DNA of 64,000 nt from an uncultured delta proteobacterium (lineage in GTDB: Bacteria; Myxococcota_A; Polyangia; Polyangiales; B10-G4), in NCBI GenBank assembly GCA_963727445.1, contig CAVSGI010000013.1:209316-273315 (forward strand), given 5' to 3'. The translations under genes and the position numbers were made by a program. Positions 1 through 64,000 of the stretch are shown here, one piece after another. Positions within the stretch are counted from its first letter, which is position 1. Each line of letters opens with the position of its first letter. Under the pieces are notes generated by a model, which was not told the DNA's origin, made no database searches, and saw only the letters and a program-made list of their open reading frames with translations.

Positions 1-7
1 CCAGCGC

Positions 8-1345
8 TCAGTGACGAGCGTTGCCGGCCCAGTTCTCGTACTGCCAGCGCACCGTCTCGGCGGCGCCTTCGACCACCTGGTTCTGATTGAATCCGAGGGG
101 GCTCGCCAGGTAGATGCCGGGGGCGCCGCGGCGGTTCGAGGTGAAGGCGACGATGCGGCAGTCGGGTGACCACGCCGGGTCCTTGTTCATGCCCTGACCC
201 TGGGTGATGCGGGTGTAGGTGTTGGTCCCGACGTCGAGGGTGAAGATGTCGAGGGTGTGGTCGCGGCCGGTGAAGGCCAGGACGTTGTGCCCCGGGTGCG
301 GGCAGAAAGCCGGCGTCTGGTTGTGGGTGCCCTTGTAGGTGAGGCGCCGCTGGTTCGAGCCGTCCGCGTTCATCATCCAGATCTGCGGATTGCCGTGGCG
401 CGCGGAGACGAAGGCGACCTTGTCGCCGTGACAGGTGGGGCTCACGTCGATGGCGCGGTTGTTGGTGAGGCGGCGAAGGCCCGTGCCGTCGAGGTTGGCG
501 CTGTAGATCTCGCTGTTGCCGTCACGCGAGGAGACGAAGAAGACGCGGTCGTTGCAGATCGCGGGGGCCATGTTGAGCCCATCGCCCTGGATCAGCGGTC
601 GGCCGCGCAGAGCGGTGTTCGTGATGTACATCCCAGCCGGAGTGAGCACCGTCCACCAGATCTTGTTCCCCGGTCCGAAGCTCGGGAGCATCGCGATGCC
701 GCGGCCGTTGGTGACGCGGCGCGGATGAAAGCCGTCCATGTCCCCGCACATCACGTCCTTGCGCCCCGGACCGATGCGCTGTGCCCACGCCATGTGGGTG
801 CCGAAGGGGCCCGGGGTGCCGGTGATTGTGTCGAGGATCTTGTTGCCGAAGTCGTGCATCCAGCGGCGGAGCTGATCGGCGTTGCCGCGATAGGTCTCGC
901 TCACCACCGGCGCGTTGCCGCGCGCGAGATGGAAGTAGCGCAGCTCCACCGTGAGCGAGTCGCCCGACTCCTGGACCTGCCCCTTGATGACGCCGTGCGC
1001 CTGGAGCGAGCCCCAACGCGCGCGATCCATGCCGAGGCCCTCGGACTCCGTGTCGAAGTTGATCTGCCGCGGGCCGATGACCCGATAGCCGGGCATCAGA
1101 TGGAAGTCGCGTCGCAGGATGCCGCCGCCCTCGGAGCCCCAGCGCGCGGGGCCGACGAGATCCGGGATGCCGATCTTGACGACGTTGGACTCGATCGCGT
1201 CGACGTCGACGACCACGTCGGTGGGAAGCGGCGGCTCCTCGCCAGCCTGCTGCTGGCCGCCGGCCGTCCCGGCGACGACCACGAAGAAGGCCGCGGTCGC
1301 CGCGAAGAAGGTCAGGTGGATCGTTCGGCGCTTGGACTCGTTCAT
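8..1345 (-). CDS. tolB: Tol-Pal system beta-propeller protein TolB
   Basis: 445 aa; N-terminal signal peptide, TolB N-domain, C-terminal beta-propeller with repeated PDG/SPDG blades (FTSNRRGAPGIY, WSPD); last gene of a tolQ-tolR-tolA-like-tolB block. Confidence 0.85.
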   Translation of the reverse strand: MNESKRRTIHLTFFAATAAFFVVVAGTAGGQQQAGEEPPLPTDVVVDVDAIESNVVKIGIPDLVGPARWGSEGGGILRRDFHLMPGYRVIGPRQINFDTESEGLGMDRARWGSLQAHGVIKGQVQESGDSLTVELRYFHLARGNAPVVSETYRGNADQLRRWMHDFGNKILDTITGTPGPFGTHMAWAQRIGPGRKDVMCGDMDGFHPRRVTNGRGIAMLPSFGPGNKIWWTVLTPAGMYITNTALRGRPLIQGDGLNMAPAICNDRVFFVSSRDGNSEIYSANLDGTGLRRLTNNRAIDVSPTCHGDKVAFVSARHGNPQIWMMNADGSNQRRLTYKGTHNQTPAFCPHPGHNVLAFTGRDHTLDIFTLDVGTNTYTRITQGQGMNKDPAWSPDCRIVAFTSNRRGAPGIYLASPLGFNQNQVVEGAAETVRWQYENWAGNARH

Positions 1346-1355
1346 GGATCTCTCG

Positions 1356-2171
1356 TCAGCGGGGTGGGCTGAAGCTTATCGGAAACGACGTGCCGAAGTA
1401 GCGGTCTCTTTGGTCTTCGGGCGGGTCGCGGAGCTGGCTGCCCACCGCCTGCTCCATCCGAATGCGAACGGCGCTGTCGAAGTCGGCGTTCCCGCTCGGC
1501 CGGCTGATGCCGAAGCCCTCGATCTGCCCCGAAGGCGTGGTCCGCACACTGACCACGGCGCGCATGCCGCGGCGCTCCTCGTCGGTGATGCTGGTGGGCA
1601 TGTTGAAGCCGCGCCGAAAGAAGCCGTAGAGATAGGTGCCGTAGCGATCCCCCTCGTCGGCGTCGTAGGTCCCTTCGGCGACGCCGTCCGGATCCCCCTC
1701 CTGTTCGGCCTGGTTCGCGATCTGGGCGAGCTCGTCGGCGGTGGTGCCGATGCGCGACGCCAGATCGGCCAGCGAGTTCTCGGGGCCGGCGTCGGGGATC
1801 GGCACCCGCTCCGCGCCGTGTCGCGGCACCATGCTGGGCCGCTCGGGCGCCGTGGTGCGCGCCTCGCGGATGCGGTTCGGCAGCTCCCGGGGATCGAACT
1901 GGCGCCCGAGCTTGATCAGCCGCACCTCTTCGTAGTCGATCATCTGCACTTCGGGCGGCTTGGTGTCGAAGAGGACGTCGGCGTGGGTCCCGCGCGCGAG
2001 AGACGGCGTCAGGATGTGCACCAGGAGCAGGAGCGCGCCAAACGTCCCGTAGACGGCGATCGCCATCGCCGCCCCCACCATCACCTGGATCCAGTCGATC
2101 GGCCGGCGGTAGAAGAGCGAGTCCGGCTTGTGGTCGCCGTCGGCGACGTACATGGGCCTGAGAACCCCCAC
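1356..2171 (-). CDS. TolA/TonB-family energy transducer (TonB_C-like C-terminal domain, N-terminal TM anchor)
   Basis: 271 aa; single N-terminal TM helix, Pro/Glu-rich spacer, C-terminal TonB_C-like fold; sits between tolR and tolB. Confidence 0.6.
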   Translation of the reverse strand: MGVLRPMYVADGDHKPDSLFYRRPIDWIQVMVGAAMAIAVYGTFGALLLLVHILTPSLARGTHADVLFDTKPPEVQMIDYEEVRLIKLGRQFDPRELPNRIREARTTAPERPSMVPRHGAERVPIPDAGPENSLADLASRIGTTADELAQIANQAEQEGDPDGVAEGTYDADEGDRYGTYLYGFFRRGFNMPTSITDEERRGMRAVVSVRTTPSGQIEGFGISRPSGNADFDSAVRIRMEQAVGSQLRDPPEDQRDRYFGTSFPISFSPPR

Positions 2172-2651
2172 CTACTCGGTCTCCGTGCTCCCCGTATCCG
2201 CCGTCTGCGTGAGCGGGTCGGTGACCAACCCCATCTTCTCGATGCCGAGCTGGCGCACCAGCGCGAGCACCCGCACCACCTCGCCGTAGGGCACGGTCTC
2301 GTCCGCCTGGACGAAGACCTGCGACTTCTCGGTCACGCGTTCGTCGGTCTGAAGGAGCTGCTCGAGCTGGTCCAGGGTCACCTCGTCCTCGAAGAAGAAG
2401 AGCTTGGATACTGGACCCCCGGGCTGCCGCTCTTCTTGGGGAATCGCCTGGATCACCACCAGAGGCAGGTCCTCCTCGATCTCCATCCGAGGCGCCTCGG
2501 CGTTCGGCAGATCGACCTCGACGCCCGTGGTGAGCATGGGGGCGGTGATCATGAAGATGATGAGGAGCACCAGCATGACGTCGACCAGCGGCGTCACGTT
2601 GATCTCGGACAGGGGCGCGCGGCCGCCTCCTCCTCCGGTGCTCATGCCCAT
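2172..2651 (-). CDS. tolR: biopolymer transport protein TolR/ExbD
   Basis: 159 aa; motif PLVDVMLVLLIIFM typical of the ExbD/TolR family. Confidence 0.8.
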   Translation of the reverse strand: MGMSTGGGGGRAPLSEINVTPLVDVMLVLLIIFMITAPMLTTGVEVDLPNAEAPRMEIEEDLPLVVIQAIPQEERQPGGPVSKLFFFEDEVTLDQLEQLLQTDERVTEKSQVFVQADETVPYGEVVRVLALVRQLGIEKMGLVTDPLTQTADTGSTETE

Positions 2652-2661
2652 CGCGTCGTCC

Positions 2662-3414
2662 TCAGCTCGTCAGGAAGTGCCGGCGCACGATGTTGAGGTA
2701 GTCGCTGGAGAAGGCCTCCACCTCGGACTCGAGGACGGCGATCTTCCGCAGGAAGTAGTTGTAGGCCATGACCGCGGGGATCGCGGCGACGAGGCCGATG
2801 GCGGTGGCGATCAGCGCCTCGGCGATGCCCGGCGCGACCGTCGCGAGGCTCGCGTCCTGGGTCGTGCCGATGGCGATGAAGGCGCCCATGATCCCCCAGA
2901 CCGTGCCGAAGAGACCGATGAAGGGTGCGGTCGAGCCGGTGGTGGCGAGGACCGGCAGGAAGTTCTCGAGGCGGTTGAACTCGTTCGAGCGCGCGCGGCG
3001 CAAGGCGCGGTCGACGTTCTCGGTGTCGCCGCCCGCCGGGGACTGGCCGCTGGCGATGCGGGCCAGCTCCACGTAGCCAGCGCGAAAGACCGCCGCGACG
3101 GGGGAGCCGTCGAAGGTCTTGATCTGGCCGTAGACGCCTTCGAGTCGCTCGGCGTTCCAGGTGGCGCCCGACTCGCCCCAGAAGAGGTCGAGGAACTTGG
3201 AGCTCGCGCGCGACGCCTGCGCCAGGCGCACCAGCTTGGCGCCGATGATGAACCAGCAGCTGACGCTCATCAGCGCGAGCAGGAGCATGACCAGCTGGAC
3301 GACCGGCGACGCGTCGAGGACGAGCTTCCAGGGGTCGAGGGCCTCGGGGGCTGCCTCAGCCTCCTGAGCGGCCACCTGGAGGGTGACGAAATTCACGAGG
3401 ATCGAGTTCTCCAT
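2662..3414 (-). CDS. tolQ: MotA/TolQ/ExbB proton-channel protein TolQ
   Basis: 250 aa; three TM segments and the conserved TolQ/ExbB C-terminal region (TAPFIGLFGTVWGIM, IAEALIATAIGL). Confidence 0.8.
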   Translation of the reverse strand: MENSILVNFVTLQVAAQEAEAAPEALDPWKLVLDASPVVQLVMLLLALMSVSCWFIIGAKLVRLAQASRASSKFLDLFWGESGATWNAERLEGVYGQIKTFDGSPVAAVFRAGYVELARIASGQSPAGGDTENVDRALRRARSNEFNRLENFLPVLATTGSTAPFIGLFGTVWGIMGAFIAIGTTQDASLATVAPGIAEALIATAIGLVAAIPAVMAYNYFLRKIAVLESEVEAFSSDYLNIVRRHFLTS

Positions 3415-3509
3415 GGAGTGCCACGGGTTGAATCACGCCGGGTGATCCCGTGTCAATCCGGGCCTCCCCCGGACCGGCTAAAGGCCGGATATCCCTCCTG
3501 GAGCCCCTC

Positions 3510-4037
3510 TCACCAAGTGGTGCGGGTTCCGTCCTCTTCGACGAGGGTCATCGGGCCCTCTTGCATCTGGTTCGAGGCGTCCGTTCCCACCACCATCTCC
3601 ATCGTCTCGAACACGCCGTTGCCGTCGAGGTCACCTCGGGCGCGGAAGGTGTAGAGCGCCGGCTCGTTCGGGCCGTGGCTGCAGCTGCCGGGCGGCGCCT
3701 CGATCTCGTATTGGTAGTAGATCGGGTCGTAGGGCATGAAACCGAGCGCCTCGAAGGAAGGGGCGAGGGGCGGGGTGAGGACCTGTTTGTCGGCGTTCGG
3801 GGTGTTGGGGGTCACCGCCGGATCGACGGTGCATCCGAACTCGCCGTAATAGCTGCTCGCGCCGATGTAGAGTGTCGACAGGTTCGACCTCGCCTCCGAC
3901 CGTTTCGTTTGCGCGATGTAGTTCTGGTACGCCGGATAGCCGATGCCGGCGCAGACACAGATGCTGAGGACGCCGAGCACACCACAGCCCGCCGCGACGT
4001 AGATCAGCGGACTTCGTTTCTTCTTTTCTTCGGTCAT
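3510..4037 (-). CDS. type IV pilin-like protein with a non-canonical N-terminus
   Basis: ORF trimmed to internal start MTEEKKKRS (start coordinate approximate, +/-1). A hydrophobic N-helix is followed by YPAYQNYIAQTKRSEARSNLSTLYIGASSYY, which closely matches the pilin alpha1 consensus (IPAYQDYtARAQvSEa...eYY). No G|F(T)LIE prepilin cleavage motif. Confidence 0.45.
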   Translation of the reverse strand: MTEEKKKRSPLIYVAAGCGVLGVLSICVCAGIGYPAYQNYIAQTKRSEARSNLSTLYIGASSYYGEFGCTVDPAVTPNTPNADKQVLTPPLAPSFEALGFMPYDPIYYQYEIEAPPGSCSHGPNEPALYTFRARGDLDGNGVFETMEMVVGTDASNQMQEGPMTLVEEDGTRTTW

Positions 4038-4047
4038 CGGGCTCCCC

Positions 4048-4671
4048 TCAACGATCGGTCGCCTGCGTACGCGAACCGCGTCTCGGGCGCAACCCACCCA
4101 GATAGACGTCGTAGAGCGCCCTTCCCCAGGCCACCAACTCGCGCGCCTCGTGGACGCGGCGCTTCGCATAGACGTTGTGATCACAGGCGAGCCCGACGGC
4201 GTCGATCCCCTGAGCGCGCGCCAGAAAGACCGAGCGGTGCACGTGAAAGCGATTGGTGCAGATCACGGCATCCGAGACGCCGAAGCGCGTGGCCGCCCGC
4301 CGCATGGTGGCGAGCGTCCGAACGCCTCTCGGGTCGGCGACGATGTCCGCCTCGCGCACGCCGCGGACCGCGAGCCACCTGGTCATCACCGGGACCTGCT
4401 CCTCGTTTCCAGAGGCGACGACGCGCTCGACGCGATCCGCGCGGTAGAGCGCGAGCCCCGCACGAAGGCGATCGGCGAGGACCAGGCACGGCTGTCCGTC
4501 GCGCACGCCGCAGCCGAGCACGATGGCGAAGCGCCGCCGCGGTACGTCCTCTCGCTCGGCCCAGTCGTAGATCAGGCGCCGCGTCGTCAGGGGGCTGTGC
4601 ACGCGGGGAGTATGCGGCCGATCAGAGCAGCTCGTCGATCGCCGCGCGGAGGCGGTCCTCGTCGACCGCAC
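4048..4671 (-). CDS. DUF218 (SanA/YdcF/ElyC family) protein
   Basis: Pattern AIVLGCG...LY...VVASG...E...M..WL...GV....I..D..RTL..M..A......V.TNRFH..R matches the DUF218 core. Start uncertain (ORF start overlaps the upstream gene by 50 nt, so the true start is probably internal). Confidence 0.55.
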   Translation of the reverse strand: MRSTRTASARRSTSCSDRPHTPRVHSPLTTRRLIYDWAEREDVPRRRFAIVLGCGVRDGQPCLVLADRLRAGLALYRADRVERVVASGNEEQVPVMTRWLAVRGVREADIVADPRGVRTLATMRRAATRFGVSDAVICTNRFHVHRSVFLARAQGIDAVGLACDHNVYAKRRVHEARELVAWGRALYDVYLGGLRPRRGSRTQATDR

Positions 4672-5206
4672 CCACGTGCGACCATCGAATCTTGCCGTCC
4701 TCGTCGATGACGTAGGTGGTGGGGAGCTGCGTGACGCGATAGCGCTCGAAGGTCTCCGTGTCGGTCATGCCGATCGGATACTCCATGCCGAGGCCGACTG
4801 CGTGATGCGCCACGGCATCGAGCTCCGCGCGGTCGGCGCTGATCCCGATGACGCGCCCCCCGCGATTTGCGATGTGGTCGTGGATGCGGGTGAGCGCCGG
4901 GGCCTCGGCGCGACAGGGCGCGCACCAGGAGGCCCAGAAGTTCAGGACCACCACCTCCGGCTCGCCCTTCCCGAGGACGAAGGCCTCGCCGCTGGCGAGC
5001 TCGGCTTCGAGCGCCGGCGCCGCCTCTCCCTCTGGGACCAGGTTGGTGGAGCGGCCCAGGTGGCCGAAGGCGAGCCAGGCCGCCGCGGCGAGGAGCATCC
5101 ACGGCAGCGCGCGCCTCGCCCAGCCGCGCACGATGGACCTTTTCGATCGAGGCTCCTCGGCTTTGTCCATGGTCTTCGGCTCATCCTGCATGATCAGCAC
5201 CCCCAC
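4622..5206 (-). CDS. TlpA/ResA-family thiol-disulfide oxidoreductase (thioredoxin fold)
   Basis: 194 aa; N-terminal membrane anchor and WCAPC active-site motif in a thioredoxin-like region. Confidence 0.75.
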   Translation of the reverse strand: MGVLIMQDEPKTMDKAEEPRSKRSIVRGWARRALPWMLLAAAAWLAFGHLGRSTNLVPEGEAAPALEAELASGEAFVLGKGEPEVVVLNFWASWCAPCRAEAPALTRIHDHIANRGGRVIGISADRAELDAVAHHAVGLGMEYPIGMTDTETFERYRVTQLPTTYVIDEDGKIRWSHVGAVDEDRLRAAIDELL

Positions 5207-5233
5207 GATATGGTGGGGCCCCGCTTCACGTTA

Positions 5234-6832
<1,599 letters not shown>

Positions 6833-6833
<1 letters not shown>

Positions 6834-8230
6834 TGACCATGCGCCTCCTCGCTCCCCTCGCGGCCTTCGCGCTGGCTCTCGCCGGCTGCAATCCGGCCGC
6901 TTTCGACGACATCACACAGAGCGCGAGCACACGCACGCTGGGCCGCCCCGATGGGTTCAGCGCCGTCTTCGCCTTCGGCTCGGCCGTCGCGGGCTACGAG
7001 GTCACGGTCGACGGGCAGCGCGAGTCGCGGGTCGCGGTCGGCGGCGGCCCGGGCTCACCGGTCTACGTGTACAAAGCCTGGGCCTCGGGCGACTTCCACC
7101 TCGACGCCGCGCTCTTCAACACCTGCGATCACAACTGCACCGACGTCACCGACACTTCCTGCCAATGCCTCCCCGACAGCGGCGACGCCCTGCTCGGCAT
7201 TCCGGTGTGGCGCCCCGGGGACCCGATGCCGGGCGAAGCGTGCGTGATGGTCACCTCCGCGGCCCAGGGCGGCGTCACCGTCAAGTGCGAGAACAAGGCG
7301 GTCGCCGAGAAGGTCCCGGGCAGCCCGGCCACCCAGAACATCGACTTCGGAACCGCGGGGGTGGCGCTCGGGGTGGGGTTCGACCTGGGCGTTGCGCTGA
7401 TCGGCGCCCCCCGGGACAACGCGGGGGCCGGCGGCATCTACACGGTGGGAAACAACGCGACTCTGAGCGCGGTTCCCATCCCGGCCGGGACCGCGCCCCC
7501 CGGCTCGCACCTCGGCACCGACATCGATGCGGTGTCGATCGACACGATGCACGCCCTCGTCGCCACGACCGCACCCGAGGGCGGGCGCGTGGTCGTCATG
7601 TCGGTGATGGGTGATGGATCGGTGAACGTGCACGCGTGCATCGACGACCCCGGGGCTGGCTTCGCCGGGGCGGTCGCCCTCGGCGACGTCGACGGCGACG
7701 GGGCGACGGATGTGGTCGTCGGCACCGACGGCACGGGCCCGGACGAGATCTACGTCTATCCCGGCAGCGGAATGCCGTCGACGGATGGCTGCAGCGGTGA
7801 TTGGGGCGCGCCCCGCATCACCATCGCCTGCCCCACCATCGAGGGCTTCACCTGCAGCGCCTCGGCCTTCGGGACCGATCTGGCGGTGGGCGACATCACC
7901 GGCGACGGCATCGACGACATCGCCGTAGGCGCGCCGGCATCGATGGTCGGCGAGCAGGAGCACGCCGGCGCGCTCTTCTTCATCCCGGGGGCCCCCGGGG
8001 GCCCCGATGCGAGTCAGGCCACCGCGCGCAACCACAGCCAGCCGGGGGTGAACGACGAGCTCGGTAGCCACGTCGTCATGTTCCCCTCGGGGCTCGAGAC
8101 CACGCCGCGCATGGAGCCGGCCGCCTCGGCGGTGGGGCGCGAGGCGGTTCTTTCGTTCCTCTGCAGCGGTCTCGAAGGGGACACCCCCGCGAGCGCGGAT
8201 CGCGTGGGGGAGCGCTGCGCGCCGCGCTGA
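6833..8230 (+). CDS. FG-GAP/integrin-alpha-like repeat lipoprotein
   Basis: Start moved to [19 protein letters not shown] (lipobox LAGC). Contains Ca-binding-loop-like motifs [15 protein letters not shown] and [17 protein letters not shown] typical of FG-GAP repeats. Confidence 0.6.
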
Positions 8231-8240
8231 CCGACAGAAG

Positions 8241-11051
<2,811 letters not shown>

Positions 11052-11053
11052 GC

Positions 11054-12535
11054 TCAACGCACGAGGCCGCTCATGTCGTACTTCCCGTCGAAGTCGATGC
11101 CCATCGCTTCGCAGACCAGACTGTAGAGGTGCCCTTCACGCATCACCACGTCGCGATCGGGCTCACCGCTGGCGCCGTCGAAGCCGTAGGTGAGGCAGGT
11201 GTCGGGGTCGACGCCGCCGTACACCTGATTGCCGCGCAGCAGGGGTGAGACGAAGAGGCTGCCGTTGTTCAGGTGATGCCCCGAGCCGAAGGTCAGGCTC
11301 CCGGCGGGACGATCCTTGCTGCGGCCGAAGTCGGTGGCCACGTAGATCAGGCTCTGATCCCACATGCTCCCGCCGCCGTGGGGGACCTCCTGTAGGAGCT
11401 CGATCAGGCCATCCACCACCGACATCAGGCGGCCCCACATCATGTTCTGCGTCGGGACGTGGCTGCCGTGGGAGAAGTCGAAGGCGATGGGAGCGTCGGC
11501 CAGAGCGCCGCTCGGCAAGAAGGAGGGCTGAAAGCTCGGGCCGATGGTGATGGCCGACGAGATCCCATGCTTCGCCAACAGGAATCCGAGCGCCGCCTGG
11601 GTCTGAAGCGAGTCGGTGGCGAGGTTCGGGAAGACCTCGGTGAGACGGGCGAGGGTCGCGTCGTGCTCGGCGGAGAGCTCGATCCCGTACTCGCCCAGCG
11701 GGATGCCGGATGAGCTCGGCAGGAGGAGGAGCTTTTCGAGGAGCCCATCGGCCTCGATGCGCGGCTGGAGCTCGCCCCGGAGAGAGAGGTAGTCGCGCCG
11801 GAGCATGCTGTCCCCGAAGCGCTCGCCGAGTGGCGAGCCGTCCTCGAGGCGCTCGCGGACTCGGCGCGCACGCTCGATGAGCGCATCGTCGGGCGCGCCC
11901 TCGACGCCCCGGTAGCCGTGGGTGCCGACGGCGAAGAGGAAAGGGTCGTTGATGATCTGCGCACGCGCCGCGGTCGCGACGTCGGCGGCGTCGCCCGGCT
12001 CGACATAGCCACCGGCGCTCATGTTGCAGTTGGCGAGGAGCAGATCCTCGCCGGTGTGCTCCGCCATCCGCTCCATGATGGTGCGGCCGCCATCGATCCC
12101 CGCGCCGGTGATCGCGCGCTTCTGCGCGACCACGTGATTGACGCTGGTGTTCTCCACGGTCACCACGGCCATGTCGCGGTAGTGCTTCGAGACGAAGGTC
12201 GACAGGTCGTAGTCGGTCCGAAAGAAGGTCTCGATGCCGAGGTTCCGCACGCAGCGGATGTTCGAGCCAGAGGGCTGGACGATCGCCTCGTCCGGATAGG
12301 CGATGATGCGGTTGGCGATGGAAGGGCTCGACACCTCGCTCGCGGCGACGGGCAGGAAGCTGTCGATGATGCTGCCGCCGCCGGTCGCCGTGACCACGAA
12401 GAGGAAGCGCTGATCCGCGCGGGGCTGCGCTGCTGCGCGGCGACGGGTGAAGGAGAGCCCGCCCGAGAAGGCGGCGGCAGCCGCACCGAGGGCCCCGGCG
12501 CGGAGGAAGCTTCGACGGTTGAATCGCTTGGTCAT
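11054..12535 (-). CDS. DUF1501 family protein with twin-arginine (Tat) signal
   Basis: 493 aa; N-terminus MTKRFNRRSFLRAGALGAAAAA is a Tat motif, with sulfatase-like/DUF1501 architecture. The family assignment is from memory of the family pattern, not a database search. Confidence 0.6.
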   Translation of the reverse strand: MTKRFNRRSFLRAGALGAAAAAFSGGLSFTRRRAAAQPRADQRFLFVVTATGGGSIIDSFLPVAASEVSSPSIANRIIAYPDEAIVQPSGSNIRCVRNLGIETFFRTDYDLSTFVSKHYRDMAVVTVENTSVNHVVAQKRAITGAGIDGGRTIMERMAEHTGEDLLLANCNMSAGGYVEPGDAADVATAARAQIINDPFLFAVGTHGYRGVEGAPDDALIERARRVRERLEDGSPLGERFGDSMLRRDYLSLRGELQPRIEADGLLEKLLLLPSSSGIPLGEYGIELSAEHDATLARLTEVFPNLATDSLQTQAALGFLLAKHGISSAITIGPSFQPSFLPSGALADAPIAFDFSHGSHVPTQNMMWGRLMSVVDGLIELLQEVPHGGGSMWDQSLIYVATDFGRSKDRPAGSLTFGSGHHLNNGSLFVSPLLRGNQVYGGVDPDTCLTYGFDGASGEPDRDVVMREGHLYSLVCEAMGIDFDGKYDMSGLVR

Positions 12536-12548
12536 GGGGGCTCCGTGA

Positions 12549-13220
12549 TTAGAAGAAGAGGAATTCGGTGGTGGTGCCGATGGCGTAACAGGAGAGGACG
12601 TCGAGCTCGCGGCGGGTGACGGGGGCGCCCGCGTCGTCGACGGCGAGATCGTGGAGGGTCGAGAGCTCGTCTTCCGTGGGGTCGCGCGTCAGCAGGCGGC
12701 GGTAGAGCGTCGCCAGCTGAGCGTCGAAAGCGTCGCGCGTCGCTGCATCGCCGAGGTCGGCGGGGGTGTCACTCGGCACGAGGTCGGTGAAGACCTCTGG
12801 CGCGCCGGTCCCATCGCGGTCGACGCGGTTCTGACAGGAGATGAGCACCATGCGGTCGACAGCCATCGGCGTGGTCGCCATCGGCCGCGCCACTGGCACG
12901 TACTGCGCGTTGGCGAAGGGATCGTTGCCGCCGAGAGGAACGACGTGGATGTCGGAGCAGCGGAAGCGATCGACCTCGGCGCAGACCTCGGTGGGATCGA
13001 GGGCGAGCGCCGCGGCGAGGTCGCTCTCGAGGGCGTGGACGCGCTTCCAGTGAAGGGGCTCGGGGCGCGGGGCTTCGGCGGTGGGGTCGCATTCGAGGGG
13101 CGGCAGAGCGCCGCTGCCGCCGCCCGGGGGCGGACCGGCGGGCCCACCGATCTGGCCGTTGCAGGCGGCAGCCGCTGTGAGGATTGCGGCCACGATGGAC
13201 GCTCGGGTGGGACCTTTCAT
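12549..13220 (-). CDS. small lipoprotein (223 aa), hypothetical
   Basis: Start moved to MKGPTRASIVAAILTAAAAC (lipobox AAAC). Its ATG overlaps the upstream stop (ATGA overlap at about 13217-13220). Contains several Cys pairs. Confidence 0.5.
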   Translation of the reverse strand: MKGPTRASIVAAILTAAAACNGQIGGPAGPPPGGGSGALPPLECDPTAEAPRPEPLHWKRVHALESDLAAALALDPTEVCAEVDRFRCSDIHVVPLGGNDPFANAQYVPVARPMATTPMAVDRMVLISCQNRVDRDGTGAPEVFTDLVPSDTPADLGDAATRDAFDAQLATLYRRLLTRDPTEDELSTLHDLAVDDAGAPVTRRELDVLSCYAIGTTTEFLFF

Positions 13221-14613
13221 CGCGCACCTCCGAAGGTGTCGGTGTCCACCAGGCGGTGGATCATCCTGTTCATCGACCAGCCATCCTCGGGGAGCGCGCG
13301 CCACACCGCTTCGAGCGCGCGCGACTCCTGCGGCGTCGGCTCGCGATCCTCCACGTGGCGGAAGATCATCACCGCCAGGTTGCGTTTGAACTCGTCGGTG
13401 GCGACGGCGCGCTCCGCCCAATCGCGCACGTCCTCGACGGGCTCGCCGAGCACGTAGCTCTGATTGCCGCTCCAACCCGGGATGAGCGCCGCCGGGCGGG
13501 ACGCGACGTAGGTGCCGGTGTCGGCGCCACGGATGCCTTGGTAGCTGGCGAAGGCGTAGCTCAGCGGGTCGAGGGTGCGTGGCACTGCGCGCAGGTGGGA
13601 TCGGAGACGCCCTTGTCGTCGACGTCGACCGGCTCGCCGGCGATTGGGTAGAGGCCTTGTTGCCGCGCGATGTCGTTGCCGAGATAGGCGCGGTAGGCCT
13701 GGGCCGCCGTGGTCCGCGGCAGCGGGCTGAACATGGTGTTCAGCGAGAGGAACCACTGGGAGGTGATCATCCCGGCGCGTCGCTCGACGACGAGCGGCTG
13801 ACCACCGGCGCCGGAGCCGCGCGGTGAGCCGAAGGTGCCCTCGACCGGCTGCAGCGTTCCGTCGGCGAGCCTCTGTACGTGGTAGTCGGCCAGGAGGAGA
13901 TCGCGAACGTCGCGGTCGCCGGTCATCACGTAGGAGAAGAGGCGGTAGTCCCACTCGTAGTCGCCGATCACGATGCCGACCGGGGAGTCGATCCCGACCG
14001 CGCTGATCGGACGGATCTTGGCGTCGGCCATCCGCGCGAGCGCCTCATCGCGCCAGTAGTCGCTGGCGAGGCAGTCGTCGACGCGACTGTGGAGGCGGTC
14101 GTAGAGGGTCGCGCGATCGAGTGCGTCGCCGTCGAAGCGAGAGAGCTCGTCGTAGTTCGGCGAGCGACCGCAGAGCTGGACCGAGGCCTTTCGGAGCGCG
14201 CGCTCGAAGTCGTAGCTCTCGGCGACCGGCACCGAGCCATCGCTCGGGGCCGATGGCGGGCAGTAGAGCCAGAAGTCGTTCGGGTCGCCGGGGCCGGTGC
14301 CGGCCTCGATCTCGTAGATGTTGGCCACCCCGTCACCGTCGGCATCGAGAGACTCGATGGTGCTGAGCGCGCGGGGGAGGTCGACCTCGAAGTCGTCCTC
14401 GAGCGCGCCCAGGACCTGGAGCCCGAAGGGGTTCCAGCCGACTGGCGAGGTCGAGGTGTGGCAGGTGGTGCAGTCGACCATGCGTCCCGCACAACCCACC
14501 GCATCTGGGTAGGTCTCGCAGAAGAGGTGAGGGCCGATGGGCCGCGCGGCCGCCGGTGCAGCCACCGTGAGCATCGGTGCGATCAGGGCGAAGAGGAGGA
14601 GGGGCTTCTTCAT
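13217..14613 (-). CDS. secreted DUF1800/DUF1549-like partner protein of DUF1501, with two CxxCH motifs and an apparent frameshift
   Basis: N-terminal 350 aa (ORF 13561..14613) has a signal peptide and CTTCH, and ends in CAQCH. The coding sequence continues in another frame (ORF 13217..13954, ...LDPLSYAFASYQGIRGADTGTY...) down to the stop at 13217. The DUF1501-adjacent position is the basis for the family guess. Confidence 0.45.
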
Positions 14614-14737
14614 CGTGTCACTCGCGATTGCGAGCGACGTGCCGAGCCGGAGCGCTGGGGATCATTGGCGAAACGAGCCTCCACCCCAGCGCTCTCTCGC
14701 GGGTTGTCCCATCAGTTGATGGGTTCACCCATCAATC

Positions 14738-14835
14738 GGGGACGGTCTACACTTTTCAACTTTCGGCCGAGCCAACGGAGACCGTCGATCGAAACCGGCG
14801 TCACCGCCGAAAGTTGAAAAGTGTAGACCGTCCCC
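14738..14835. repeat. perfect 30-bp inverted repeat (ggggacggtctacacttttcaactttcggc / its reverse complement) around a 38-nt spacer
   Basis: Arms at 14738-14767 and 14806-14835 are exact reverse complements. They are AT-rich relative to the ~70% GC background and lie between the kinase stop and the DUF1800-like gene start. Confidence 0.8.
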
Positions 14836-14836
14836 G

Positions 14837-16534
14837 TCAGTTGAGGAGCCAGCGGGCGGGGGACGAGCGGGTGTTTCGAGCGCTGAGCTCGATGGTGCGT
14901 GTGCCGAGGCTCGCGCCGTTCTCGCTGCGGAGCTCGACCCGGTGGGAGCCCACCGGCAGCTCGAGGCGCTTCGGGGCGAAGCCGCGGCTGCGGCCGTCGA
15001 CGAAGATCTCGGCGCGATGCGCGGAGGCGCCGCCGATGAGGAGAACGCCCTGCCCGGCCGGGCCCATCGCGGGAACCGGCTCGGCGGATTCTGTCATCGC
15101 GCGCGTCGGGCGGCGGCGGCGGCGGCGGATGGAAGGGGCGGATGTCTCCGTGGCCATCTCCGTCTCTGTCGCCGCCGCCGTCTCCGTCGCCGTCTCCGTC
15201 TCCGCCGCCGTCTCTGCCGCCGCCGTGTCGGTCTCGGTGTCAGTATCCGTCTCCGCCGCCGTCTCGATCTCGGTCTCCGCCGCCGTGCGGGTCTCCGTCC
15301 CGGTCGCGGCTACGACCGGCGCGGGCGCTCGTTGCGACGCGCGCAGCGCCCAAGCGCCCACCGCGACACCCACCACCAACACGAGACCAGCGATGGCGAT
15401 CACCGACCTTCGGTGCCCGCGCTCGGGCGCGAGCGAGGCCGCCTCCCCGACCTTCGCCTGCGGCGTCGCGAAGGCGGTCGGTGCCTCCCCCTCCCCGACT
15501 TCGGTCTCGGCGAGGGCCGTGCTCTCGCGGACCTCGGTCGACTCGAATTGCCGAACTCCCTCGGCGTCGGTCCCGCCGAGGACGATCTCCACGTCCAGGA
15601 GATCGTCGAGCTTGCCCGACCTCCGCACGCCGCTCTTCGGCTCCGGTCGCAGCCGCTCGAGCCATTCGCAGAGGGCGTTGCGCGGCGTCGTGCGAAGCCG
15701 CGCCGCCGCCGCTTCGCCCAGGTCCTTGGCCATCTCCGCGGCGCTCTGATAGCGCGCGCTCAGGTCGCGACGCGTCGCCTTCACGATGATGGCGCGCAGA
15801 TCCTCGGGCAGGGCATCGGTGATCTGGAGCTCACCGTCGCTGAAGAGCTGTCGCATCGCATCCGGGTCCTTCAGCGGGCTCGCACCGCGCAGGAGCGCAT
15901 GCAGAACGCAGCCGAGCGCGAAGACGTCAGTCCGCGGGTCCACAGAGCCCGCCGTCGCCTGCTCCGGGCTCATGTAGACGAGCTTGCCCTTGGCGACGCC
16001 CGCCTCCGTCTGCTCCTCGCGCTCGGTCGCCTTCGCGATCCCGAAGTCCGTGAGCTTCACGTCGCCGTTCCAAGAGACGAGGATGTTCCCCGGCGAGACG
16101 TCGCGATGGACGATCCCCATCGGCGCGCCCTTTTCGTCCTTGGCGCCGTGCGCATAGGCGAGCGCGTGGGCGATCTCCGTGCAGAGGTGGAGCGCGATGG
16201 CCTCGGGCATGGGCCGGCCGACCTCCTTCGCCCGCTTGGTGAGCGCGTGGGCGTCCATCCCGTCGACGAGCTCGAGCGCCTGGAAGGGCCGGCCGTCGAC
16301 GATGCCGTAGTCGATGACCGAGACGATGCTCGCGTGATGGAGCTGGCTGGCGATGCGCGCCTCGTCGAGGAACATCCGCGCGAACGAGGGATCCGTGTCG
16401 TGCGCGGCCAGCATCCGCTTGATCGCCACGCGCCGACTGAACCCGCGATCGCCATCGGCGGTCGCCTCGAAGACCTCGGCCATGCCGCCGTGCGCGATCC
16501 TTCGATGCACACGATAGCGCCCGACTTCGCTCAC
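14837..16534 (-). CDS. Ser/Thr protein kinase with TM segment, Thr/Glu/Ala-rich repeat linker and C-terminal PEGA-like domain
   Basis: Hanks-type kinase motifs (VAIKR, HRDVSPGNIL, DFG, SPE); TM helix; TETETAAETD repeats; C-terminal PEGA-like region (EIFVDGRSRGFAPKRLELPVGSHRVEL). Confidence 0.85.
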   Translation of the reverse strand: MSEVGRYRVHRRIAHGGMAEVFEATADGDRGFSRRVAIKRMLAAHDTDPSFARMFLDEARIASQLHHASIVSVIDYGIVDGRPFQALELVDGMDAHALTKRAKEVGRPMPEAIALHLCTEIAHALAYAHGAKDEKGAPMGIVHRDVSPGNILVSWNGDVKLTDFGIAKATEREEQTEAGVAKGKLVYMSPEQATAGSVDPRTDVFALGCVLHALLRGASPLKDPDAMRQLFSDGELQITDALPEDLRAIIVKATRRDLSARYQSAAEMAKDLGEAAAARLRTTPRNALCEWLERLRPEPKSGVRRSGKLDDLLDVEIVLGGTDAEGVRQFESTEVRESTALAETEVGEGEAPTAFATPQAKVGEAASLAPERGHRRSVIAIAGLVLVVGVAVGAWALRASQRAPAPVVAATGTETRTAAETEIETAAETDTDTETDTAAAETAAETETATETAAATETEMATETSAPSIRRRRRRPTRAMTESAEPVPAMGPAGQGVLLIGGASAHRAEIFVDGRSRGFAPKRLELPVGSHRVELRSENGASLGTRTIELSARNTRSSPARWLLN

Positions 16535-16557
16535 CCCTGGATGGTAGCATTCCGCCG

Positions 16558-17700
16558 ATGCGCCTGGTGCTCGCGTCGTTCGTTCTTCTGTGGTCGCTCC
16601 CGGCGCAACGGGCGGCTGCGGACGACCCAGCGCGCGTGCCCATCACCATCGTGGTCACCGGCGATCAGACCCTCGGCGAGTCGGTGCGCCAGGCGCTTCG
16701 GGCACAGAGCGAGCTGCCGCTGGACATCCGCCTGACCGAGCTGCCCAACGCGCCTCCCGCCGAGTCGGATTGGGTCGACTTCGAGGACATCGTCTCCAGC
16801 GCGCGCACCGCCTACATCAACGCAGACTTCGCCGCCTGTCAGGAGGCGGTCCACGACGAACACCGAACCGAGCGCCTCCTCGCGTCCGGCGATCGAACGG
16901 CCGCGGCCCGCCTCCTCTTCTGGCGAATCGCCTGTCTGGTGGGGGCTGGAGACCAGGCAGCGGCGGGCCGCGAGGCGCTGCGCTTCGCAGTCCTGGGGCT
17001 GGACTCGCCCTCCGATGTCGCCTCCGCCACGCCCGAGGTCGAGCGGGCCCTCGGAGACGCCCACCGCGCCGTCGAGGCGATGCCGCGCGTGGCGCTCCGT
17101 GTGCGTGCCAATGCGCCACGTGCCTCGGTCGGCCTGGACGGCGAGCCGGACATCTGCGCCACGCCCTGCACCGTCGACGTCGTCCCGGGCGATCACGTGG
17201 TTCGCGTCTCCGCCGACGGGAAGCTGAGCGCGGAGCGCTCCGTTCGCGTGGCCGAGGACGGCGCGCAGGTTCGATTCGCCCTCGACGAGGCCCCGCCGGA
17301 GGTGGCTGCCCAGCAGTGGACCCGCCGCTATGCGACTTCCACCGAGGTGGATTCGACCGCGTCGGTGGGCCTGCTCGCGCACGCGGCGCGGGCGCGTCGC
17401 TTCGTGCTCCTCGACGCCGACGGCCTGCGCCGCGGCGCGCGGCTCCGCGGCGTTCTCTCGGTCGATGGCGAGGTGTCGGCGCGTGCCGAGCAGCTGGCGG
17501 AGGAGACGGGAGACGTCGCCGAGCTCACCGACGACGTGCTGCGCGAGCTCCTCGTCGAGGGCGAGGTCATCGAGCCGGCGCCCGGGCTCCTGGAGCGCCC
17601 GCTCTTCTGGATCATCCTGGGCGCCGTGGTCGCCGGCGCCGTCACCGCCACCGCGCTGCTGCTGCAGCAGCCGGACGTTCGCACGAGGGTGTCGTTTTGA
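16558..17700 (+). CDS. secreted PEGA-domain protein with C-terminal TM helix, hypothetical
   Basis: Signal peptide MRLVLASFVLLWSLPA; PEGA-like region (RVRANAPRASVGLDGEPDICATPCTVDVVPGDHVVRVS); C-terminal hydrophobic helix. Confidence 0.55.
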   Translation: MRLVLASFVLLWSLPAQRAAADDPARVPITIVVTGDQTLGESVRQALRAQSELPLDIRLTELPNAPPAESDWVDFEDIVSSARTAYINADFAACQEAVHDEHRTERLLASGDRTAAARLLFWRIACLVGAGDQAAAGREALRFAVLGLDSPSDVASATPEVERALGDAHRAVEAMPRVALRVRANAPRASVGLDGEPDICATPCTVDVVPGDHVVRVSADGKLSAERSVRVAEDGAQVRFALDEAPPEVAAQQWTRRYATSTEVDSTASVGLLAHAARARRFVLLDADGLRRGARLRGVLSVDGEVSARAEQLAEETGDVAELTDDVLRELLVEGEVIEPAPGLLERPLFWIILGAVVAGAVTATALLLQQPDVRTRVSF

Positions 17701-18380
17701 CGCGCCTCACCCTGTTCCTCGTCCTCTGCTCTTTCGCCTTCGCCTGTGTCGGGGAGGAGATCAACGACATCCACCTCGCGGTCGACACCGTGGGGTTCGC
17801 CTGCGGGGAGACCCTGCCCGACGGAACCAACCGGCTGATGGTCGCGCGCGCGTACGACCCGGCGACCGCTACCGGCGAGATCAACCTGGTCGTCGACTAC
17901 CTGCGTTTCGATGGCCTGCCGAGCTGCCGGGCCAACCGCCTCGTCACCATCTGCGAAGAGGGCGGCTGCCCGATCGTGCACCGGGATTGCAAGTCGTTGA
18001 ACGCGGAGGCCGTCCTGAGCCACATCGAAGGCGACTTCACGGAGGACAAGGCGATCCAGGCCCTCGGCGCGGAGCTCTCCTCCGATCCCCTCGTGACCGC
18101 CGCCGCCCCCGATGGCGTGGTGATGATCCGCGTCGTCGCGACCGCGCAGTCGTGCGAAAGCCTCCTGCCACCGGACGGCAGCTTTCCGTATTTCGGATGC
18201 GACCGGCTCCTCGGCTGCGGTTACAGCTGTCCCGGACAGCTCGACCAGGTCTCGGGTGACGTGGAGGTGGGCCTCGAAACCTTCGGGGCCCCGTGCACGC
18301 CAGCGATGGTTTCGATCTGCTCCGCCCTCGGACAAGACCCCTTCACGGCGGACCAGCCCACGACGTGGTGCGCGCGCTGA
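17697..18380 (+). CDS. cysteine-rich lipoprotein (~227 aa), hypothetical
   Basis: Putative TTG start overlapping the upstream stop (coordinate approximate); signal LTRLTLFLVLCSFAFAC; about 14 Cys in the mature part; only the C-terminal part of ORF 16590..18380 is taken as real. Confidence 0.4.
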   Translation: MTRLTLFLVLCSFAFACVGEEINDIHLAVDTVGFACGETLPDGTNRLMVARAYDPATATGEINLVVDYLRFDGLPSCRANRLVTICEEGGCPIVHRDCKSLNAEAVLSHIEGDFTEDKAIQALGAELSSDPLVTAAAPDGVVMIRVVATAQSCESLLPPDGSFPYFGCDRLLGCGYSCPGQLDQVSGDVEVGLETFGAPCTPAMVSICSALGQDPFTADQPTTWCAR

Positions 18381-18382
18381 CC

Positions 18383-19699
18383 TCAGCGCAACCCGTGACG
18401 GCGCAACAGGTCGTTCAAATGCGAGCGATCCATCTTCGCCATTCGTGACGCCTTCGAGACGTTGCCGCCGGCTCGCTCGAGCAGGTGCGTGAGGTAGCGC
18501 CGCTCGAGCTCACCCATGAGCGCGCCGCGGGCTTCCTTCCACGGCCGGTCGAGGAGCGCGCCGATGGGATCGCTCCCGTCGATCCCCGAGGCGTCGAGAC
18601 CGACCGCGCCGACCTCCTGCGCCTCGCCCATGGCCAGCGTCGCCTCCACCCAGTTGCGGAGCTCGCGCACGTTGCCGGGCCATCGATGGGCGAGGAGCAC
18701 CTTCATCGCCGCGTCGGAGATCAAGTCGCTCACCGGCTCGTCGTAGCCACACTCGCGAAAGAAGTGCTCGACCAGGAGCGGAATGTCGTCCGGGCGCTCG
18801 CGCAGCGGCGGGAGCTTCAGCGTCACCGGCGCCAGGCGATAGAACAGGTCCAGACGAAAGCGACCGGCGTTCACGTCGGCGCGCAGATCGCGATGCGTCG
18901 CCGCCACGACGCGCAGGTCCACCGGGATCTCCTGCCGTCCGCCGAGACGCCGGAAGCTCCGCCGCTCGAGCACCCCGAGGAGGGTGGCCTGGAGCTTCTC
19001 CGGCAGCTCCCCGATCTCGTCGAGGAGGATGGTCCCGCCGTGCGCGCGCTCGAAAGCCCCCTGATGCTCGCGATCCGCGCCCGTGAAGGCGCCGCGCTCG
19101 TGCCCGAAGAGCTCGCTCGCCACGAGCGTCGGCGAGAGCGAGCCGCAATCCACCGTCACGAAGGGCCGCGTCGCCCGCGGGCCGAGGTCGTGGAGCGCCC
19201 GCGCGATCAGCTCTTTGCCCGTCCCCGACTCACCCGTGAGCAGAACGCTCACCTCGGCGAGCGCCAGGCGCTGCACCTGAGCCATCAGACGCCGCATCAC
19301 GGGAGACGTCCCGCGCACCGAGCCCAGCGCGTCCCCGCCGAGGATCTCGACGTTCGCAGACTCACCCTCGGAGACGCGCAGCGAGGTGTTGCCAACGGTG
19401 ATGAGGGTCGCCGGTGGCACGGTCACCGCCTGCGCGCGCATCCGCCCCACGAAGGTGCCGTTGGTCGAACCCAGGTCACGCAGGAGCACGCCGTCGCGCT
19501 GCGCCTCGAGCTCGAGGTGATAGCGCGACACCGTCGGGTCACGGAGCGTGAGCCCCGCGTCCGCGGCCGTGCCTACCACCAGCGTCTCCCCTTCGGCCAA
19601 CGCTGTAGCTCCGGCATCCGGCCCTTCGACCACGTCGACCCGAAGCGTCCGCACGGGAACGCCGCTCGTCGACTGGCGCACGGTGGGATCCGCGCTCAC
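18383..19699 (-). CDS. FHA domain-containing sigma-54-dependent transcriptional activator
   Basis: N-terminal FHA domain (RYHLELEAQRDGVLLRDLGSTNGTFV); AAA+ sigma-54 interaction domain ([14 protein letters not shown]); C-terminal HTH. Confidence 0.9.
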   Translation of the reverse strand: MSADPTVRQSTSGVPVRTLRVDVVEGPDAGATALAEGETLVVGTAADAGLTLRDPTVSRYHLELEAQRDGVLLRDLGSTNGTFVGRMRAQAVTVPPATLITVGNTSLRVSEGESANVEILGGDALGSVRGTSPVMRRLMAQVQRLALAEVSVLLTGESGTGKELIARALHDLGPRATRPFVTVDCGSLSPTLVASELFGHERGAFTGADREHQGAFERAHGGTILLDEIGELPEKLQATLLGVLERRSFRRLGGRQEIPVDLRVVAATHRDLRADVNAGRFRLDLFYRLAPVTLKLPPLRERPDDIPLLVEHFFRECGYDEPVSDLISDAAMKVLLAHRWPGNVRELRNWVEATLAMGEAQEVGAVGLDASGIDGSDPIGALLDRPWKEARGALMGELERRYLTHLLERAGGNVSKASRMAKMDRSHLNDLLRRHGLR

Positions 19700-19744
19700 G
19701 CGATGGAGGCTAGCACGACGCTGGACCCGGCGGGACGTGCCCGC

Positions 19745-21049
19745 TCATCCCGCGACGAGCGCGTAGACGACGCTGACCGCGGTGTAGAGAACCGACAGAA
19801 CGACCAGCAGCGCCATGACGTTGACCAGGAGGGGATGGGCGTCCACGACGGGTGCGCTGCGGCGCTGCATACGCTTCATGAAAGTCGCCGGACACTGAAC
19901 ACGGAAGTCGCCGCTGCGCACGGCCTCGAGATCGGCGATCACCTCGGCGATGCTGCTCGGGCGCTCCTCGCGCTTGGCGCGGATCACCCGACGGAGGAAG
20001 TGACGCAGCTCGGCGGGCACGGGGGCCTGCGCGGGATGCGACCAGACGCTCTCGATGATCGACGGGCAGTCGAAGCTCTGGAGGGTGGCGCAGATGGCCG
20101 CGACGTTCGGCGCGTCCTCGAGGGGGTGGCGGAGGGTGAGAAGCTCGAAGAAGAGCAGCCCCGCCGAGTAGATGTCGCTCCGCGCGTCGAGGGTGCTGGT
20201 CTCGCCGCGGGCCTGCTCGGGCGACATGTAGAGTGGCGTACCCACGATGGCGCCCGCGCGCGTCGAGACGAGCCGCGACTTGCCGTCGCCCTCGGCGTCG
20301 CCCTCCTCCCGCTCGGGTGCGATGTGGTCTTCGTCGCCGCCGATCGGCCGGGCGATCCCCCAGTCCATCAGGAGCACCTCACCGTACTCGCCGATCATGA
20401 TGTTCGCCGGCTTGATGTCGCGGTGGATCAGCCCCGCCGAGTGCGCGTACTGGAGCGCGTTGAGGAGCGAGAGGAAGATGGCGATGCGCTGTTCGAAGCC
20501 GTAATGGGCGTGCGTCTTCGGGTCCCCGGCCTTCAGCCGGTCGATCACGTCCTCGAGGGTGTCGCCCTCGATGTACTTCATCACGAAGAAGAAGGCGCCG
20601 TTCGCGTCGACCCCCACGTCGTGAATGGGCGCGATGCCCGGATGATCGAGGCGTCCGATCATGCGCACCTCGTCGACGAAGCGCGCGACCGAGGCGGGGC
20701 TGGTCACCCCGTCGCGAAGTCGCTTGATCGCGACCCGCCGGTCGATGTCGGCATCGCGGGCGAGCTCGACGACGCCCATCCCGCCCTCTCCGAGTAGCTT
20801 CTCCACCGGGTAGCGGCGCTCGTTGCGCTGCACGATGACCACGCGCCCGCCATCGTCCCGGACGTCCGGCAGGACGGTCGTCTGGTCCATCGTCGCGTCG
20901 CGCGTCGTCGAAGACAGACCGGTCGACGCGCCCGGCGCCGCGGCGTCGGCGTGAAGCGTGTCCCCGTCTCCAGTGGCCGGCGGAATGTCCGAGGTCGCGT
21001 GGCGGGTGTCCTCGAGCCCCACCCCCACGTCGCTTCCGCTGCTGCTCAT
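19745..21049 (-). CDS. Ser/Thr protein kinase with C-terminal TM anchor
   Basis: Start trimmed to MSSSGSDVG (internal MDQTTV also possible). Motifs VAIKR, HRDIKPANIM, DWG, SPE. The rest of the 893-aa ORF-track entry is out-of-frame overlap with the GH43 gene. Confidence 0.8.
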   Translation of the reverse strand: MSSSGSDVGVGLEDTRHATSDIPPATGDGDTLHADAAAPGASTGLSSTTRDATMDQTTVLPDVRDDGGRVVIVQRNERRYPVEKLLGEGGMGVVELARDADIDRRVAIKRLRDGVTSPASVARFVDEVRMIGRLDHPGIAPIHDVGVDANGAFFFVMKYIEGDTLEDVIDRLKAGDPKTHAHYGFEQRIAIFLSLLNALQYAHSAGLIHRDIKPANIMIGEYGEVLLMDWGIARPIGGDEDHIAPEREEGDAEGDGKSRLVSTRAGAIVGTPLYMSPEQARGETSTLDARSDIYSAGLLFFELLTLRHPLEDAPNVAAICATLQSFDCPSIIESVWSHPAQAPVPAELRHFLRRVIRAKREERPSSIAEVIADLEAVRSGDFRVQCPATFMKRMQRRSAPVVDAHPLLVNVMALLVVLSVLYTAVSVVYALVAG

Positions 21050-21093
21050 CGCATCAATCGTCGGCAGCGGTGCGCTCGAGGTCAAGCCCGAGC

Positions 21094-22662
21094 TCAGGGA
21101 AGCGGCTGCGACCGCCCGTTCGGGGCCGCCCGCATCGAGGGCCACCCGCCTTCGAAACGGAGGCGATCGACCAGAACCATGCGGCCCTCGGGGCCGCCTT
21201 CTCCGCCCGCGCGCCACGAGTGATAGACGAAGACCCACTCCCCGCCCGGTCCGCGAACCACCGAGCCGTGACCGGGCCCGCTGAAGGAGGAGTTGCTGGT
21301 CAATAGCGGCGCGGCCGACTTCTCGAAGGGACCGAAGGGCGAGCTCGAGCGCGCGACACCCGTGGCGTAGCGCGCGTCGTAGTACGCGTTGCCGCTGTAG
21401 AAGAGGTAGTAGTAGCCGCCCTCGTGGATCATCCACGGCCCCTCGACGAGGTTGCCCTCCCACGCGCGGTCGTTGGTGAGGATCTCCGTCCGCGTGCCGC
21501 GCAAGGTGATGCCGTCGGCCTCGAGCTCCTGGATGTAGATGGGCGTGCGCGCGCCGATGGCGTTGCCGTCGAGCTTCCAGACGAGGAAGTGACGGTCGTC
21601 CGGGGCCTCGAAGTGATGGACGTCGATCACGCCGGGGTGCGGATCGCTCAAGAGCGGCCTTCCGATGTCGGTGAATGGGCCGAGGGGATCGCTCGCGGTC
21701 GCCGCACCGAGCGCGAGGTGGCCGTCCGTCGCGCGCGCGCTGAAGTACGCGATCCAACGATCGCCGACGCGGTGGATCTCCGGCGCCCAGAAGTCGCGCG
21801 TCGCCCATGCAGGCCCGCCCGTGGGGAAGATGAATCCGTGATCTTCCCAGTGAACGAGATCCGTCGAGGTCCGGATGGGATAGATGCCGCCGCCGAAGCC
21901 GCCGGTGCAGGTGAGGACGTAGCGCTCGCCGTCGTGAAGGACGCCCGGATCCGGGCAGTCGAAGGGGATGACCGGGTTCTGGTAGAGCCCGCCGCACTGG
22001 GTGTAGCGGAAGGCCATCGGGCAGACTCCGCCCGAGAAATGCGGCTCCCATCCGTTCGACAGTGCGGCAGCCGAATTGCCGCCGCCGGCCCCGGTGCAGT
22101 CGCCGTCCCAGCTCAGGACGCCCGCGACGTCGTCGTAGCGCGCGGCGTGATCCGGCGGCGCCAGCCAAGCGTCGCCATAGCTGACGCGCGTCCCACACTC
22201 GGCCGCCGGCGGCTCGGCGCAATCGCCGCGGACGTCGAGGGCGATGACGCAGGCGGCGTGACCCGCGAAGTAGGGACGAAATCCGTTCGACAGGACGGCG
22301 TAGGAGCTCGGGCCTTCGTCGATGCAGCGGCCGTCCCAATCGACGTGCCCCTCGACGTCGTCGTACTGCGCCCGATGAGCGTCGGGATGGATCCACGACG
22401 CGCCATAGGTGATGCGGGTGCGGCACGGCGCGGGCACGGCTGCGTCGGTCCCGCCTCCGTCACCGGCTGCGGCATCCCCGACAGCGCCGCCGCCGTCGGT
22501 CGCAGCGTCCGCGGGCGGAGCGCCGTCGCTCTCTGCCGCATCGCGCATCGACACCCCCGAATCCCGACCGGTCCCCTCGACGGCGGGCCGGGCGCATCCG
22601 CCCGCCCAGGCGAGCGCCATCGCCAGGGACACCGCCGATCTCCAGTGATTCGAAGCCCTCAC
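21094..22662 (-). CDS. glycoside hydrolase family 43 protein (beta-propeller) with a duplicated N-terminal Cys-containing ~55-aa module; probable lipoprotein
   Basis: Start moved to GTG giving MRASNHWRSAVSLAMALAWAGGC. Tandem modules ITYGASWIHPDAHRAQYDDVEGHVDWDGRC / VSYGDAWLAPPDHAARYDDVAGVLSWDGDC are followed by a GH43 core (PDPGVLHDGERYVL, WAPEIHRVGDRWIAYFSA, EGPWMI). Confidence 0.75.
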   Translation of the reverse strand: MRASNHWRSAVSLAMALAWAGGCARPAVEGTGRDSGVSMRDAAESDGAPPADAATDGGGAVGDAAAGDGGGTDAAVPAPCRTRITYGASWIHPDAHRAQYDDVEGHVDWDGRCIDEGPSSYAVLSNGFRPYFAGHAACVIALDVRGDCAEPPAAECGTRVSYGDAWLAPPDHAARYDDVAGVLSWDGDCTGAGGGNSAAALSNGWEPHFSGGVCPMAFRYTQCGGLYQNPVIPFDCPDPGVLHDGERYVLTCTGGFGGGIYPIRTSTDLVHWEDHGFIFPTGGPAWATRDFWAPEIHRVGDRWIAYFSARATDGHLALGAATASDPLGPFTDIGRPLLSDPHPGVIDVHHFEAPDDRHFLVWKLDGNAIGARTPIYIQELEADGITLRGTRTEILTNDRAWEGNLVEGPWMIHEGGYYYLFYSGNAYYDARYATGVARSSSPFGPFEKSAAPLLTSNSSFSGPGHGSVVRGPGGEWVFVYHSWRAGGEGGPEGRMVLVDRLRFEGGWPSMRAAPNGRSQPLP

Positions 22663-22815
22663 GACCGTCACGGAGACAGTGAGCACCTCGCGTGCCACCC
22701 CACGCGGCGCCCGATCGCTGCCTCCGCTCCGCACCCGATGGTCAGTATCGACAGTACGAGCCGCATGGATCGACGGTTGACACCAGACCCGGCGCACGGG
22801 ACCCATCACCGGGTC

Positions 22816-23493
22816 ATGCGACCGAGCCTCGCCATCTTCTTCGCGCTATCAGCGCTCTGCGGATGCGACGGTGGTTGTGCCGAGAAAGCACCCGTCCTCG
22901 CGCCCGAGGTCGAGCGCTGCGACATGCTCACGGACGTTCAGCTCTACGTTCGGGTGACCGACGACGAGTACTGCGTCGAGACCAACGCCGGCGATTCGAC
23001 GTGCGGAGCCGGCCGCGATCTGGCTCGTGTCGCGCTCGAGGAGCTTCGCCCGCTGATGCCCAACGCAACGGTCTTGATCGTCCCCGAAACGACGGACTCG
23101 GTCCGCCTCGACGTGGCACGTGAGGCTGCGAGGGCGGCCGGCTTCGCTGCCTCGCGCACCTGCGAGGCGTACACCGACATCTGGGAGCGACGCGACGGGA
23201 GCTTCGACTACCCGCGGGACCCGTCCGGCTCCGATCACGTCTGTCCGCAGGATGCAGAGCTCTTCGAGCCCGAACGCGATCGCGGGGACAACATCCAGAG
23301 ATGGTGCCGGTTCGAAAATGGCCAGCGGCAGGGACTGTACGTCTCCTTCTCCGCCGAGACGCGCCTACCCCTCGCCGTGGGGTCATACGCTCAGAATGAG
23401 AAGCACGGTCTGTGGCTCTACTTCGACGCTCATGGGACGGTGAGCCGAGAGCAGTACTACGCGTACGGCCGACCGGTCGACCACTTCCCTTGA
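22816..23493 (+). CDS. lipoprotein with MORN/YwqK-like C-terminal repeat, hypothetical
   Basis: Start at MRPSLAIFFALSALCGC (coordinate approximate, +/-1); C-terminal GLYVSF...YAQNEKHGLWLYFDAHGTVSREQYYAYGRP resembles MORN-variant repeats. Confidence 0.45.
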   Translation: MRPSLAIFFALSALCGCDGGCAEKAPVLAPEVERCDMLTDVQLYVRVTDDEYCVETNAGDSTCGAGRDLARVALEELRPLMPNATVLIVPETTDSVRLDVAREAARAAGFAASRTCEAYTDIWERRDGSFDYPRDPSGSDHVCPQDAELFEPERDRGDNIQRWCRFENGQRQGLYVSFSAETRLPLAVGSYAQNEKHGLWLYFDAHGTVSREQYYAYGRPVDHFP

Positions 23494-23503
23494 GGCGCCG
23501 ACT

Positions 23504-25426
23504 TCACTCCGGCACGGCCACCACCGTGCGGTCGCGCTCCTGGAAGAGCCAGCGCAGGGTCTCGCGGTCGAGGACGTCGTTCTGCATTCCCACGGCGCGG
23601 CTCAGCGCGGGCTGCGGATCGCGAGTGAGGGCGTACATGTCGATCTCGATGCTCGGGTCGAGCGTGCGGATGGTGCTGCCCGCGATCTGTCGCACCGCCG
23701 AGTAGTCGTCGATGGCGAGCACCGCGATGGCGGGCCTGAGCGATTCCATGTCCGAGGCTTCGCGCGCCGGCTCCCACCCGGCATGCCAGCCGGCGATCGC
23801 GCGCTGTACCGCGTCGCCACGAACCATCCAGAGCGCCGCCGCGGGCACCTCCCGGAGGCGCTCCGGGAGCTCGCCCGAATCGATGCCGTACCACGCCTCG
23901 AGCTTGTCGGCGGTCCAGCCGAGGCTCTGGTCGAGGTGGCAGAGGTTGCAGGCGTTGGGCGCGTCCCGCCCTTCGAATCCGCTCGCCGCCGGGCTGTCGA
24001 AGCGATGGCTCCGGGTCGCGCTGAGCAGGCCGTAGCTGCTGTAGGGCATGTGGCAGCTCACGCACGCGGCGCCGCTCGAGCCTGCCGGGTGATGGCTGTG
24101 GGCGACCACGTCTCGAACGATGTCCGCGTGGCAGCTGCCGCCGCAGAGTCGGTCGTCGTCGGCACCCGGAGGCAGCTGCTCTTCGGTCGCCTCGGCGTGC
24201 ATGGTGTGGCAGGTGATGCAGCTCATCCCGCCCTCGAGGTAGCAGCCCGAGCGGATCATCGCGTCGTACTCGCGACCCGCGACGCGCGTGACACCGTTCG
24301 TCCAGAAGGACTCGACCATGTCGCGCTCGGCGTCGTCGCTGAGCTTCCAGACGTCGCGTAGCTCGGTGGTGCGGGCGGCGAGCGCCGCCATCCCGTCATA
24401 GTCGAGATGATCCGAGAGCAGCTCGCCCGGGACGAAGTCGTGGTCGGGGGCGTCGCTGCGGCCGTCGGCCACGGTGTGGCAGCTCCCGCAGATGCTCGCG
24501 GCGTGGGGCGCGTCGAGCCTTCGCGGGTTCACGATGGTGGGGTCGGCTTCGTCGTCCGCATGAAGCGCGTAGCGGCGGGCGGGCGAGGCGTTCGCCCGGA
24601 CGTGCTCGTCGGCCGGGCCATGACAGCGCTCGCAGGCGATCCCCAGCTCGGTCACCGCCATCTTCGAGCGCATCTCGCGCTCGATGTCCTCGGGCTTCCA
24701 GGGCCCGCCCGTGGTGTGGCAGGTGACGCAGCCGTCGGTCCAGACGTAGTGATCGAGCGCCTGGCCGTCGTCGTAGGGCCCCTGCAGGAACGAGTCGTCG
24801 TTGGCGAGCCAGCGCTCTTCGTGAATGAACCAGACGAAGGGCAGCTGAATCAGGGAGCCGTCGTCGGCCTCCACCCAATAAGCCTGCACGTGGTGGGAGC
24901 CGGTGGTCAGGATCACGCGACGCGGGACGGCGCCGTCGACGGGGTCGTAGCTCTCGGCATCGACGTGGAGCGCGTAGAAGCCGTCGCCCTGCTCGAAGAT
25001 CCGAAAGGCCGTGCCGCGCTCCTCGAGGATCCGCCCGTCGAAGGGCGCCACCACCGCCTCCGGCGTGGCCGGCTGGGTCATCGTGCGATGAAAGGAGTCG
25101 TGCCAGCTCTCGTATTGACCGGGGTGACACGCGCGGCAGGCGTCGGAGCTCGAGTAGCCTTCGCCCTCCCCGATGTCTGGTCGCGCGTCCGCGAGCTCGT
25201 GATCGGTCGGCGCCGGACGACCGATGCAGGCGACGGCCCAGATGGTGGTGGTGCCGAAGAGCGTGGTGACCAGGAAACGGATCGTCCAATGCGCGCCGCG
25301 GGTGAGGAACCAGCCGACCGCGGTGACGATGAGCACCAGCGCGCCGAGCCAGAGGGCGAGCGCGCTCACGAGTCGCCCACCTTTCGAAGCGACCAGCCCA
25401 CCGAGAGGAGCCCAATCAAGAGGCAC
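23504..25426 (-). CDS. multiheme (about 8 CxxCH) c-type cytochrome with N-terminal TM helices
   Basis: CxxCH motifs CRACH, CVTCH, CERCH, CGSCH, CITCH, CGGSCH, CVSCH, CNLCH; N-terminal membrane anchor; C-terminal helical-repeat region. Confidence 0.75.
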   Translation of the reverse strand: MPLDWAPLGGLVASKGGRLVSALALWLGALVLIVTAVGWFLTRGAHWTIRFLVTTLFGTTTIWAVACIGRPAPTDHELADARPDIGEGEGYSSSDACRACHPGQYESWHDSFHRTMTQPATPEAVVAPFDGRILEERGTAFRIFEQGDGFYALHVDAESYDPVDGAVPRRVILTTGSHHVQAYWVEADDGSLIQLPFVWFIHEERWLANDDSFLQGPYDDGQALDHYVWTDGCVTCHTTGGPWKPEDIEREMRSKMAVTELGIACERCHGPADEHVRANASPARRYALHADDEADPTIVNPRRLDAPHAASICGSCHTVADGRSDAPDHDFVPGELLSDHLDYDGMAALAARTTELRDVWKLSDDAERDMVESFWTNGVTRVAGREYDAMIRSGCYLEGGMSCITCHTMHAEATEEQLPPGADDDRLCGGSCHADIVRDVVAHSHHPAGSSGAACVSCHMPYSSYGLLSATRSHRFDSPAASGFEGRDAPNACNLCHLDQSLGWTADKLEAWYGIDSGELPERLREVPAAALWMVRGDAVQRAIAGWHAGWEPAREASDMESLRPAIAVLAIDDYSAVRQIAGSTIRTLDPSIEIDMYALTRDPQPALSRAVGMQNDVLDRETLRWLFQERDRTVVAVPE

Positions 25427-25809
25427 AGCGCGCCGACGGGAACCAGCCCGATCGCCGGGCCGGGATCGCCGCCCTGAATCCCGATGCCGGCCAGGGCGAA
25501 GCCGAGGGGCAACAGGATGCTCGCGCCGACGAGCGCGCGGGAGGCGAGGACCACTTCACGCCCCGAGAGCGAGAGTGCGTGAAGCGTCGCACCCCAGGCG
25601 ATGTGGACGAGCCCGAGGAGCCCACCGTGTGCGTGGGAGAGGCGCAACATCAGCCGGCGCGTTTCGTTGGCCACGTCCAGGTACCAGGGGACCTTGAACC
25701 CGTGCATCGCCTCGAGGGTCAGCCCGACGGTCGCGAAGAAGAGGAGCGTCCACCACCCGAAGCGAAAGTGAAAGAGCGCCCGCCCCGCCCGGTCTGCATC
25801 CCTCGCCAT
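25366..25809 (-). CDS. small integral membrane protein (about 4 TM), hypothetical
   Basis: 147 aa; hydrophobic segments alternating with His-rich loops (LSHAHGGLLGLVHIAW); overlaps the 5' end of the cytochrome ORF, so one of the two starts is probably internal. Confidence 0.4.
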   Translation of the reverse strand: MARDADRAGRALFHFRFGWWTLLFFATVGLTLEAMHGFKVPWYLDVANETRRLMLRLSHAHGGLLGLVHIAWGATLHALSLSGREVVLASRALVGASILLPLGFALAGIGIQGGDPGPAIGLVPVGALCLLIGLLSVGWSLRKVGDS

Positions 25810-26009
25810 CCCGACTCACCCGTCGCTTCGACCGTCGCGCCCCCACCGACATTTGTAAAGGACGCTCAGATCCCGTTGCTGAGCCCTCTCGCGCCGATCG
25901 GCTATGATGGGCCGATGGTGGATCTCCGCTCCTGGCCCTCGCCGACCCTCGCGGGGCCCTTCGCCCCCGCCGCCCCCTCGATCCGCTGGCCCCTCGCGCA
26001 ACCGATCGA

Positions 26010-26789
26010 TTGACCGACGATCTCACCGATGACGCGATCGCCGGGAGCTTCCGCGTCTTTCAGCGGAAGCGCGGGCATCGCTACAGCCTCGACGACGTGG
26101 TCACGGCGTGGGAGGCGGCGCGCGCGCGGCCCGACGCCAGGCGCGTGCTCGACCTCGGCTGCGGCATCGGCTCGGTGCTGATCATGCTCGCCCATCGATT
26201 TCCAGAGGCAGCGCTCACCGGGGTCGAAGCCCAGGACATCTCCTACGAGCTCCTCAAACGCAACGTCAGCCGCAACGCGCTCGACGAACGCGTGACGCTC
26301 CGCCACGGCGACCTGCGCGATCACGACATGCTGATGAACCTTCCGGATGCGCCCTTCGATCTCATCAGCGGAACGCCGCCCTACATGCGCCCCGAAGAGG
26401 GCACGCTGCCGCCCGACTCGCAGAAGGCGCACGCGCGCATGGAGCTCCGCGGCGGCGTCGAGGACTACCTGGTCGCGGCAGCGCGAGTGGTCGCGCCGGG
26501 CGGACGGATCGTGGTCTGCGCCGGCGCGCGCAGCCCGGAGCGCGCCATGGACGGCGGGCGCGAAGCCGGCCTTCTGCCGCTGCGGCGCCGCGACGTGATT
26601 CCCCGCGCAGGGAGCGCGCCCCTCTTCGGCGTCTACACCTTCGTGCGCAAGGAGGACCACGACGGCTCCTTCGAGCACAGCGCGCCTCTGGTCGCGCGCG
26701 GTGAAGGCGGCGAGCGAACCCCGGCCGCCCACGAGCTGCGTCGGTTCTTCGGCCTGCCGGTGAACGAAGCGGAAGCCCCCTCACCATGA
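26010..26789 (+). CDS. class I SAM-dependent methyltransferase, TrmN6/YfiC-like (amino-MTase motif TPPY)
   Basis: Motif I LDLGCGIGSV; FDLISGTPPY resembles the N6-adenine NPPY/NPPF motif of tRNA m6A37 MTase; stop overlaps the next start (ATGA). Confidence 0.6.
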   Translation: MTDDLTDDAIAGSFRVFQRKRGHRYSLDDVVTAWEAARARPDARRVLDLGCGIGSVLIMLAHRFPEAALTGVEAQDISYELLKRNVSRNALDERVTLRHGDLRDHDMLMNLPDAPFDLISGTPPYMRPEEGTLPPDSQKAHARMELRGGVEDYLVAAARVVAPGGRIVVCAGARSPERAMDGGREAGLLPLRRRDVIPRAGSAPLFGVYTFVRKEDHDGSFEHSAPLVARGEGGERTPAAHELRRFFGLPVNEAEAPSP

Positions 26790-27976
26790 CCGCGAAGAAA
26801 CGACAGGCGCTCAGCCACGTCGGGGGTCCCGCCCGAGTCGAGGGCGACGCGGAGGCCGGAGCGCTCCTCGCCGAGGCCCTGGCGAACGTCCACCAGGTCG
26901 ACAAGGACGAGCTCACGCACGGCTTCCACACCTACCCGGCAAAGATGCATCCCGGGATCGCGCGCAGCCTCATCGAGAGCTTCTCCTCCTCCGACGAGAC
27001 GGTCCTCGACCCCTTCGTCGGCAGCGGCACGGTCGCCGTCGAAGCGCTGATCGCAGGCAATCGCCCGGTCGGCGTGGACCTGAACCCGCTCGCACTGCGC
27101 ATCGCCGAGGTCAAGACACAGCTCCGTCGCGAGGGTGGACGCACGCGCTTCCTCTCCGTCGCCGAAGAGATCGCCCTCCGCTCCGAGGAGCGCGTGCGCG
27201 CACGCGTGGAGGCGCGCGCCAAGCTGCCGCCCGGCGAGGCGAAGCACTGGAAGGGACACACCCTCAAGGAGCTCGCCGGCCTCATGGAGGAGATCCAGGC
27301 GGTCGACGACGATCAGGATTGGCGCGCCCTCGAGATGGTCTTCTCCTCGATCGTGGTCAAGGTCTCGCAGCAGCGCTCGGACACCGATGATCGCGAGAGC
27401 GAGAGCGAGAAGCGCATCCGCAAAGGTCTGCCCACCGAGCTCTTCTTCCGCCGCGCGAAGGAGCTCGTGGAGCGGTGGGAGGTGCTCTCCGAGCGCGCGC
27501 CCGAGCGCGCCGCGCGACCGCTCTTCTTCGAAGGCGATGCCCGCCGCCTGCCGCGCTTCGTCCCGCAGCGCATCCGCGCGGACCTCATCGTGAGCTCGCC
27601 GCCCTACGGTGGCACATACGACTACATCGACCACCACGCGCGGCGCTACGCTTGGCTGGGGATCGATCCCCAGCGCTTCGAGCGCAACGAGGTCGGCGCA
27701 CGCCGGCGCCTCAAGGGGCCCGACGGGGCGCGCCGCTGGGACCGCGAGGTGGAAGAGCTCCTGGTCGCCATGGCCGCCGTGCGCCGCACGAAGCACGCGC
27801 CGATCATCCTGCTGGTGGGAGACGCCGAAATCGGCCGTCAACGCGTAGACGCAGCGAAACAATTGCGGCGTCTGGCTCCGCGCGCCGAGCTCGAAGTGGT
27901 GGCGTCGGCCTCGCAGGAGAGGCCGGATTTCCGCGGCGGACCGAGCCGGCGCGAGCACCTCGTGCTGCTCACTTGA
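26786..27976 (+). CDS. amino-group (N6-A/N4-C/N2-G type) methyltransferase with alpha-like motif order (X-I...IV); DNA or RNA target unresolved
   Basis: FHTYPAKMHPGIARSLIE (HPTQKP-like motif X) + VLDPFVGSGTVAVEA (motif I) near the N-terminus; SSPPYGG (motif IV) at about aa 270; translationally coupled to the upstream MTase. Confidence 0.6.
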   Translation: MTAKKRQALSHVGGPARVEGDAEAGALLAEALANVHQVDKDELTHGFHTYPAKMHPGIARSLIESFSSSDETVLDPFVGSGTVAVEALIAGNRPVGVDLNPLALRIAEVKTQLRREGGRTRFLSVAEEIALRSEERVRARVEARAKLPPGEAKHWKGHTLKELAGLMEEIQAVDDDQDWRALEMVFSSIVVKVSQQRSDTDDRESESEKRIRKGLPTELFFRRAKELVERWEVLSERAPERAARPLFFEGDARRLPRFVPQRIRADLIVSSPPYGGTYDYIDHHARRYAWLGIDPQRFERNEVGARRRLKGPDGARRWDREVEELLVAMAAVRRTKHAPIILLVGDAEIGRQRVDAAKQLRRLAPRAELEVVASASQERPDFRGGPSRREHLVLLT

Positions 27977-27995
27977 ACAAACGCGATCCGTTTTT

Positions 27996-29000
27996 TTGAC
28001 CCCTCGACGCCGCTCGCTGATGTTCTGGAACATGGCGAGAGCGAGGGAGCGGTCGGAGCTTTCGGGGATCACCCTCGACGACCGTTACGTACTCGGGAAG
28101 ACCATCGGCGTCGGCGGCACGGGCGTCGTCTTCGATGCGCACCGACTCGAGGATGGAGAGCGCGTCGTGGTCAAGACGATGCGCCCCGTCTATGCATACA
28201 ACCCCGACCTGGTCGAGCGACTGCACCGCGAAGCCGAGGTCGCGAGCCGCGTGTCGCATCCCGGCATCGTGAGCGTGCAGGGCGAGGGCCAGCTCGACGA
28301 CGGCTCGCCTTATCTGGTGATGACGCACCTCAGGGGCGAGAGCCTCTCGCGCATCCTGCTCCGCGAGCGGACCCTCGACGCGGAAGAGGCGGCCACCATC
28401 GCCATTCGCGTCACCAGCATCCTCGACGCCTGCCACGCCCGCGGCTACGTCCATCGCGACATCAAGCCCGAGCACATCATCCTCGACCGCGGTCCTTCGG
28501 GCGCGCTCAAGGTCAGCCTGATCGACTTCGGCGTCTGCGCCGCCGAGACCGCGAGCCACGAATCGCGCGAGTCCGAACGCGGCCGCGTCTACGGCACGCC
28601 CACCTACTGCTCCCCGGAGCAGGCTTCCGGCAACCCCTACGTCGATGCCCGCGCCGACATCTGGGGGGTCGGCGTGGTTCTCTTCGAGAGCCTCGCCGGC
28701 AAGGTGCCCTTCGCCGCGAGCAACGTGACGGCTCTGCTCAAGCGCATCATCCGCGAGGACGCCCCCCGCGTCGGTCTCGCCGCCCATCGCGTGAGTCGCG
28801 GATTCGACGAGCTCGTCAGCCGCACCCTGGCCCGCGAGCCCGAAGCGCGCCCCGCCTCGGGTCGCGCGCTGCGACGACTCCTGCGCGCGCACGTGAGCGA
28901 TCAGAAGCGCGTCGAGCGCACGATCGCGAGTCGCCTCCGCATCGCCGCGCCCGATCCCGATTGGGTCGCGACCGAGCCGGGCGAGATCGTCGCCGCCTGA
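27996..29000 (+). CDS. Ser/Thr protein kinase (cytoplasmic, 334 aa)
   Basis: GVGGTGVV glycine loop, VVVKT, HRDIKPEHIIL, DFG, YCSPE. Confidence 0.85.
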   Translation: MTPRRRSLMFWNMARARERSELSGITLDDRYVLGKTIGVGGTGVVFDAHRLEDGERVVVKTMRPVYAYNPDLVERLHREAEVASRVSHPGIVSVQGEGQLDDGSPYLVMTHLRGESLSRILLRERTLDAEEAATIAIRVTSILDACHARGYVHRDIKPEHIILDRGPSGALKVSLIDFGVCAAETASHESRESERGRVYGTPTYCSPEQASGNPYVDARADIWGVGVVLFESLAGKVPFAASNVTALLKRIIREDAPRVGLAAHRVSRGFDELVSRTLAREPEARPASGRALRRLLRAHVSDQKRVERTIASRLRIAAPDPDWVATEPGEIVAA

Positions 29001-29007
29001 GCGGCGC

Positions 29008-29481
29008 TCAAACGAGCAGAATCGCGATCTCGGGATCGAGGCGATAGCCGCCGTCGACGCGCTGAATGATCTCCGCGAGCCCCGCCTTCCGCAGCGCCGA
29101 GAGCGCGACGTGAAGTCGGTTCTTCGCGGCGTTGGGGGCGATGTGCTCACCGGGCCATACGGCGGCGATCAGCGCTTCCGGCGACGTGATCTCGCTTGGC
29201 TCGTCCGCGCGTTTCGTCGCGAGCACCATCAGCAATCTGCTCGCAGGACCATCCCGATACAGAGACGATGCGACTTGCGCACCGGGAGGCCGAAAAGCGG
29301 CACCATCCTCTCTCACCAGCAAAACTGGGGTCGTCTGTCCGCTTAAATCGTCACCAGGGCGCACGATGCGCTCCACGCCGGATTTCTGTCTCCGGCGACG
29401 GCGCCTGAAATTGTTGGGGGCTTCCTGGGGATGCTTTCGAAGGGGGGACTCGTCAGCCATCATGGGCTGACTGGGTTTCAC
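29008..29481 (-). CDS. winged-helix (OmpR/PhoB trans_reg_C-like) DNA-binding protein without a receiver domain
   Basis: C-terminal ITSPEALIAAVWPGEHIAPNAAKNRLHVALSALRKAGL...GGYRLD matches the OmpR-type wHTH pattern (L...VW........N.L.V.I..LRKK....I.TV.G.GYRL); Arg-rich disordered N-terminus. Confidence 0.5.
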   Translation of the reverse strand: MKPSQPMMADESPLRKHPQEAPNNFRRRRRRQKSGVERIVRPGDDLSGQTTPVLLVREDGAAFRPPGAQVASSLYRDGPASRLLMVLATKRADEPSEITSPEALIAAVWPGEHIAPNAAKNRLHVALSALRKAGLAEIIQRVDGGYRLDPEIAILLV

Positions 29482-29549
29482 GTTTCGTGCCGGCCGAATT
29501 CCCTCAGCACAGCAGGGAAGTCTGCGTGGTTTCTGTTACAACCGGCGCC

Positions 29550-30044
29550 ATGCGCGTGCTGATCGTCCGCCACGGCGAAGCCGTGGATACCTACCAAGCG
29601 GAGTCGGACGCGCAGCGCTGGCTGACTGACGCAGGGCGTCAGCGAGTGCGCAGGGTCGCCGATCTCCTGGCCGCGGAGGAGGTGCGCTTCGATCGCGTCT
29701 TCATGAGCCCGCTGGTCCGCGCGGTCCAGACCGCCGAGATCCTGGCCTCGCCCACGAGCTTCGAAGGTCCGCTCACGGTGTGGCCCGCCCTCGCCGGAGG
29801 CACCACCGCCGCCGCGCTCTCCTGCCTCGAGCAGGTCGGGGACGACGCGACGGTGGCCCTCGTCGGGCACGAGCCGCTGGCCCGCGTGATGTCCGCACAT
29901 CTCACGGGGATCGCCGACTATCCCGGGTTTCGCACCGGTGGCGTGTGCGTCGTCGGCGTCTCGGAGGGTGCGGGTCGATTCGAGTGGGCGGTGGACCCGA
30001 AAGCGCTGCGCAGGGTGGCGCGGATCGAAGACATTCCGCGTTGA
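29550..30044 (+). CDS. histidine phosphatase family protein, SixA-like phosphohistidine phosphatase
   Basis: Start moved to MRVLIVRHGEA (RHG catalytic motif); about 165 aa, consistent with SixA. Confidence 0.65.
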   Translation: MRVLIVRHGEAVDTYQAESDAQRWLTDAGRQRVRRVADLLAAEEVRFDRVFMSPLVRAVQTAEILASPTSFEGPLTVWPALAGGTTAAALSCLEQVGDDATVALVGHEPLARVMSAHLTGIADYPGFRTGGVCVVGVSEGAGRFEWAVDPKALRRVARIEDIPR

Positions 30045-30190
30045 GCGGACCCAAGGGGGGGCATTGGGGCCGGGTCGGCTCCAATCGAGGGAGAACTTCG
30101 GCGCGTAAGAGGCGTCTCGACATGGTGACCAGGGCCGCGAGGGCGCGCTGCCCTCGCGATTTGGCGGCAAGCCCGGGGAAGCGAGGCTCG

Positions 30191-33100
30191 ATGAGATCTG
30201 GTTGGCTGGTGGTTGGGATGGCGCTCGGCGCCATCCTCTTTGCGGCGTGTGGGGACGACGAAGGTACGCTCTCGCAGACGGTGGCGACCGTCCGCCCCGT
30301 CCGCGGGGAGGTGCACGTCGGCGACAGCGACGCGCGGGTCCCGCGGGTCGCGCGGATCGCTGCTGGCGACAGGCTCATCACCGGCGAGGACGGCCTCGCC
30401 CGGCTCACGCTGGACCAGGGCTCGTCTCTGCTCCTCGGGCCGGGCTCGGAGGCGTCGATCGATGCGGAGGGAGTGCTCACGCTGAGCGCGGGCCTCGCCT
30501 TCGCCGACGTCCTGTCGGGCGACCAGCTCGAGATCGCCACCGAGCGCGGCACGGTGCGTGTGGCCGACGCCGGCGCGAGCATCGAGGTGAGCGACGTCGG
30601 CACCGGGGTCTACGTGGTGCGCGGTGAGGTCGCTTTCCGCGCGGGCGAAGCGCGCGGTGCCGTGCGCGCGGGCGAAGAGCTGAAGCTGAGCGCGGGCGCG
30701 CCGGCGATCGCGGCGGCGACGCTCTGGGAGGACTGGACCGGCGGCCTCGCGCGCCCGGGGCCCGCCGATTCGGATGCACCAGAGGGCGTCGGGACGCTCG
30801 AAGCGCGTGTCCCCGACGAGATCGGTCAGGCCCGCTGGCCCCTCGCCATCCGCCGCCTCGACGTGCGCGTGCGCGTCGAGGGCGACCTCGCGATCACCGA
30901 GGTCGATCAGGAGTTCTTCAACCCGGCGTCCGAGACCGTCGAGGGCCTCTATCGCGTGCGCGTCCCCCGCACCGCGGTGCTCCAGCGCTTCGCCGTCGAT
31001 CGCAACGGCCAGCTCGTCGACGGATACGTGCGCGAGAAGGCGCAGGCGCGCCAGGCCTACGAGGCCCAGGTCTACCGCGGCTCCACCGACGACCCGGCGC
31101 TCCTCGAGTGGGACGCGCCCGGCGCCTACCGCGCGCGCATCTACCCCATCGCCGCCGGCGAGACGCGGCGCATCGTCGTCCGCTACGCCGAGTGGCTCGC
31201 GCGCCCCGCCCCCGGCGCGCCGCGCATCTACACCTACCCGATGGGCGGCGGCGCGCGCGCGCCGCACGTGCAGGAGCTGGCCATCACCTGCGACCTCGGC
31301 CACGCCAGCGCGACCTCGCTCCGCGCCGGCCTCGGCGCCGCGATCGAGGGCACGTCCGTCGAGCTCCGCCAGAGCGACGTCCGCCCGCGCGCCGACTTCT
31401 GGCTCGAGCTGATCGACGCCGACTCGCCCGAGGTGCTCACCGCCGAGCGCGCCCCCCATCAACCGCCCCAGCGCGCCCCCGGTTCGCGCGTCATCACCAA
31501 CGAAGCGGACGAGCGGGACTATTGGTACCTGCCGGTCGTCCTGCCCGAGTCGCTCTTCGGAGAGCAACAGGACGAGGGGATCGACGTCATCGTCGTCGCC
31601 GACGTCTCTGCCGCCACCGACCGCTCGCATCTCGAGCTCGGTAAGAGCGTGGTCGAGTCTCTGACGGCGCACCTCGGCCCCGAGGACCGCGTGGCGATCG
31701 TCACCAGCGACCTCACGATTCGCAGCGTCGAAGGCGATGGCGCGCCCACACTCGGCCCGGCCAGCCGCGAGCGCCTCGACGCGCTCCTCGAAGGGCTGAG
31801 CCGCGTGAGCCCCGGCGGCGCCACGGATCTGGGCGCTGCGATCACCGCTGCATCCGAGCTCCTCACGCCCGAGCGCTCGAGCGCGGTGGTCTACGTCGGC
31901 GACGGCGCGCCCACCGTGGGCGAGCTCGGCGCCGAGGGGCTGCTCACGCGCATCGCGCGTCTCCCCTCGCCGCCGCGCCTCTACGCCGTCGGCGTGGGCG
32001 CCACCGCGAACCTCGACCTCCTCGAGACCCTGACCCACGGGGGCGGCCTCGCCCTCCGCGTCGAGGAGCGCGCATCGGCGGCCGACGCCGCCCTCCAGAT
32101 CCTCGCCCACGCGAGCCGACCACTCGCTCAACGGGTCGAGGTCGATCTCGGCGACGGCATCGACAACGCCTTTCCGCGTAGGCCGGTGGACGTCGTGCGC
32201 GGCGAGGTGCTGCCAGTGGCGGGACGCGTGCGCGACGAGCCGCCCTCGGAGATTACGGTCCGCGGCCTGCTGCGCGGCGAGCCCTTCGAAGAGAAGATCC
32301 GCATCACCACCGAAGAGAGCCAGGACGCGACCGATCTTCGTCTCCGGTGGGCGGGCGAGCGCCTGCGACAACAGCTCCTCGAAGGCGCGACCCGCGAGGA
32401 GATCGCCGAGCTCGGCACGCGCTACGGCCTGATCACGCCCTTCACCAGCTATTACGTGCCGAGCGCGCGCGAGCTCGCGGAGATGGGTCCGGCGGCGAGC
32501 GTGCTGATCGACAAGCGCGGGCTGATCGTCGAAGGAATCACCGAGCGCTTCGGGATGAAGGAGTCGCCTTCGCCCGAGCACGCACGCGCGTTCGTGCCGA
32601 GGGCGGCGCTTCTCCCGCTCGCCCTCGCGGCCTGCGATTCAGACGAGGCACCAGCCGCCGCGGCCGGCGGGTCGACGCCGGTGGACACCCCGGTCGCGTC
32701 GACCGAGGGAGAGAAGCCGGCGGAGCAGTCCGAAGAAGCGGCGGCCGACCCCCACATGGCGCGCGAGGAAGTGGCGCCGACCGAGCCGAGCACCGGCACG
32801 AGCATGGCGATGCCCGCGGCCCCTCCACCGACCGCCGTGCCCGAGCCCGAGACCGAGGCGGCGGCTGACGAGACCGCCCAGGCCCAGCACGCTCCACTCG
32901 CACGACGCTCGGCACACAATCGCTACGGGATCGAGGGGCCCGAGGGCGGAAGCGGCGCGAGCGGTGAACCGGATGCCGACGATGCCGAAGAGGCGGGGTC
33001 CTTCGGGACCAACACCGCCGCCGGCAACGATCCGATGTCGGCGCTCGGCGCGCTGATGGGCGACCAGATCGACGGCAACGCGGGCGTCGGCGGCCTGGGA

Positions 33101-35035
33101 ATGCGTGGAACCGGTCGCGGCGGCGGGGGCGCCATGGGCGGGGAGGGTCTGGGACGCGACGCGCGCGATCTCGCCGCGGACAACGGTGTCCTCGGAACGA
33201 TCGGATACGGACAGGGAGCGGGTCGAAACGAAGACGATCGCCGGAACGCCAACGTTCGCGAAGGCCGCGCCGAAGTCCGGGGCTCGCTGGACCGCGCGGT
33301 GATCGGGCGCGTGGTGCGCCGCCATCGCAACGAGATCCGCTTCTGCTACGAGCAGGAGCTGACGCGCCAGCCGAACCTCGGCGACGGCGAGGTGAAGACG
33401 AGCTTCATCATCTCCGCCACCGGCGCTGTGCAGGCCGCGACCGTCGCCGACAGCACGCTGAACAACGCGCGCGTCGAGACCTGCATCTCGCAGGCGGTGC
33501 GCCGCTGGGCGTTTCCCTCGCCGTCGGGCGGCGGCATCGTCGTCGTACAATTCCCCTTCGTCTTCAGCAGCAGCGATGGCGGTGGTGGTGGCGGCGGCGG
33601 TGGTGGCAACGGCGGCGGCGTGGCGGTCCCCGTCATCGCCTTCCACGTCGCGCTCCACCAGGCGCGCCGATGCAGCGACGCTGCCGGCCTGCTCCTCGAC
33701 GATCGCCGCGCCATCTGGAACGAGCGCCTCGGTCAGGCGGGCGGGCCCGCGGGCTGGGTGCGCGTCTACGAAGAAGCGAAGCGCGACTGCGAGACGCCCC
33801 AGCTCCGCGACCGCCGCGCGCTGCTGCGGCTGATCCTGAACCGCGCCGGCGGCGTCGCGCCGATGATCCAGGTCTACCGGCATCTGTCGGACGCGAGCGC
33901 TCGCCTCTACCTGCGCGCCGCGATCCTTCGCCGCGTGCGGAGCCCCGACGACCTGCGCATGGTGCGCGAGGCCTTCGATCTGACGCGCGTCCTCGACGAG
34001 GAGATGATCAAACAGGTGATCGAGCGCGCCACCGACGGGCCAGGCCGCATCCGCGCCATCCGTGGGCTCATCGCGCAGTATCCCTTCAGCTTCGATCTGA
34101 AGCTCCGCCTCCTCGAGGAGCTCGAATCGCAGGGACGCCTCCCCGAGGCCAAGCGCCTCGCGCACGACCTCCGCGCCGATCCCCTCGCGGACCCTGGCGT
34201 GCGCACCGCCGTCGGCGAGATGTACCTTCGCCTCGGCGACGAGAACGAGGCGCGTCGCGTCTTCAGTGAGATCGTCGAGTTCGCGCCCCTCGACGAGCTC
34301 GCGCGGCGGCGCCTCGGCGACCTCTACCGCGCCCACGGCTGGTACGAGGAGGCGTACCGCCAGTACCAGACGCTCGCGGAGATCCGTCCGGACGATCCCG
34401 GCGTGATGCTCTTCCTCGCCCAGGCTGCGGCGGGCGCCGGACGCATCGACGAGGCGCTCCGCCTCGAGCAGCGCGTCGCCGAGACGGCGGAGCCGGGCGA
34501 GAGCTTCGGTGTCGCGCGCGCGGCGATCCTCTGGTCGAGCGTGCGCTTCGCGAAGCTCCGCGAAAAGGCGCGCGAGGAGCACGACGACGAGGCGCTCGAG
34601 TCCCTCGCCGCGCGCATGCGCCGCTCGGGCGTCCTGCGCGAGGCGGGCGACATGCGGGTCACGCTCACCTGGTCCCATCCAGACGCCCAGCTCTCGCTCT
34701 GGGCCGCGCATCCGGGCCTGGGCCTGTCGCGGCCGACGGACATCTCGCCCGAGCACGGCATCGAGGCTTTCGACGTCCTCGAAAAGGAGGACGGCGCCTA
34801 CCGCATCGAGGTCAGACGCGGGCCACCCGAGCACGGGCAGCGCGAGACCGCGCTCGAGGGCCAGCTGGTCGTGGTCTGGAACGAAGGCACACCCGAGGAG
34901 AAGGTGGCGGTCCATGCCATCACCTTCCCGGCGCCCCAGGACGGCCGGAGCCCCGAGCTCGCCCGCGCGTGGGTGATCGAAGGGCGGACGATGAGACCCG
35001 GGACGGCCGAAGGGTGGCCGGAGGGATTGCGATGA
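30191..35035 (+). CDS. giant lipoprotein (~1614 aa): FecR-like - VIT - vWA - TonB_C/AgmX-like - TPR - C-terminal beta domain
   Basis: Start at MRSGWLVVGMALGAILFAACG (lipobox). FecR-like region (VRGEVHV...LITGEDGLARLTLDQGSSLLLGP). VIT region (WPLAIRRLDVRVRVEGDLAITEVDQEFFNP...YRARIYPIAAGETRRIVVRY). vWA region (DVIVVADVSAATD...DGAPTVG). TonB_C-like region (CISQAVRRWAFPSPSGGGIVVVQFPFVFSS). TPR helices. Confidence 0.7.
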   Translation: MRSGWLVVGMALGAILFAACGDDEGTLSQTVATVRPVRGEVHVGDSDARVPRVARIAAGDRLITGEDGLARLTLDQGSSLLLGPGSEASIDAEGVLTLSAGLAFADVLSGDQLEIATERGTVRVADAGASIEVSDVGTGVYVVRGEVAFRAGEARGAVRAGEELKLSAGAPAIAAATLWEDWTGGLARPGPADSDAPEGVGTLEARVPDEIGQARWPLAIRRLDVRVRVEGDLAITEVDQEFFNPASETVEGLYRVRVPRTAVLQRFAVDRNGQLVDGYVREKAQARQAYEAQVYRGSTDDPALLEWDAPGAYRARIYPIAAGETRRIVVRYAEWLARPAPGAPRIYTYPMGGGARAPHVQELAITCDLGHASATSLRAGLGAAIEGTSVELRQSDVRPRADFWLELIDADSPEVLTAERAPHQPPQRAPGSRVITNEADERDYWYLPVVLPESLFGEQQDEGIDVIVVADVSAATDRSHLELGKSVVESLTAHLGPEDRVAIVTSDLTIRSVEGDGAPTLGPASRERLDALLEGLSRVSPGGATDLGAAITAASELLTPERSSAVVYVGDGAPTVGELGAEGLLTRIARLPSPPRLYAVGVGATANLDLLETLTHGGGLALRVEERASAADAALQILAHASRPLAQRVEVDLGDGIDNAFPRRPVDVVRGEVLPVAGRVRDEPPSEITVRGLLRGEPFEEKIRITTEESQDATDLRLRWAGERLRQQLLEGATREEIAELGTRYGLITPFTSYYVPSARELAEMGPAASVLIDKRGLIVEGITERFGMKESPSPEHARAFVPRAALLPLALAACDSDEAPAAAAGGSTPVDTPVASTEGEKPAEQSEEAAADPHMAREEVAPTEPSTGTSMAMPAAPPPTAVPEPETEAAADETAQAQHAPLARRSAHNRYGIEGPEGGSGASGEPDADDAEEAGSFGTNTAAGNDPMSALGALMGDQIDGNAGVGGLGMRGTGRGGGGAMGGEGLGRDARDLAADNGVLGTIGYGQGAGRNEDDRRNANVREGRAEVRGSLDRAVIGRVVRRHRNEIRFCYEQELTRQPNLGDGEVKTSFIISATGAVQAATVADSTLNNARVETCISQAVRRWAFPSPSGGGIVVVQFPFVFSSSDGGGGGGGGGGNGGGVAVPVIAFHVALHQARRCSDAAGLLLDDRRAIWNERLGQAGGPAGWVRVYEEAKRDCETPQLRDRRALLRLILNRAGGVAPMIQVYRHLSDASARLYLRAAILRRVRSPDDLRMVREAFDLTRVLDEEMIKQVIERATDGPGRIRAIRGLIAQYPFSFDLKLRLLEELESQGRLPEAKRLAHDLRADPLADPGVRTAVGEMYLRLGDENEARRVFSEIVEFAPLDELARRRLGDLYRAHGWYEEAYRQYQTLAEIRPDDPGVMLFLAQAAAGAGRIDEALRLEQRVAETAEPGESFGVARAAILWSSVRFAKLREKAREEHDDEALESLAARMRRSGVLREAGDMRVTLTWSHPDAQLSLWAAHPGLGLSRPTDISPEHGIEAFDVLEKEDGAYRIEVRRGPPEHGQRETALEGQLVVVWNEGTPEEKVAVHAITFPAPQDGRSPELARAWVIEGRTMRPGTAEGWPEGLR

Positions 35036-38000
35036 AGCGCCCGATGATCCTGATCGCGCCCGTCGTGGGCGCCCTCCTCAGCCTCACCCTCGCCGCCTGC
35101 GGCGACGACGACCTCGCGCCCGCCCCCACCGTGGCCCTCGCCGAGGTGATCCGCGGCGATTTCGCACTCGAGCGCGAGGGGCACGTCACGAAGGTGCGCG
35201 GACCCGAGCGCGTCGAAGAGGCGTCGACGGTGCGCACGGGCGCCGACGGGCGCGGCTTCCTTTCGCTCGACTCGGGCGCGTGGGTGCTCCTCGACCGCGA
35301 CAGCGCCCTCGTGCCCTCCCTCGAAGGGCTCACGCTGAGCGGTGGCCGCGCGTGGGTGGACGCCGGTTCGGCCGACGCGATCACGGTGGACACCGGCGCG
35401 GGCGAAGTGCGCGCGACCGGCGCGACCTTCGCGGTCGAAAAGGCCGAGGGCGGCGCGCGCATCTACTGCGGCAGCGGCGAGGTCACCTATCAGAGCGACG
35501 AAGGCGAAGGACGACTCGCCCAGGGCGAGACCCTCGTCCTCGGCGACGGAGCGCCCCGGGTAGAGACGCCGCTCTGGGACGACTGGACCGGCGGGCTCGC
35601 CGATCCGACACGCGACGCGGAGATCGGGCCGTCTCACATCGGCGTCCTTCGCGGGCGACGTCTCGACCAGCTCGGTCAGGCGCGGACGCCGCTGCCGATC
35701 CGGGGGCACGAGGTGAACGCCGTGCTCCGCGGCGACCTCGCCGAGACCACGGTCGTTCAGACCTTCTTCAACGCGCGGAGCGACATCCTCGAAGCGGAGT
35801 ACGCGGTGCGTATCCCCGAAGGCGCCGTGGTGCAGGGTTTCGAGGTGGACACCGGCGGGGGCTTCGTGTCGAGCGTCGCCCTGCCGATGCAGACCACGGA
35901 CGGCTACGGCATCAACTGGGGCTCCCCGACGCTCGCTTCGAGCCGGCTGAGCTGGGACGGCCCGGGGCGCCTGCGCGCGCGCATCAACCCCGTCTCGCCA
36001 GGAGCGACGGTCCGCGTGAAGCTCCGCTACACCGAGTGGATGGACCGGCGCGGCGCGATGCGCACCTGGGTCTACCCGATGCAGACAAGCGAAGGCGCGC
36101 CGCAGATCGGGGAGTTCGTCCTCGAGGTGGACGCCTCCGGGGCACAGGCCCGCGCCTATCGCGCGGGCATGGGGGCGACGGTCAGCGGCGGGCACATCGT
36201 GCTGCGCAGGAGCGACTTCCGCCCGCACGCCGACTTCTATCTCGACCTCGTCGACGCCGAGCCGCCGAAGTCCGACCAGGCGAAGCTCTATCTCGCCAAC
36301 GCGGCGGCGAGCGACGACCCGCTCGAAGAGGACGAGCGCTACGTGCTCGTGGATGTGCCCACCGAGGGGATCGCCGACAGCGATGACGAAACGGCCGAGC
36401 ACCCCCTCGAGCTGGTGATCGTGGTGGACGTGAGCGGCGCGACCGACGACGAGGATCTCGAGCTCTCGCAGAGCATCGTGGAGGGCGTGCTGCGCCAGCT
36501 CGCACCCACCGACCGCGTCACGCTGCGCCTCGGCGACGTGCGCGCCCGCGTTCCCGAAGGCATCCCCGCCGAGCCCGCGGAGGCGACGCCAGAGACCCGA
36601 GAAGCGCTCACCGACGCCCTCGCGCACGCCGACCTCGGCGGCGCGACCGATCTGGCGACCGTGCTCCGCGAAGCCGCGCGTGCGGTGGCGGGGCGGCCCC
36701 GGGGCGCGGTGCTCTATCTCGGCGACGCCATCCCGACCACCGGTCCCCTCGACGCGTCCGCCATCGGCGAGGTGCTGGCCTCGGTCGACGCCCCGCCGCG
36801 TTTCTTCGGCCTCGCGGTTGGCGACGGCGCGAACCTGGGCCTTCTGCGCGCACTCTTCGGGGAGGAGTCGCAGCTCGTCGCGGAGCGCACCGAGGCGTCG
36901 CGGGCGGTGATGGGCATCCTCGCCGAGGCCGCGCGGCCGACGCTTCGCGGCGTGAGCGTCGCGATGGGCGAGGGCATCGAGCGCGTCTACCCACGGCCGC
37001 CGATCACCGTCGCCGACCGATCGCACATCCGCTTCGTCGGCCGGCTCGTCGGAGAGGTCCCCACACGCATCACCCTGAGCGGCAGCCGCGACGGAGAAGC
37101 GTTCTCGAAGTCCTACCAGGTCGGGCAGCGGGACATCGTCGACGGGGGCGACATCGCGAAGCGCTGGGCCAACGAGCGGCTGAGGCAGCTCATGGACGAG
37201 AGCGCGGGCCGCGAGGCGCTGGTCGAGCTGGGCATGCGCTTTTCGCTGCTGTCGCCCTGGACCTCGCTGGTGGTGGGCGGGAGCTACGGCACCACCTACG
37301 TGCCGATCGAGGGGTTCGATCACGACCCGATGCGCCATCCCTTCTGGCTGGGCGGCGGCGGCGGCGGTCTGACCATCGACAGCCTCGAAGGACAGAGCGG
37401 TTGGCGCCGCCGCGCGCGCACGGAGGTCGAGCCGCCGGTCACCGCACCGGAAGAGACCTGGGTGCGCCGTGTGAGCGCGGACGACGAGGACGCGAGCGCG
37501 AGCGGCGACGGAGGGCTCGCCGAAGCCGCCGTCGGGCGCGCGCTCTCCCTCGGCACCCGCGGACCGCGCGGGTGCTACGAGCGCAAGCTGACGGTGCGTC
37601 CCGATCTGTCTGGCGACGTCACGGTGGAGGTGCGTGTCGACGGAGAAGGCAAGGTGGGCGAGGCCCGCGTGGTGGGCTCGACGCTGTCGGCCGCCGACGT
37701 CGACGACTGCATCCTCACGGAGGTGCGGGGGATCCGCTTCCCGGCGACCGGTGCTTCGACGGCGGTCCAGGTCACCCACGTCTACACCTTCGCCATGCCG
37801 AGCCGCGCCTTCGGCGAGCGCCGCCAGTGCAGCGACGCTTCGTATCAGGAGCTCGAGGTGCGGCGCCAGCTCTGGCACGAGCGCCTCGCTTCGAGCGCCG
37901 GCGTGTCGGGTGCGCTCCAGGTCTACCGCGAGGCGTCGCGCTGGTGCGAGCTCCGCGGATGGCGCGCACGGCGGACGCTGCTCTCGATGATGCTCCAGAG

Positions 38001-39168
38001 CGTCGGCGGCGTCGCGCAGCAGGTGCAGCTCTACCGCGCCTTCGGCGCCGACTCGTCGGTCGCCGGCTATCTGCGCCGCGCGATCCTCCGCCACGTGCGC
38101 ACCCCGGCCGACGTGATGGCGGTGCGCGCGGGGCTCGGCCTCGACGTGCCTGTCGACTGGCGCGTCTTCAGCAGGCTCTGGAAGGCGAATCACGATCCGG
38201 AAGCGCGCCTCCGGCTCGTGCGCACCTGGCTCGAGGTGGTGCCGGACGAGATGGACCTGCGACTGCGACTGCTGGCGCTCCTCGAAGAGACGGGCAAGCT
38301 CCCGGAGGCGCGCCGCCTCGCCCGCGAGCTTCGGGCCTGGCCGCTGGCCGACGCGCGAGTGCGCACGCAGGTGGGCGAGTTCTGGCTTCGCCAGGACGAC
38401 GTCGAGGAGGCACGCCGCGTCTTCAGCGAGATCGTCGAAAACGCGCCGCTCGATCCGTGGGCGCGGCGCCGACTCGGCGACCTCTATCGCAGCCACGGCT
38501 GGTACGACGACGCCTATCGCGAGTATCAGACGCTCGCGCGCCTGCGTCCCGACGAGGACTCGGTGCTCCTCGACCTCGCGCGGGCGGCGGCGGGCGCCGG
38601 CCGCATCGATGAGGCGCTTCGCTTGGAGCAGCGCCTGTCGGAGACGGCGGACGCAGACGCCAAGGACGGGGTCGCCGAGCTCGCGCGCCTCTGGACCGAG
38701 GTGCGTTTCGCCCGGCTGAAGAGCGAAGAGCTCGACGAGGCGACCGCCGCGGCCCTCAGGCGTCGCATCCGCCAGTCGGGGGCGCTGCGCGAGCCGCCGG
38801 CGATCTTCGTGGCCCTCACCTGGCCGCACCCCGACGATCGGCCCGAGCTCTTCCTTCATTTCCCCGAGAGCGCGATCACCAGCGAGAGGGAGGACGGCTA
38901 CTGGGAGCCCGCCGAGGTCACCGGCACGCTCCAGGGCATCAGCGCGAGTCACATCCGCGAGCTCGAAGGGGGCGACTACCTCCTCGAGGTGCGCCGCGAA
39001 GAAGAGGACGAGCTGCGCGACCTCGAGGCTCAGCTCCTGGTCGTCGTCGCCCCCGCCACCCCCGAGGAGCGCATCCTGCGCGCCGACGTGCGCCTCTCGC
39101 GCGAAGCGCGAAAGGCGCGTTTCGCGCTGAACGGCGACACCCTGCAGACGACGACCGTGAGCGACTGA
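35032..39168 (+). CDS. giant lipoprotein paralog (~1378 aa) with the same FecR-like - VIT - vWA - TonB_C-like - TPR architecture
   Basis: Start at MKRPMILIAPVVGALLSLTLAACG, overlapping the upstream stop (ATGA). Collinear with the upstream gene and clearly paralogous (e.g. LGQARTPLPIRGHEVNAVLRGDLAETTVVQTFFN; LVIVVDVSGATDD; CILTEVRGIRFPATGASTAVQVTHVYTF; RRLGDLYRSHGWYDDAYREYQTLA). Confidence 0.7.
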   Translation: MKRPMILIAPVVGALLSLTLAACGDDDLAPAPTVALAEVIRGDFALEREGHVTKVRGPERVEEASTVRTGADGRGFLSLDSGAWVLLDRDSALVPSLEGLTLSGGRAWVDAGSADAITVDTGAGEVRATGATFAVEKAEGGARIYCGSGEVTYQSDEGEGRLAQGETLVLGDGAPRVETPLWDDWTGGLADPTRDAEIGPSHIGVLRGRRLDQLGQARTPLPIRGHEVNAVLRGDLAETTVVQTFFNARSDILEAEYAVRIPEGAVVQGFEVDTGGGFVSSVALPMQTTDGYGINWGSPTLASSRLSWDGPGRLRARINPVSPGATVRVKLRYTEWMDRRGAMRTWVYPMQTSEGAPQIGEFVLEVDASGAQARAYRAGMGATVSGGHIVLRRSDFRPHADFYLDLVDAEPPKSDQAKLYLANAAASDDPLEEDERYVLVDVPTEGIADSDDETAEHPLELVIVVDVSGATDDEDLELSQSIVEGVLRQLAPTDRVTLRLGDVRARVPEGIPAEPAEATPETREALTDALAHADLGGATDLATVLREAARAVAGRPRGAVLYLGDAIPTTGPLDASAIGEVLASVDAPPRFFGLAVGDGANLGLLRALFGEESQLVAERTEASRAVMGILAEAARPTLRGVSVAMGEGIERVYPRPPITVADRSHIRFVGRLVGEVPTRITLSGSRDGEAFSKSYQVGQRDIVDGGDIAKRWANERLRQLMDESAGREALVELGMRFSLLSPWTSLVVGGSYGTTYVPIEGFDHDPMRHPFWLGGGGGGLTIDSLEGQSGWRRRARTEVEPPVTAPEETWVRRVSADDEDASASGDGGLAEAAVGRALSLGTRGPRGCYERKLTVRPDLSGDVTVEVRVDGEGKVGEARVVGSTLSAADVDDCILTEVRGIRFPATGASTAVQVTHVYTFAMPSRAFGERRQCSDASYQELEVRRQLWHERLASSAGVSGALQVYREASRWCELRGWRARRTLLSMMLQSVGGVAQQVQLYRAFGADSSVAGYLRRAILRHVRTPADVMAVRAGLGLDVPVDWRVFSRLWKANHDPEARLRLVRTWLEVVPDEMDLRLRLLALLEETGKLPEARRLARELRAWPLADARVRTQVGEFWLRQDDVEEARRVFSEIVENAPLDPWARRRLGDLYRSHGWYDDAYREYQTLARLRPDEDSVLLDLARAAAGAGRIDEALRLEQRLSETADADAKDGVAELARLWTEVRFARLKSEELDEATAAALRRRIRQSGALREPPAIFVALTWPHPDDRPELFLHFPESAITSEREDGYWEPAEVTGTLQGISASHIRELEGGDYLLEVRREEEDELRDLEAQLLVVVAPATPEERILRADVRLSREARKARFALNGDTLQTTTVSD

Positions 39169-39204
39169 GAGCACATCTCGAAGTTGTGCTCTACCCTGGG
39201 CGCC

Positions 39205-39750
39205 ATGGCCCTCGGCTCCACGGTCTACCGCTTCGCCATCGAGCTCTCGGACGTCGACCGCGGCGTCTACGAGTCCCTCGACCTGCGTGTCGCGCAGCAC
39301 CCGTCGGAGAGCGTACGGCGCATGACCGCGCGGGTGCTCGCCTACGCCCTGCGCTACGAAGAGGGCATCGCGTTCGGCCGCGGCCTGTCCACCGCCGAAG
39401 ACCCCGCGCTCTGGGTCAAGGACCTGCGCGGCGACGTGAATGCGTGGATCGAGGTCGGCCTGCCCGCACCGGAGCGCCTCCACCGCGCCTCGAAGACCGG
39501 CGCGCGCGTCTACGTCTACACCCACAAGGACCCGACCCCGTGGCTCGCCACCCTTGCAGGCGCGAAGATCCACGCCCGCGAGCAGATCGAGGTCTACAGC
39601 CTCCCCCCAGCGCTCCTCGACGCCCTCGAGACGCGCATCGGCCGCAACGTCACCTGGGGCGTCACCCTCACCGACGGCCACCTCTACATCCAAGACGGCG
39701 ACGACACCCTCGAGGGGACACCGGTGCGGCATCTGCTCGACCAGGCTTGA
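39205..39750 (+). CDS. yaeQ: YaeQ family protein
   Basis: MALGSTVYRFAIELSDVDRGVYESLDLRVAQHPSESVRRMTARVLAYAL matches the conserved YaeQ N-terminus (TiYKa.l.iaDmDRhvYe.l.ltvArHPSE); length about 181 aa. Confidence 0.75.
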   Translation: MALGSTVYRFAIELSDVDRGVYESLDLRVAQHPSESVRRMTARVLAYALRYEEGIAFGRGLSTAEDPALWVKDLRGDVNAWIEVGLPAPERLHRASKTGARVYVYTHKDPTPWLATLAGAKIHAREQIEVYSLPPALLDALETRIGRNVTWGVTLTDGHLYIQDGDDTLEGTPVRHLLDQA

Positions 39751-39893
39751 AGACGGCGTCAGCGCGTCGCGAGATGAGAAGCTACCGTCCGGGTGACGAC
39801 GGAGCGGCGAGCACGACTCCTGGTGCTACGGGCTCACCTGGCGCTTTGCTCGGGAGACGCGAGACACCACGAGGTGATACGATCACGTGGCGG

Positions 39894-41456
39894 ATGCGGT
39901 TCCTTCTCTTCGCCTCGATTCTGTCGTTCTCGGGATGCGGGAGCGACACCCAGCTCGAGCTCTTCGTCGATGTGCAGACGGCGCTTTCGCCGGGGAGCGA
40001 GTTCGATCTGGTGATGACGGAGATCTTCGCGGACGCAACGCCCGAGGCCGTGAGGCGCGTGGAGGTCTCCGCAGTGATGGGAGACGATTTCACCACGGGA
40101 CATCGCGCGGCCGAGTTCTCGGAGCTCGACCCGGGTCAGTACACGGTGCGTGCGACGCTGATGCTCCGCGGCTCCGAGGTCGCAAACCGCTCGGTGCTGG
40201 TCGCACTCGACTCCACGCGCGCGGTGACCATCGCGATCGGCGTGATGTGCAGCGGCGCCGGATGCCCTGACGGCGGCGTCGATGGCGGCGGCCTCGACGC
40301 AGGAATGGACGCCGACACCGCCATGCCGGACGCGTCGATCATGGACGCACCGCCCACGGATGCAGACACCTCGGCATCGGACGGAGGCGACGCTGACGCC
40401 CCGGACGGCAGCGCCTCGCCGTGGGGCTTCCGCAAGACGCTGACGATCGCCGACGGCATGCCGCGCGGAACGCTGAACGACTTTCCCGTCCTCGTGAGCA
40501 CGACCGATGCAGACCTCCGTTCAGTTTCCATGGGCGGCCGCGTCGCGCATTCGAGCGGTTACGACATCGTCTTCCGCGACGGTGACGAGATGCTCCCGCA
40601 CGAGATCGAGCGCTACGATCCCGCGACCGGCGAGCTGGTCGCGTGGGTCACCCTCCCCGTCCTGTCGTCCACCGGGAAGACGTTTCACATCTACTTCGGC
40701 AACCCCGCGATCAGCGCACCCACGATGAATCGGGCCGACGTGTGGCGTGCGGGCTTCGTGGGCGTCTGGCACATGGGTGAGGACGCGTGGACCGGCGCCC
40801 CCGGTGAAGTGCGCGACTCCACCGGCACCAACCCCGGGCGTGCGCTCGGTGGTTCGACCACCGTTCCGACGGGCAAGATCGGAAACGCCGGCACCTTCGG
40901 CGCCGACTCGTCGAACGTCGACGTCGGGATGAGCACCACCCTTCGACCGACCTCGATCACCGTGTCGGTGTGGGCCAACCCGGGGTCGGTCGGCTCAGTC
41001 CCCGACCGACACCCCTACATGCTCTGGCAGGACCTCTGGCGCTCCACGGGCTCGAATCCGCGCGGCTACTACATCGAGATCTACCGCACTCAGAGCGACC
41101 CGCGACCGACTTTCTACACGGCCAACGGAACGGAGATGGCGCACGCCTTCGCGACGACCCCCGTGGTGAACGGCACCTGGTACCACGTGGTCGGCACCCG
41201 CGACGAAGTCAGCGGCGTCACCCGCATCTACGTCGACGGAATCCAAGAAGGCTCGGCCAGCATGACCGGCGGCATCGCCTATCAGCCGAACGCGGTCCTC
41301 GTGGGCGGCACCGGGAGTCAGACCTGGGACGGGCTTCTGGACGAGGTACGAGTCGCCAACGTCCCCCGCTCCCCGGAGTGGATCTACACCGAATACGTCA
41401 ACCAGCTGTCCCCTGGCTCCTTCGTCGTCTTCGGCAGCCTCGAGACGCTTCCCTGA
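39894..41456 (+). CDS. DUF2341 + LamG/ConA-like (Laminin_G_3) domain lipoprotein
   Basis: Start at MRFLLFASILSFSGCG; Asp/Ala-rich acidic linker; DUF2341-like block (WGFRKTLTIADG...GYDIVF...TGELVAWVTLP...TFHIYFGNP); C-terminal LamG-like jelly roll (TWYHVVGTRDEVSGVTRIYVDGIQEG). Confidence 0.6.
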   Translation: MRFLLFASILSFSGCGSDTQLELFVDVQTALSPGSEFDLVMTEIFADATPEAVRRVEVSAVMGDDFTTGHRAAEFSELDPGQYTVRATLMLRGSEVANRSVLVALDSTRAVTIAIGVMCSGAGCPDGGVDGGGLDAGMDADTAMPDASIMDAPPTDADTSASDGGDADAPDGSASPWGFRKTLTIADGMPRGTLNDFPVLVSTTDADLRSVSMGGRVAHSSGYDIVFRDGDEMLPHEIERYDPATGELVAWVTLPVLSSTGKTFHIYFGNPAISAPTMNRADVWRAGFVGVWHMGEDAWTGAPGEVRDSTGTNPGRALGGSTTVPTGKIGNAGTFGADSSNVDVGMSTTLRPTSITVSVWANPGSVGSVPDRHPYMLWQDLWRSTGSNPRGYYIEIYRTQSDPRPTFYTANGTEMAHAFATTPVVNGTWYHVVGTRDEVSGVTRIYVDGIQEGSASMTGGIAYQPNAVLVGGTGSQTWDGLLDEVRVANVPRSPEWIYTEYVNQLSPGSFVVFGSLETLP

Positions 41457-41564
41457 ATCCTCTCCCGGGCGCGGCGGCGACGGTCGTCACGCGCCATGTA
41501 ACGGCCCTCACCAGGCGCAAACCCGGGGCCAAAGGCGCCTCCTCTTGACAGGCACCGCTCATTG

Positions 41565-41583
41565 ATGTCACAAGGTATGACAT
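41565..41583. promoter_or_regulatory. candidate TetR operator: inverted repeat ATGTCA-N7-TGACAT upstream of the tetR-family gene (a TTGACA -35-like hexamer lies at about 41545-41550)
   Basis: Palindrome seen directly in the sequence; a further TGACAT copy overlaps the TetR start codon (ctgacATGagc). Confidence 0.3.
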
Positions 41584-41601
41584 GAATTCAGCAGAGCTGA
41601 C

Positions 41602-42216
41602 ATGAGCCCTCGGGCCTACAGCAGCAAGCTCCGGGAGGAGCAGGCCGAGCAGACCCGCGAGCGCATCGTCGAGGCGCTCTTCGAGCAGGTTCTGGACACC
41701 CAGCGGAACGACTTCTCCATCGCCGACGTGGCGAAGCGGGCCGGCGTCTCGGAGCGGACCGTGTACCGGTACTTTCCGACGCGAGAGGATCTGGTCGGCG
41801 CGGTCGACGAGCGCTTCAACGACATCGAGGAGCAGCCGAAACCGCCACGGTCGGTCTCGGACTTTCCCCGGCACGTAGCCGAGCTCTACGAATGGTTCGG
41901 GAACAACGAGCAGCTGGTCGAAGCAGCGCACGTCGCGGGCATCGGGCGCGAGCTGCACCTGCGCGCGCGCGCGCGCCGGGGCGAAAAGGCGCGCCGGGTG
42001 ATGGATCGTCTCTTCAAGCCGCTCCCGAAGCGCGAGCGGAAGATCCTCTTCGCGGTGGTTCGCACCATGTTCGGCTCCGCCATCTGGCGCGCCATGCGTG
42101 AAGAAGGCGGGCTCACCAACGAAGAAGCGGCCGAAGCGGCCCAGTGGGTCGCGAGCCTGATCGCGAAGGACATCGCGCGTCGTCTGAAGGCGGCGAAGCA
42201 AGCCGAGGAGGGGTGA
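41602..42216 (+). CDS. TetR/AcrR family transcriptional regulator
   Basis: N-terminal HTH (FSIADVAKRAGVSERTVYRYFPTREDL) and an all-helical ligand-binding domain; 204 aa. Confidence 0.85.
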   Translation: MSPRAYSSKLREEQAEQTRERIVEALFEQVLDTQRNDFSIADVAKRAGVSERTVYRYFPTREDLVGAVDERFNDIEEQPKPPRSVSDFPRHVAELYEWFGNNEQLVEAAHVAGIGRELHLRARARRGEKARRVMDRLFKPLPKRERKILFAVVRTMFGSAIWRAMREEGGLTNEEAAEAAQWVASLIAKDIARRLKAAKQAEEG

Positions 42217-42218
42217 CG

Positions 42219-43940
42219 ATGGGGGAAGACGTGCGTTGGGAAGCGCCGGGGGAGGGCCCGTGGGAATTCGATGCGAGTCACTTCGACCGCCCGCTGGCGC
42301 GATACGGCTCGGAGCTCATCTGCGAGGGCTTCAGTCGGGGACAGGCGGCCTCGTTCGAACGAACCGGGGTGCCGATGAAGACCATCCGGGTCGGGCTGGT
42401 CAACGGCCTGCCCTTCATGCAGATCGTCCCCATCATCGGCAAGCCGAGCGACGCCTACAAGGCGCCGCCGCCCGCGTGGCTCTTCAAGATCGTCAGCGTC
42501 CTCCATCCGACCCTTCGCCGGCGCGCACGAACCCTCGACGAATGGGTCTGCAACAAGGGCTGGCGCGCCGATCTCGAGACGTGGGATCGCGAGCTGAAGC
42601 CTGGCCTCGTCGCGCGCTACCAGGCGCTCCAGGACGTCGACCTCGAAACGCTCTCGGACGAAGAGCTCGTCGATCACCTGGCGGAGTGCGGCCAGGCGAT
42701 CCTCGACAACATGTACGCGCACTTCCACACCAACCCGACCACGATCTTCCCGGTCGGGCTCTTCGTGCATCGCGCGATCGAGTGGAGCGGCTGTGCGCCC
42801 CTCGAGGCGCTCGCGCTCCTGGAGCATCACGACAGGTCTTCCTCGCCGGAGCGCGCGGCGCTCGCGGAGTGGACACGTGCCGCGCGCGACGACCGAGACG
42901 CGCTCCATGCACTGCTGAACGATGGCGCGACCCCTCCGATGGACAAGCTCGACGCTCTCCGCGGCCGGGACGATGCCATCGGCGAGGCGACGCGGACCTG
43001 GCTCGAGACCGTGGCCTACCGTCAGGTCGCCGCGGGCGACATCGCCAATCCCATCGGCATCGAGATGCCGGCGGCGCTCACGGCGCAGCTCGCCCGCGCC
43101 CTCGACGCCGAGGAAGCGGCGCCCACCGCCGTCGACGAGTCCGGCTTCTGGGCGAAGGTGCCAGAAGAGCACCACGCGGCGCTCGAAGCGCTCCTGAAGG
43201 AAGCGCGCCTGGTCTATCGCGTGCGCGACGAGCGCAGCGGCGAGCTCGACGCCTGGTGCATGGGGCTGACCCGCCGGGCGCTCCTCGAAGCCGGCGCGCG
43301 CCTCCACCGACTCGGGCGGCTGCTGGACGCGAAGCACGTGGTGGATCTCGCCACGGACGAGCTGCCGGCGCTCCTTCTTCGCGGCGAAGGGCCCGAGCCC
43401 GAGGAGGTGCGTGCGCGCACAGAGCAGCGGAGCTCCCTGCGGGTCGACAAAGCACCGAGCTTCCTCGGCGCCGACAGCCCGCCTCCGCCACCCCCCGCGG
43501 AGCTCTTCACCGGTCACGCGGCCGACCTGTTGGCCTCGATCATCACCTACCGCGCCCTCATGGAAGACTCGGCGCCCGAGCCTGCCGCGCCCAAGAAGGA
43601 CGTGCTCGAGGGGCTCGCCGCGAGCGCTGGGAGCTACACCGGCACGGCGCGGATCTGCACCGACCCCTCGCACTTCGGCGCGGTCGAGCCCGGCGACGTC
43701 CTCGTCGCCCGCGCCACCATGCCCTCGTACAACGTGCTGCTCCCCATCGTGGGGGCGGTGGTGACGGATCGCGGCGGCGCGCTCTGCCATGCGGCGATCG
43801 TGTCTCGCGAATATGGCCTGCCCTGCGTGGTCGGAACCCGCGACGCGACGCGACGCATCGAGGACGGAGATCGGGTCACGGTCGATGGCGACACGGGACG
43901 CGTCGTCATCGAAGAAAAGGCGATGGAGCGCGCGTCATGA
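42219..43940 (+). CDS. PEP-utilising enzyme family protein (PpsA/rifampin-phosphotransferase-like central region + phosphohistidine swivel domain, lacking ATP-grasp)
   Basis: Start trimmed to MGEDVRWEAPG. The C-terminus carries the PEP-utilising mobile domain (VTDRGGALCHAAIVSREYGLPCVVGT) with the catalytic His. No PPDK_N ATP-grasp in this polypeptide. Confidence 0.7.
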   Translation: MGEDVRWEAPGEGPWEFDASHFDRPLARYGSELICEGFSRGQAASFERTGVPMKTIRVGLVNGLPFMQIVPIIGKPSDAYKAPPPAWLFKIVSVLHPTLRRRARTLDEWVCNKGWRADLETWDRELKPGLVARYQALQDVDLETLSDEELVDHLAECGQAILDNMYAHFHTNPTTIFPVGLFVHRAIEWSGCAPLEALALLEHHDRSSSPERAALAEWTRAARDDRDALHALLNDGATPPMDKLDALRGRDDAIGEATRTWLETVAYRQVAAGDIANPIGIEMPAALTAQLARALDAEEAAPTAVDESGFWAKVPEEHHAALEALLKEARLVYRVRDERSGELDAWCMGLTRRALLEAGARLHRLGRLLDAKHVVDLATDELPALLLRGEGPEPEEVRARTEQRSSLRVDKAPSFLGADSPPPPPPAELFTGHAADLLASIITYRALMEDSAPEPAAPKKDVLEGLAASAGSYTGTARICTDPSHFGAVEPGDVLVARATMPSYNVLLPIVGAVVTDRGGALCHAAIVSREYGLPCVVGTRDATRRIEDGDRVTVDGDTGRVVIEEKAMERAS

Positions 43941-44893
43941 AGAAGTGGGACGGACAGCACCTGACCGATTTCCTCGGGACCTCCGCGGCCGTCGCGTGGG
44001 CGGTGAAGGTCGGGCTGATCGAGCGCCTGGCCGACGGCGCCCAGCCTCTCGGGTCGCTCGCGAAGGAGCTCGAATCCGACGCGAAGGCGCTCGACGTCAC
44101 TCTCGGCGTCCTCGAATCCGTCGGCCTCGTACAGCTTCGGCAGGGGCAGGTGGCGCTCGGCGAGGAGGTGAGCGAAACGCTTCAGGCCGAGCCGGGGGCC
44201 GCGCGCGCGCACCTCGCCCTGTGGCGCTCCCTGGGGGACTTCGTGAAGAGCGGGCGCTCCGCCTTGCCCACCGATGGCGCGACCCGCGACGGCGTCTACG
44301 CACACGTGGTCCGTGCCCTCGAGCGCCGCTTCTCGTCGTCAGCCGACGCGCTGGCGGACGCGCTGGGCCCCGCGGACGGGCCGATCCTCGACGTGGGTGC
44401 GGGGAGCGGCGTGTGGAGCCTCGCCATGGCGGCGCGCGACGAAGCGTCGACCGTCACCGCCCTCGATGGACCGGAGACGGCCGAGGTCTTCCTCGGGCGC
44501 GCGCGGGACCGAGGGCTCGGCGAACGCGCCGACGCGCTGGTCGGCGACTACCACGAGGTACCGCTCCCCGAATCGCACTTCGCTCGCATCGTGATGGCCA
44601 ACGTCCTGCACCTGGAATCGCCACAGCGCGCAGCGTCGCTGGTCGCGCGCGTTCGGCCGGCGCTTCGGCCGGGCGGATCGCTGGTGGTCGTCGACGCGAT
44701 TCGAGACGCGGATCCTGCGAATGCGCAGACCGTCGCGGTCTATCGCCTTCATCTCACCATGCGCGTCGACGGCAGCGTCGTGCACCAGCGCGGGGACTTC
44801 GAGGGTTGGATGCGTGCCGTGGGGTTGGGCCGGATGTCGTGGCGCACCTTGCCCCTCGGAGGGATGTGGGCGCTCTCGGCGGAGGCGTCGTGA
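43937..44893 (+). CDS. class I SAM-dependent O-methyltransferase (family 2, with N-terminal dimerisation/wHTH domain)
   Basis: ILDVGAGSGVWSLAMA motif I; COMT-like overall layout; start overlaps the upstream stop (ATGA). Confidence 0.75.
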   Translation: MKKWDGQHLTDFLGTSAAVAWAVKVGLIERLADGAQPLGSLAKELESDAKALDVTLGVLESVGLVQLRQGQVALGEEVSETLQAEPGAARAHLALWRSLGDFVKSGRSALPTDGATRDGVYAHVVRALERRFSSSADALADALGPADGPILDVGAGSGVWSLAMAARDEASTVTALDGPETAEVFLGRARDRGLGERADALVGDYHEVPLPESHFARIVMANVLHLESPQRAASLVARVRPALRPGGSLVVVDAIRDADPANAQTVAVYRLHLTMRVDGSVVHQRGDFEGWMRAVGLGRMSWRTLPLGGMWALSAEAS

Positions 44894-45678
44894 TCCCGCT
44901 CGACAGCGCCAGCGACCCGGCGCGCTTCGGTGGCAAGGCAGCGGAGCTCTCGCGGGCGCTCGGCTCGGGGCTGCCGGTGCCGCAGGGCTATGCCCTCGAC
45001 GTCGAGATGGTGGAGGCCATCGTCGCGGGCAAGAGGCTCGCCCTCGCGGCGGACCAGCGTCGCTGGGCGGTGCGGAGCTCGGCGATCGGCGAGGACAGCG
45101 CGGGCGCGAGCTTCGCCGGGATGCACCTCACGAAGCTGCACGTGAAATCGGAGGGGCTCGCCGACGCCGTCCGCGAGGTGCACGCGTCCGCGCACACGCG
45201 CGCCGCGCTCGCCTATCGCGAGCGGTTGGGCATCACGGGGGCGCCGCGGATGGCGGTCATCGTCCAGGAGATGATCGAGGCCGAGGTCGCGGGCGTGCTC
45301 TTCACGCGTCACCCGATGACCGGCGCGCACGAGCGCGTGGTCGAGGCGAGCTGGGGGCTCGGGGAAACGGTGGTGTCGGGATTGGTGACGCCGGATCACT
45401 TTCGGCTGAGCCCGACGGGACACCTGCTGTCGAAGCGGGCGGGTCACAAGGACGTCGCGATCGTCTGGGACGAGGAGGGTGGGACGCGCGAGGAGGAGGT
45501 CCACCAGGCGCGGCACCGCGCGTTCTGCCTGAACGACGTGCGCCTGGCCGCCCTGTCGGCGCTGGCTCACGCGGTCGAGAGAGCGATGCCGGGCGAGCAC
45601 GACCTCGAGTGGGCCTTCGCCGCGGGCTCGGTCGATCCGCATCTTCTGCAGCGGCGGCCGATCACGAAGATGGGTTGA
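44890..45678 (+). CDS. stand-alone PPDK_N (pyruvate phosphate dikinase/PEP synthase ATP-grasp nucleotide-binding) domain protein
   Basis: GTG start overlapping the OMT stop (GTGA); FGGKAAEL...VPQGYAL, VAVRSSAIGEDSAGASFAGMH, MAVIVQEMIEAEVAGVLFTRHP, RVVEASWGLGETVVSG are hallmark PPDK_N motifs. Confidence 0.7.
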   Translation: MIPLDSASDPARFGGKAAELSRALGSGLPVPQGYALDVEMVEAIVAGKRLALAADQRRWAVRSSAIGEDSAGASFAGMHLTKLHVKSEGLADAVREVHASAHTRAALAYRERLGITGAPRMAVIVQEMIEAEVAGVLFTRHPMTGAHERVVEASWGLGETVVSGLVTPDHFRLSPTGHLLSKRAGHKDVAIVWDEEGGTREEEVHQARHRAFCLNDVRLAALSALAHAVERAMPGEHDLEWAFAAGSVDPHLLQRRPITKMG

Positions 45679-45708
45679 GGCGGAGGAGGGGCTGTTAGAG
45701 TCCGCCCG

Positions 45709-46350
45709 ATGACGGACCTCTCCACTTTCTTCCGCGAGCGCTACGTCGCGCTCTTCAACCGCGGCGTCACGCTTCTCGAAGAGCGGGCTGCGGAAGGCCC
45801 GGAGGCCCAGCGCGCGCTCGACGACGTCAAGGCGGCGCGCGGCACCAGCCGCCTTTGCTTCGAGCGCGAGGACGGCGATGCAATCGAGATCTGGCTCGCC
45901 CTCGAAGAGGGTGTGATGTCCGCCGCCGACGCGCGCCCCGAGGACATGCCGATGCGCCTCTCGGTGGTCATGCCCAAAGAAGCTGCGGAGCTCTGGGTGG
46001 CCGAGCTCGAGAAGCGGGAAGAGCTCGACTCCGACGAGGCCGCCGTGCGCGTCGCCCGCGGGGTGAGCGGTGAGCTCGAGGAGGCCATCGGCGACGAATC
46101 CCTCGACTTCGAGCTGATCCTCGTGGACACGCCGGACTTCGAAGAGGTGCGCGTCAAGATTGCGCTCCACGCCGAGACGCCTCCAGAGCGGCCCACCTTC
46201 ACGGCGCAGGTTCGATGGGACGACCTCGCGTCCATGCGCGAGGCGGGGCAGAACCTCCAGCAACTCATGATGGGCGGCAAGCTCAAGCTCGGCGGCGACT
46301 ACACGCGCGCCATGCAGGTGGCGATGGAGCTGATGCAGAAACGCCGGTGA
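45709..46350 (+). CDS. SCP2 sterol-carrier-like domain protein
   Basis: C-terminal QQLMMGGKLKLGGDYTRAMQVAMELM matches the SCP2 signature (f.sGklkieGdm.lamkl). Confidence 0.6.
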   Translation: MTDLSTFFRERYVALFNRGVTLLEERAAEGPEAQRALDDVKAARGTSRLCFEREDGDAIEIWLALEEGVMSAADARPEDMPMRLSVVMPKEAAELWVAELEKREELDSDEAAVRVARGVSGELEEAIGDESLDFELILVDTPDFEEVRVKIALHAETPPERPTFTAQVRWDDLASMREAGQNLQQLMMGGKLKLGGDYTRAMQVAMELMQKRR

Positions 46351-46408
46351 TTATCGCGAAGGAAACGAAATCGACCCCTGTGGCCCGATTGACATAAACT
46401 CCCCCGAG

Positions 46409-46925
46409 ATGACCCGACTCAGATTGGCCGGGCTCGCAGCCGCGGGCGCCATCGTCCTCGCAGGCTGCCCCGGAAGCCTGCAGAACCCAGAGCGCTTCGG
46501 CTCGGGAACCTGCGACGGGGAGATGGTGCTCGCCCAGACTTGTGGGTCGAACCCGATCTGCCACGACGCCGATGCGCCACAGGGAGGGCTCGAATCTCGC
46601 GAGCCCGGGCGTGGCCAGCCGCGTGATCGACGTGATGCCGAACCTGTGTACGACGAGCAACGTCTACGTCGACTCGACCAACCCCTCAGCGAGCTTCATC
46701 CTCGAGAAGATCAATCCGTCTCCCGGCTGCGGCGAGCAGATGCCGCCGAGCTCTTTCGGGGAGACGCCGCTGACCGCGACGCAGATCGAATGCATCACCA
46801 GCTGGGTGACGGAGATCACGGGCGGCGGTGGCGGTGACGCGGGCGCGGGCGATGGCAGCGCGGGCGACGGCAGCGCCGGGGATGCCGCGACCGATGCGGC
46901 GGGCGGCGACGGAGCGATGCCATGA
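46409..46925 (+). CDS. small lipoprotein, hypothetical; apparent frameshift near 46590
   Basis: Signal MTRLRLAGLAAAGAIVLAGC in ORF 46409..46837; continuation (SNLASPGVASRVIDVMPNLC...GGGGDAGAGDGSAGD) in ORF 46542..46925. Confidence 0.4.
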
Positions 46926-48587
46926 AGCGCGCTTCGCTCTTCGTCGTCTCGACCCTCGGCCTCCTGTGTCTCGCCAGCGCAGCCCAGGCGCAGTCGCGGG
47001 TGGTGGTGCTCGATTTCAGCGGCCCGCGCTCGGGTGCGATCCGCGCTCAGATCGTTCGCGGTCTGTCGAGTCACTCCGAAGTCGAGCTGGTTCCGTCGGC
47101 GCAGGCCGGCTCGCCCGACACCGCCTCGGACTTCGCCAGCGTCGCCTCCGATCTCGGCATCAAGGTGTTCATCGGCGGCCGCGTGGTGCGGCGCGGGCGA
47201 CGTTTCTCGGTGACTGTCGTCGCGCGCGACAGCACCGGCTCCGAGATCCACCGCGAGCGCTACCGCGCCCGCAACGCCGGTGGCCTCGGCCGCAACGTTC
47301 GCAACAACGTGTGGGACGACTTCGGCGGCGCGATCGAGTCCGCGCCGGAGCCCGCTGGCGGCGGTGGCGGTGGTGATGACTCGGGCGGCGGCTCCGGCGA
47401 ATCGGGCGGCGGCGGGCCCGCGCTCAACGGTCCGGTGGTCGTCCTCCCCTTCGACGGCCCCGGCGCCGGCCGCGCGCGAAGCCGCGTGGTGTCGGCTCTG
47501 GAGGACGCGGGCGTCGAGCTCGTGCCCAAGGAAGAGGCCGAGGGGCGGGGCGACCTGGATGAGGCCCGCGGGCGTCTCGCGGTGGCGCGCCACCTGGGGG
47601 TCGCGGCGCTGGTCTCGGGCGAGGTCGAGCGCGAAGGTCGGAGCTACACCGCGACCGTGGTGGTCTACGACGGCCGCGATGGCGAAGAGAATCGACTCCG
47701 CAGAGTTCGAGGGGCGCACCGCCAACGCGCTTCTTTCGTCCATCGAGTCTTCGCTCTGGGACGAGATCGGCGCGTACGTCGCCGAAGGCGAGATCCCCGA
47801 GGCAGGCGGTGACGAGGACGGCGATGACGGCGACGAGGGTTGGTCGGGCCCGAGCGGTCCGCTGCCCTCGCCGCTGACGCTGATCGCCGAGTTCGCCGGA
47901 TTCGGCCGCCAGTACAGCTACAACGACGACCTCTTCGGCGCGCTGCGCGCCTACAGCCTCGGCTTCGCGCCGATGGTCGGCGCCAAGCTCTACTACTTCC
48001 CGGCCGCGCACTTCACGAACAGCTTCGCTGCCAACATCGGCATCGACGCGCGCATCGAGACCGCCTTCGGCGTCAAGAGCCAGGACTCGGCGGGCCAGGA
48101 GTTCCCCACCTCGATGTGGGGCTTCGGCCTGGGCGGGCGCGTGCGCATCCCCATCGGCGACCACTACCTCTCCGCGATCGTCGGCTACGGCGCGCAGAGC
48201 TTCCGCATCGAGGCGATCAGCCCGACCATCCCCGCGCCCGACGTCCCCGACGTCGACTACGGGTTCTTGCGCATCGGCGCGGAGATGCGGCTGGTCTTCG
48301 GCGTGTTCGTGACCGAGCTGAAGGCGTCGCTCCTGCCCCTGTTGAGCTCCGGGCAGCTCGGCTCGAACGAGTGGTTCCCGCGCACCACCGGCGGGGGGAT
48401 GGAGGCAGGCCTCGTCCTCGGCGTGCTCGTCACCAATTGGTTCGAGGTCCGCGCAGGCTTCGAGTACCGCCGCTTCTGGTTCTCGATGAACCCGGAGCCA
48501 GGCGACACCTACGTCGCAGGCGGCGCCCTCGACAGCTACTTCGTCGGCAACATCGGCCTCGGCCTGCACTGGCCCGGCTCGAACTGA
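46922..48587 (+). CDS. outer-membrane beta-barrel-like protein with duplicated N-terminal periplasmic modules; apparent frameshift near 47690
   Basis: Signal MKRASLFVVSTLGLLCLASAAQAQ. Repeated module (RVVVLDFSGPRSGAIRAQIVRGL...VELVP and PVVVLPFDGPGAGRARSRVVSAL...VELVP). C-terminal half (ORF 47280..48587) is rich in alternating aromatic/hydrophobic beta-strand patterns. Confidence 0.5.
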
Positions 48588-48591
48588 GGGG

Positions 48592-49302
48592 TCACTCGTC
48601 GAGCAGGCCTTCGCCGCCGAAGCGGCTGAGGTAATCGCGAAGGGTCTTCCCGTCTTCGTCGGTGAAGGTGTCGCTGAGGGCCTCGGCCTTCTTCATGCGG
48701 TCGACGCGGAAGGTGCGGAAGTCTTCGCGGAGCTCGCACCAGGCGGTGAGGGTCCAGGTGCGGCCCCAGAAGAAGAGGCCGAGGGGACGCACGGTGCGCG
48801 ATGAGGTGTCGCCGTCGGGCTTCTCGTAGTCGATGCGGAGCTTGTTCTGTCCGGCGGCGGCGCGGCGGACGGCGCTGAGGGTCTCGGAGTCGGCCTTGTC
48901 GTCGTCGCCGAAGCGCAGGGCGAAGAGCTTGGACTCGCGCAGCAGGGGGCGCAGCCGCTTGGGCAGGACCGCCTGGACCTTGGACAGGACCTGGTCGGCC
49001 GCCTTGGCGAGGCGCTCGTCGCCGTGGCGGCGGACGATGCGCGCGCCGAACACCAGGGCCTCAATCTCTTCCGCGTCGAACATCAGCGGTGGCAGGTCGT
49101 AATCGCGCCGGAGCTGGTAGCCGACGCCGGCCTCTCCTTCGATGGGCGTGCCCGACGACACGAGGTCGCGCACGTCCCGATACACCGTCCGCTCCGAGAC
49201 CTCGAGCTGCTCCGCGAGGAAGCGGGCCGTCACCGCCCGCCGCCGTCCCCGAAGGAGCTGGATGATCTGGAAGAGTCGGTCGGCGCGTCGCATGCGGGGC
49301 AT
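48592..49302 (-). CDS. YafY-family transcriptional regulator (HTH + WYL domain)
   Basis: N-terminal HTH (RADRLFQIIQLLRGRRRAVTARFLAEQLEVSERTVYRDVRDL); WYL-domain region (RIDYEKPDGDTSSRTVRPLGLFFWGRTWTLTAWCELREDFRTFRVDRM). Confidence 0.8.
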   Translation of the reverse strand: MPRMRRADRLFQIIQLLRGRRRAVTARFLAEQLEVSERTVYRDVRDLVSSGTPIEGEAGVGYQLRRDYDLPPLMFDAEEIEALVFGARIVRRHGDERLAKAADQVLSKVQAVLPKRLRPLLRESKLFALRFGDDDKADSETLSAVRRAAAGQNKLRIDYEKPDGDTSSRTVRPLGLFFWGRTWTLTAWCELREDFRTFRVDRMKKAEALSDTFTDEDGKTLRDYLSRFGGEGLLDE

Positions 49303-49364
49303 GCTAACGCCGTGGGTCAGGGTTCATGGGGAGATTGTGGCGCAGGGGTGCTGACGGCGTTGTG

Positions 49365-50573
49365 TCAGGAGGGTAGCCCGAAGACGTCGACCTCCAGACA
49401 GTTTGGACAGACGTCATCGCGCCGAAACGGACGACCCAGTCGCTCCGTGGTGGCACCGCAGTGGAGGCAGGACGCCAGATAAGTCAGCGGCCTCAATTCC
49501 GCCCCTTCGAGGGCTTCGTCCAAGAGGATTTCTTGGCCGGTCACTTCTACTCCCGTGGGAGCTTGCTCGAACAAGGGTGCACCACACGCGAGACAGAGCG
49601 CCATTCGGCTCGCAACCCCGTGGCGCGAGGCGCCGCACTTTCGGCAGGTCGTGACCATGCCGCTTCGCACGGCGTGTTCCTGCCGCTCGAAGTCCACCAG
49701 CGACCGAAAGAGAGCGAGACCGACATCACGCCCCCGTCCCCAGGTCGCTCGGTCGTTGTCGCTGAAGTGCAACATCGGTAGCGGCTGCGACGCGCGCGCA
49801 TACCGCGCGACGTCTACCTCGTCTCGCCTCGCAAACGCCACCATCCCGAGCCACTCGCTCACAATCGTGCGCGCGATGAGGCGTTCGTGGTCGAAGGACG
49901 CGCCCTGCCACGAGTACGCGAGCCACGCGGCGGCGTCGGCGATGCGCTCGGCGGTGCGTGACAGGTGCGCCGCCTCCTCGCTCGACTCGTCCGTCAAGAG
50001 CACGGCGGCGTGGGCGGCGCCGGCGCGCCTTCGCGTCTCGGCGATGCGCGCCTCGTCTTTTCCCGCCCACTCGGCGTCACGGCGCGCGTCGTCCGCACGC
50101 TCGCGGAGCGCGAGCGCCGCTTCCGCCGCCGCGTCGCGGTCCTCCACGCCCGCCTCGGCAATCGCGCGCAGCTCGGCGGGCGGATCGTCGCCCCACGCGC
50201 GCACCACCCGCCGCACCAGCACCGGCACCGTCGTCGCCGCGAGATCCTCGAGCGCCTTCGAGACGTCCGCCGTCCAAAGCACCCGCCGGAGCTTCGCGCA
50301 GCGCTGCCCGACGCCCACCGCCACCTCGCCCTCGAGCTCCACCGCGCAGACGATCGGCGTCTCGCCGTAGGCGAGCGCATCGAGGAGAAGCGCCGACGCG
50401 TGGAGGCCGCTCCGGCCGGGCTCGAGCGGCCCGTCGTAGGTGTCGAAGTCCCCATCCGCGGGCGCTCCCCGAAGGAGCCGCTCCCGACCCGGACACCACC
50501 ACGCACGCTCGACGGCCTCGGACATGGCCTCCCGATGGTACCGTCCGAGTGCCGTGATGTCCGGCGCACGCAT
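49365..50573 (-). CDS. hypothetical protein with two C-terminal CxxC...CxxC zinc-ribbon motifs
   Basis: 402 aa; Cys pairs CRKC...CLAC and CLHC...CPNC in the last ~90 residues; helical Ala/Arg/Glu-rich N-terminal ~300 aa without recognisable motifs. Confidence 0.5.
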   Translation of the reverse strand: MRAPDITALGRYHREAMSEAVERAWWCPGRERLLRGAPADGDFDTYDGPLEPGRSGLHASALLLDALAYGETPIVCAVELEGEVAVGVGQRCAKLRRVLWTADVSKALEDLAATTVPVLVRRVVRAWGDDPPAELRAIAEAGVEDRDAAAEAALALRERADDARRDAEWAGKDEARIAETRRRAGAAHAAVLLTDESSEEAAHLSRTAERIADAAAWLAYSWQGASFDHERLIARTIVSEWLGMVAFARRDEVDVARYARASQPLPMLHFSDNDRATWGRGRDVGLALFRSLVDFERQEHAVRSGMVTTCRKCGASRHGVASRMALCLACGAPLFEQAPTGVEVTGQEILLDEALEGAELRPLTYLASCLHCGATTERLGRPFRRDDVCPNCLEVDVFGLPS

Positions 50574-51107
50574 ATGGCGCGTCGCGACCAGCGTCGCGCT
50601 TCTTCTGACCTGCGCTTGCGGTCACGCCGGCACTGCGCCCGCGGCGACGACCACCACCGCGCGTTCGCAGCCCGCGCCATCCTCGATCCGCGCATCGGTC
50701 GTCTGATGCGCCGTCTCGAAGTCCTCGCGGATACCGCCGAATCCGCCGCGGCGCTCACGAGCGGAATCCGTCCGGGCCGCTATCGAGCGCTCGCCCCGAT
50801 CCCCGAAGACCTCGCGCTCTCCTCCGCGCTCCCAACGGCCTCTTCCCGGGTCGTGGTCGCCTCCCTCACCACGCTCAGGAGTCGGCCCGACGTCCTGGCG
50901 CTCTTCGGTCTCGCCACCGCGGAGGTCGAGACGCAGCTCCAAAGCGAAGGGCCAAGCTTGTACTGGACCGAGGACGCCTCCGGTCACCCGGCGATCCTCA
51001 TCGCAGCCGAGTCGGCGGAGGCGCTCGCTCCGGCCGCGCGCCGCTTCGCGACCTCGACCGCGGTCGGCGAACGCGGCTGGACGCCGATCGTGGAGCGAGT
51101 ACCGTAG
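50574..51107 (+). CDS. hypothetical protein (possibly a lipoprotein whose signal peptide lies in a neighbouring frame)
   Basis: ORF 50440..50706 encodes a good signal peptide (MSGARIWRVATSVALLLTCACG) but stops after about 50 more residues, whereas this frame continues for about 170 aa; possible further indel. Confidence 0.3.
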   Translation: MARRDQRRASSDLRLRSRRHCARGDDHHRAFAARAILDPRIGRLMRRLEVLADTAESAAALTSGIRPGRYRALAPIPEDLALSSALPTASSRVVVASLTTLRSRPDVLALFGLATAEVETQLQSEGPSLYWTEDASGHPAILIAAESAEALAPAARRFATSTAVGERGWTPIVERVP

Positions 51108-51113
51108 ACGCCG

Positions 51114-51432
51114 ATGAGCTATCGCAATCCCCTCGAAGCCGCCCAGGCGCGCATCGCGCAGCTCGAAGCCCAGGTGGCGGAGCTGATGAAAGCGTCGAGC
51201 GAGAACGAGAATCGCGCGTCAGAACCTGCGCGCCGACCTCGCGATGCAGGAGCTCGCCGCCGAACGGCGGGTCGCGGAGCTCACGGCGACCGCCGAGGTC
51301 GAGGAGATGCAGGCCCGCGAGACGACACGCACCGAGCGCATGGTCCTCGAGGCGAAGGTCCGCACGCTCGAAGCGCAGCTCGAAGCCGCGCACGCCGTCA
51401 TCGAACGCTTGAAGCAGAAGCGCGGCGGCTAG
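51114..51432 (+). CDS. small coiled-coil protein with apparent frameshift
   Basis: MSYRNPLEAAQARIAQLEAQVAELMKASSENENRASEP in one frame joins ...AELTATAEVEEMQARETTRTERMVLEAKVRTLEAQLEAAHAVIERLKQKRGG in ORF 51244..51432. Confidence 0.35.
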
Positions 51433-51676
51433 AGCACATCTCGCTCGACGCGGCGAACGACGCGTGCCCTGGCGGACCGCTCTCCAACCCGCCGCGCGGT
51501 GCGACCAACTTCGGTCCGCCGGATCGGTGAAGCACTTTCCCCGGCCCAAAGAAAGCACTTCGGCGGCCAACGAGTCGCAACGTCGCCCGCAACGCCGCGA
51601 GAAATGACCGCCATGTGGTCACAAGCTCGGCGTCGGCCGCAGCACGTCGCCACCAACCTCGTCCCGCCTCTCCGGA

Positions 51677-51850
51677 CCGCTCTCGCACCCATCGCGCGTT
51701 GCCCTCGACTTCGGTCCGCCCTCGCGGACCGCTCGCCGACCCATCGCGCGTTGCCCTCGACTTCGGTCCGCCCTCGCGGCCCGCCCGTCGACCCATCGCG
51801 CGTTGCCTTCGACTTCGGTCCGCGCTCGCGGCCCGCTCGCCGACGCCCGC
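51677..51850. repeat. three-plus tandem copies of a ~52-bp direct repeat (cgc[t/c]c[g/t]...cccatcgcgcgttgccctcgacttcggtccgccctcgcgg[a/c]c) in a convergent intergenic region; degenerate partial copies upstream (51490-51676)
   Basis: Copies at about 51677-51728, 51729-51780, 51781-51832 plus a truncated fourth; seen directly in the sequence. Confidence 0.8.
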
Positions 51851-51863
51851 GGCGGCTTCTAGC

Positions 51864-53635
51864 TCAGAGCCACAGATACGTCGCGACGCTCACCGCGACG
51901 ACGCCCGTCACGAGCTGAAGCGGGACGCCGATGCGGAAGAAGTCGGTGAAGCGATAGCCGCCCGGTCCGAGGACCATCAGGTTCGTCTGGTAGCTGATGG
52001 GCGTGGCGAAGCTGGCGCTCGCGGCGAGCATCAGCACCAGGAGCATCGGCCGGATGGACAGGCCCGCGGACTCCGCGGCGGCCGCCGCGATGGGGAAGAC
52101 CAGCGCGGCCGCGGCGTTGTTGCCGACGACCGTCGCGAAGCCGGCGGTGACGACATAGAAGGCGGCGAGCAGGCCCACCGGCCCGAGCGGCGTCGCCAAG
52201 CCCACCAGCGCCGACGCGACGAGCGACGCCGCGCCGCTGCTTGTCGAGCGCCGCTGCCACCCCGAACGCCGCCGCGATCGTCGCGAGCACGCGCAGGTCG
52301 AGGGCCCGCCGCGCTTCGGGGCCGGTCACACAGCGTGTCAGCAGCATGGCGCCGGTCGCCAGGAGCGCCGAGGTGAGCAGCGGCAAGAGGCCCGCTGTAT
52401 TCGCGGCGACCATGACGAGCAGGATCAACGTCGCGATCCACGCCCGATCGTGACGAGGCGGCGCGCTCCCGCGCACCTCCGTGATCAGGGCGAAGGTGCC
52501 GTCGTTGCGATGCTTGCGCTCGAAGGACGGTCGGTCTCGAGCAGGAGCGTGTCGCCGATCTCGAGCACGATGTCGCCCACCTTCTTCTCGATGCGCTCGC
52601 CATGGCGGTGCACGGCGATGATCGCCGCTTCGTAGATCGTCCGGAACCTGCTCTCGCGAATGCTCTTGCCGATGAGCGGCGACTGGCGCCCGATGACCGC
52701 CTCGAAGAGGCGCCGGTTGGCGGTGGGCTCGAGGAGCTTGTCGACCTGGTTCGTGTCGGGCACCAGGCCGCGGATCTTCCGCAGGTCCACCACGCTGTCC
52801 ACCACACCGGCGAAGAGCAGGACGTCGTCCGCCATCAGGTGCACCTCGGGTCCCACCGCGACGATCTCCTCTCCGTCGCGCGCGATCTGCACCAGGAAGA
52901 GCCCCGGCAGGTGACGCAGCCCGGCCTTCTCGATGGTCTGCCCGACCACCGGCGGGCTCGGCTCCACCCGCATCGCCACCGTGTACTGGCGCAGGTTGTC
53001 GAAGGCGGCGCTCATGCCCCGCCGCTCGGGCAAGAGCCAGCGGGACGAAGCGACGATGAAGATCGATCCCGACCGGGCACACCGGCAGACCGAGCCAAGC
53101 GATGTCGAACATCCCGAAATGCGATCTCGGGGAACCGCTCGCTCGCGAGGCCCGCCACGACCAGGTTGGTGCTGGTGCCGATGAGCGTGCAGGTGCCGCC
53201 GAGGATCGCCGCGTAGGAGAGCGGGATCATCAGCTTCGAAGCGCTGATGCCGGCGCGCCGCGACCAGTCGCTGACGATGGGCACCATCATCGCGACCACC
53301 GGCGTGTTGTTGAGGAAGGCGCTGATCGCCCCGATGGGCAGCATCAGTCGGAGCTGCGCGCCGGTGAGGCCCTTCGGCTGACCCAGGACGCGCCGCGCCA
53401 CGAAGTCGAGCCCGCCCGTCTCGCGCAACCCAGCCGCGACCACGAAGAGCGCCGCCACCGTGAGCACGGCGGGATTCGAAAAACCGCCGAGGGCCTCCCC
53501 TGGGTCCACCACGCCGGTCGCCAGGAGCACCGTGAGCGCCGCGACCATGATCAGGTCGGGTCCCGCCACGTTGAACACCATCCCCAGGACGATGCCCACC
53601 GTCACGATGACCGAGATCCACCCGTCCGAGGTCAT
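51864..53635 (-). CDS. SLC13/DASS-type anion permease with tandem TrkA-C (RCK_C) domains; coding sequence split over at least 4 frames
   Basis: N-terminal segment (ORF 53012..53635; LMLPIGAISAFLNNTPVVAMMVPI). TrkA-C domains (ORF 52485..53621; PLIGKSIRESRFRTIYEAAIIAVHRHGERIEKKVGDIVLEIGDTLLLE). C-terminal permease half (ORFs 51859..53112 and 51864..52205; SIRPMLLVLMLAASASFATPISYQTNLMVLGPGGYRFTDFFRIGVP). Confidence 0.6.
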
Positions 53636-53682
53636 GCCGCCGCGAGCCTACAGCACGCGGAGCTTTTTCGCCTTCGCGCTCG

Positions 53683-54318
53683 TCAGCGGGAGATGCGGAG
53701 CTGGTAGTGCTGACAGTCTCCGGTGCCGACGGGGCGGTAGACGCGGATCACCGCGGCCTCCGGCCAGGGAACGTCGCGGGTGGACCACGCCGCCGGGCCC
53801 TCCATCGCTTGATCGTCGGTGAAGGACCAGGAGTCGATGTCGCGCGCGCTCATCCCGTCGCCGCAGCCGAGGGTGGTGCTGCAGGTGCCGCGCACCTCGA
53901 AGCGGAACGCGTCCCCTTCGTTCGTGGCGAAATCGATCGAGGGCATGCCGCCGCCCGGCGTTCCCACGCTCATGCCTGCATCACCGCCCGTGCCCGCATC
54001 GCCGCCCGTGCTCATCGTGCTCAGCGGGAAGTCGACCCGGAACCAATCCTCGTCGCCGGTGTTCGGCAGGACCCCCGGCTCCGTCATCATCATCATGCCC
54101 GCGGCGATGGTCCCGAGATCGGTCGCGCTCTCGCAGGCGCTGCCGTTCGTGTCGTCGGTGCAGGTGGGCATCGTCATCCCGCTGTCGCGCTGAGTGCTCG
54201 AGTCGGGCCGGACGGTGCCGGTGTCTCGGCCCGTGTAGGTGCCGCTATCCGTGGTGCCCGAGCTCCCCTGGGCACAGCCGAAGAAGAGGCAGAGGCACAT
54301 GCCGAAGAACCCGCGCAT
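53683..54318 (-). CDS. secreted Cys/Thr/Gly/Met-rich lipoprotein, hypothetical
   Basis: Lipobox MCLCLFFGCAQG; low-complexity mature region with multiple Cys and Met clusters (GMMMMTEPG). Confidence 0.45.
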   Translation of the reverse strand: MRGFFGMCLCLFFGCAQGSSGTTDSGTYTGRDTGTVRPDSSTQRDSGMTMPTCTDDTNGSACESATDLGTIAAGMMMMTEPGVLPNTGDEDWFRVDFPLSTMSTGGDAGTGGDAGMSVGTPGGGMPSIDFATNEGDAFRFEVRGTCSTTLGCGDGMSARDIDSWSFTDDQAMEGPAAWSTRDVPWPEAAVIRVYRPVGTGDCQHYQLRISR

Positions 54319-54398
54319 CCGACACTCACCTTAGCAGAGCCTCGCCCGACACAGCAGTTGGGGCGCAACTCGGCACCGCAAAGCCCGATAAGGCGCCC

Positions 54399-55251
54399 AT
54401 GAGCCCCCGGCGCGCCCTCCTCCTGTCCCTGGCCCTCACCCTCCCCGTCCTCGGCGGCTGCGGAGGCCTCGGCATCTCCGAAGCGGCGATGGCCCACAAC
54501 AGAGCTGGCGCCGACCTCCTGGCCGTGGGGGATCTCGATGCCGCGGAGGCACGCTTCCGGCTCGCCCTCGAGCACCGCCCCGGCTTCTCTGAAGCCCGCG
54601 CCAACCTCGCCCTCGTCGCCGCGGAGCGCGGACACCTCGCGGAGGCCGAGCGCCACGCGAAGGACGCGCTCGAGTCGAACCCCGACTTCGCCCTCGGCTG
54701 GTCCACGCTCGGGCTCGTGCAGGAGCGCCGCGGCGCCCTCGACGACGCGGAGGAGAGCTACGCCCGCGCCCTCGAGAATCGACCCCGACCTGCCCACCGC
54801 CCGGCGCAACCTCGGCCTTCTGCTCATTCAAAGGGAGCGCTTCGCCGAGGCCCGCGCCCACCTGCTCCGCCTCCGTGAGGTGGACCCCGACGACCTCGAA
54901 GCCCGGGCTCATCTCGCCTGGTGCGAGCTCCGCCTCGGGCGACCGCGGGCGGCCTTCGACGAGGCGAACGCGATCCTGAACGTCCGCGCCGGCCAGCCGA
55001 GCGCGCTCCTCGTTCGGGGCGCGGCCCGGGCGCGACTGGGCCAGCTCGCGCCGGCGGCGGAGGACCTTCGCCGCGCGGCGCGCGACCGATCGGTCCGCGC
55101 GGCGGCGCTCTCGCGGCTCCTCTTGGTGATGTCGATCACCGGTGAGAGCCACGGGGAAGGGGAGGCGGTGGCGGCGATCCTCAGGCGGGACTTTCGCCGC
55201 GATCCCGCTGCGGTTTACGCGCTCGAGGAGTGGGCCCGAAGGGCCGAATGA
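54399..55251 (+). CDS. TPR-repeat lipoprotein; apparent 1-nt frameshift near 54780
   Basis: Signal MSPRRALLLSLALTLPVLGGCG. TPR helices continue from ORF 54399..54878 into ORF 54538..55251 (...ALENRP | DLPTARRNLGLLLIQRERFAEARAHL...). Confidence 0.55.
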
Positions 55252-55317
55252 GACCTCGATTTATCCGCGCGAGATCGCTACTCTTGGGGCCGCTTTTCCG
55301 GGGGCGAAAAGAGGCTC

Positions 55318-56931
55318 ATGTTCGAACGCTTCGATCAACAGAGGCTGATCTTGGCGGGGCTCGCCGCCCTCGTCGGAGGGCTCGCGGTCTACCTCTTGAT
55401 GGTTCAGCACCAGGACGCCGCCCTGGTCAGCTTCGTGGGTTTCGGGTTCGCGGTGATCACGGGTTTGACCGTCACCTCGGCAGCCACCCGCGGCATCGAC
55501 CCCCTCGAGGTCCAACGCCTGCAGACCGTGGCCGAGGAGGACAAGCAGAACCTCGAAGACCAGATCCACGGCCTGCGTACCCAGCTCGAGCAGGCGAAGC
55601 GCGAGCGTGACGAAGCGAAGAAGGCGGCCGACCAGGTCCGCGTGGGCCTCTCCGACAACAACCAGGTGCTCCACGCCAAGGTGGACGCGCTCTCCGCGAG
55701 CCTCGGCGAGCAGATGGTGGCCGCCGAGCAGTCGACCACCTCCATGAAGGACATGACCGAGGCGCAGCAGGAGATCGCCCAGCACGTCGAGGCCCTCGCC
55801 TCGAGCGCCGAAGAGAGCTCCTCGTCGATCCTGGAGATGACCGCCACCAACGACGAGGTGGCCGAGAACATGGCCAACCTCGCCGCGAGCGTCCGCGAGA
55901 CCGTGTCCTCGATCGAGGAGATGGCGTACTCCATCAAGGAGGTCGCGCGGAACGTCGACGCGCTCTCCCTCACCGCCGAGGAGACGTCCTCCTCGATGAA
56001 CCAGATGGACGTCTCCATCGACCAGGTGCAGTCGAACGCCAACGAGACGGCGCGCCTCTCCGAGGAGGTCGCCATCGACGCCGACAAGGGCGCCGAGGCC
56101 ATCCTGAAGACGATCGAGGAGATCGGCCGGATCAAGGAGACCTCGGGGACCGCGGTGTCGGTCATCTCGAACCTCGGCTCCCGCATCGAGGCCATCGGCG
56201 ACATCCTCAACGTCATCGACGACGTGGCCGAGCAGACCAACCTGCTGGCCCTGAACGCGGCGATCATCGCCGCCCAGGCCGGCGAGCACGGCAAGGGCTT
56301 CGCCGTCGTGGCCGACGAGATCAAGGACCTCGCCGAGCGCGCGGGCGCCTCCACCAAGGAGATCGCCGAGCTCATCAAGACGATTCAGGCCGAGTCGAAG
56401 AACGCCATCAACGCGGTGGAGCGCGGCAACGCCACCGTCGACCGCGGCGTCCAGGTCAGCGCCGAGGCCGAGCGCGCCCTCAAGAAGATCCTCGAGAGCT
56501 CGAACAAGTCGACGTCGATGGTCCGCGCCATCGCCCGCGCCACCGTGGAGCAGGCCAAGGGCTCGAAGCAGGTCACCGACGCCATCGGGCGCATCGCCGA
56601 GACGGTGCAGCAGATCGCCGCGGCCACCGCCGAGCAGGCGCGCGGCTCGGAGCTCATCATGAAGAGCGCCGAGAAGATGCGCCTCATCACCCAGCACGTG
56701 GAGCGGAGCTCGCAGGAGCAGGCGCGAGGCGGCAGGCAGATCACTCAGGCCATCGAGAACATCTCGAACATGGTCAACCACCTGCACCAGGCCCAGCGCC
56801 AGCAGCAGCGTGGCTCCGAGCAGTCCCTGGCGGCCGCGGCCCGTATCCAGGAGCTGACCCGCGAGTACGAGGAGCACCTCCGCCAGATCGCGACCGCGTC
56901 GGACCGCCTCCAAACCCTGTCGGAGGGATGA
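55318..56931 (+). CDS. methyl-accepting chemotaxis protein (N-terminal TM region, long coiled-coil signalling domain)
   Basis: Highly conserved MCP signalling hairpin [38 protein letters not shown]; heptad-repeat methylation helices. Confidence 0.9.
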
Positions 56932-56967
56932 CCAGATCGCCCTCGTGCGGTAGATCTGAGTCGCACG

Positions 56968-57429
56968 ATGTTCGGCATCGGTTTCGGCGAGATGCTCATG
57001 ATCGCGGTGGTCCTCCTGATCGCCGTCGGCCCCAAGAAGATGCCCACCTTCATGAAGGCGGTGGGCAAGGGGCTTCGGGAGTTCCGTCGCGCCACGCGTG
57101 AGCTCAAGGCGGCCGCGGGGATCGACGAGCTGATGCGCGACGATTCGCTCCGGAACCCCCTCGCCGCGAAGAAGCCCAAGCCCCGGCCGGCCTACCAGAT
57201 GGACGCCGCGGACCGGCTCAAGGAACGCCCGAAAGCCGGAACCGACATCGCCCACGCCTCCGACCACTCGGAGGCCGCCCGCGCCTTCCGGCCGCCGCCT
57301 CCCGAGCCGCCAGCGGTGATCCCCCAGGCCGACGGGCCGGTGATGGCTCCCGTCGACACGAAGCCCAGCGCCTCCGAAGAGCCCGTCGTGGTCGGCGCGA
57401 AGGAGACGGGAGACGGGGGGAGCGAGTGA
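56968..57429 (+). CDS. tatB: Sec-independent translocase TatA/B-family protein (TatB-like, 153 aa)
   Basis: MFGIGFGEMLMIAVVLLIAVGPKKMP N-terminal TM followed by an amphipathic helix; length and MFxIGF start favour TatB. Confidence 0.75.
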   Translation: MFGIGFGEMLMIAVVLLIAVGPKKMPTFMKAVGKGLREFRRATRELKAAAGIDELMRDDSLRNPLAAKKPKPRPAYQMDAADRLKERPKAGTDIAHASDHSEAARAFRPPPPEPPAVIPQADGPVMAPVDTKPSASEEPVVVGAKETGDGGSE

Positions 57430-58253
57430 GCGCGACCGCCGAGCGACCCGAAGTCCCCGAAGACGACGTCGAGATGGGCTTCTTCGAGCACCTGGGCGAG
57501 CTCCGCTACCGTCTCATCCGCTCGCTCTACGGCGTGGTCCCCGGGCTCGCCGTCGGCTGGATCTTCCGCGAGGAGCTCCTCGGCGCGCTCATCCAGCCCT
57601 TCCACCAGGGCTGGGAGGGCATCGGCATGGAGGGCGAGCCCCACCTCGTCTTCCTCAACCCGATCGACCCCTTCGTCGCCTACCTGAAGATCGCCGTCAT
57701 CGTCGGCATCCTCACCGGCGGCCCGTGGCTCTTCTGGCAGCTCTGGGCCTTCGTCTCGCCCGGCCTCTACCGGCGCGAGAAGCGCCTCGCGATCCCCTTC
57801 GTCGCGGTGGCCAGCATCTTCTTCGCGTCCGGCCTGTCCTTCGGCTACTTCGTCGTCTTCCCGATGGCGTTCCAGTACTTCCTGGAGTTCGCGGTGATCC
57901 TCCCGGGCGGCGTGAAGCTCGAGCCCGAGATCGCGATCAACGAGATCATGACCTTCGAGATCCGGATGCTCCTCGCGTTCGGCATCGTCTTCGAGCTGCC
58001 GGTGGTGGTGTCCTTCATGGCCGCCGCACACATCGTTCACTGGAAGCAGCTGCTGCGCTTCAGCCGCTGGTGGATCCTCATCGCCACCATCCTGGCTTCG
58101 CTCCTCACGCCGCCCGACGTCGGCTCGCAGCTCCTGATGCTGGGCCCGCTGGTCGTCTTGTGGTTCATCTCCGTCGGCTTCGCCTTCGTGATCCAGCGCG
58201 GCAAGAAGGAGCCCGGCGCAGTCCCGGCCGAGGCCGAAGAAGACGACCAGTAA
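57426..58253 (+). CDS. tatC: Sec-independent protein translocase TatC
   Basis: Six-TM TatC signature (FFEHLGELRYRLI, PFVAYLKIAVIVGILTGGPW, LTPPD). Confidence 0.9.
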   Translation: MSATAERPEVPEDDVEMGFFEHLGELRYRLIRSLYGVVPGLAVGWIFREELLGALIQPFHQGWEGIGMEGEPHLVFLNPIDPFVAYLKIAVIVGILTGGPWLFWQLWAFVSPGLYRREKRLAIPFVAVASIFFASGLSFGYFVVFPMAFQYFLEFAVILPGGVKLEPEIAINEIMTFEIRMLLAFGIVFELPVVVSFMAAAHIVHWKQLLRFSRWWILIATILASLLTPPDVGSQLLMLGPLVVLWFISVGFAFVIQRGKKEPGAVPAEAEEDDQ

Positions 58254-58313
58254 GCCCCCCGCGAGCGACGAGCGAGCCGGCACAGAGCGAAGCGAAGCGC
58301 CGCGGGGTCGATA

Positions 58314-59141
58314 TCAATAGGGCGGGAAGCGCGGGACGTCGTCGCCGACGATCCACTGATCGCCCCAGATGCTCTGGCCACCGTCGATGTAGATGGTCTG
58401 GCCGGTGACGAAGTCGGCCTGCTTCGAGGCGAGGTAGCAGACCATGTGGCTGACCTCCTCCGGCGCGCCCAGGCGCTTGGCGAGGGACGCCTTGCGGCCG
58501 GCTTCGAGGAGCTCGGGCGGATAGCGGTTCGTCCCGCTCGACGCGATGATGCCCGGCGCTACCGAGTTGACGCGCACGCCGTGCATCGCCCACTCGATCG
58601 CGAGGGTCATGGTCATGTTGGCCACGCCGGCGCGCGCCGCCCCGGTGTGCACCATGCCGGGGAAGCCGCGGTGCACCTGCGCGATGATGTTGACGATCCG
58701 CCCGCGCTTCTGCGGCACGAAGGCGCGGGTGGCGACGGCGTGGGTGACGTTCCAGGTGCCGAGGAGGTTGTTGCGCACCACCGCCTCGAAGCCCTTCGGG
58801 CTGATCGACTCCGCGGGTGAGGGGAACTGACCGCCGGCGTTGTTCACCAGCACGTCGATGCGGCCGTAGCGCTCGAGGATTCCGTCGACCCAGGCGTGGA
58901 TCTCGTCCGGGTTCCGGATGTCGCAGGTCCCGGTATGAACCTCTCCGTTGCCCTCGGCGGCGATCTTCTCCGCGCCTTCGGAGAGGGGCTCGGGGCGCCG
59001 CCCACCGATGGCCAGCTTGGCGCCGAGGCGCGCGAATTCGCGCGCGATGGCGAGGCCGATCCCGGTGCCGCCACCGGTGACGGCGACCACCTCGTCTTCG
59101 AAGAGACCGTCTCGAAATATCGTGGGCGTGCGATCCGACAT
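58314..59141 (-). CDS. SDR-family oxidoreductase (2,4-dienoyl-CoA reductase-like)
   Basis: Start trimmed to MSDRTPTIF; TGGGTGIG Rossmann motif, NNAG, catalytic-region pattern; the 313-aa ORF has an N-terminal extension unlikely to be real. Confidence 0.8.
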   Translation of the reverse strand: MSDRTPTIFRDGLFEDEVVAVTGGGTGIGLAIAREFARLGAKLAIGGRRPEPLSEGAEKIAAEGNGEVHTGTCDIRNPDEIHAWVDGILERYGRIDVLVNNAGGQFPSPAESISPKGFEAVVRNNLLGTWNVTHAVATRAFVPQKRGRIVNIIAQVHRGFPGMVHTGAARAGVANMTMTLAIEWAMHGVRVNSVAPGIIASSGTNRYPPELLEAGRKASLAKRLGAPEEVSHMVCYLASKQADFVTGQTIYIDGGQSIWGDQWIVGDDVPRFPPY

Positions 59142-59258
59142 GGCGCCCGGACTGTAAATAGCGGACCGAGATTCAGCAACGGGTACCATCTCGGCGCGGT
59201 GTTGGTCCGACCTCGAGAGCACCTGTCCGAATCGATCGCTGTCTTCCGGAAGCATCCG

Positions 59259-60566
59259 GTGATCACGGCGTCGCTGGGCCTATCTCTGGTGTTTTCAGTC
59301 TGCGCGCTCTGTTGCGGCCTCGGTCTCTTCGCGCTGCCGTGGTTCGGCTGTGAGCTCTATGCCTTCCAGGTCCGCGTCGGGAGTGGGGAGAAGGTGAGCC
59401 GAAAGCCTGCGTGGCTCTCGGCGGGCCTCTTCATCCTGGCCGCAGCGTCGCTGGTGGTGATCGCATCCGCGGTCTCGTCTCTCGGCGTCCAGTTCGACGG
59501 AGAGGACGCCTTCACCGACGCGCGGCGGATCGGCCTGGCCGTCGCCGGCGTGACCCTGGCGATGCTCTTCACCGTGCCCTTCACCTACGCGCCGCGCATC
59601 CTCGTCGACAAAGGCGGCACCATCGGCGGCGCCGCCCTCGAGAGCGCGCGCTTCTTCGTGCGCGACGGCGTGTGGGGACACATGAAGCTGGTCGTCCTCG
59701 CCCACCTCGTCCAATCGGCGCCACTGCTCGTCGCCACGGTGGTCGCGCTCGCGCTCGCGGACGCCTCCGCGGTTCCGATCCTCCTCGCGGTCGCGCTTCC
59801 CTTCCTGGCGGTCACGGTGCCGGTGGGCCAGGGCGTGATCACCGCGGCTTGGGTCGCGCGGCGGGGCCGGCTCACCGACGCCGCGAAGCGCCGCCCCGAA
59901 GGTCGGGCTCCGCTCGGGCTCTCCGCGCTTCTCGCGACGACCTGGGTGGCGCCCGGCCTGTCGCTCGCGATGGTGATCGCCTCGCTGCTCGGCCCCTCCG
60001 AGCTGCCGGTCGTCCGCGACCAGCCGCCCGGCGAGCTGCTCACCGACGTCGCCATCGACGGGCCGCGGCAGCTGACCCTTCCGGACAGCGCGCTGACCCT
60101 CACCATCGATGGCACTCACGCTTCCGTGGAAGCCTCCGACGGCGGCGGCGTGGGAACGCTCCCCGTCCCCGGCGACGCACCGATCACCCGCGTGATCATC
60201 ACCCGTCGCTTCGATGACTACACCATCGATCTCGAGGCGGCCGGGGTGCGGCGGCGCGCCATCATCGACCGCGCTGGCGTGCGACAGCACGACGATCTCA
60301 GCACGCGCCTCTCTCAGCGCCTGCCGCTCTGGGGCCTGATCGTCCTCGGCCTCGCGCTGCTGATCACGCCCCTGCTCCTGACGGGCGTCCTGGTCGGGCT
60401 CGCCGAGCTCCGCCGCAGCGCGACCCTGCCGAAGGGAGTGCTCAGCGACCCCGAGCTCCTCGGCTCCCGCCGACGTGTCCTCAGGAGGGGGATCCTGTGG
60501 ATACTGCTCCTCGCCCCGCTGAGCATCGCTGCGCTGGGCGCCGGGGTGGTGGCGCTGATTGGTTAG
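59259..60566 (+). CDS. polytopic integral membrane protein, hypothetical
   Basis: At least 8 hydrophobic helices; start uncertain (GTG at 59259 or TTG at 59202); the upstream part of the 556-aa ORF is antisense to the SDR gene. Confidence 0.4.
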   Translation: MITASLGLSLVFSVCALCCGLGLFALPWFGCELYAFQVRVGSGEKVSRKPAWLSAGLFILAAASLVVIASAVSSLGVQFDGEDAFTDARRIGLAVAGVTLAMLFTVPFTYAPRILVDKGGTIGGAALESARFFVRDGVWGHMKLVVLAHLVQSAPLLVATVVALALADASAVPILLAVALPFLAVTVPVGQGVITAAWVARRGRLTDAAKRRPEGRAPLGLSALLATTWVAPGLSLAMVIASLLGPSELPVVRDQPPGELLTDVAIDGPRQLTLPDSALTLTIDGTHASVEASDGGGVGTLPVPGDAPITRVIITRRFDDYTIDLEAAGVRRRAIIDRAGVRQHDDLSTRLSQRLPLWGLIVLGLALLITPLLLTGVLVGLAELRRSATLPKGVLSDPELLGSRRRVLRRGILWILLLAPLSIAALGAGVVALIG

Positions 60567-60582
60567 GCTATGCTCCGCCGCG

Positions 60583-60921
60583 ATGGCGGACTCGGAAACG
60601 GATTCGGAGACCGAGACGGATTCGAAGACCGAGGCGGGCTCGGACTCGGGGGCGGACGCGGACGCCGACAAAGAAGCCCCGCTTCCCGGCGCCGGCACGC
60701 CCGAAGGAGAATCTCTCGCCAAGGCGCTCGCCGCCTTCGAGCGCGGGGATTACGTCGAGGTCCGGCAGCTCACCGAGAAGCTCGTCGAGGCGCCGGATGC
60801 CGAAGTCGCGGGCTTCGCGCGGGACCTGCTGACGCGCACCCAGATCGACCCCGTTCAGGTCGGCGTGGTGCTCGCTTGCCTCGCACTCTTCGCCTACATC
60901 GTCTACACGTACGTCCTCTGA
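60583..60921 (+). CDS. small acidic protein with C-terminal TM helix, hypothetical
   Basis: MADSETDSETETDSKTEAGSDSGADADADKE acidic repeat N-terminus, C-terminal VGVVLACLALFAYIVYTYVL; stop overlaps the next start. Confidence 0.35.
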   Translation: MADSETDSETETDSKTEAGSDSGADADADKEAPLPGAGTPEGESLAKALAAFERGDYVEVRQLTEKLVEAPDAEVAGFARDLLTRTQIDPVQVGVVLACLALFAYIVYTYVL

Positions 60922-61535
60922 TGAAGCACCTCTTCGCATCCCTGCTCCTCCTCGCCGCGGCCTGCGGCGGCACTCAAACCACCGAGGAGGGGCCGCGGGA
61001 GGATCTTCACGCACCCGACAACCTCTACCCACTCGGCGAGGGCTACGTCTGGTCCTATCAGGTCGACAACGGCATCGAGCAGGTGCTCGGCGTCGCCCAG
61101 GTGACGGCCGTGATCGGCCCCCGCGTCGAGGTGAGCGCCCTCGGCGGAGAGCCTTTCGTCTACGAGCGCCGCCTGCCCGAGGGCATCTACCGTCCGGCCT
61201 CCTCCACCTGGTTGCTCAAAGCGCCCATCGTGGTCGGCGCCGAGTGGCCTGCGCCGAGCGGCCGCACCGCACACGTCGCTTCCGTCAGCCAGCACATCGA
61301 GGTCCCCGCGGGTGCGTTCGACGACTGCGTGCGTATCGAAGAGGACGGCGGCGAGGATCAGAAGACGGTCAAGACGATCTACTGCCCGGGCATCGGCCCG
61401 GTGTACGTCGAGACCTCGATGGCGCTCACGATGACCGAGCAACCCCCCCGCATCATCGGTCGTCTGATGGGATGCAACCTGCGCGAGCGGAACGCGCGCA
61501 CCCACGACGTCTGCATGGACATCACCGCGCCCTGA
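60921..61535 (+). CDS. lipoprotein, hypothetical (204 aa)
   Basis: MKHLFASLLLLAAACGG lipobox; mature domain without recognisable motifs. Confidence 0.5.
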   Translation: MKHLFASLLLLAAACGGTQTTEEGPREDLHAPDNLYPLGEGYVWSYQVDNGIEQVLGVAQVTAVIGPRVEVSALGGEPFVYERRLPEGIYRPASSTWLLKAPIVVGAEWPAPSGRTAHVASVSQHIEVPAGAFDDCVRIEEDGGEDQKTVKTIYCPGIGPVYVETSMALTMTEQPPRIIGRLMGCNLRERNARTHDVCMDITAP

Positions 61536-61585
61536 GCGGCGGCGTGCGTAGACGCGGCGAGGCCCTTGTGGCAGCGTCGCGCGTC

Positions 61586-62386
61586 ATGGAAAGCGGATCC
61601 CTCGTCCTGATCACGGGCGCCTCGAGCGGCATCGGGCGCGCCTCCGCCGTTCGCTTCGCGAAGTCCGGCTTTCGGGTGGTAGCCATCGCCCGGAGCAGGG
61701 ACAAGCTCGACGCCCTCGCCGCCGAAGTCCGCTCGGACTCGCGCGCGAAGGGCTCGGCCCTGGTCGAAGCGGTGGACGCCTCCGACGGAGAAGCCGTCCT
61801 CGCCATGGCGTCGCGGGTCCTCGCGGCGCACGGCACGCCGCGGGCAATCATCAACTGCGCGGGCGCGGGCCGCTGGCTCGACGTCGAAGAGACCTCTCCG
61901 GAAGAGATCCAAGCGATGATGGGCGCGCCCTTCTTCGCCGCGTTCCACATGTGCCACGCCTTCGTGGGGAAGATGCGCGAGGAGAAACGCGGCGTGCTCA
62001 TGCACATCAACTCGCCTGCATGCCTTCAGCCCTGGCCGGGGTCGACGGGGTACGCCTCGGCGCGATGGGCGCTGCGCGGCCTGCACGAATCGCTGCGCGT
62101 CGACCTCCACAAGAGCGGCGTGCACAGCTGCCACGTGATCTTCGGCGAGGTGACCAGCGCCTACTTCGACACCAACGAAGGCGCCCACGATCGCATCCCC
62201 GCCATCGGGAAGATCCTCCCCAAGATGAGCCCCGAGGACTGCGCCGACGTGCTCTACGAGCTCGCGCACAAGCCGCGTCACGAGGTGGTCGAGCCCCTGG
62301 CTCTGCGCGCGCTCTTCGCGTCCCAAAACGTCAGCCCCGGGCTCACCCGCGCCCTCACGATCCGCACCGGTCGCAAGCGCGGCTGA
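61586..62386 (+). CDS. SDR-family oxidoreductase
   Basis: Start at MESGSLVLITGASSGIGRA (TGxxxGIG), NCAG, YASARWAL (YxxxK-like) catalytic region. Confidence 0.8.
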   Translation: MESGSLVLITGASSGIGRASAVRFAKSGFRVVAIARSRDKLDALAAEVRSDSRAKGSALVEAVDASDGEAVLAMASRVLAAHGTPRAIINCAGAGRWLDVEETSPEEIQAMMGAPFFAAFHMCHAFVGKMREEKRGVLMHINSPACLQPWPGSTGYASARWALRGLHESLRVDLHKSGVHSCHVIFGEVTSAYFDTNEGAHDRIPAIGKILPKMSPEDCADVLYELAHKPRHEVVEPLALRALFASQNVSPGLTRALTIRTGRKRG

Positions 62387-62553
62387 GCGCCTCGCTGACC
62401 CCCGAGATCACGGGGTTTTCGGAGTCGATCTCCGCCTTGAAAGGACCCCCCCCTCGGGCTATGCTCCAGCGTTGCTGGCGGAGGGCGTGATCCGGCAACG
62501 ATTTCGGACCTTTTCGGTCCCTCGCGCGCCCCCCCGAACCCACCGCGGATTCC

Positions 62554-64000
<1,447 letters not shown>

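Follow-up and report, generated by a model that had tools for sequence, protein, structure and literature searches.

A 64,000-nucleotide stretch of DNA (the window) was analysed. It carries two adjacent, overlapping genes, here called A and B, each encoding a giant predicted lipoprotein:

30191..35035, + strand: gene A, a single ORF (ATG at 30191, stop ending at 35035) for a 1614-aa lipoprotein, the A-type paralogue
35032..39168, + strand: gene B (ATG at 35032, stop ending at 39168) for a 1378-aa lipoprotein, the B-type paralogue
35020..35035, + strand: coupling junction, with GGAGG at 35020-35024, the B ATG at 35032-35034 and the A stop codon TGA at 35033-35035

The stop and start codons are merged in the sequence ATGA (35032-35035), and GGAGG lies 7 nt 5' of the B start. 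Overlap of the A stop with the B start was found at 23 of the 26 junctions scored in the window and in MAGs (21 of four bases and 2 of one base) and at all three junctions from Polyangiaceae genomes (L071-L073). Among the 26 overlapping junctions that these two sets provide (23 and 3), 24 have an SD-like motif 6-9 nt before the B start, inside the last codons of A. Protein A consists of the following parts:

30191..30250, + strand: signal peptide with lipobox LFAAC, from sequence
30278..30721, + strand: FecR-like beta domain (aa 30-177)
30794..31552, + strand: VIT domain and following beta-sandwich (aa 202-454), from PF08487 (76.5 bits, cut-off 26.5) and domain mapping
31568..32122, + strand: VWA domain (aa 460-644), profile match to ITIH4 and ITIH1
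32600..32635, + strand: internal signal-like hydrophobic stretch and lipobox (aa 804-815, RAALLPLALAAC), with Cys815 at 32633-32635
32636..33280, + strand: low-complexity linker of 215 aa (aa 816-1030), by composition rich in A, G, E and P
33281..33565, + strand: TonB-C-like domain of the AgmX/PglI type (aa 1031-1125), NF033768 at 101.5 bits (cut-off 40)
33575..33619, + strand: glycine run DG10NG3
33665..34642, + strand: alpha-helical solenoid, TPR core at 34172-34501 (Pfam TPR_2, TPR_19, TPR_14)
34643..35032, + strand: C-terminal beta-sandwich, homologous to the modelled domain of B

Protein B is built in the same order:

35032..35100, + strand: signal peptide with lipobox LTLAAC, from sequence
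35128..35571, + strand: FecR-like domain (aa 33-180)
35644..36366, + strand: VIT domain and beta-sandwich (aa 205-445), from PF08487 (41.7 bits, cut-off 26.5) and the AlphaFold model
36394..37311, + strand: VWA domain (aa 455-636) and post-VWA beta/helical module (aa 637-760)
37510..37791, + strand: TonB-C-like AgmX/PglI domain (aa 827-920) with Cys848 and Cys893, NF033768 at 60.5 bits (cut-off 40)
37798..38793, + strand: helical solenoid of ~17 helices, TPR core at 38332-38661
38794..39165, + strand: C-terminal beta-sandwich (aa 1255-1378), model strands E478-E594

Both proteins begin with a lipoprotein signal, MRSGWLVVGMALGAILFAAC followed by GDDE in A and MKRPMILIAPVVGALLSLTLAAC followed by GDDD in B, and with both lipoboxes present they fit substrates of Lgt and LspA, lipidation and cleavage being predicted from these signals. 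Among the homologues, 83 of 120 A-types and 95 of 120 B-types have a lipobox closing an N-terminal signal peptide (regular expression [LVI][ASTVI][GAS]C). No TM helix other than the cleavable signal peptides was found in either window protein and, since the lipobox stands directly ahead of the FecR-like domain, neither has a transmembrane or cytoplasmic segment.

The VIT domain is followed directly by the VWA domain in both proteins, and the VIT domain of B also matched the PARP4 VIT profile (E 1.9e-5). The MIDAS of both reads D-x-S-x-A-T, then T, then D, as against the canonical D-x-S-x-S...T...D; the non-canonical site of A is D471-V-S-A-A-T476, and the metal-site residues of B are D466-x-S468-x-A-T471, T539 and D565. 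The distal part of the A linker matched positions 465-560 of the GltG model. A conserved Cys pair lies within the TonB-C-like domain of A; the corresponding domain of B has alpha-alpha-beta-beta-alpha-beta secondary structure in the AlphaFold model and gave weak matches to TonB C-terminal domains in the PDB (E 0.04), and TIGR01352 (TonB C-terminal) reached 20.8 and 20.1 bits, under its cut-off of 27.1. The C-terminal beta-sandwich is visible in the AlphaFold model (pLDDT 92.3), and a Pfam search with it returned no family. The sequence-only reading had described two giant adjacent lipoproteins, translationally coupled by an ATGA overlap at about 35032, with FecR-like, VIT, VWA, TonB_C-like, TPR and beta-rich C-terminal parts; the exact coordinates, the overlap and the GGAGG bear out the first part of this description, and the domain assignments all hold, with PF08487 and NF033768 above cut-off in both proteins.

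In BLASTP, the N-terminal 775 aa of A and B align at 37% (E 6e-121) and the C-terminal 566 aa at 43% (E 1e-98). Identity reaches 72% in the TPR core as against 28-42% for the remaining domains, no trace of gene conversion was seen, and Cys pairs are kept in the C-terminal halves of both paralogues. There are at least 120 orthologues of A (47-71% identity) and at least 120 of B (50-76%). The tandem recurs throughout Sandaracinaceae and Polyangiaceae, with A preceding B wherever flanking sequence exists (69 genome loci), and the A/B duplication is older than the split between these families. Cultured carriers include Sandaracinus amylolyticus (AKF11715.1 and AKF11716.1), Chondromyces crocatus, Minicystis rosea and Polyangium species. 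Solo A-type copies were found at two loci (L066 and L070). In Polyangiaceae, none of the B-types has a lipobox, and a simple scan placed an uncleaved TM helix directly before the FecR-like domain in 93 of 120; some also carry a cytoplasmic tail of 45 aa in which the motif RGDRYDVAEW is conserved. The MIDAS of these B-types is the canonical DxSxS, in contrast to DxSx[A/G]T in the window lineage, and no AgmX/PglI domain was detectable in Polyangiaceae A-types.

The neighbouring genes were less constant. The SixA-like neighbour (His_Phos_1, 54.7 bits), YaeQ (195 bits) and the LamG/DUF2341 lipoprotein starting at 39894 named by the sequence-only reading were recognised as such; the "wHTH" ORF (29008-29481, minus strand) matched Trans_reg_C only weakly (E 0.17). 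In the window, SixA and a Ser/Thr kinase gene are located upstream of the pair. Conservation of this wider neighbourhood, which the same reading had raised, was not observed: homologues of YaeQ, LamG/DUF2341 and TetR occurred at 0 of 70 related loci, and SixA (~9-13 loci) and Ser/Thr kinases (~19 loci) occurred sporadically, in varying positions and orientations. No motor genes were found among the window neighbours and no motor cluster recurred across the 70 loci; MoxR AAA+ ATPase and DUF58 were absent from the window flanks and the related loci, genes for an ECF sigma factor or a TonB-dependent transducer were missing from the window flanks, and no secretion, glt or agl genes lay near the pair. 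Because no other gene is kept beside it, the pair itself appears to be the functional unit. The paralogy proposed from the sequence was confirmed by the BLASTP matches over both parts, and the homologues proved to be conserved A-then-B pairs in both families rather than scattered singletons. The view that no characterised system has this combination also stands: homologues bear only generic names ("AgmX/PglI C-terminal domain-containing", "VIT domain-containing", "TonB family", "uncharacterized"), none of them is a characterised protein with the same domain string, and literature searches were likewise empty. The family is uncharacterised and joins known modules in a new combination.

The individual modules have well-known relatives. 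VIT-VWA is shared with ITIH1/ITIH4, with PARP4 and with bacterial sortase/exosortase-sorted VIT-VWA proteins (TIGR03788). Unlike the ITIH-type proteins, A and B are bacterial and predicted to be lipid-anchored, have a FecR-like domain before VIT-VWA and TonB-C-like, TPR and beta-sandwich parts after it, and carry A or G as third MIDAS residue in the window lineage; unlike the sorted proteins they have no C-terminal sorting signal, and TIGR03788 reached 95 and 52 bits, far under its cut-off of 552. The MoxR/DUF58 operon of the BatA/BatB VWA-TPR proteins is absent around A and B. GltG (PglI) and GltJ (AgmX) share the AgmX/PglI-type TonB-C-like domain with both proteins (NF033768), and A also matches the Gly-rich stretch ahead of this domain in GltG (model positions 465-648, 158 bits). 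However, A and B lack the cytoplasmic FHA or ZnR/GYF domain and the AglRQS-binding TM helix, their TonB-C-like domain is internal rather than terminal, and glt/agl genes are not nearby. For the equivalogs NF033760/NF033761, GltG scored 158 and 46 bits (cut-off 650) and GltJ 35 bits (cut-off 450), the match covering the C-terminal 185 model positions only.

Our preferred reading, to which we assign a probability of roughly 45%, is that A and B form a periplasmic adaptor or tether of two subunits that is not energised. Together they would make up one conserved envelope module, with synthesis from the overlapping genes keeping their ratio fixed and Sec exporting both, and in the window lineage an N-terminal lipid would tether both to a membrane. 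Each would present a ligand-binding head, composed of the FecR-like beta domain and an ITIH-like VIT-VWA unit with modified metal site; behind it would come a flexible linker, a TonB/TolA-type C-terminal domain like that of GltG/GltJ and stabilised by a disulfide, and a TPR solenoid with a beta-sandwich cap, the solenoid core being nearly frozen in both paralogues. TonB/TolA-type C-terminal domains of known systems bind partners by beta-strand addition. The complex would link its membrane-anchored heads to outer-membrane or periplasmic partners, and the lack of a motor-binding TM helix in both subunits points to a passive adaptor or tether rather than a force transducer.

We infer A-B binding, periplasmic location and tether action from several features of the pair. 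Among them are the stop/start overlaps with their SD-like motifs, the constant A-then-B order, the age of the duplication and the lack of any other conserved neighbour. The higher conservation of the TPR core than of the other domains is what a partner in common, or an interface with symmetry, would lead one to expect, the conserved Cys pairs fit an oxidising compartment, and the TM helix before the FecR-like domain of Polyangiaceae B-types locates the family on the periplasmic side of the inner membrane. Furthermore, in the Agl-Glt model the TonB-CTD-like domains of GltG/GltJ dock onto GltD, a TPR lipoprotein, and accept a beta strand from GltF (PMC11761067); the fusion in A and B of TonB-CTD-like and TPR parts that are separate proteins in that model was counted in favour of a tether. 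The sequence-only reading had suggested a machine for cell-surface sensing/adhesion or for envelope coupling; of these, the anatomy favours periplasmic coupling or an adaptor role over surface adhesion or signalling, and on our reading the complex is neither a sigma regulator nor a surface adhesin. Against a tether stand the variation of the module set (the AgmX/PglI domain missing from Polyangiaceae A-types and the lineage-specific MIDAS) and the occurrence of A-types alone.

In our estimate it is unlikely that A and B belong instead to an energised system, as its receiving or regulatory end. Their TonB-C-like domains would then cooperate with a motor of the Exb, Tol or Agl type whose genes lie elsewhere; they might, for instance, compete for TonB-box-like strands of outer-membrane barrels, or be pulled through a partner. 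The match of A to the GltG model is in keeping with such a role. A second argument for it comes from the Fec/Pup systems, where the N-terminal periplasmic extension of TonB-dependent transducers is recognised by FecR-like as well as by TonB-C modules. A third is that inner-membrane-tethered vWA "force transducers" have already been proposed (PMC12204202). However, the TM helix and SHLS-type motor-binding motif of the latter are absent from A and B, as is the N-terminal motor-binding TM helix (ExbBD, TolQR, AglRQS) of TonB/TolA force transducers, with which they share the TonB/TolA-fold domain; moreover, motor genes recur at 0 of 70 loci, and the TonB-C-like domain is neither C-terminal nor present in Polyangiaceae A-types.

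Surface adhesion is likewise improbable. Here A and B would be outer-membrane lipoproteins flipped outward, with the VIT-VWA head binding substratum or matrix. In favour of this, the G-D-D after the lipid-modified Cys does not resemble Lys(+2), the inner-membrane retention signal of M. xanthus lipoproteins. Both proteins combine a lipobox with VWA, the host clade consists of gliding myxobacteria, and a precedent exists in CglB of Myxococcus gliding, which with CglD represents VWA lipoprotein adhesins of the myxobacterial envelope (PMC9946355). Unlike A and B, however, CglB is a small protein with a canonical MIDAS that is loaded into the Glt platform of the outer membrane, and it contains no VIT, FecR-like, TonB-C-like or TPR part. 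Secretion and Glt outer-membrane genes are not adjacent to the pair, the canonical MIDAS serine is replaced in the window lineage, Polyangiaceae B-types are held by an inner-membrane TM helix, and FecR-like, TonB-C-like and TPR modules are periplasmic in all characterised systems.

The tether does not explain the internal lipobox of A. This motif is present in all 119 Sandaracinaceae A-type homologues (L/I at -3 in 110, A/T/S at -2 in 94 and G/A/S at -1 in 119), and it was found in 0 of 120 B-types and is missing from Polyangiaceae A-types. The hydrophobic stretch before it has 10-17 residues, contains G-P and has acidic flanks. An internal translation start as its source was excluded. A might be a lipoprotein polyprotein, lipidated by Lgt and cut by LspA at this site into two lipoproteins, one with FecR-VIT-VWA and the other with TonB-C-TPR, so that the locus would yield three lipoproteins in total. 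The perfect consensus after a ~14-residue uncharged run in 119 of 119 A-types, its position precisely where the disordered linker begins, its restriction to this group and the exclusion of internal starts all speak for this, and the flanks, being acidic and not basic, speak against a stop-transfer helix. However, the N-terminus of a signal peptide is normally cytoplasmic, whereas here 800 preceding residues would already have been exported; no precedent was found in the literature; and the upstream L-G-P-L is more conserved than usual signal peptides, which may mean a binding motif. We consider it quite unlikely that the internal lipobox works as a second site of lipidation, at which signal peptidase II would probably cut.

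Finally, a FecR-type trans-envelope sensor, detecting an outer-membrane transducer and signalling inward, perhaps to the kinase, SixA or wHTH, could draw on the FecR domain shared with FecR/PupR, on the TM helix and occasional 45-aa cytoplasmic tail of Polyangiaceae B-types and on the kinase and SixA genes upstream in the window, but is very improbable, since A and B in the window have a lipid anchor in place of the TM helix and no cytoplasmic segment, the anti-sigma domain, adjacent ECF sigma factor and transducer gene are all absent, and the kinase and SixA accompany the pair at some loci only.

Polyangia are a group with very large genomes, gliding motility and complex envelopes, and the pair is an uncharacterised component of that envelope, kept together throughout an order of myxobacteria, in Sandaracinaceae as well as in Polyangiaceae, and it fuses modules usually separate in iron-signalling, Ton/Tol and gliding systems. 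The existence of cultured carriers brings questions about A and B within reach of experiment, and their partners could show a motor-free use of TonB-C-like domains. If the internal lipobox of A were functional, one reading frame would give two lipoproteins, or a tether with two lipid anchors; no description of such a biogenesis route was found in the literature, and it would widen the rules of bacterial lipoprotein processing.

The sequence-only reading had described two adjacent, translationally coupled lipoprotein genes of common origin, and its coordinates and description of the pair proved correct for the open reading frames, their overlap, the lipoprotein signals and the paralogy.

30191-35035, plus strand: gene A, open reading frame read from the sequence (1614 aa)
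35032-39168, plus strand: gene B, open reading frame read from the sequence (1378 aa)
35032-35035, plus strand: ATGA in the sequence, in which the stop codon of A overlaps the start codon of B

In the window sequence, a GGAGG motif lies 7 nt 5' of the B start. Both products open with a classical lipoprotein signal (MRSGWLVVGMALGAILFAAC followed by GDDE in A, MKRPMILIAPVVGALLSLTLAAC followed by GDDD in B), and with 37% identity across the N-terminal 775 residues and 43% across the C-terminal 566 they are clear paralogues. A glycine run of A, DG10NG3 (window 33575-33619, GGC/GGT repeats), lies between its TonB-C-like domain and the helical region and has no equivalent in B.

Results from Pfam searches showed strong VIT scores (76.5 bits in A, 41.7 in B), a FecR score over the cut-off in B and slightly under it in A, sub-threshold VWA_2 scores in both proteins, and matches to several TPR families. 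Among NCBIfam models, the AgmX/PglI C-terminal domain NF033768 (cut-off 40) scored 101.5 bits in A and 60.5 in B, and the final 185 positions of the GltG model aligned to A. A family profile matched ITIH4 (E 2.9e-23), ITIH1 (E 7.7e-19) and the VIT domain of PARP4. B was modelled as two overlapping pieces, with 104 aligned homologues each, and both predictions were confident (residues 1-790, pLDDT 92.3, pTM 0.91; residues 781-1378, pLDDT 92.3, pTM 0.88). The C-terminal half is predicted to consist of a TonB-C-like unit (alpha-alpha-beta-beta-alpha-beta), a TPR-type solenoid of ~17 helices and a nine-strand beta-sandwich. Fold searches with this half returned TPR proteins only, with no match for the beta-sandwich, and the Pfam search matched no family to that unit. 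Conserved across both paralogues are the residues of a modified MIDAS (D466, S468, T471, T539 and D565) and two Cys pairs, of which 848/893 lies within the TonB-C-like domain and 933/972 shortly follows it.

For each paralogue, protein searches recovered well over 100 orthologues (A-types and B-types); those with a named organism came from Sandaracinaceae or Polyangiales metagenome-assembled genomes (MAGs) and from Sandaracinus amylolyticus. A more distant query added the cultured Polyangiaceae Chondromyces crocatus, C. apiculatus, Minicystis rosea, Polyangium aurulentum, P. mundeleinium and Byssovorax. An exact look-up of B from the window in the contig index gave no match. When one genome per species was scanned (69 loci), an A-like gene was immediately followed by a B-like gene in the same orientation wherever flanking sequence exists. 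Strict-motif scoring of 26 junctions (the window and 25 MAG loci) found a four-base overlap in 21 and a one-base overlap in two, and the three Polyangiaceae genomes inspected again had the tandem pair with a four-base overlap. An SD-like motif lies 6-9 nt before the B start, within the last codons of A, in 24 of the 26 overlapping junctions, i.e., the 23 from the window and MAGs plus the three from Polyangiaceae. Two solo A-type copies were seen without a downstream B-type (L066:9197-14431 and L070:9809-14341), and the MAG of one of them also has a full A-B pair on a separate contig (L032). In two MAG contigs the B-type is split into two or three open reading frames (L054:11146-15531 and L046:10528-15533); frameshifts from assembly are suspected here, not true pseudogenes.

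A neighbour-joining tree from 1171 ungapped columns split all B-types from all A-types and placed both families in each group, so that the duplication is older than the split between Sandaracinaceae and Polyangiaceae. Searching the C-terminal 598 residues of B against 1.84 billion representative proteins yielded 202 clusters (E <= 1e-30), almost every one with a length of 1300-1600 aa. The short matches were contig-end fragments, and no stand-alone C-half lipoprotein that might have served as a fusion donor was found in this search; thus, the architecture is stable and was not found dismantled.

Within this architecture the parts vary unequally. The TPR cores of A and B are 72% identical, versus 28-42% for all other domains. 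Since the same value was obtained between genomes, gene conversion was ruled out as its cause, and the core is under purifying selection. B-types of the Polyangiaceae clade lack the lipobox (0/120), being anchored by an N-terminal transmembrane helix that stays uncleaved and abuts the FecR-like domain, and some have a cytoplasmic tail of roughly 45 residues with a conserved RGDRYDVAEW motif. The A-types of this clade are lipoproteins without a detectable AgmX/PglI domain, in which a charged, low-complexity linker follows the VWA module. Of 112 Polyangiaceae B-types, 89 have the canonical MIDAS (DxSxS), and in A and B of Sandaracinaceae the site reads DxSx[A/G]T. The genes in the three Polyangiaceae genomes (L071-L073) are:

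L071:5505-10004, L072:5451-10004, L073:5376-10004: A-types
L071:10001-14260, L072:10001-14161, L073:10001-14398: B-types with the transmembrane anchor

Comparison of the loci ruled out SixA, YaeQ and DUF2341, the neighbourhood proposed in the sequence-only reading, as members of a conserved operon with the pair. No related locus contains a counterpart of YaeQ, the LamG/DUF2341 lipoprotein or TetR; about 9-13 loci have SixA and about 19 have Ser/Thr kinases, with no fixed distance, side or orientation, and all remaining gene families are limited to nine loci or fewer. The open reading frame proposed as a wHTH regulator gave only a weak Trans_reg_C match (E 0.17). This frame failed the third-position GC coding filter, so that its status as a gene is uncertain. 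The surroundings in the window include:

23504-25555, minus strand: multihaem cytochrome-like protein, ~680 aa
25908-27976, plus strand: two methyltransferase-like genes; these, the kinase and SixA keep their synteny in the closest relatives (L002, L011, L015, L034 and L054)
29008-29481, minus strand: the 'wHTH' open reading frame
39184-39750: YaeQ, beginning 16 nt past the B stop and unlinked to the pair in other genomes
39894-41456: LamG/DUF2341 protein, itself a lipoprotein (MRFLLFASILSFSGC), starting at 39894 rather than at the upstream GTG of the long frame, and unlinked to the pair in other genomes

In three Polyangiaceae genera, the gene immediately 5' of the pair, in the same orientation, encodes an OmpA-domain protein of ~670 aa that has faint TSP_3 repeats (L071:3286-5295, L072:3155-5203, L073:3175-5151). 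No counterpart adjoins the pair in the window or in Sandaracinaceae loci, and the only other match, in L046, is weak (100 residues, 36% identity), on the opposite strand and downstream of the pair. The OmpA/TSP3 gene was therefore ruled out as a universal partner.

The conserved translational coupling, the lack of any other linked gene and the near-frozen TPR core of both paralogues suggest that A and B may form a two-subunit complex, which, from the export signals, conserved Cys pairs and transmembrane-anchored orthologues, would sit in the periplasm at a membrane face. Each of their module types is a binding module with its own target: the periplasmic signalling domain of outer-membrane transducers for FecR-like domains, a partner strand, added by beta augmentation, for TonB-C-like domains, protein ligands for VWA domains and peptides for TPR solenoids. 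No motor-binding helix was seen, and no motor genes (Exb, Tol, Agl) lie beside the pair in the window flanks or related loci, which favours a passive adaptor or tether over a force transducer; we infer this role with a probability of roughly 0.45. That the exported, VWA-bearing pair acts as a surface adhesin is unlikely beside the features that point to the periplasm. Partnership with a distant motor, to which the AgmX/PglI-type domain might point, is likewise improbable given the missing motor-binding helix. In the Agl-Glt model, the TonB-C-like domains of GltG and GltJ dock onto GltD, a TPR lipoprotein, and take in a strand of GltF (PMC11761067); there the TonB-C-like and TPR modules belong to separate proteins, whereas A and B each carry both in one chain.

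A also contains a second, internal lipobox. Its VIT-VWA module ends in a conserved TPFTSYYVPS, and ~47 residues later an uncharged stretch ends in a canonical lipobox, immediately after which the low-complexity linker begins.

32600-32635, plus strand: internal lipobox stretch RAALLPLALAAC, A residues 804-815, from the sequence

Among the 119 Sandaracinaceae A-type homologues having the TPFTSYYVPS anchor, every one has the Cys, always preceded by G, A or S at position -1; 94 have A, T or S at -2 and 110 have L or I at -3, with the upstream consensus L-G-P-L-[AS]-[LI]-[AT]-G-C. The motif is absent from B-types (0/120) and from Polyangiaceae A-types. An internal translation start was rejected: a well-spaced SD with an in-frame start occurred in 2 of 36 sequences, more rarely than in control windows (21%); the only conserved candidate codon, which encodes Val and lies ~27 residues ahead of the lipobox, reads GTC in 8 of 12; and the window ATG at 32555 lacks a well-spaced SD. 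A stop-transfer helix is disfavoured because the uncharged run, which includes G-P and is flanked by acidic residues, is short (median 14 residues, 10 in the window), and because the downstream half of A has conserved Cys pairs in common with the fully exported B. Internal lipidation and cleavage, by which A would be processed as a polyprotein, is the most interesting possibility, and the conserved Cys fits it; we nevertheless consider it quite unlikely, and a literature search turned up no earlier case of an internal lipobox. The sober alternative is a specific docking motif.

The A/B family shows partial likeness to TonB/TolA, GltG/GltJ, FecR regulators and Bat proteins, but lacks features that define each of them. 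A FecR-type sensor, suggested by the N-terminal domain, is very doubtful, as no ECF sigma factor or TonB-dependent transducer lies beside the pair in the window flanks or related loci. No MoxR-type ATPase accompanies the pair there. Annotations of the family consist of domain names only, and no study of it was found in the literature. Altogether, every module is already known and the family is a new combination built from known kinds of module, in which the internal lipobox of A alone among the features could turn out to be surprising.

What the first reader, a model, noticed from the sequence alone, without database searches (positions are those of the whole stretch)
41602..46350. TetR-controlled cassette encoding a split PEP-synthase/rifampin-phosphotransferase-like enzyme with an O-methyltransferase inserted between its two halves
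Five co-directional genes look like one small-molecule modification cassette under TetR control:
- a TetR regulator with a candidate palindromic operator;
- a 573-aa protein ending in the phosphohistidine swivel domain of PEP-utilising enzymes but lacking the ATP-grasp domain;
- a family-2 O-methyltransferase;
- a stand-alone PPDK_N ATP-grasp domain protein;
- an SCP2 lipid-carrier protein.
Each gene overlaps the next by 4 nt (ATGA/GTGA), which argues for tight co-translation. In rifampin phosphotransferase and PEP synthase these two domains are fused in the opposite order (ATP-grasp first). Here the enzyme is split, the order is inverted, and a methyltransferase is interposed. That suggests a two-step phosphorylation/methylation of a hydrophobic substrate, induced through TetR: either xenobiotic/antibiotic inactivation or a tailoring step.
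Basis: partly seen in the sequence, partly recalled or inferred. Interest (0 to 1): 0.65.

Follow-up and report, generated by a model that had tools for sequence, protein, structure and literature searches.

The report
TetR-controlled split dikinase plus O-methyltransferase operon
This is a four-gene, repressor-controlled operon that encodes a two-subunit ATP-dependent kinase of the rifampin-phosphotransferase type and a partner O-methyltransferase; the split kinase is an already known kind, but its conserved pairing with a methyltransferase has not been characterised and probably marks a chemical-detoxification module.

Summary
The genes and domains are real. Two details are wrong: only two junctions overlap by 4 nt, and the SCP2 gene is not part of the unit.

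- **SCP2 gene:** its orthologues in two related contigs sit in the same chromosomal backbone without the cassette. Window 39169-45708 is therefore a ~6.5 kb indel.
- **Real unit:** tetR, a substrate-binding/swivel subunit (His524), an O-methyltransferase and a compact ATP-grasp subunit, at 41602-45678. An operator, TGTCA-N7-TGACA, lies upstream and is conserved in orthologous loci.
- **Not new:** "split with inverted order" describes the known two-component dikinases PpsAB, CreHI, HpeHI and AcvAB, which are relatives of rifampin phosphotransferase. In 35 of 40 related loci the ATP-grasp gene directly follows the swivel gene.
- **Distinctive:** the methyltransferase. The set {TetR, swivel, grasp, OMT} recurs in at least four gene orders, including fused kinase plus OMT.
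- **Context:** the sister clade replaces the OMT with a DHA2 drug-efflux pump. No catabolic or biosynthetic genes flank the unit.

Most likely function: inducible phosphorylation plus methylation of a hydroxylated xenobiotic or antibiotic. The substrate is unknown. Verdict: a new variant of a known kind, of moderate interest.

The parts
41546..41551 (+). TTGACA, a -35-like hexamer upstream of the operator (inferred promoter element)
   Evidence: Read directly from the sequence. A TTGAC(A/G/T) hexamer lies upstream of the palindrome (13-15 nt in the window, L163 and L166) in L161, L163, L164 and L166. The consensus promoter scan found no full sigma-70 match, so the -10 element is not identified.
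41565..41583 (.). Candidate TetR operator, ATGTCA-N7-TGACAT
   Evidence: A single match in 64 kb against 0.02 expected. The same TGTCA-N7-TGACA motif lies just upstream of the orthologous tetR in L163, L164, L166 and L167, and upstream of a more distant linked tetR in L055. L161 has the variant ATGACA-N7-TGTCAT.
41602..42216 (+). TetR-family repressor (204 aa), first gene of the operon
   Evidence: TetR_N 1.4e-11. Orthologues at 49-60% identity occupy the same position in L161-L166. More distant homologues (28-38%) accompany the trio in L172-L175 and L178.
42219..43940 (+). Dikinase subunit 1 (573 aa): RPH-type substrate-binding domain plus C-terminal phosphohistidine swivel domain (His524)
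43937..44893 (+). COMT/DnrK-type family-2 O-methyltransferase (318 aa), translationally coupled on both sides
   Evidence: Methyltransf_2 2.7e-11 and Methyltransf_25 6.5e-13. AF2 pLDDT 93.8. Full-length Foldseek matches to DsyB, RedM, ASMT, MfnG, DnrK, MmcR and PigF, with TM about 0.7. LDVGAG 151-156 and H225-L-E227 are invariant in 42 homologues.
44890..45678 (+). Dikinase subunit 2 (262 aa): compact stand-alone ATP-grasp (PPDK_N) subunit
   Evidence: PPDK_N 1.6e-57. The best solved relative is HpeI, 9GOJ, at 1.6e-35. K16, R62, T81 and E240 align with RPH K22, R117, T136 and E297 (PMC4844700). It lacks the ~55-70-residue segment that HpeI and RPH carry between the GGK motif and the RSS motif.

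Best explanation
Window 41602-45678 is a self-contained, autoregulated operon: tetR, dikinase subunit S, O-methyltransferase, dikinase subunit G.

**Proposed mechanism**
1. With no inducer, the TetR dimer sits on TGTCA-N7-TGACA, just downstream of the -35-like hexamer, and blocks transcription. A small-molecule ligand releases it.
2. Subunit G is a compact ATP-grasp that binds ATP.
3. The swivel domain of subunit S docks on G, and His524 attacks the beta-phosphate. This releases AMP and, after hydrolysis of the gamma-phosphate, Pi.
4. The domain swings back and transfers the phosphoryl group to a hydroxyl of a small molecule held in the RPH-type helical binding domain of S. R336/D337 handle the phosphate.
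5. The COMT-type methyltransferase, with general base His225, methylates the same molecule or its phospho-product.

**Proposed role**
The most likely biological role is inducible inactivation of a hydroxylated, probably phenolic, xenobiotic or antibiotic.

**Shown**
- Gene structure, folds and catalytic residues.
- Conserved linkage of the four parts.
- Conserved operator.

**Inferred**
- The reaction chemistry, by homology with RPH, PpsAB and HpeHI.
- The order of the two modifications.
- The substrate class.
- Detoxification as the role.
For: **The two kinase genes form one enzyme**
- The ATP-grasp gene directly follows the swivel gene in 35 of 40 non-clade-A loci at 34% identity or more.
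- Single-chain fusions exist in the order substrate-binding, swivel, compact grasp: P0184, P0186, P0208, P0215 and P0227.
- Fused RPH-order relatives align over 96-97% of subunit S at 30-31% identity.

**Fold and residues**
- The family profile matches the RPH RIF-binding domain and conserves the R666/E667 equivalents.
- H524 is invariant.
- The K22, R117 and T136 equivalents are present in subunit G.
- The mechanism has been shown experimentally for RPH (PMC4844700) and for HpeHI and PpsAB (PMC12167813).

**Coupling to the methyltransferase**
- TetR-S-M-G occurs in six further independent contigs with different flanks.
- S-G-M occurs in L015, L174 and L175-178. S-TetR-G-M occurs in L172/173. 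A fused G-S gene is followed by M with a 4-nt overlap in L099 and L114.
- All three contexts sampled from the methyltransferase side contained the dikinase pair.
- H225 is invariant.

**Regulation**
- The operator is conserved upstream of the orthologous tetR genes.

**Role**
- Twenty sister-clade loci carry a DHA2 (EmrB/TcmA-like) efflux pump next to the pair.
- No carboxylase, phosphatase, PKS or NRPS genes flank the module in any locus.
- Neighbours in L172 and L174 are stress or repair genes: Ada, AlkA, Ogt, glyoxalase, OsmC and GST.
Against: - No substrate is identified, and nothing biochemical was tested.
- All characterised two-component members (PpsAB, CreHI, HpeHI, AcvAB) are catabolic rather than resistance enzymes.
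- RPH-like enzymes can also act as ligases (PigC, RedH), and a COMT-type methyltransferase (PigF) works next to PigC in prodiginine biosynthesis.
- The R336/D337 assignment rests on a weak profile alignment (domain i-Evalue 2.8e-6).
- No -10 element was recognised.
- Efflux-pump linkage is seen in the sister clade, not in this clade.
- The window carries apparent frameshifts in nearby genes, so assembly quality is imperfect. The four module genes are nevertheless full length against their homologues.
Confidence: 0.6

Rival explanations
1. Scavenging or catabolic phenol kinase. As with HpeHI, CreHI, PpsAB and AcvAB, the dikinase traps a phenolic growth substrate as its phosphate ester to start a degradation pathway encoded elsewhere. 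The methyltransferase is an accessory.
For: - Every characterised two-component member is catabolic and acts on phenols.
- HpeI is the best solved relative of subunit G.
Against: - Known catabolic kinases co-localise with a carboxylase and a phosphatase. None is present here or in 12 related MT-linked loci.
- O-methylation blocks rather than prepares ring degradation.
- The sister clade is linked to DHA2 efflux pumps, not uptake systems.
- Subunit S matches only the swivel part of the longer PRK08296 models.
Confidence: 0.2
2. Biosynthetic tailoring or ligase pair. As with PigC/PigF (RedH/RedI) in prodiginine synthesis, the RPH-like enzyme activates an oxygen by phosphorylation for condensation, or decorates a metabolite. 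The methyltransferase performs the neighbouring step on an endogenous product or signal.
For: - The best NCBIfam hit of subunit G is RedH, at 3.6e-49 but far below its cut-off.
- PigF and RedM are among the full-length structural matches of the methyltransferase.
- A LAL-type regulator precedes the fused kinase plus methyltransferase in L099.
Against: - No PKS, NRPS, pig/red or other scaffold genes occur in any of the loci examined.
- The flanks differ in every contig.
- TetR-first autoregulated architecture and efflux-pump sister loci are typical of response or resistance modules.
- The PigF and RedM matches are no better than those to many other OMTs.
Confidence: 0.12
3. The methyltransferase is an unrelated passenger that happens to lie between two kinase genes, with no shared chemistry.
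For: Most relatives of the dikinase pair (clade B) have no methyltransferase.
Against: - 4-nt overlaps on both sides.
- The same methyltransferase subfamily is linked to dikinases in four different gene orders, including fused kinases.
- 3 of 3 contexts sampled from the methyltransferase side hold the pair.
Confidence: 0.05

Closest known systems
Two-component small-molecule dikinases: PpsAB (phenylphosphate synthase, Thauera), CreHI (Corynebacterium), HpeHI (Rhodococcus GD02) and AcvAB (Sphingobium SYK-6)
   Same: - A separate ATP-grasp subunit, and a subunit carrying the RPH-type binding domain plus a C-terminal swivel His.
- The swivel gene comes first.
- The T/SxxGGxxxH motif has Cys at -1, as in HpeH, and no regulatory Thr at -2.
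- HpeI (9GOJ) is the best solved relative of subunit G.
   Different: - Both subunits are smaller: 573 versus about 640 aa, and 262 versus about 370 aa. The grasp lacks a ~55-70-residue segment.
- No flanking carboxylase or phosphatase catabolic genes.
- A partner O-methyltransferase and a TetR repressor are conserved parts.
Rifampin phosphotransferase (RPH, e.g. Listeria 5HV1/5FBS)
   Same: - The same three structural modules and the same catalytic residues.
- It is an inactivating enzyme for a hydroxylated antibiotic.
   Different: - RPH is one chain in the order grasp, binding domain, swivel. Here there are two chains, swivel-subunit gene first.
- 19% identity.
- Scores are far below the NCBIfam RPH cut-off: 90 and 151 bits against 999.
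- There is no evidence for rifamycin as the substrate.
PigC/RedH with PigF/RedI (prodiginine ligase and O-methyltransferase)
   Same: An RPH-architecture ATP-grasp/swivel enzyme works next to a COMT-type O-methyltransferase on one small molecule.
   Different: - PigC and RedH are single chains inside a large biosynthetic cluster.
- They use phosphorylation to activate a carbonyl for condensation.
- No such cluster is present here.
PEP synthase / pyruvate phosphate dikinase
   Same: ATP-grasp and phosphohistidine swivel domains, with beta-phosphoryl transfer through His.
   Different: The PEP/pyruvate-binding TIM-barrel domain is absent and is replaced by the helical RPH-type domain.
COMT/DnrK/MfnG-type family-2 O-methyltransferases
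   Same: A two-domain fold (winged-helix dimerisation domain plus Rossmann domain), the SAM motif, and the conserved His of the LH(D/L) motif.
   Different: - A distinct subfamily that is consistently linked to dikinase genes.
- It has invariant R117, R197, R276, Y121 and Y269, which are not typical of the hydrophobic acceptor pockets of characterised members (from memory, not tested).

Membership tests
Two-component RPH-like small-molecule dikinases (PpsAB/CreHI/HpeHI/AcvAB) | Stand-alone ATP-grasp (PPDK_N) subunit with ATP-phosphate-binding residues | tested here: met
   - PPDK_N 1.6e-57.
- HpeI 9GOJ at 1.6e-35.
- K16, R62 and T81 align with RPH K22, R117 and T136 (PMC4844700).
Two-component RPH-like small-molecule dikinases (PpsAB/CreHI/HpeHI/AcvAB) | Second subunit with an RPH-type substrate-binding domain followed by a C-terminal swivel domain carrying the catalytic His in T/SxxGGxxxH | tested here: met
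- The family profile matches RPH 497-747.
- T516...H524 is invariant.
Two-component RPH-like small-molecule dikinases (PpsAB/CreHI/HpeHI/AcvAB) | The two genes are linked, swivel subunit first | tested here: met
   - 35 of 40 related loci have the grasp gene directly downstream.
- In the window the two genes are 950 nt apart with the methyltransferase between them, all translationally coupled.
Two-component RPH-like small-molecule dikinases (PpsAB/CreHI/HpeHI/AcvAB) | Close sequence relationship (~45% identity) to PpsA, CreH or HpeH | not tested
   - Sequences of the characterised swivel subunits were not obtainable with these tools.
- NCBIfam PRK08296 sub-models match far below their cut-offs.
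- Both subunits are shorter than HpeH and HpeI.
Two-component RPH-like small-molecule dikinases (PpsAB/CreHI/HpeHI/AcvAB) | Dikinase chemistry (ATP gives AMP plus Pi plus phospho-substrate) on a phenolic hydroxyl | not testable with these tools
   Needs enzyme assays.
Two-component RPH-like small-molecule dikinases (PpsAB/CreHI/HpeHI/AcvAB) | Embedded in an aromatic catabolic cluster (carboxylase, phosphatase) | tested here: not met
   - Flanks are VIT/TPR giant genes, a LamG gene, an SCP2 gene and a WYL regulator.
- No such genes occur in orthologous contigs.
Rifampin phosphotransferase (RPH) | Single polypeptide in the order ATP-grasp, RIF-binding domain, swivel, scoring above the NCBIfam NF041857 cut-off | tested here: not met
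   Two separate genes, scoring 90 and 151 bits against a cut-off of 999.
PEP synthase / PPDK | PEP/pyruvate-binding TIM-barrel domain | tested here: not met
   - No such Pfam domain in any of the genes.
- PEPS and PPDK structures align only over the swivel domain.
Family-2 (COMT-type) small-molecule O-methyltransferases | PF00891 above the gathering score, SAM motif, conserved catalytic His, N-terminal dimerisation domain | tested here: met
   - 43.7 bits against 22.3.
- LDVGAG and H225 are invariant.
- Full-length structural matches with TM about 0.7.
TetR-family repressor with autoregulated operator | TetR_N helix-turn-helix and a palindromic operator at its own promoter | tested here: met
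   - for the helix-turn-helix.
- The palindrome is unique in the window and conserved in orthologous loci.
- Binding and ligand release are not testable here.
Five-gene cassette as proposed (SCP2 included) | The SCP2 gene co-occurs with the other four genes | tested here: not met
   - No SCP2 homologue was found in the 167 related loci then held.
- SCP2 orthologues lie in the same backbone without the cassette in L168 and L169.

The most novel reading that the evidence does not exclude
The methyltransferase acts on the phosphorylated product and not on a free hydroxyl. For example, it could cap the new phosphate monoester as a neutral methyl phosphodiester. This would make inactivation phosphatase-proof and let the product leave the cell without a pump.

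The idea would explain three observations:
- The OMT and a DHA2 efflux pump are alternative partners of the same dikinase pair.
- The trio stays translationally coupled through several gene-order permutations.
- This OMT subfamily has invariant Arg and Tyr residues (R117, R197, R276, Y121, Y269).

It would be a previously undescribed two-enzyme route to methyl phosphate esters of small molecules.
Probability: 0.12. Interest if true: 0.75.

Novelty: new variant of a known kind. Interest (0 to 1): 0.5.

Why it matters
RPH-type dikinases are a recognised but poorly explored reservoir of antibiotic-inactivating and phenol-activating enzymes. This analysis shows three things:
- A large family of compact two-subunit versions exists, with 808 representatives at E <= 1e-30.
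- That family is habitually wired to either a drug-efflux pump or a dedicated O-methyltransferase, under TetR control.
- The family is spread across Actinomycetota, Myxococcota, Acidobacteriota, Gemmatimonadota and Proteobacteria.

If the detoxification reading is right, these are candidate resistance or xenobiotic-modification determinants that current annotation hides behind names such as "PEP-utilizing enzyme". The TetR/operator pair offers a direct experimental handle for finding the inducer, and through it the substrate.

Tried and rejected
- **Metagenome scan:** Contexts were recovered instead by exact-protein look-ups.
- **Plasmid search:** this gave only generic annotation. One example was a Streptomyces linear plasmid with HTH, PEP-utilizing enzyme and PEP/pyruvate-binding protein. 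A Rhodococcus hit was not an HpeH-type locus, so I could not make a direct comparison with the characterised swivel subunits.
- **Mobile-element signatures:** I looked at the indel borders and found no flanking repeats and no compositional deviation (module GC 0.706 against 0.70 in the flanks).
- **Promoter and terminator scan:** no full sigma-70 promoter, and no terminator between the grasp and SCP2 genes.
- **SCP2 as a substrate carrier:** rejected on synteny.
- **PEP synthase or PPDK identity:** rejected because the PEP/pyruvate domain is absent.
- **RPH membership:** rejected on architecture and scores.
- **Limits of the tools:** complex prediction of the two subunits was not possible because the tool predicts single chains only. 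Model coordinates are not exposed, so I could not check whether the invariant Arg and Tyr residues of the methyltransferase cluster at its active site.
- **Literature searches:** no description of a dikinase-methyltransferase module was found in the held library.

Full report
**1. What is in the sequence**

The window is about 70% G+C. A third-position GC plot picks one clear reading frame through each of five co-directional genes between 41602 and 46350.

Pfam and NCBIfam assign them as follows:

| Coordinates | Product | Assignment |
|---|---|---|
| 41602-42216 | 204 aa | TetR_N repressor |
| 42219-43940 | 573 aa | Only Pfam domain is the PEP-utilizers swivel, residues 490-560 |
| 43937-44893 | 318 aa | Methyltransf_2/25 protein |
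| 44890-45678 | 262 aa | PPDK_N ATP-grasp protein (1.6e-57) |
| 45709-46350 | 213 aa | Weak, partial SCP2 match |

- ATGA (43937-43940) and GTGA (44890-44893) overlaps link the three enzyme genes.
- tetR ends 2 nt before ATG 42219. That ATG has a strong GAGGAGG ribosome-binding site. An in-frame GTG at 42213 would give a GTGA overlap.
- The SCP2 gene starts 30 nt after the grasp gene.

The palindrome ATGTCA-N7-TGACAT is at 41565-41583, 13 nt downstream of a TTGACA hexamer. Its core occurs once in the window against 0.02 expected.

**2. The two kinase genes are the halves of one RPH-type dikinase**

An AlphaFold2 model of the 573-aa protein, built from 30 homologues, is confident (pLDDT 89.8, pTM 0.90).
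- Every other strong hit covers only the ~100-130-residue swivel domain.

A profile of the family makes RPH the best sequence hit in the PDB (7.8e-42).
- Besides the swivel domain, it aligns profile positions 183-417 with RPH 497-747, the RIF-binding domain.
- That alignment puts RPH R666/E667 on R336/D337, which are conserved in at least 90% of the family. In RPH those two residues are essential for the second phosphotransfer (PMC4844700).

The swivel motif is T516-D-R-G-G-A-L-C-H524, and H524 is invariant.

For the 262-aa protein:
- Its best solved relative is HpeI (9GOJ, 1.6e-35).
- It keeps the equivalents of RPH K22, R117, T136 and E297, namely K16, R62, T81 and E240.
- It lacks the ~55-70 residues that HpeI and RPH carry between the GGK and RSS motifs. 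All close homologues are 262-276 aa long, so this compact form is a family trait and not a truncation.

- The catalytic His is present.
- The two genes are normally linked. Among 40 non-clade-A loci whose swivel protein is at least 34% identical, 35 have the grasp gene immediately downstream.
- The exhaustive library search found 808 representatives at E <= 1e-30, almost all stand-alone proteins of 545-590 aa.
- It also found single-chain fusions in the same permuted order (binding domain, swivel, compact grasp). These are classical fusion evidence that the two products work together.

**3. This architecture is already known**

PpsAB (phenylphosphate synthase), CreHI, HpeHI and AcvAB are two-component dikinases.
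- One subunit corresponds to the RIF-binding plus swivel domains of RPH, and the other to its ATP-grasp.
- The swivel-subunit gene comes first.
- For HpeHI, the His mutant is dead and the swivel subunit alone transfers phosphate between phenols (PMC12167813; PMC12624787).

"Split and inverted" is therefore the hallmark of a described subfamily and not a novelty. The enzyme resembles PEP synthase only in its ATP-grasp and swivel domains. It has no PEP/pyruvate barrel.

**4. What the unit really comprises**

The SCP2 gene does not belong to the unit.
- No homologue of it occurs in the 167 related loci held at that point.
- Its own orthologues (60-73% identity) in two related contigs lie directly after the same pair of giant VIT/TPR genes. 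They also lie before the same downstream genes and WYL regulator that flank the cassette in the window.
- tblastx shows window 32240-38886 collinear with L168 3-6694, and window 45706-49305 collinear with L168 6998-10600.
- Window 39169-45708, which holds a LamG-domain gene region plus tetR, S, M and G, is therefore a ~6.5 kb indel relative to those genomes.
- The indel has no flanking repeats and no compositional anomaly.

The four-gene order tetR, S, M, G recurs, with 45-62% identical proteins, in six further contigs whose flanks are all different (L161/L162, L163, L164, L165, L166, and the cut P0002 contig).
- In L164 the swivel gene is split in two and the gene that follows the methyltransferase is not a grasp gene.

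The operator is conserved too.
- TGTCA-N7-TGACA lies downstream of a TTGAC(A/G) hexamer (14-15 nt in L163 and L166) and just upstream of tetR in L163, L164 and L166.
- The motif is also present upstream of tetR in L167, which is identical to the window over the parts compared.
- L161 has the variant ATGACA-N7-TGTCAT.
- The same motif precedes a distant linked tetR in L055.

**5. The methyltransferase is a conserved partner, and "between the halves" is one permutation**

The protein models confidently (pLDDT 93.8) as a full two-domain COMT-type enzyme.
- Full-length matches include DsyB, RedM, ASMT, MfnG, DnrK, MmcR and PigF.
- The SAM motif LDVGAG and the H225-L-E227 motif are invariant in 42 homologues. 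That motif sits where, from my knowledge of COMT, the family has its catalytic His.

Homologues of this methyltransferase are linked to dikinases in other arrangements:

| Arrangement | Loci |
|---|---|
| S-G-M | L015, L174, L175-178 (a homologue of this TetR lies upstream on the opposite strand in L174, L175 and L178) |
| S-TetR-G-M | L172/L173 |
| Fused RPH-order kinase, then M with a 4-nt overlap | L099, L114 |

The functional unit is therefore {TetR, S, G, OMT}. The window shows one of at least four gene orders.

**6. Clues to the role**

- In the sister clade (34-41% identity) the pair is followed by an MFS transporter in 20 loci. NCBIfam places this transporter with DHA2 drug:H+ antiporters such as EmrB, TcmA, LfrA and QacA.
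- In seven other loci the grasp subunit is fused to a cyclic-nucleotide-binding domain.
- In Streptomyces a TetR precedes the pair.
- No locus carries the carboxylase and phosphatase genes that accompany the catabolic kinases, and none carries biosynthetic scaffold genes.
- Neighbours of MT-linked loci include Ada/AlkA/Ogt, glyoxalase, OsmC and GST genes.

Together with RPH as the structural prototype, this favours an inducible small-molecule inactivation module. It does not prove it.

**7. Mechanism proposed**

The steps are:
1. TetR is released by a ligand.
2. ATP binds in the compact grasp subunit.
3. His524 on the swivel domain is pyrophosphorylated, and the gamma-phosphate is hydrolysed.
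4. The domain swings back to the helical binding domain, and phosphate is transferred to a substrate hydroxyl with help from R336/D337.
5. The methyltransferase O-methylates the same molecule or its phospho-product.

How much of this is shown:
- The folds, residues and linkages are shown here.
- The chemistry is inferred from RPH, PpsAB and HpeHI.
- The substrate and the order of the two steps are unknown.

My confidence by component:

| Component | Confidence |
|---|---|
| Two-component dikinase | about 0.9 |
| Functional coupling to the methyltransferase | about 0.75 |
| Detoxification rather than catabolism or biosynthesis | about 0.5 |

**8. Rivals**

- A catabolic phenol-trapping kinase, which is the role of every characterised two-component member.
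- A PigC/PigF-like tailoring pair.
- A passenger methyltransferase.

Each is weighed in its own section of this report.

The most novel reading that the evidence does not exclude is that the methyltransferase acts on the phosphate ester, capping it as a methyl phosphodiester. This would explain why the OMT and an efflux pump are alternative partners of the same kinase. It would also explain why this OMT subfamily has several invariant Arg and Tyr residues. I could not test it here.

**9. Verdict**

The split kinase is a new, compact member of a known subfamily. Its conserved wiring to a dedicated O-methyltransferase and a TetR/operator pair is an uncharacterised variant. I found no description of it in the held literature.

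Noticed in passing
window 45709-46350, with L168 7001-7645 and L169 7001-7633: The SCP2-domain gene belongs to a conserved backbone (VIT giant, VIT giant, SCP2, two unknown genes, WYL regulator on the opposite strand). In the window the LamG gene region plus the dikinase operon (39169-45708) sits between the second VIT gene and SCP2. L169 has a 2OG-Fe(II) oxygenase gene at that spot, so this is a variable insertion point.
   Followed up: yes
window 46451-46820, 46922-48584 and 51114-51402: Orthologues of three L168 genes (158 aa, 563 aa and 106 aa) are each split across two reading frames in the window. For example, the 563-aa orthologue switches frame at about 47689. These are either assembly indel errors or pseudogenes. 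The four module genes are intact.
   Followed up: partly
L008, L014, L023, L025, L026, L029 and L045 (grasp genes, e.g. L025 8605-9852): In seven sister-clade loci the ATP-grasp subunit carries a C-terminal cyclic-nucleotide-binding domain. This suggests cNMP control of a small-molecule dikinase.
   Followed up: partly
P0184, P0186, P0208, P0215 and P0227 (846-889 aa): These are single-chain enzymes in the circularly permuted order binding domain, swivel, compact ATP-grasp, which is the reverse of RPH. P0205 (1514 aa) adds a dual-specificity phosphatase and an EF-hand to an RPH-order kinase.
   Followed up: partly
window 41597-41605; also L166, L164 and L163 at the tetR start: A third TGACAT(G) half-site overlaps the tetR start codon in the window (cTGACATGa). 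Similar sequences occur in L166 and L164, and as TGTCATG in L163. It could be an auxiliary operator half-site or a conserved start context.
   Followed up: no
window 39184-41456: There is either one 756-aa ORF, or two genes of 188 aa and 520 aa, ending in a Laminin_G_3/concanavalin-like domain. It lies inside the same indel as the operon but is absent next to the operon in other contigs. A 7-bp hairpin (GAGCACA...TGTGCTC) follows the stop codon of the upstream VIT gene at about 39169-39191.
   Followed up: no
L172 11156-12286 and 12393-13985: In the S-TetR-G-M variant the operon is followed by an AI-2E-family transporter and an Ada/AlkA/Ogt alkylation-repair set.
   Followed up: no
L027, L032, L034, L035, L037, L039-L044, L046-L050, L052-L054, L057, L058, L060 and L087-L091 (mostly Acidimicrobiia/Actinomycetota MAGs and unlabelled metagenome contigs; L058 is Myxococcales): A clade of full-length swivel-subunit homologues (about 28-34% identity) has no detectable ATP-grasp gene within 3.5 kb. 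Their phosphoryl donor partner is unknown or is encoded elsewhere.
   Followed up: no
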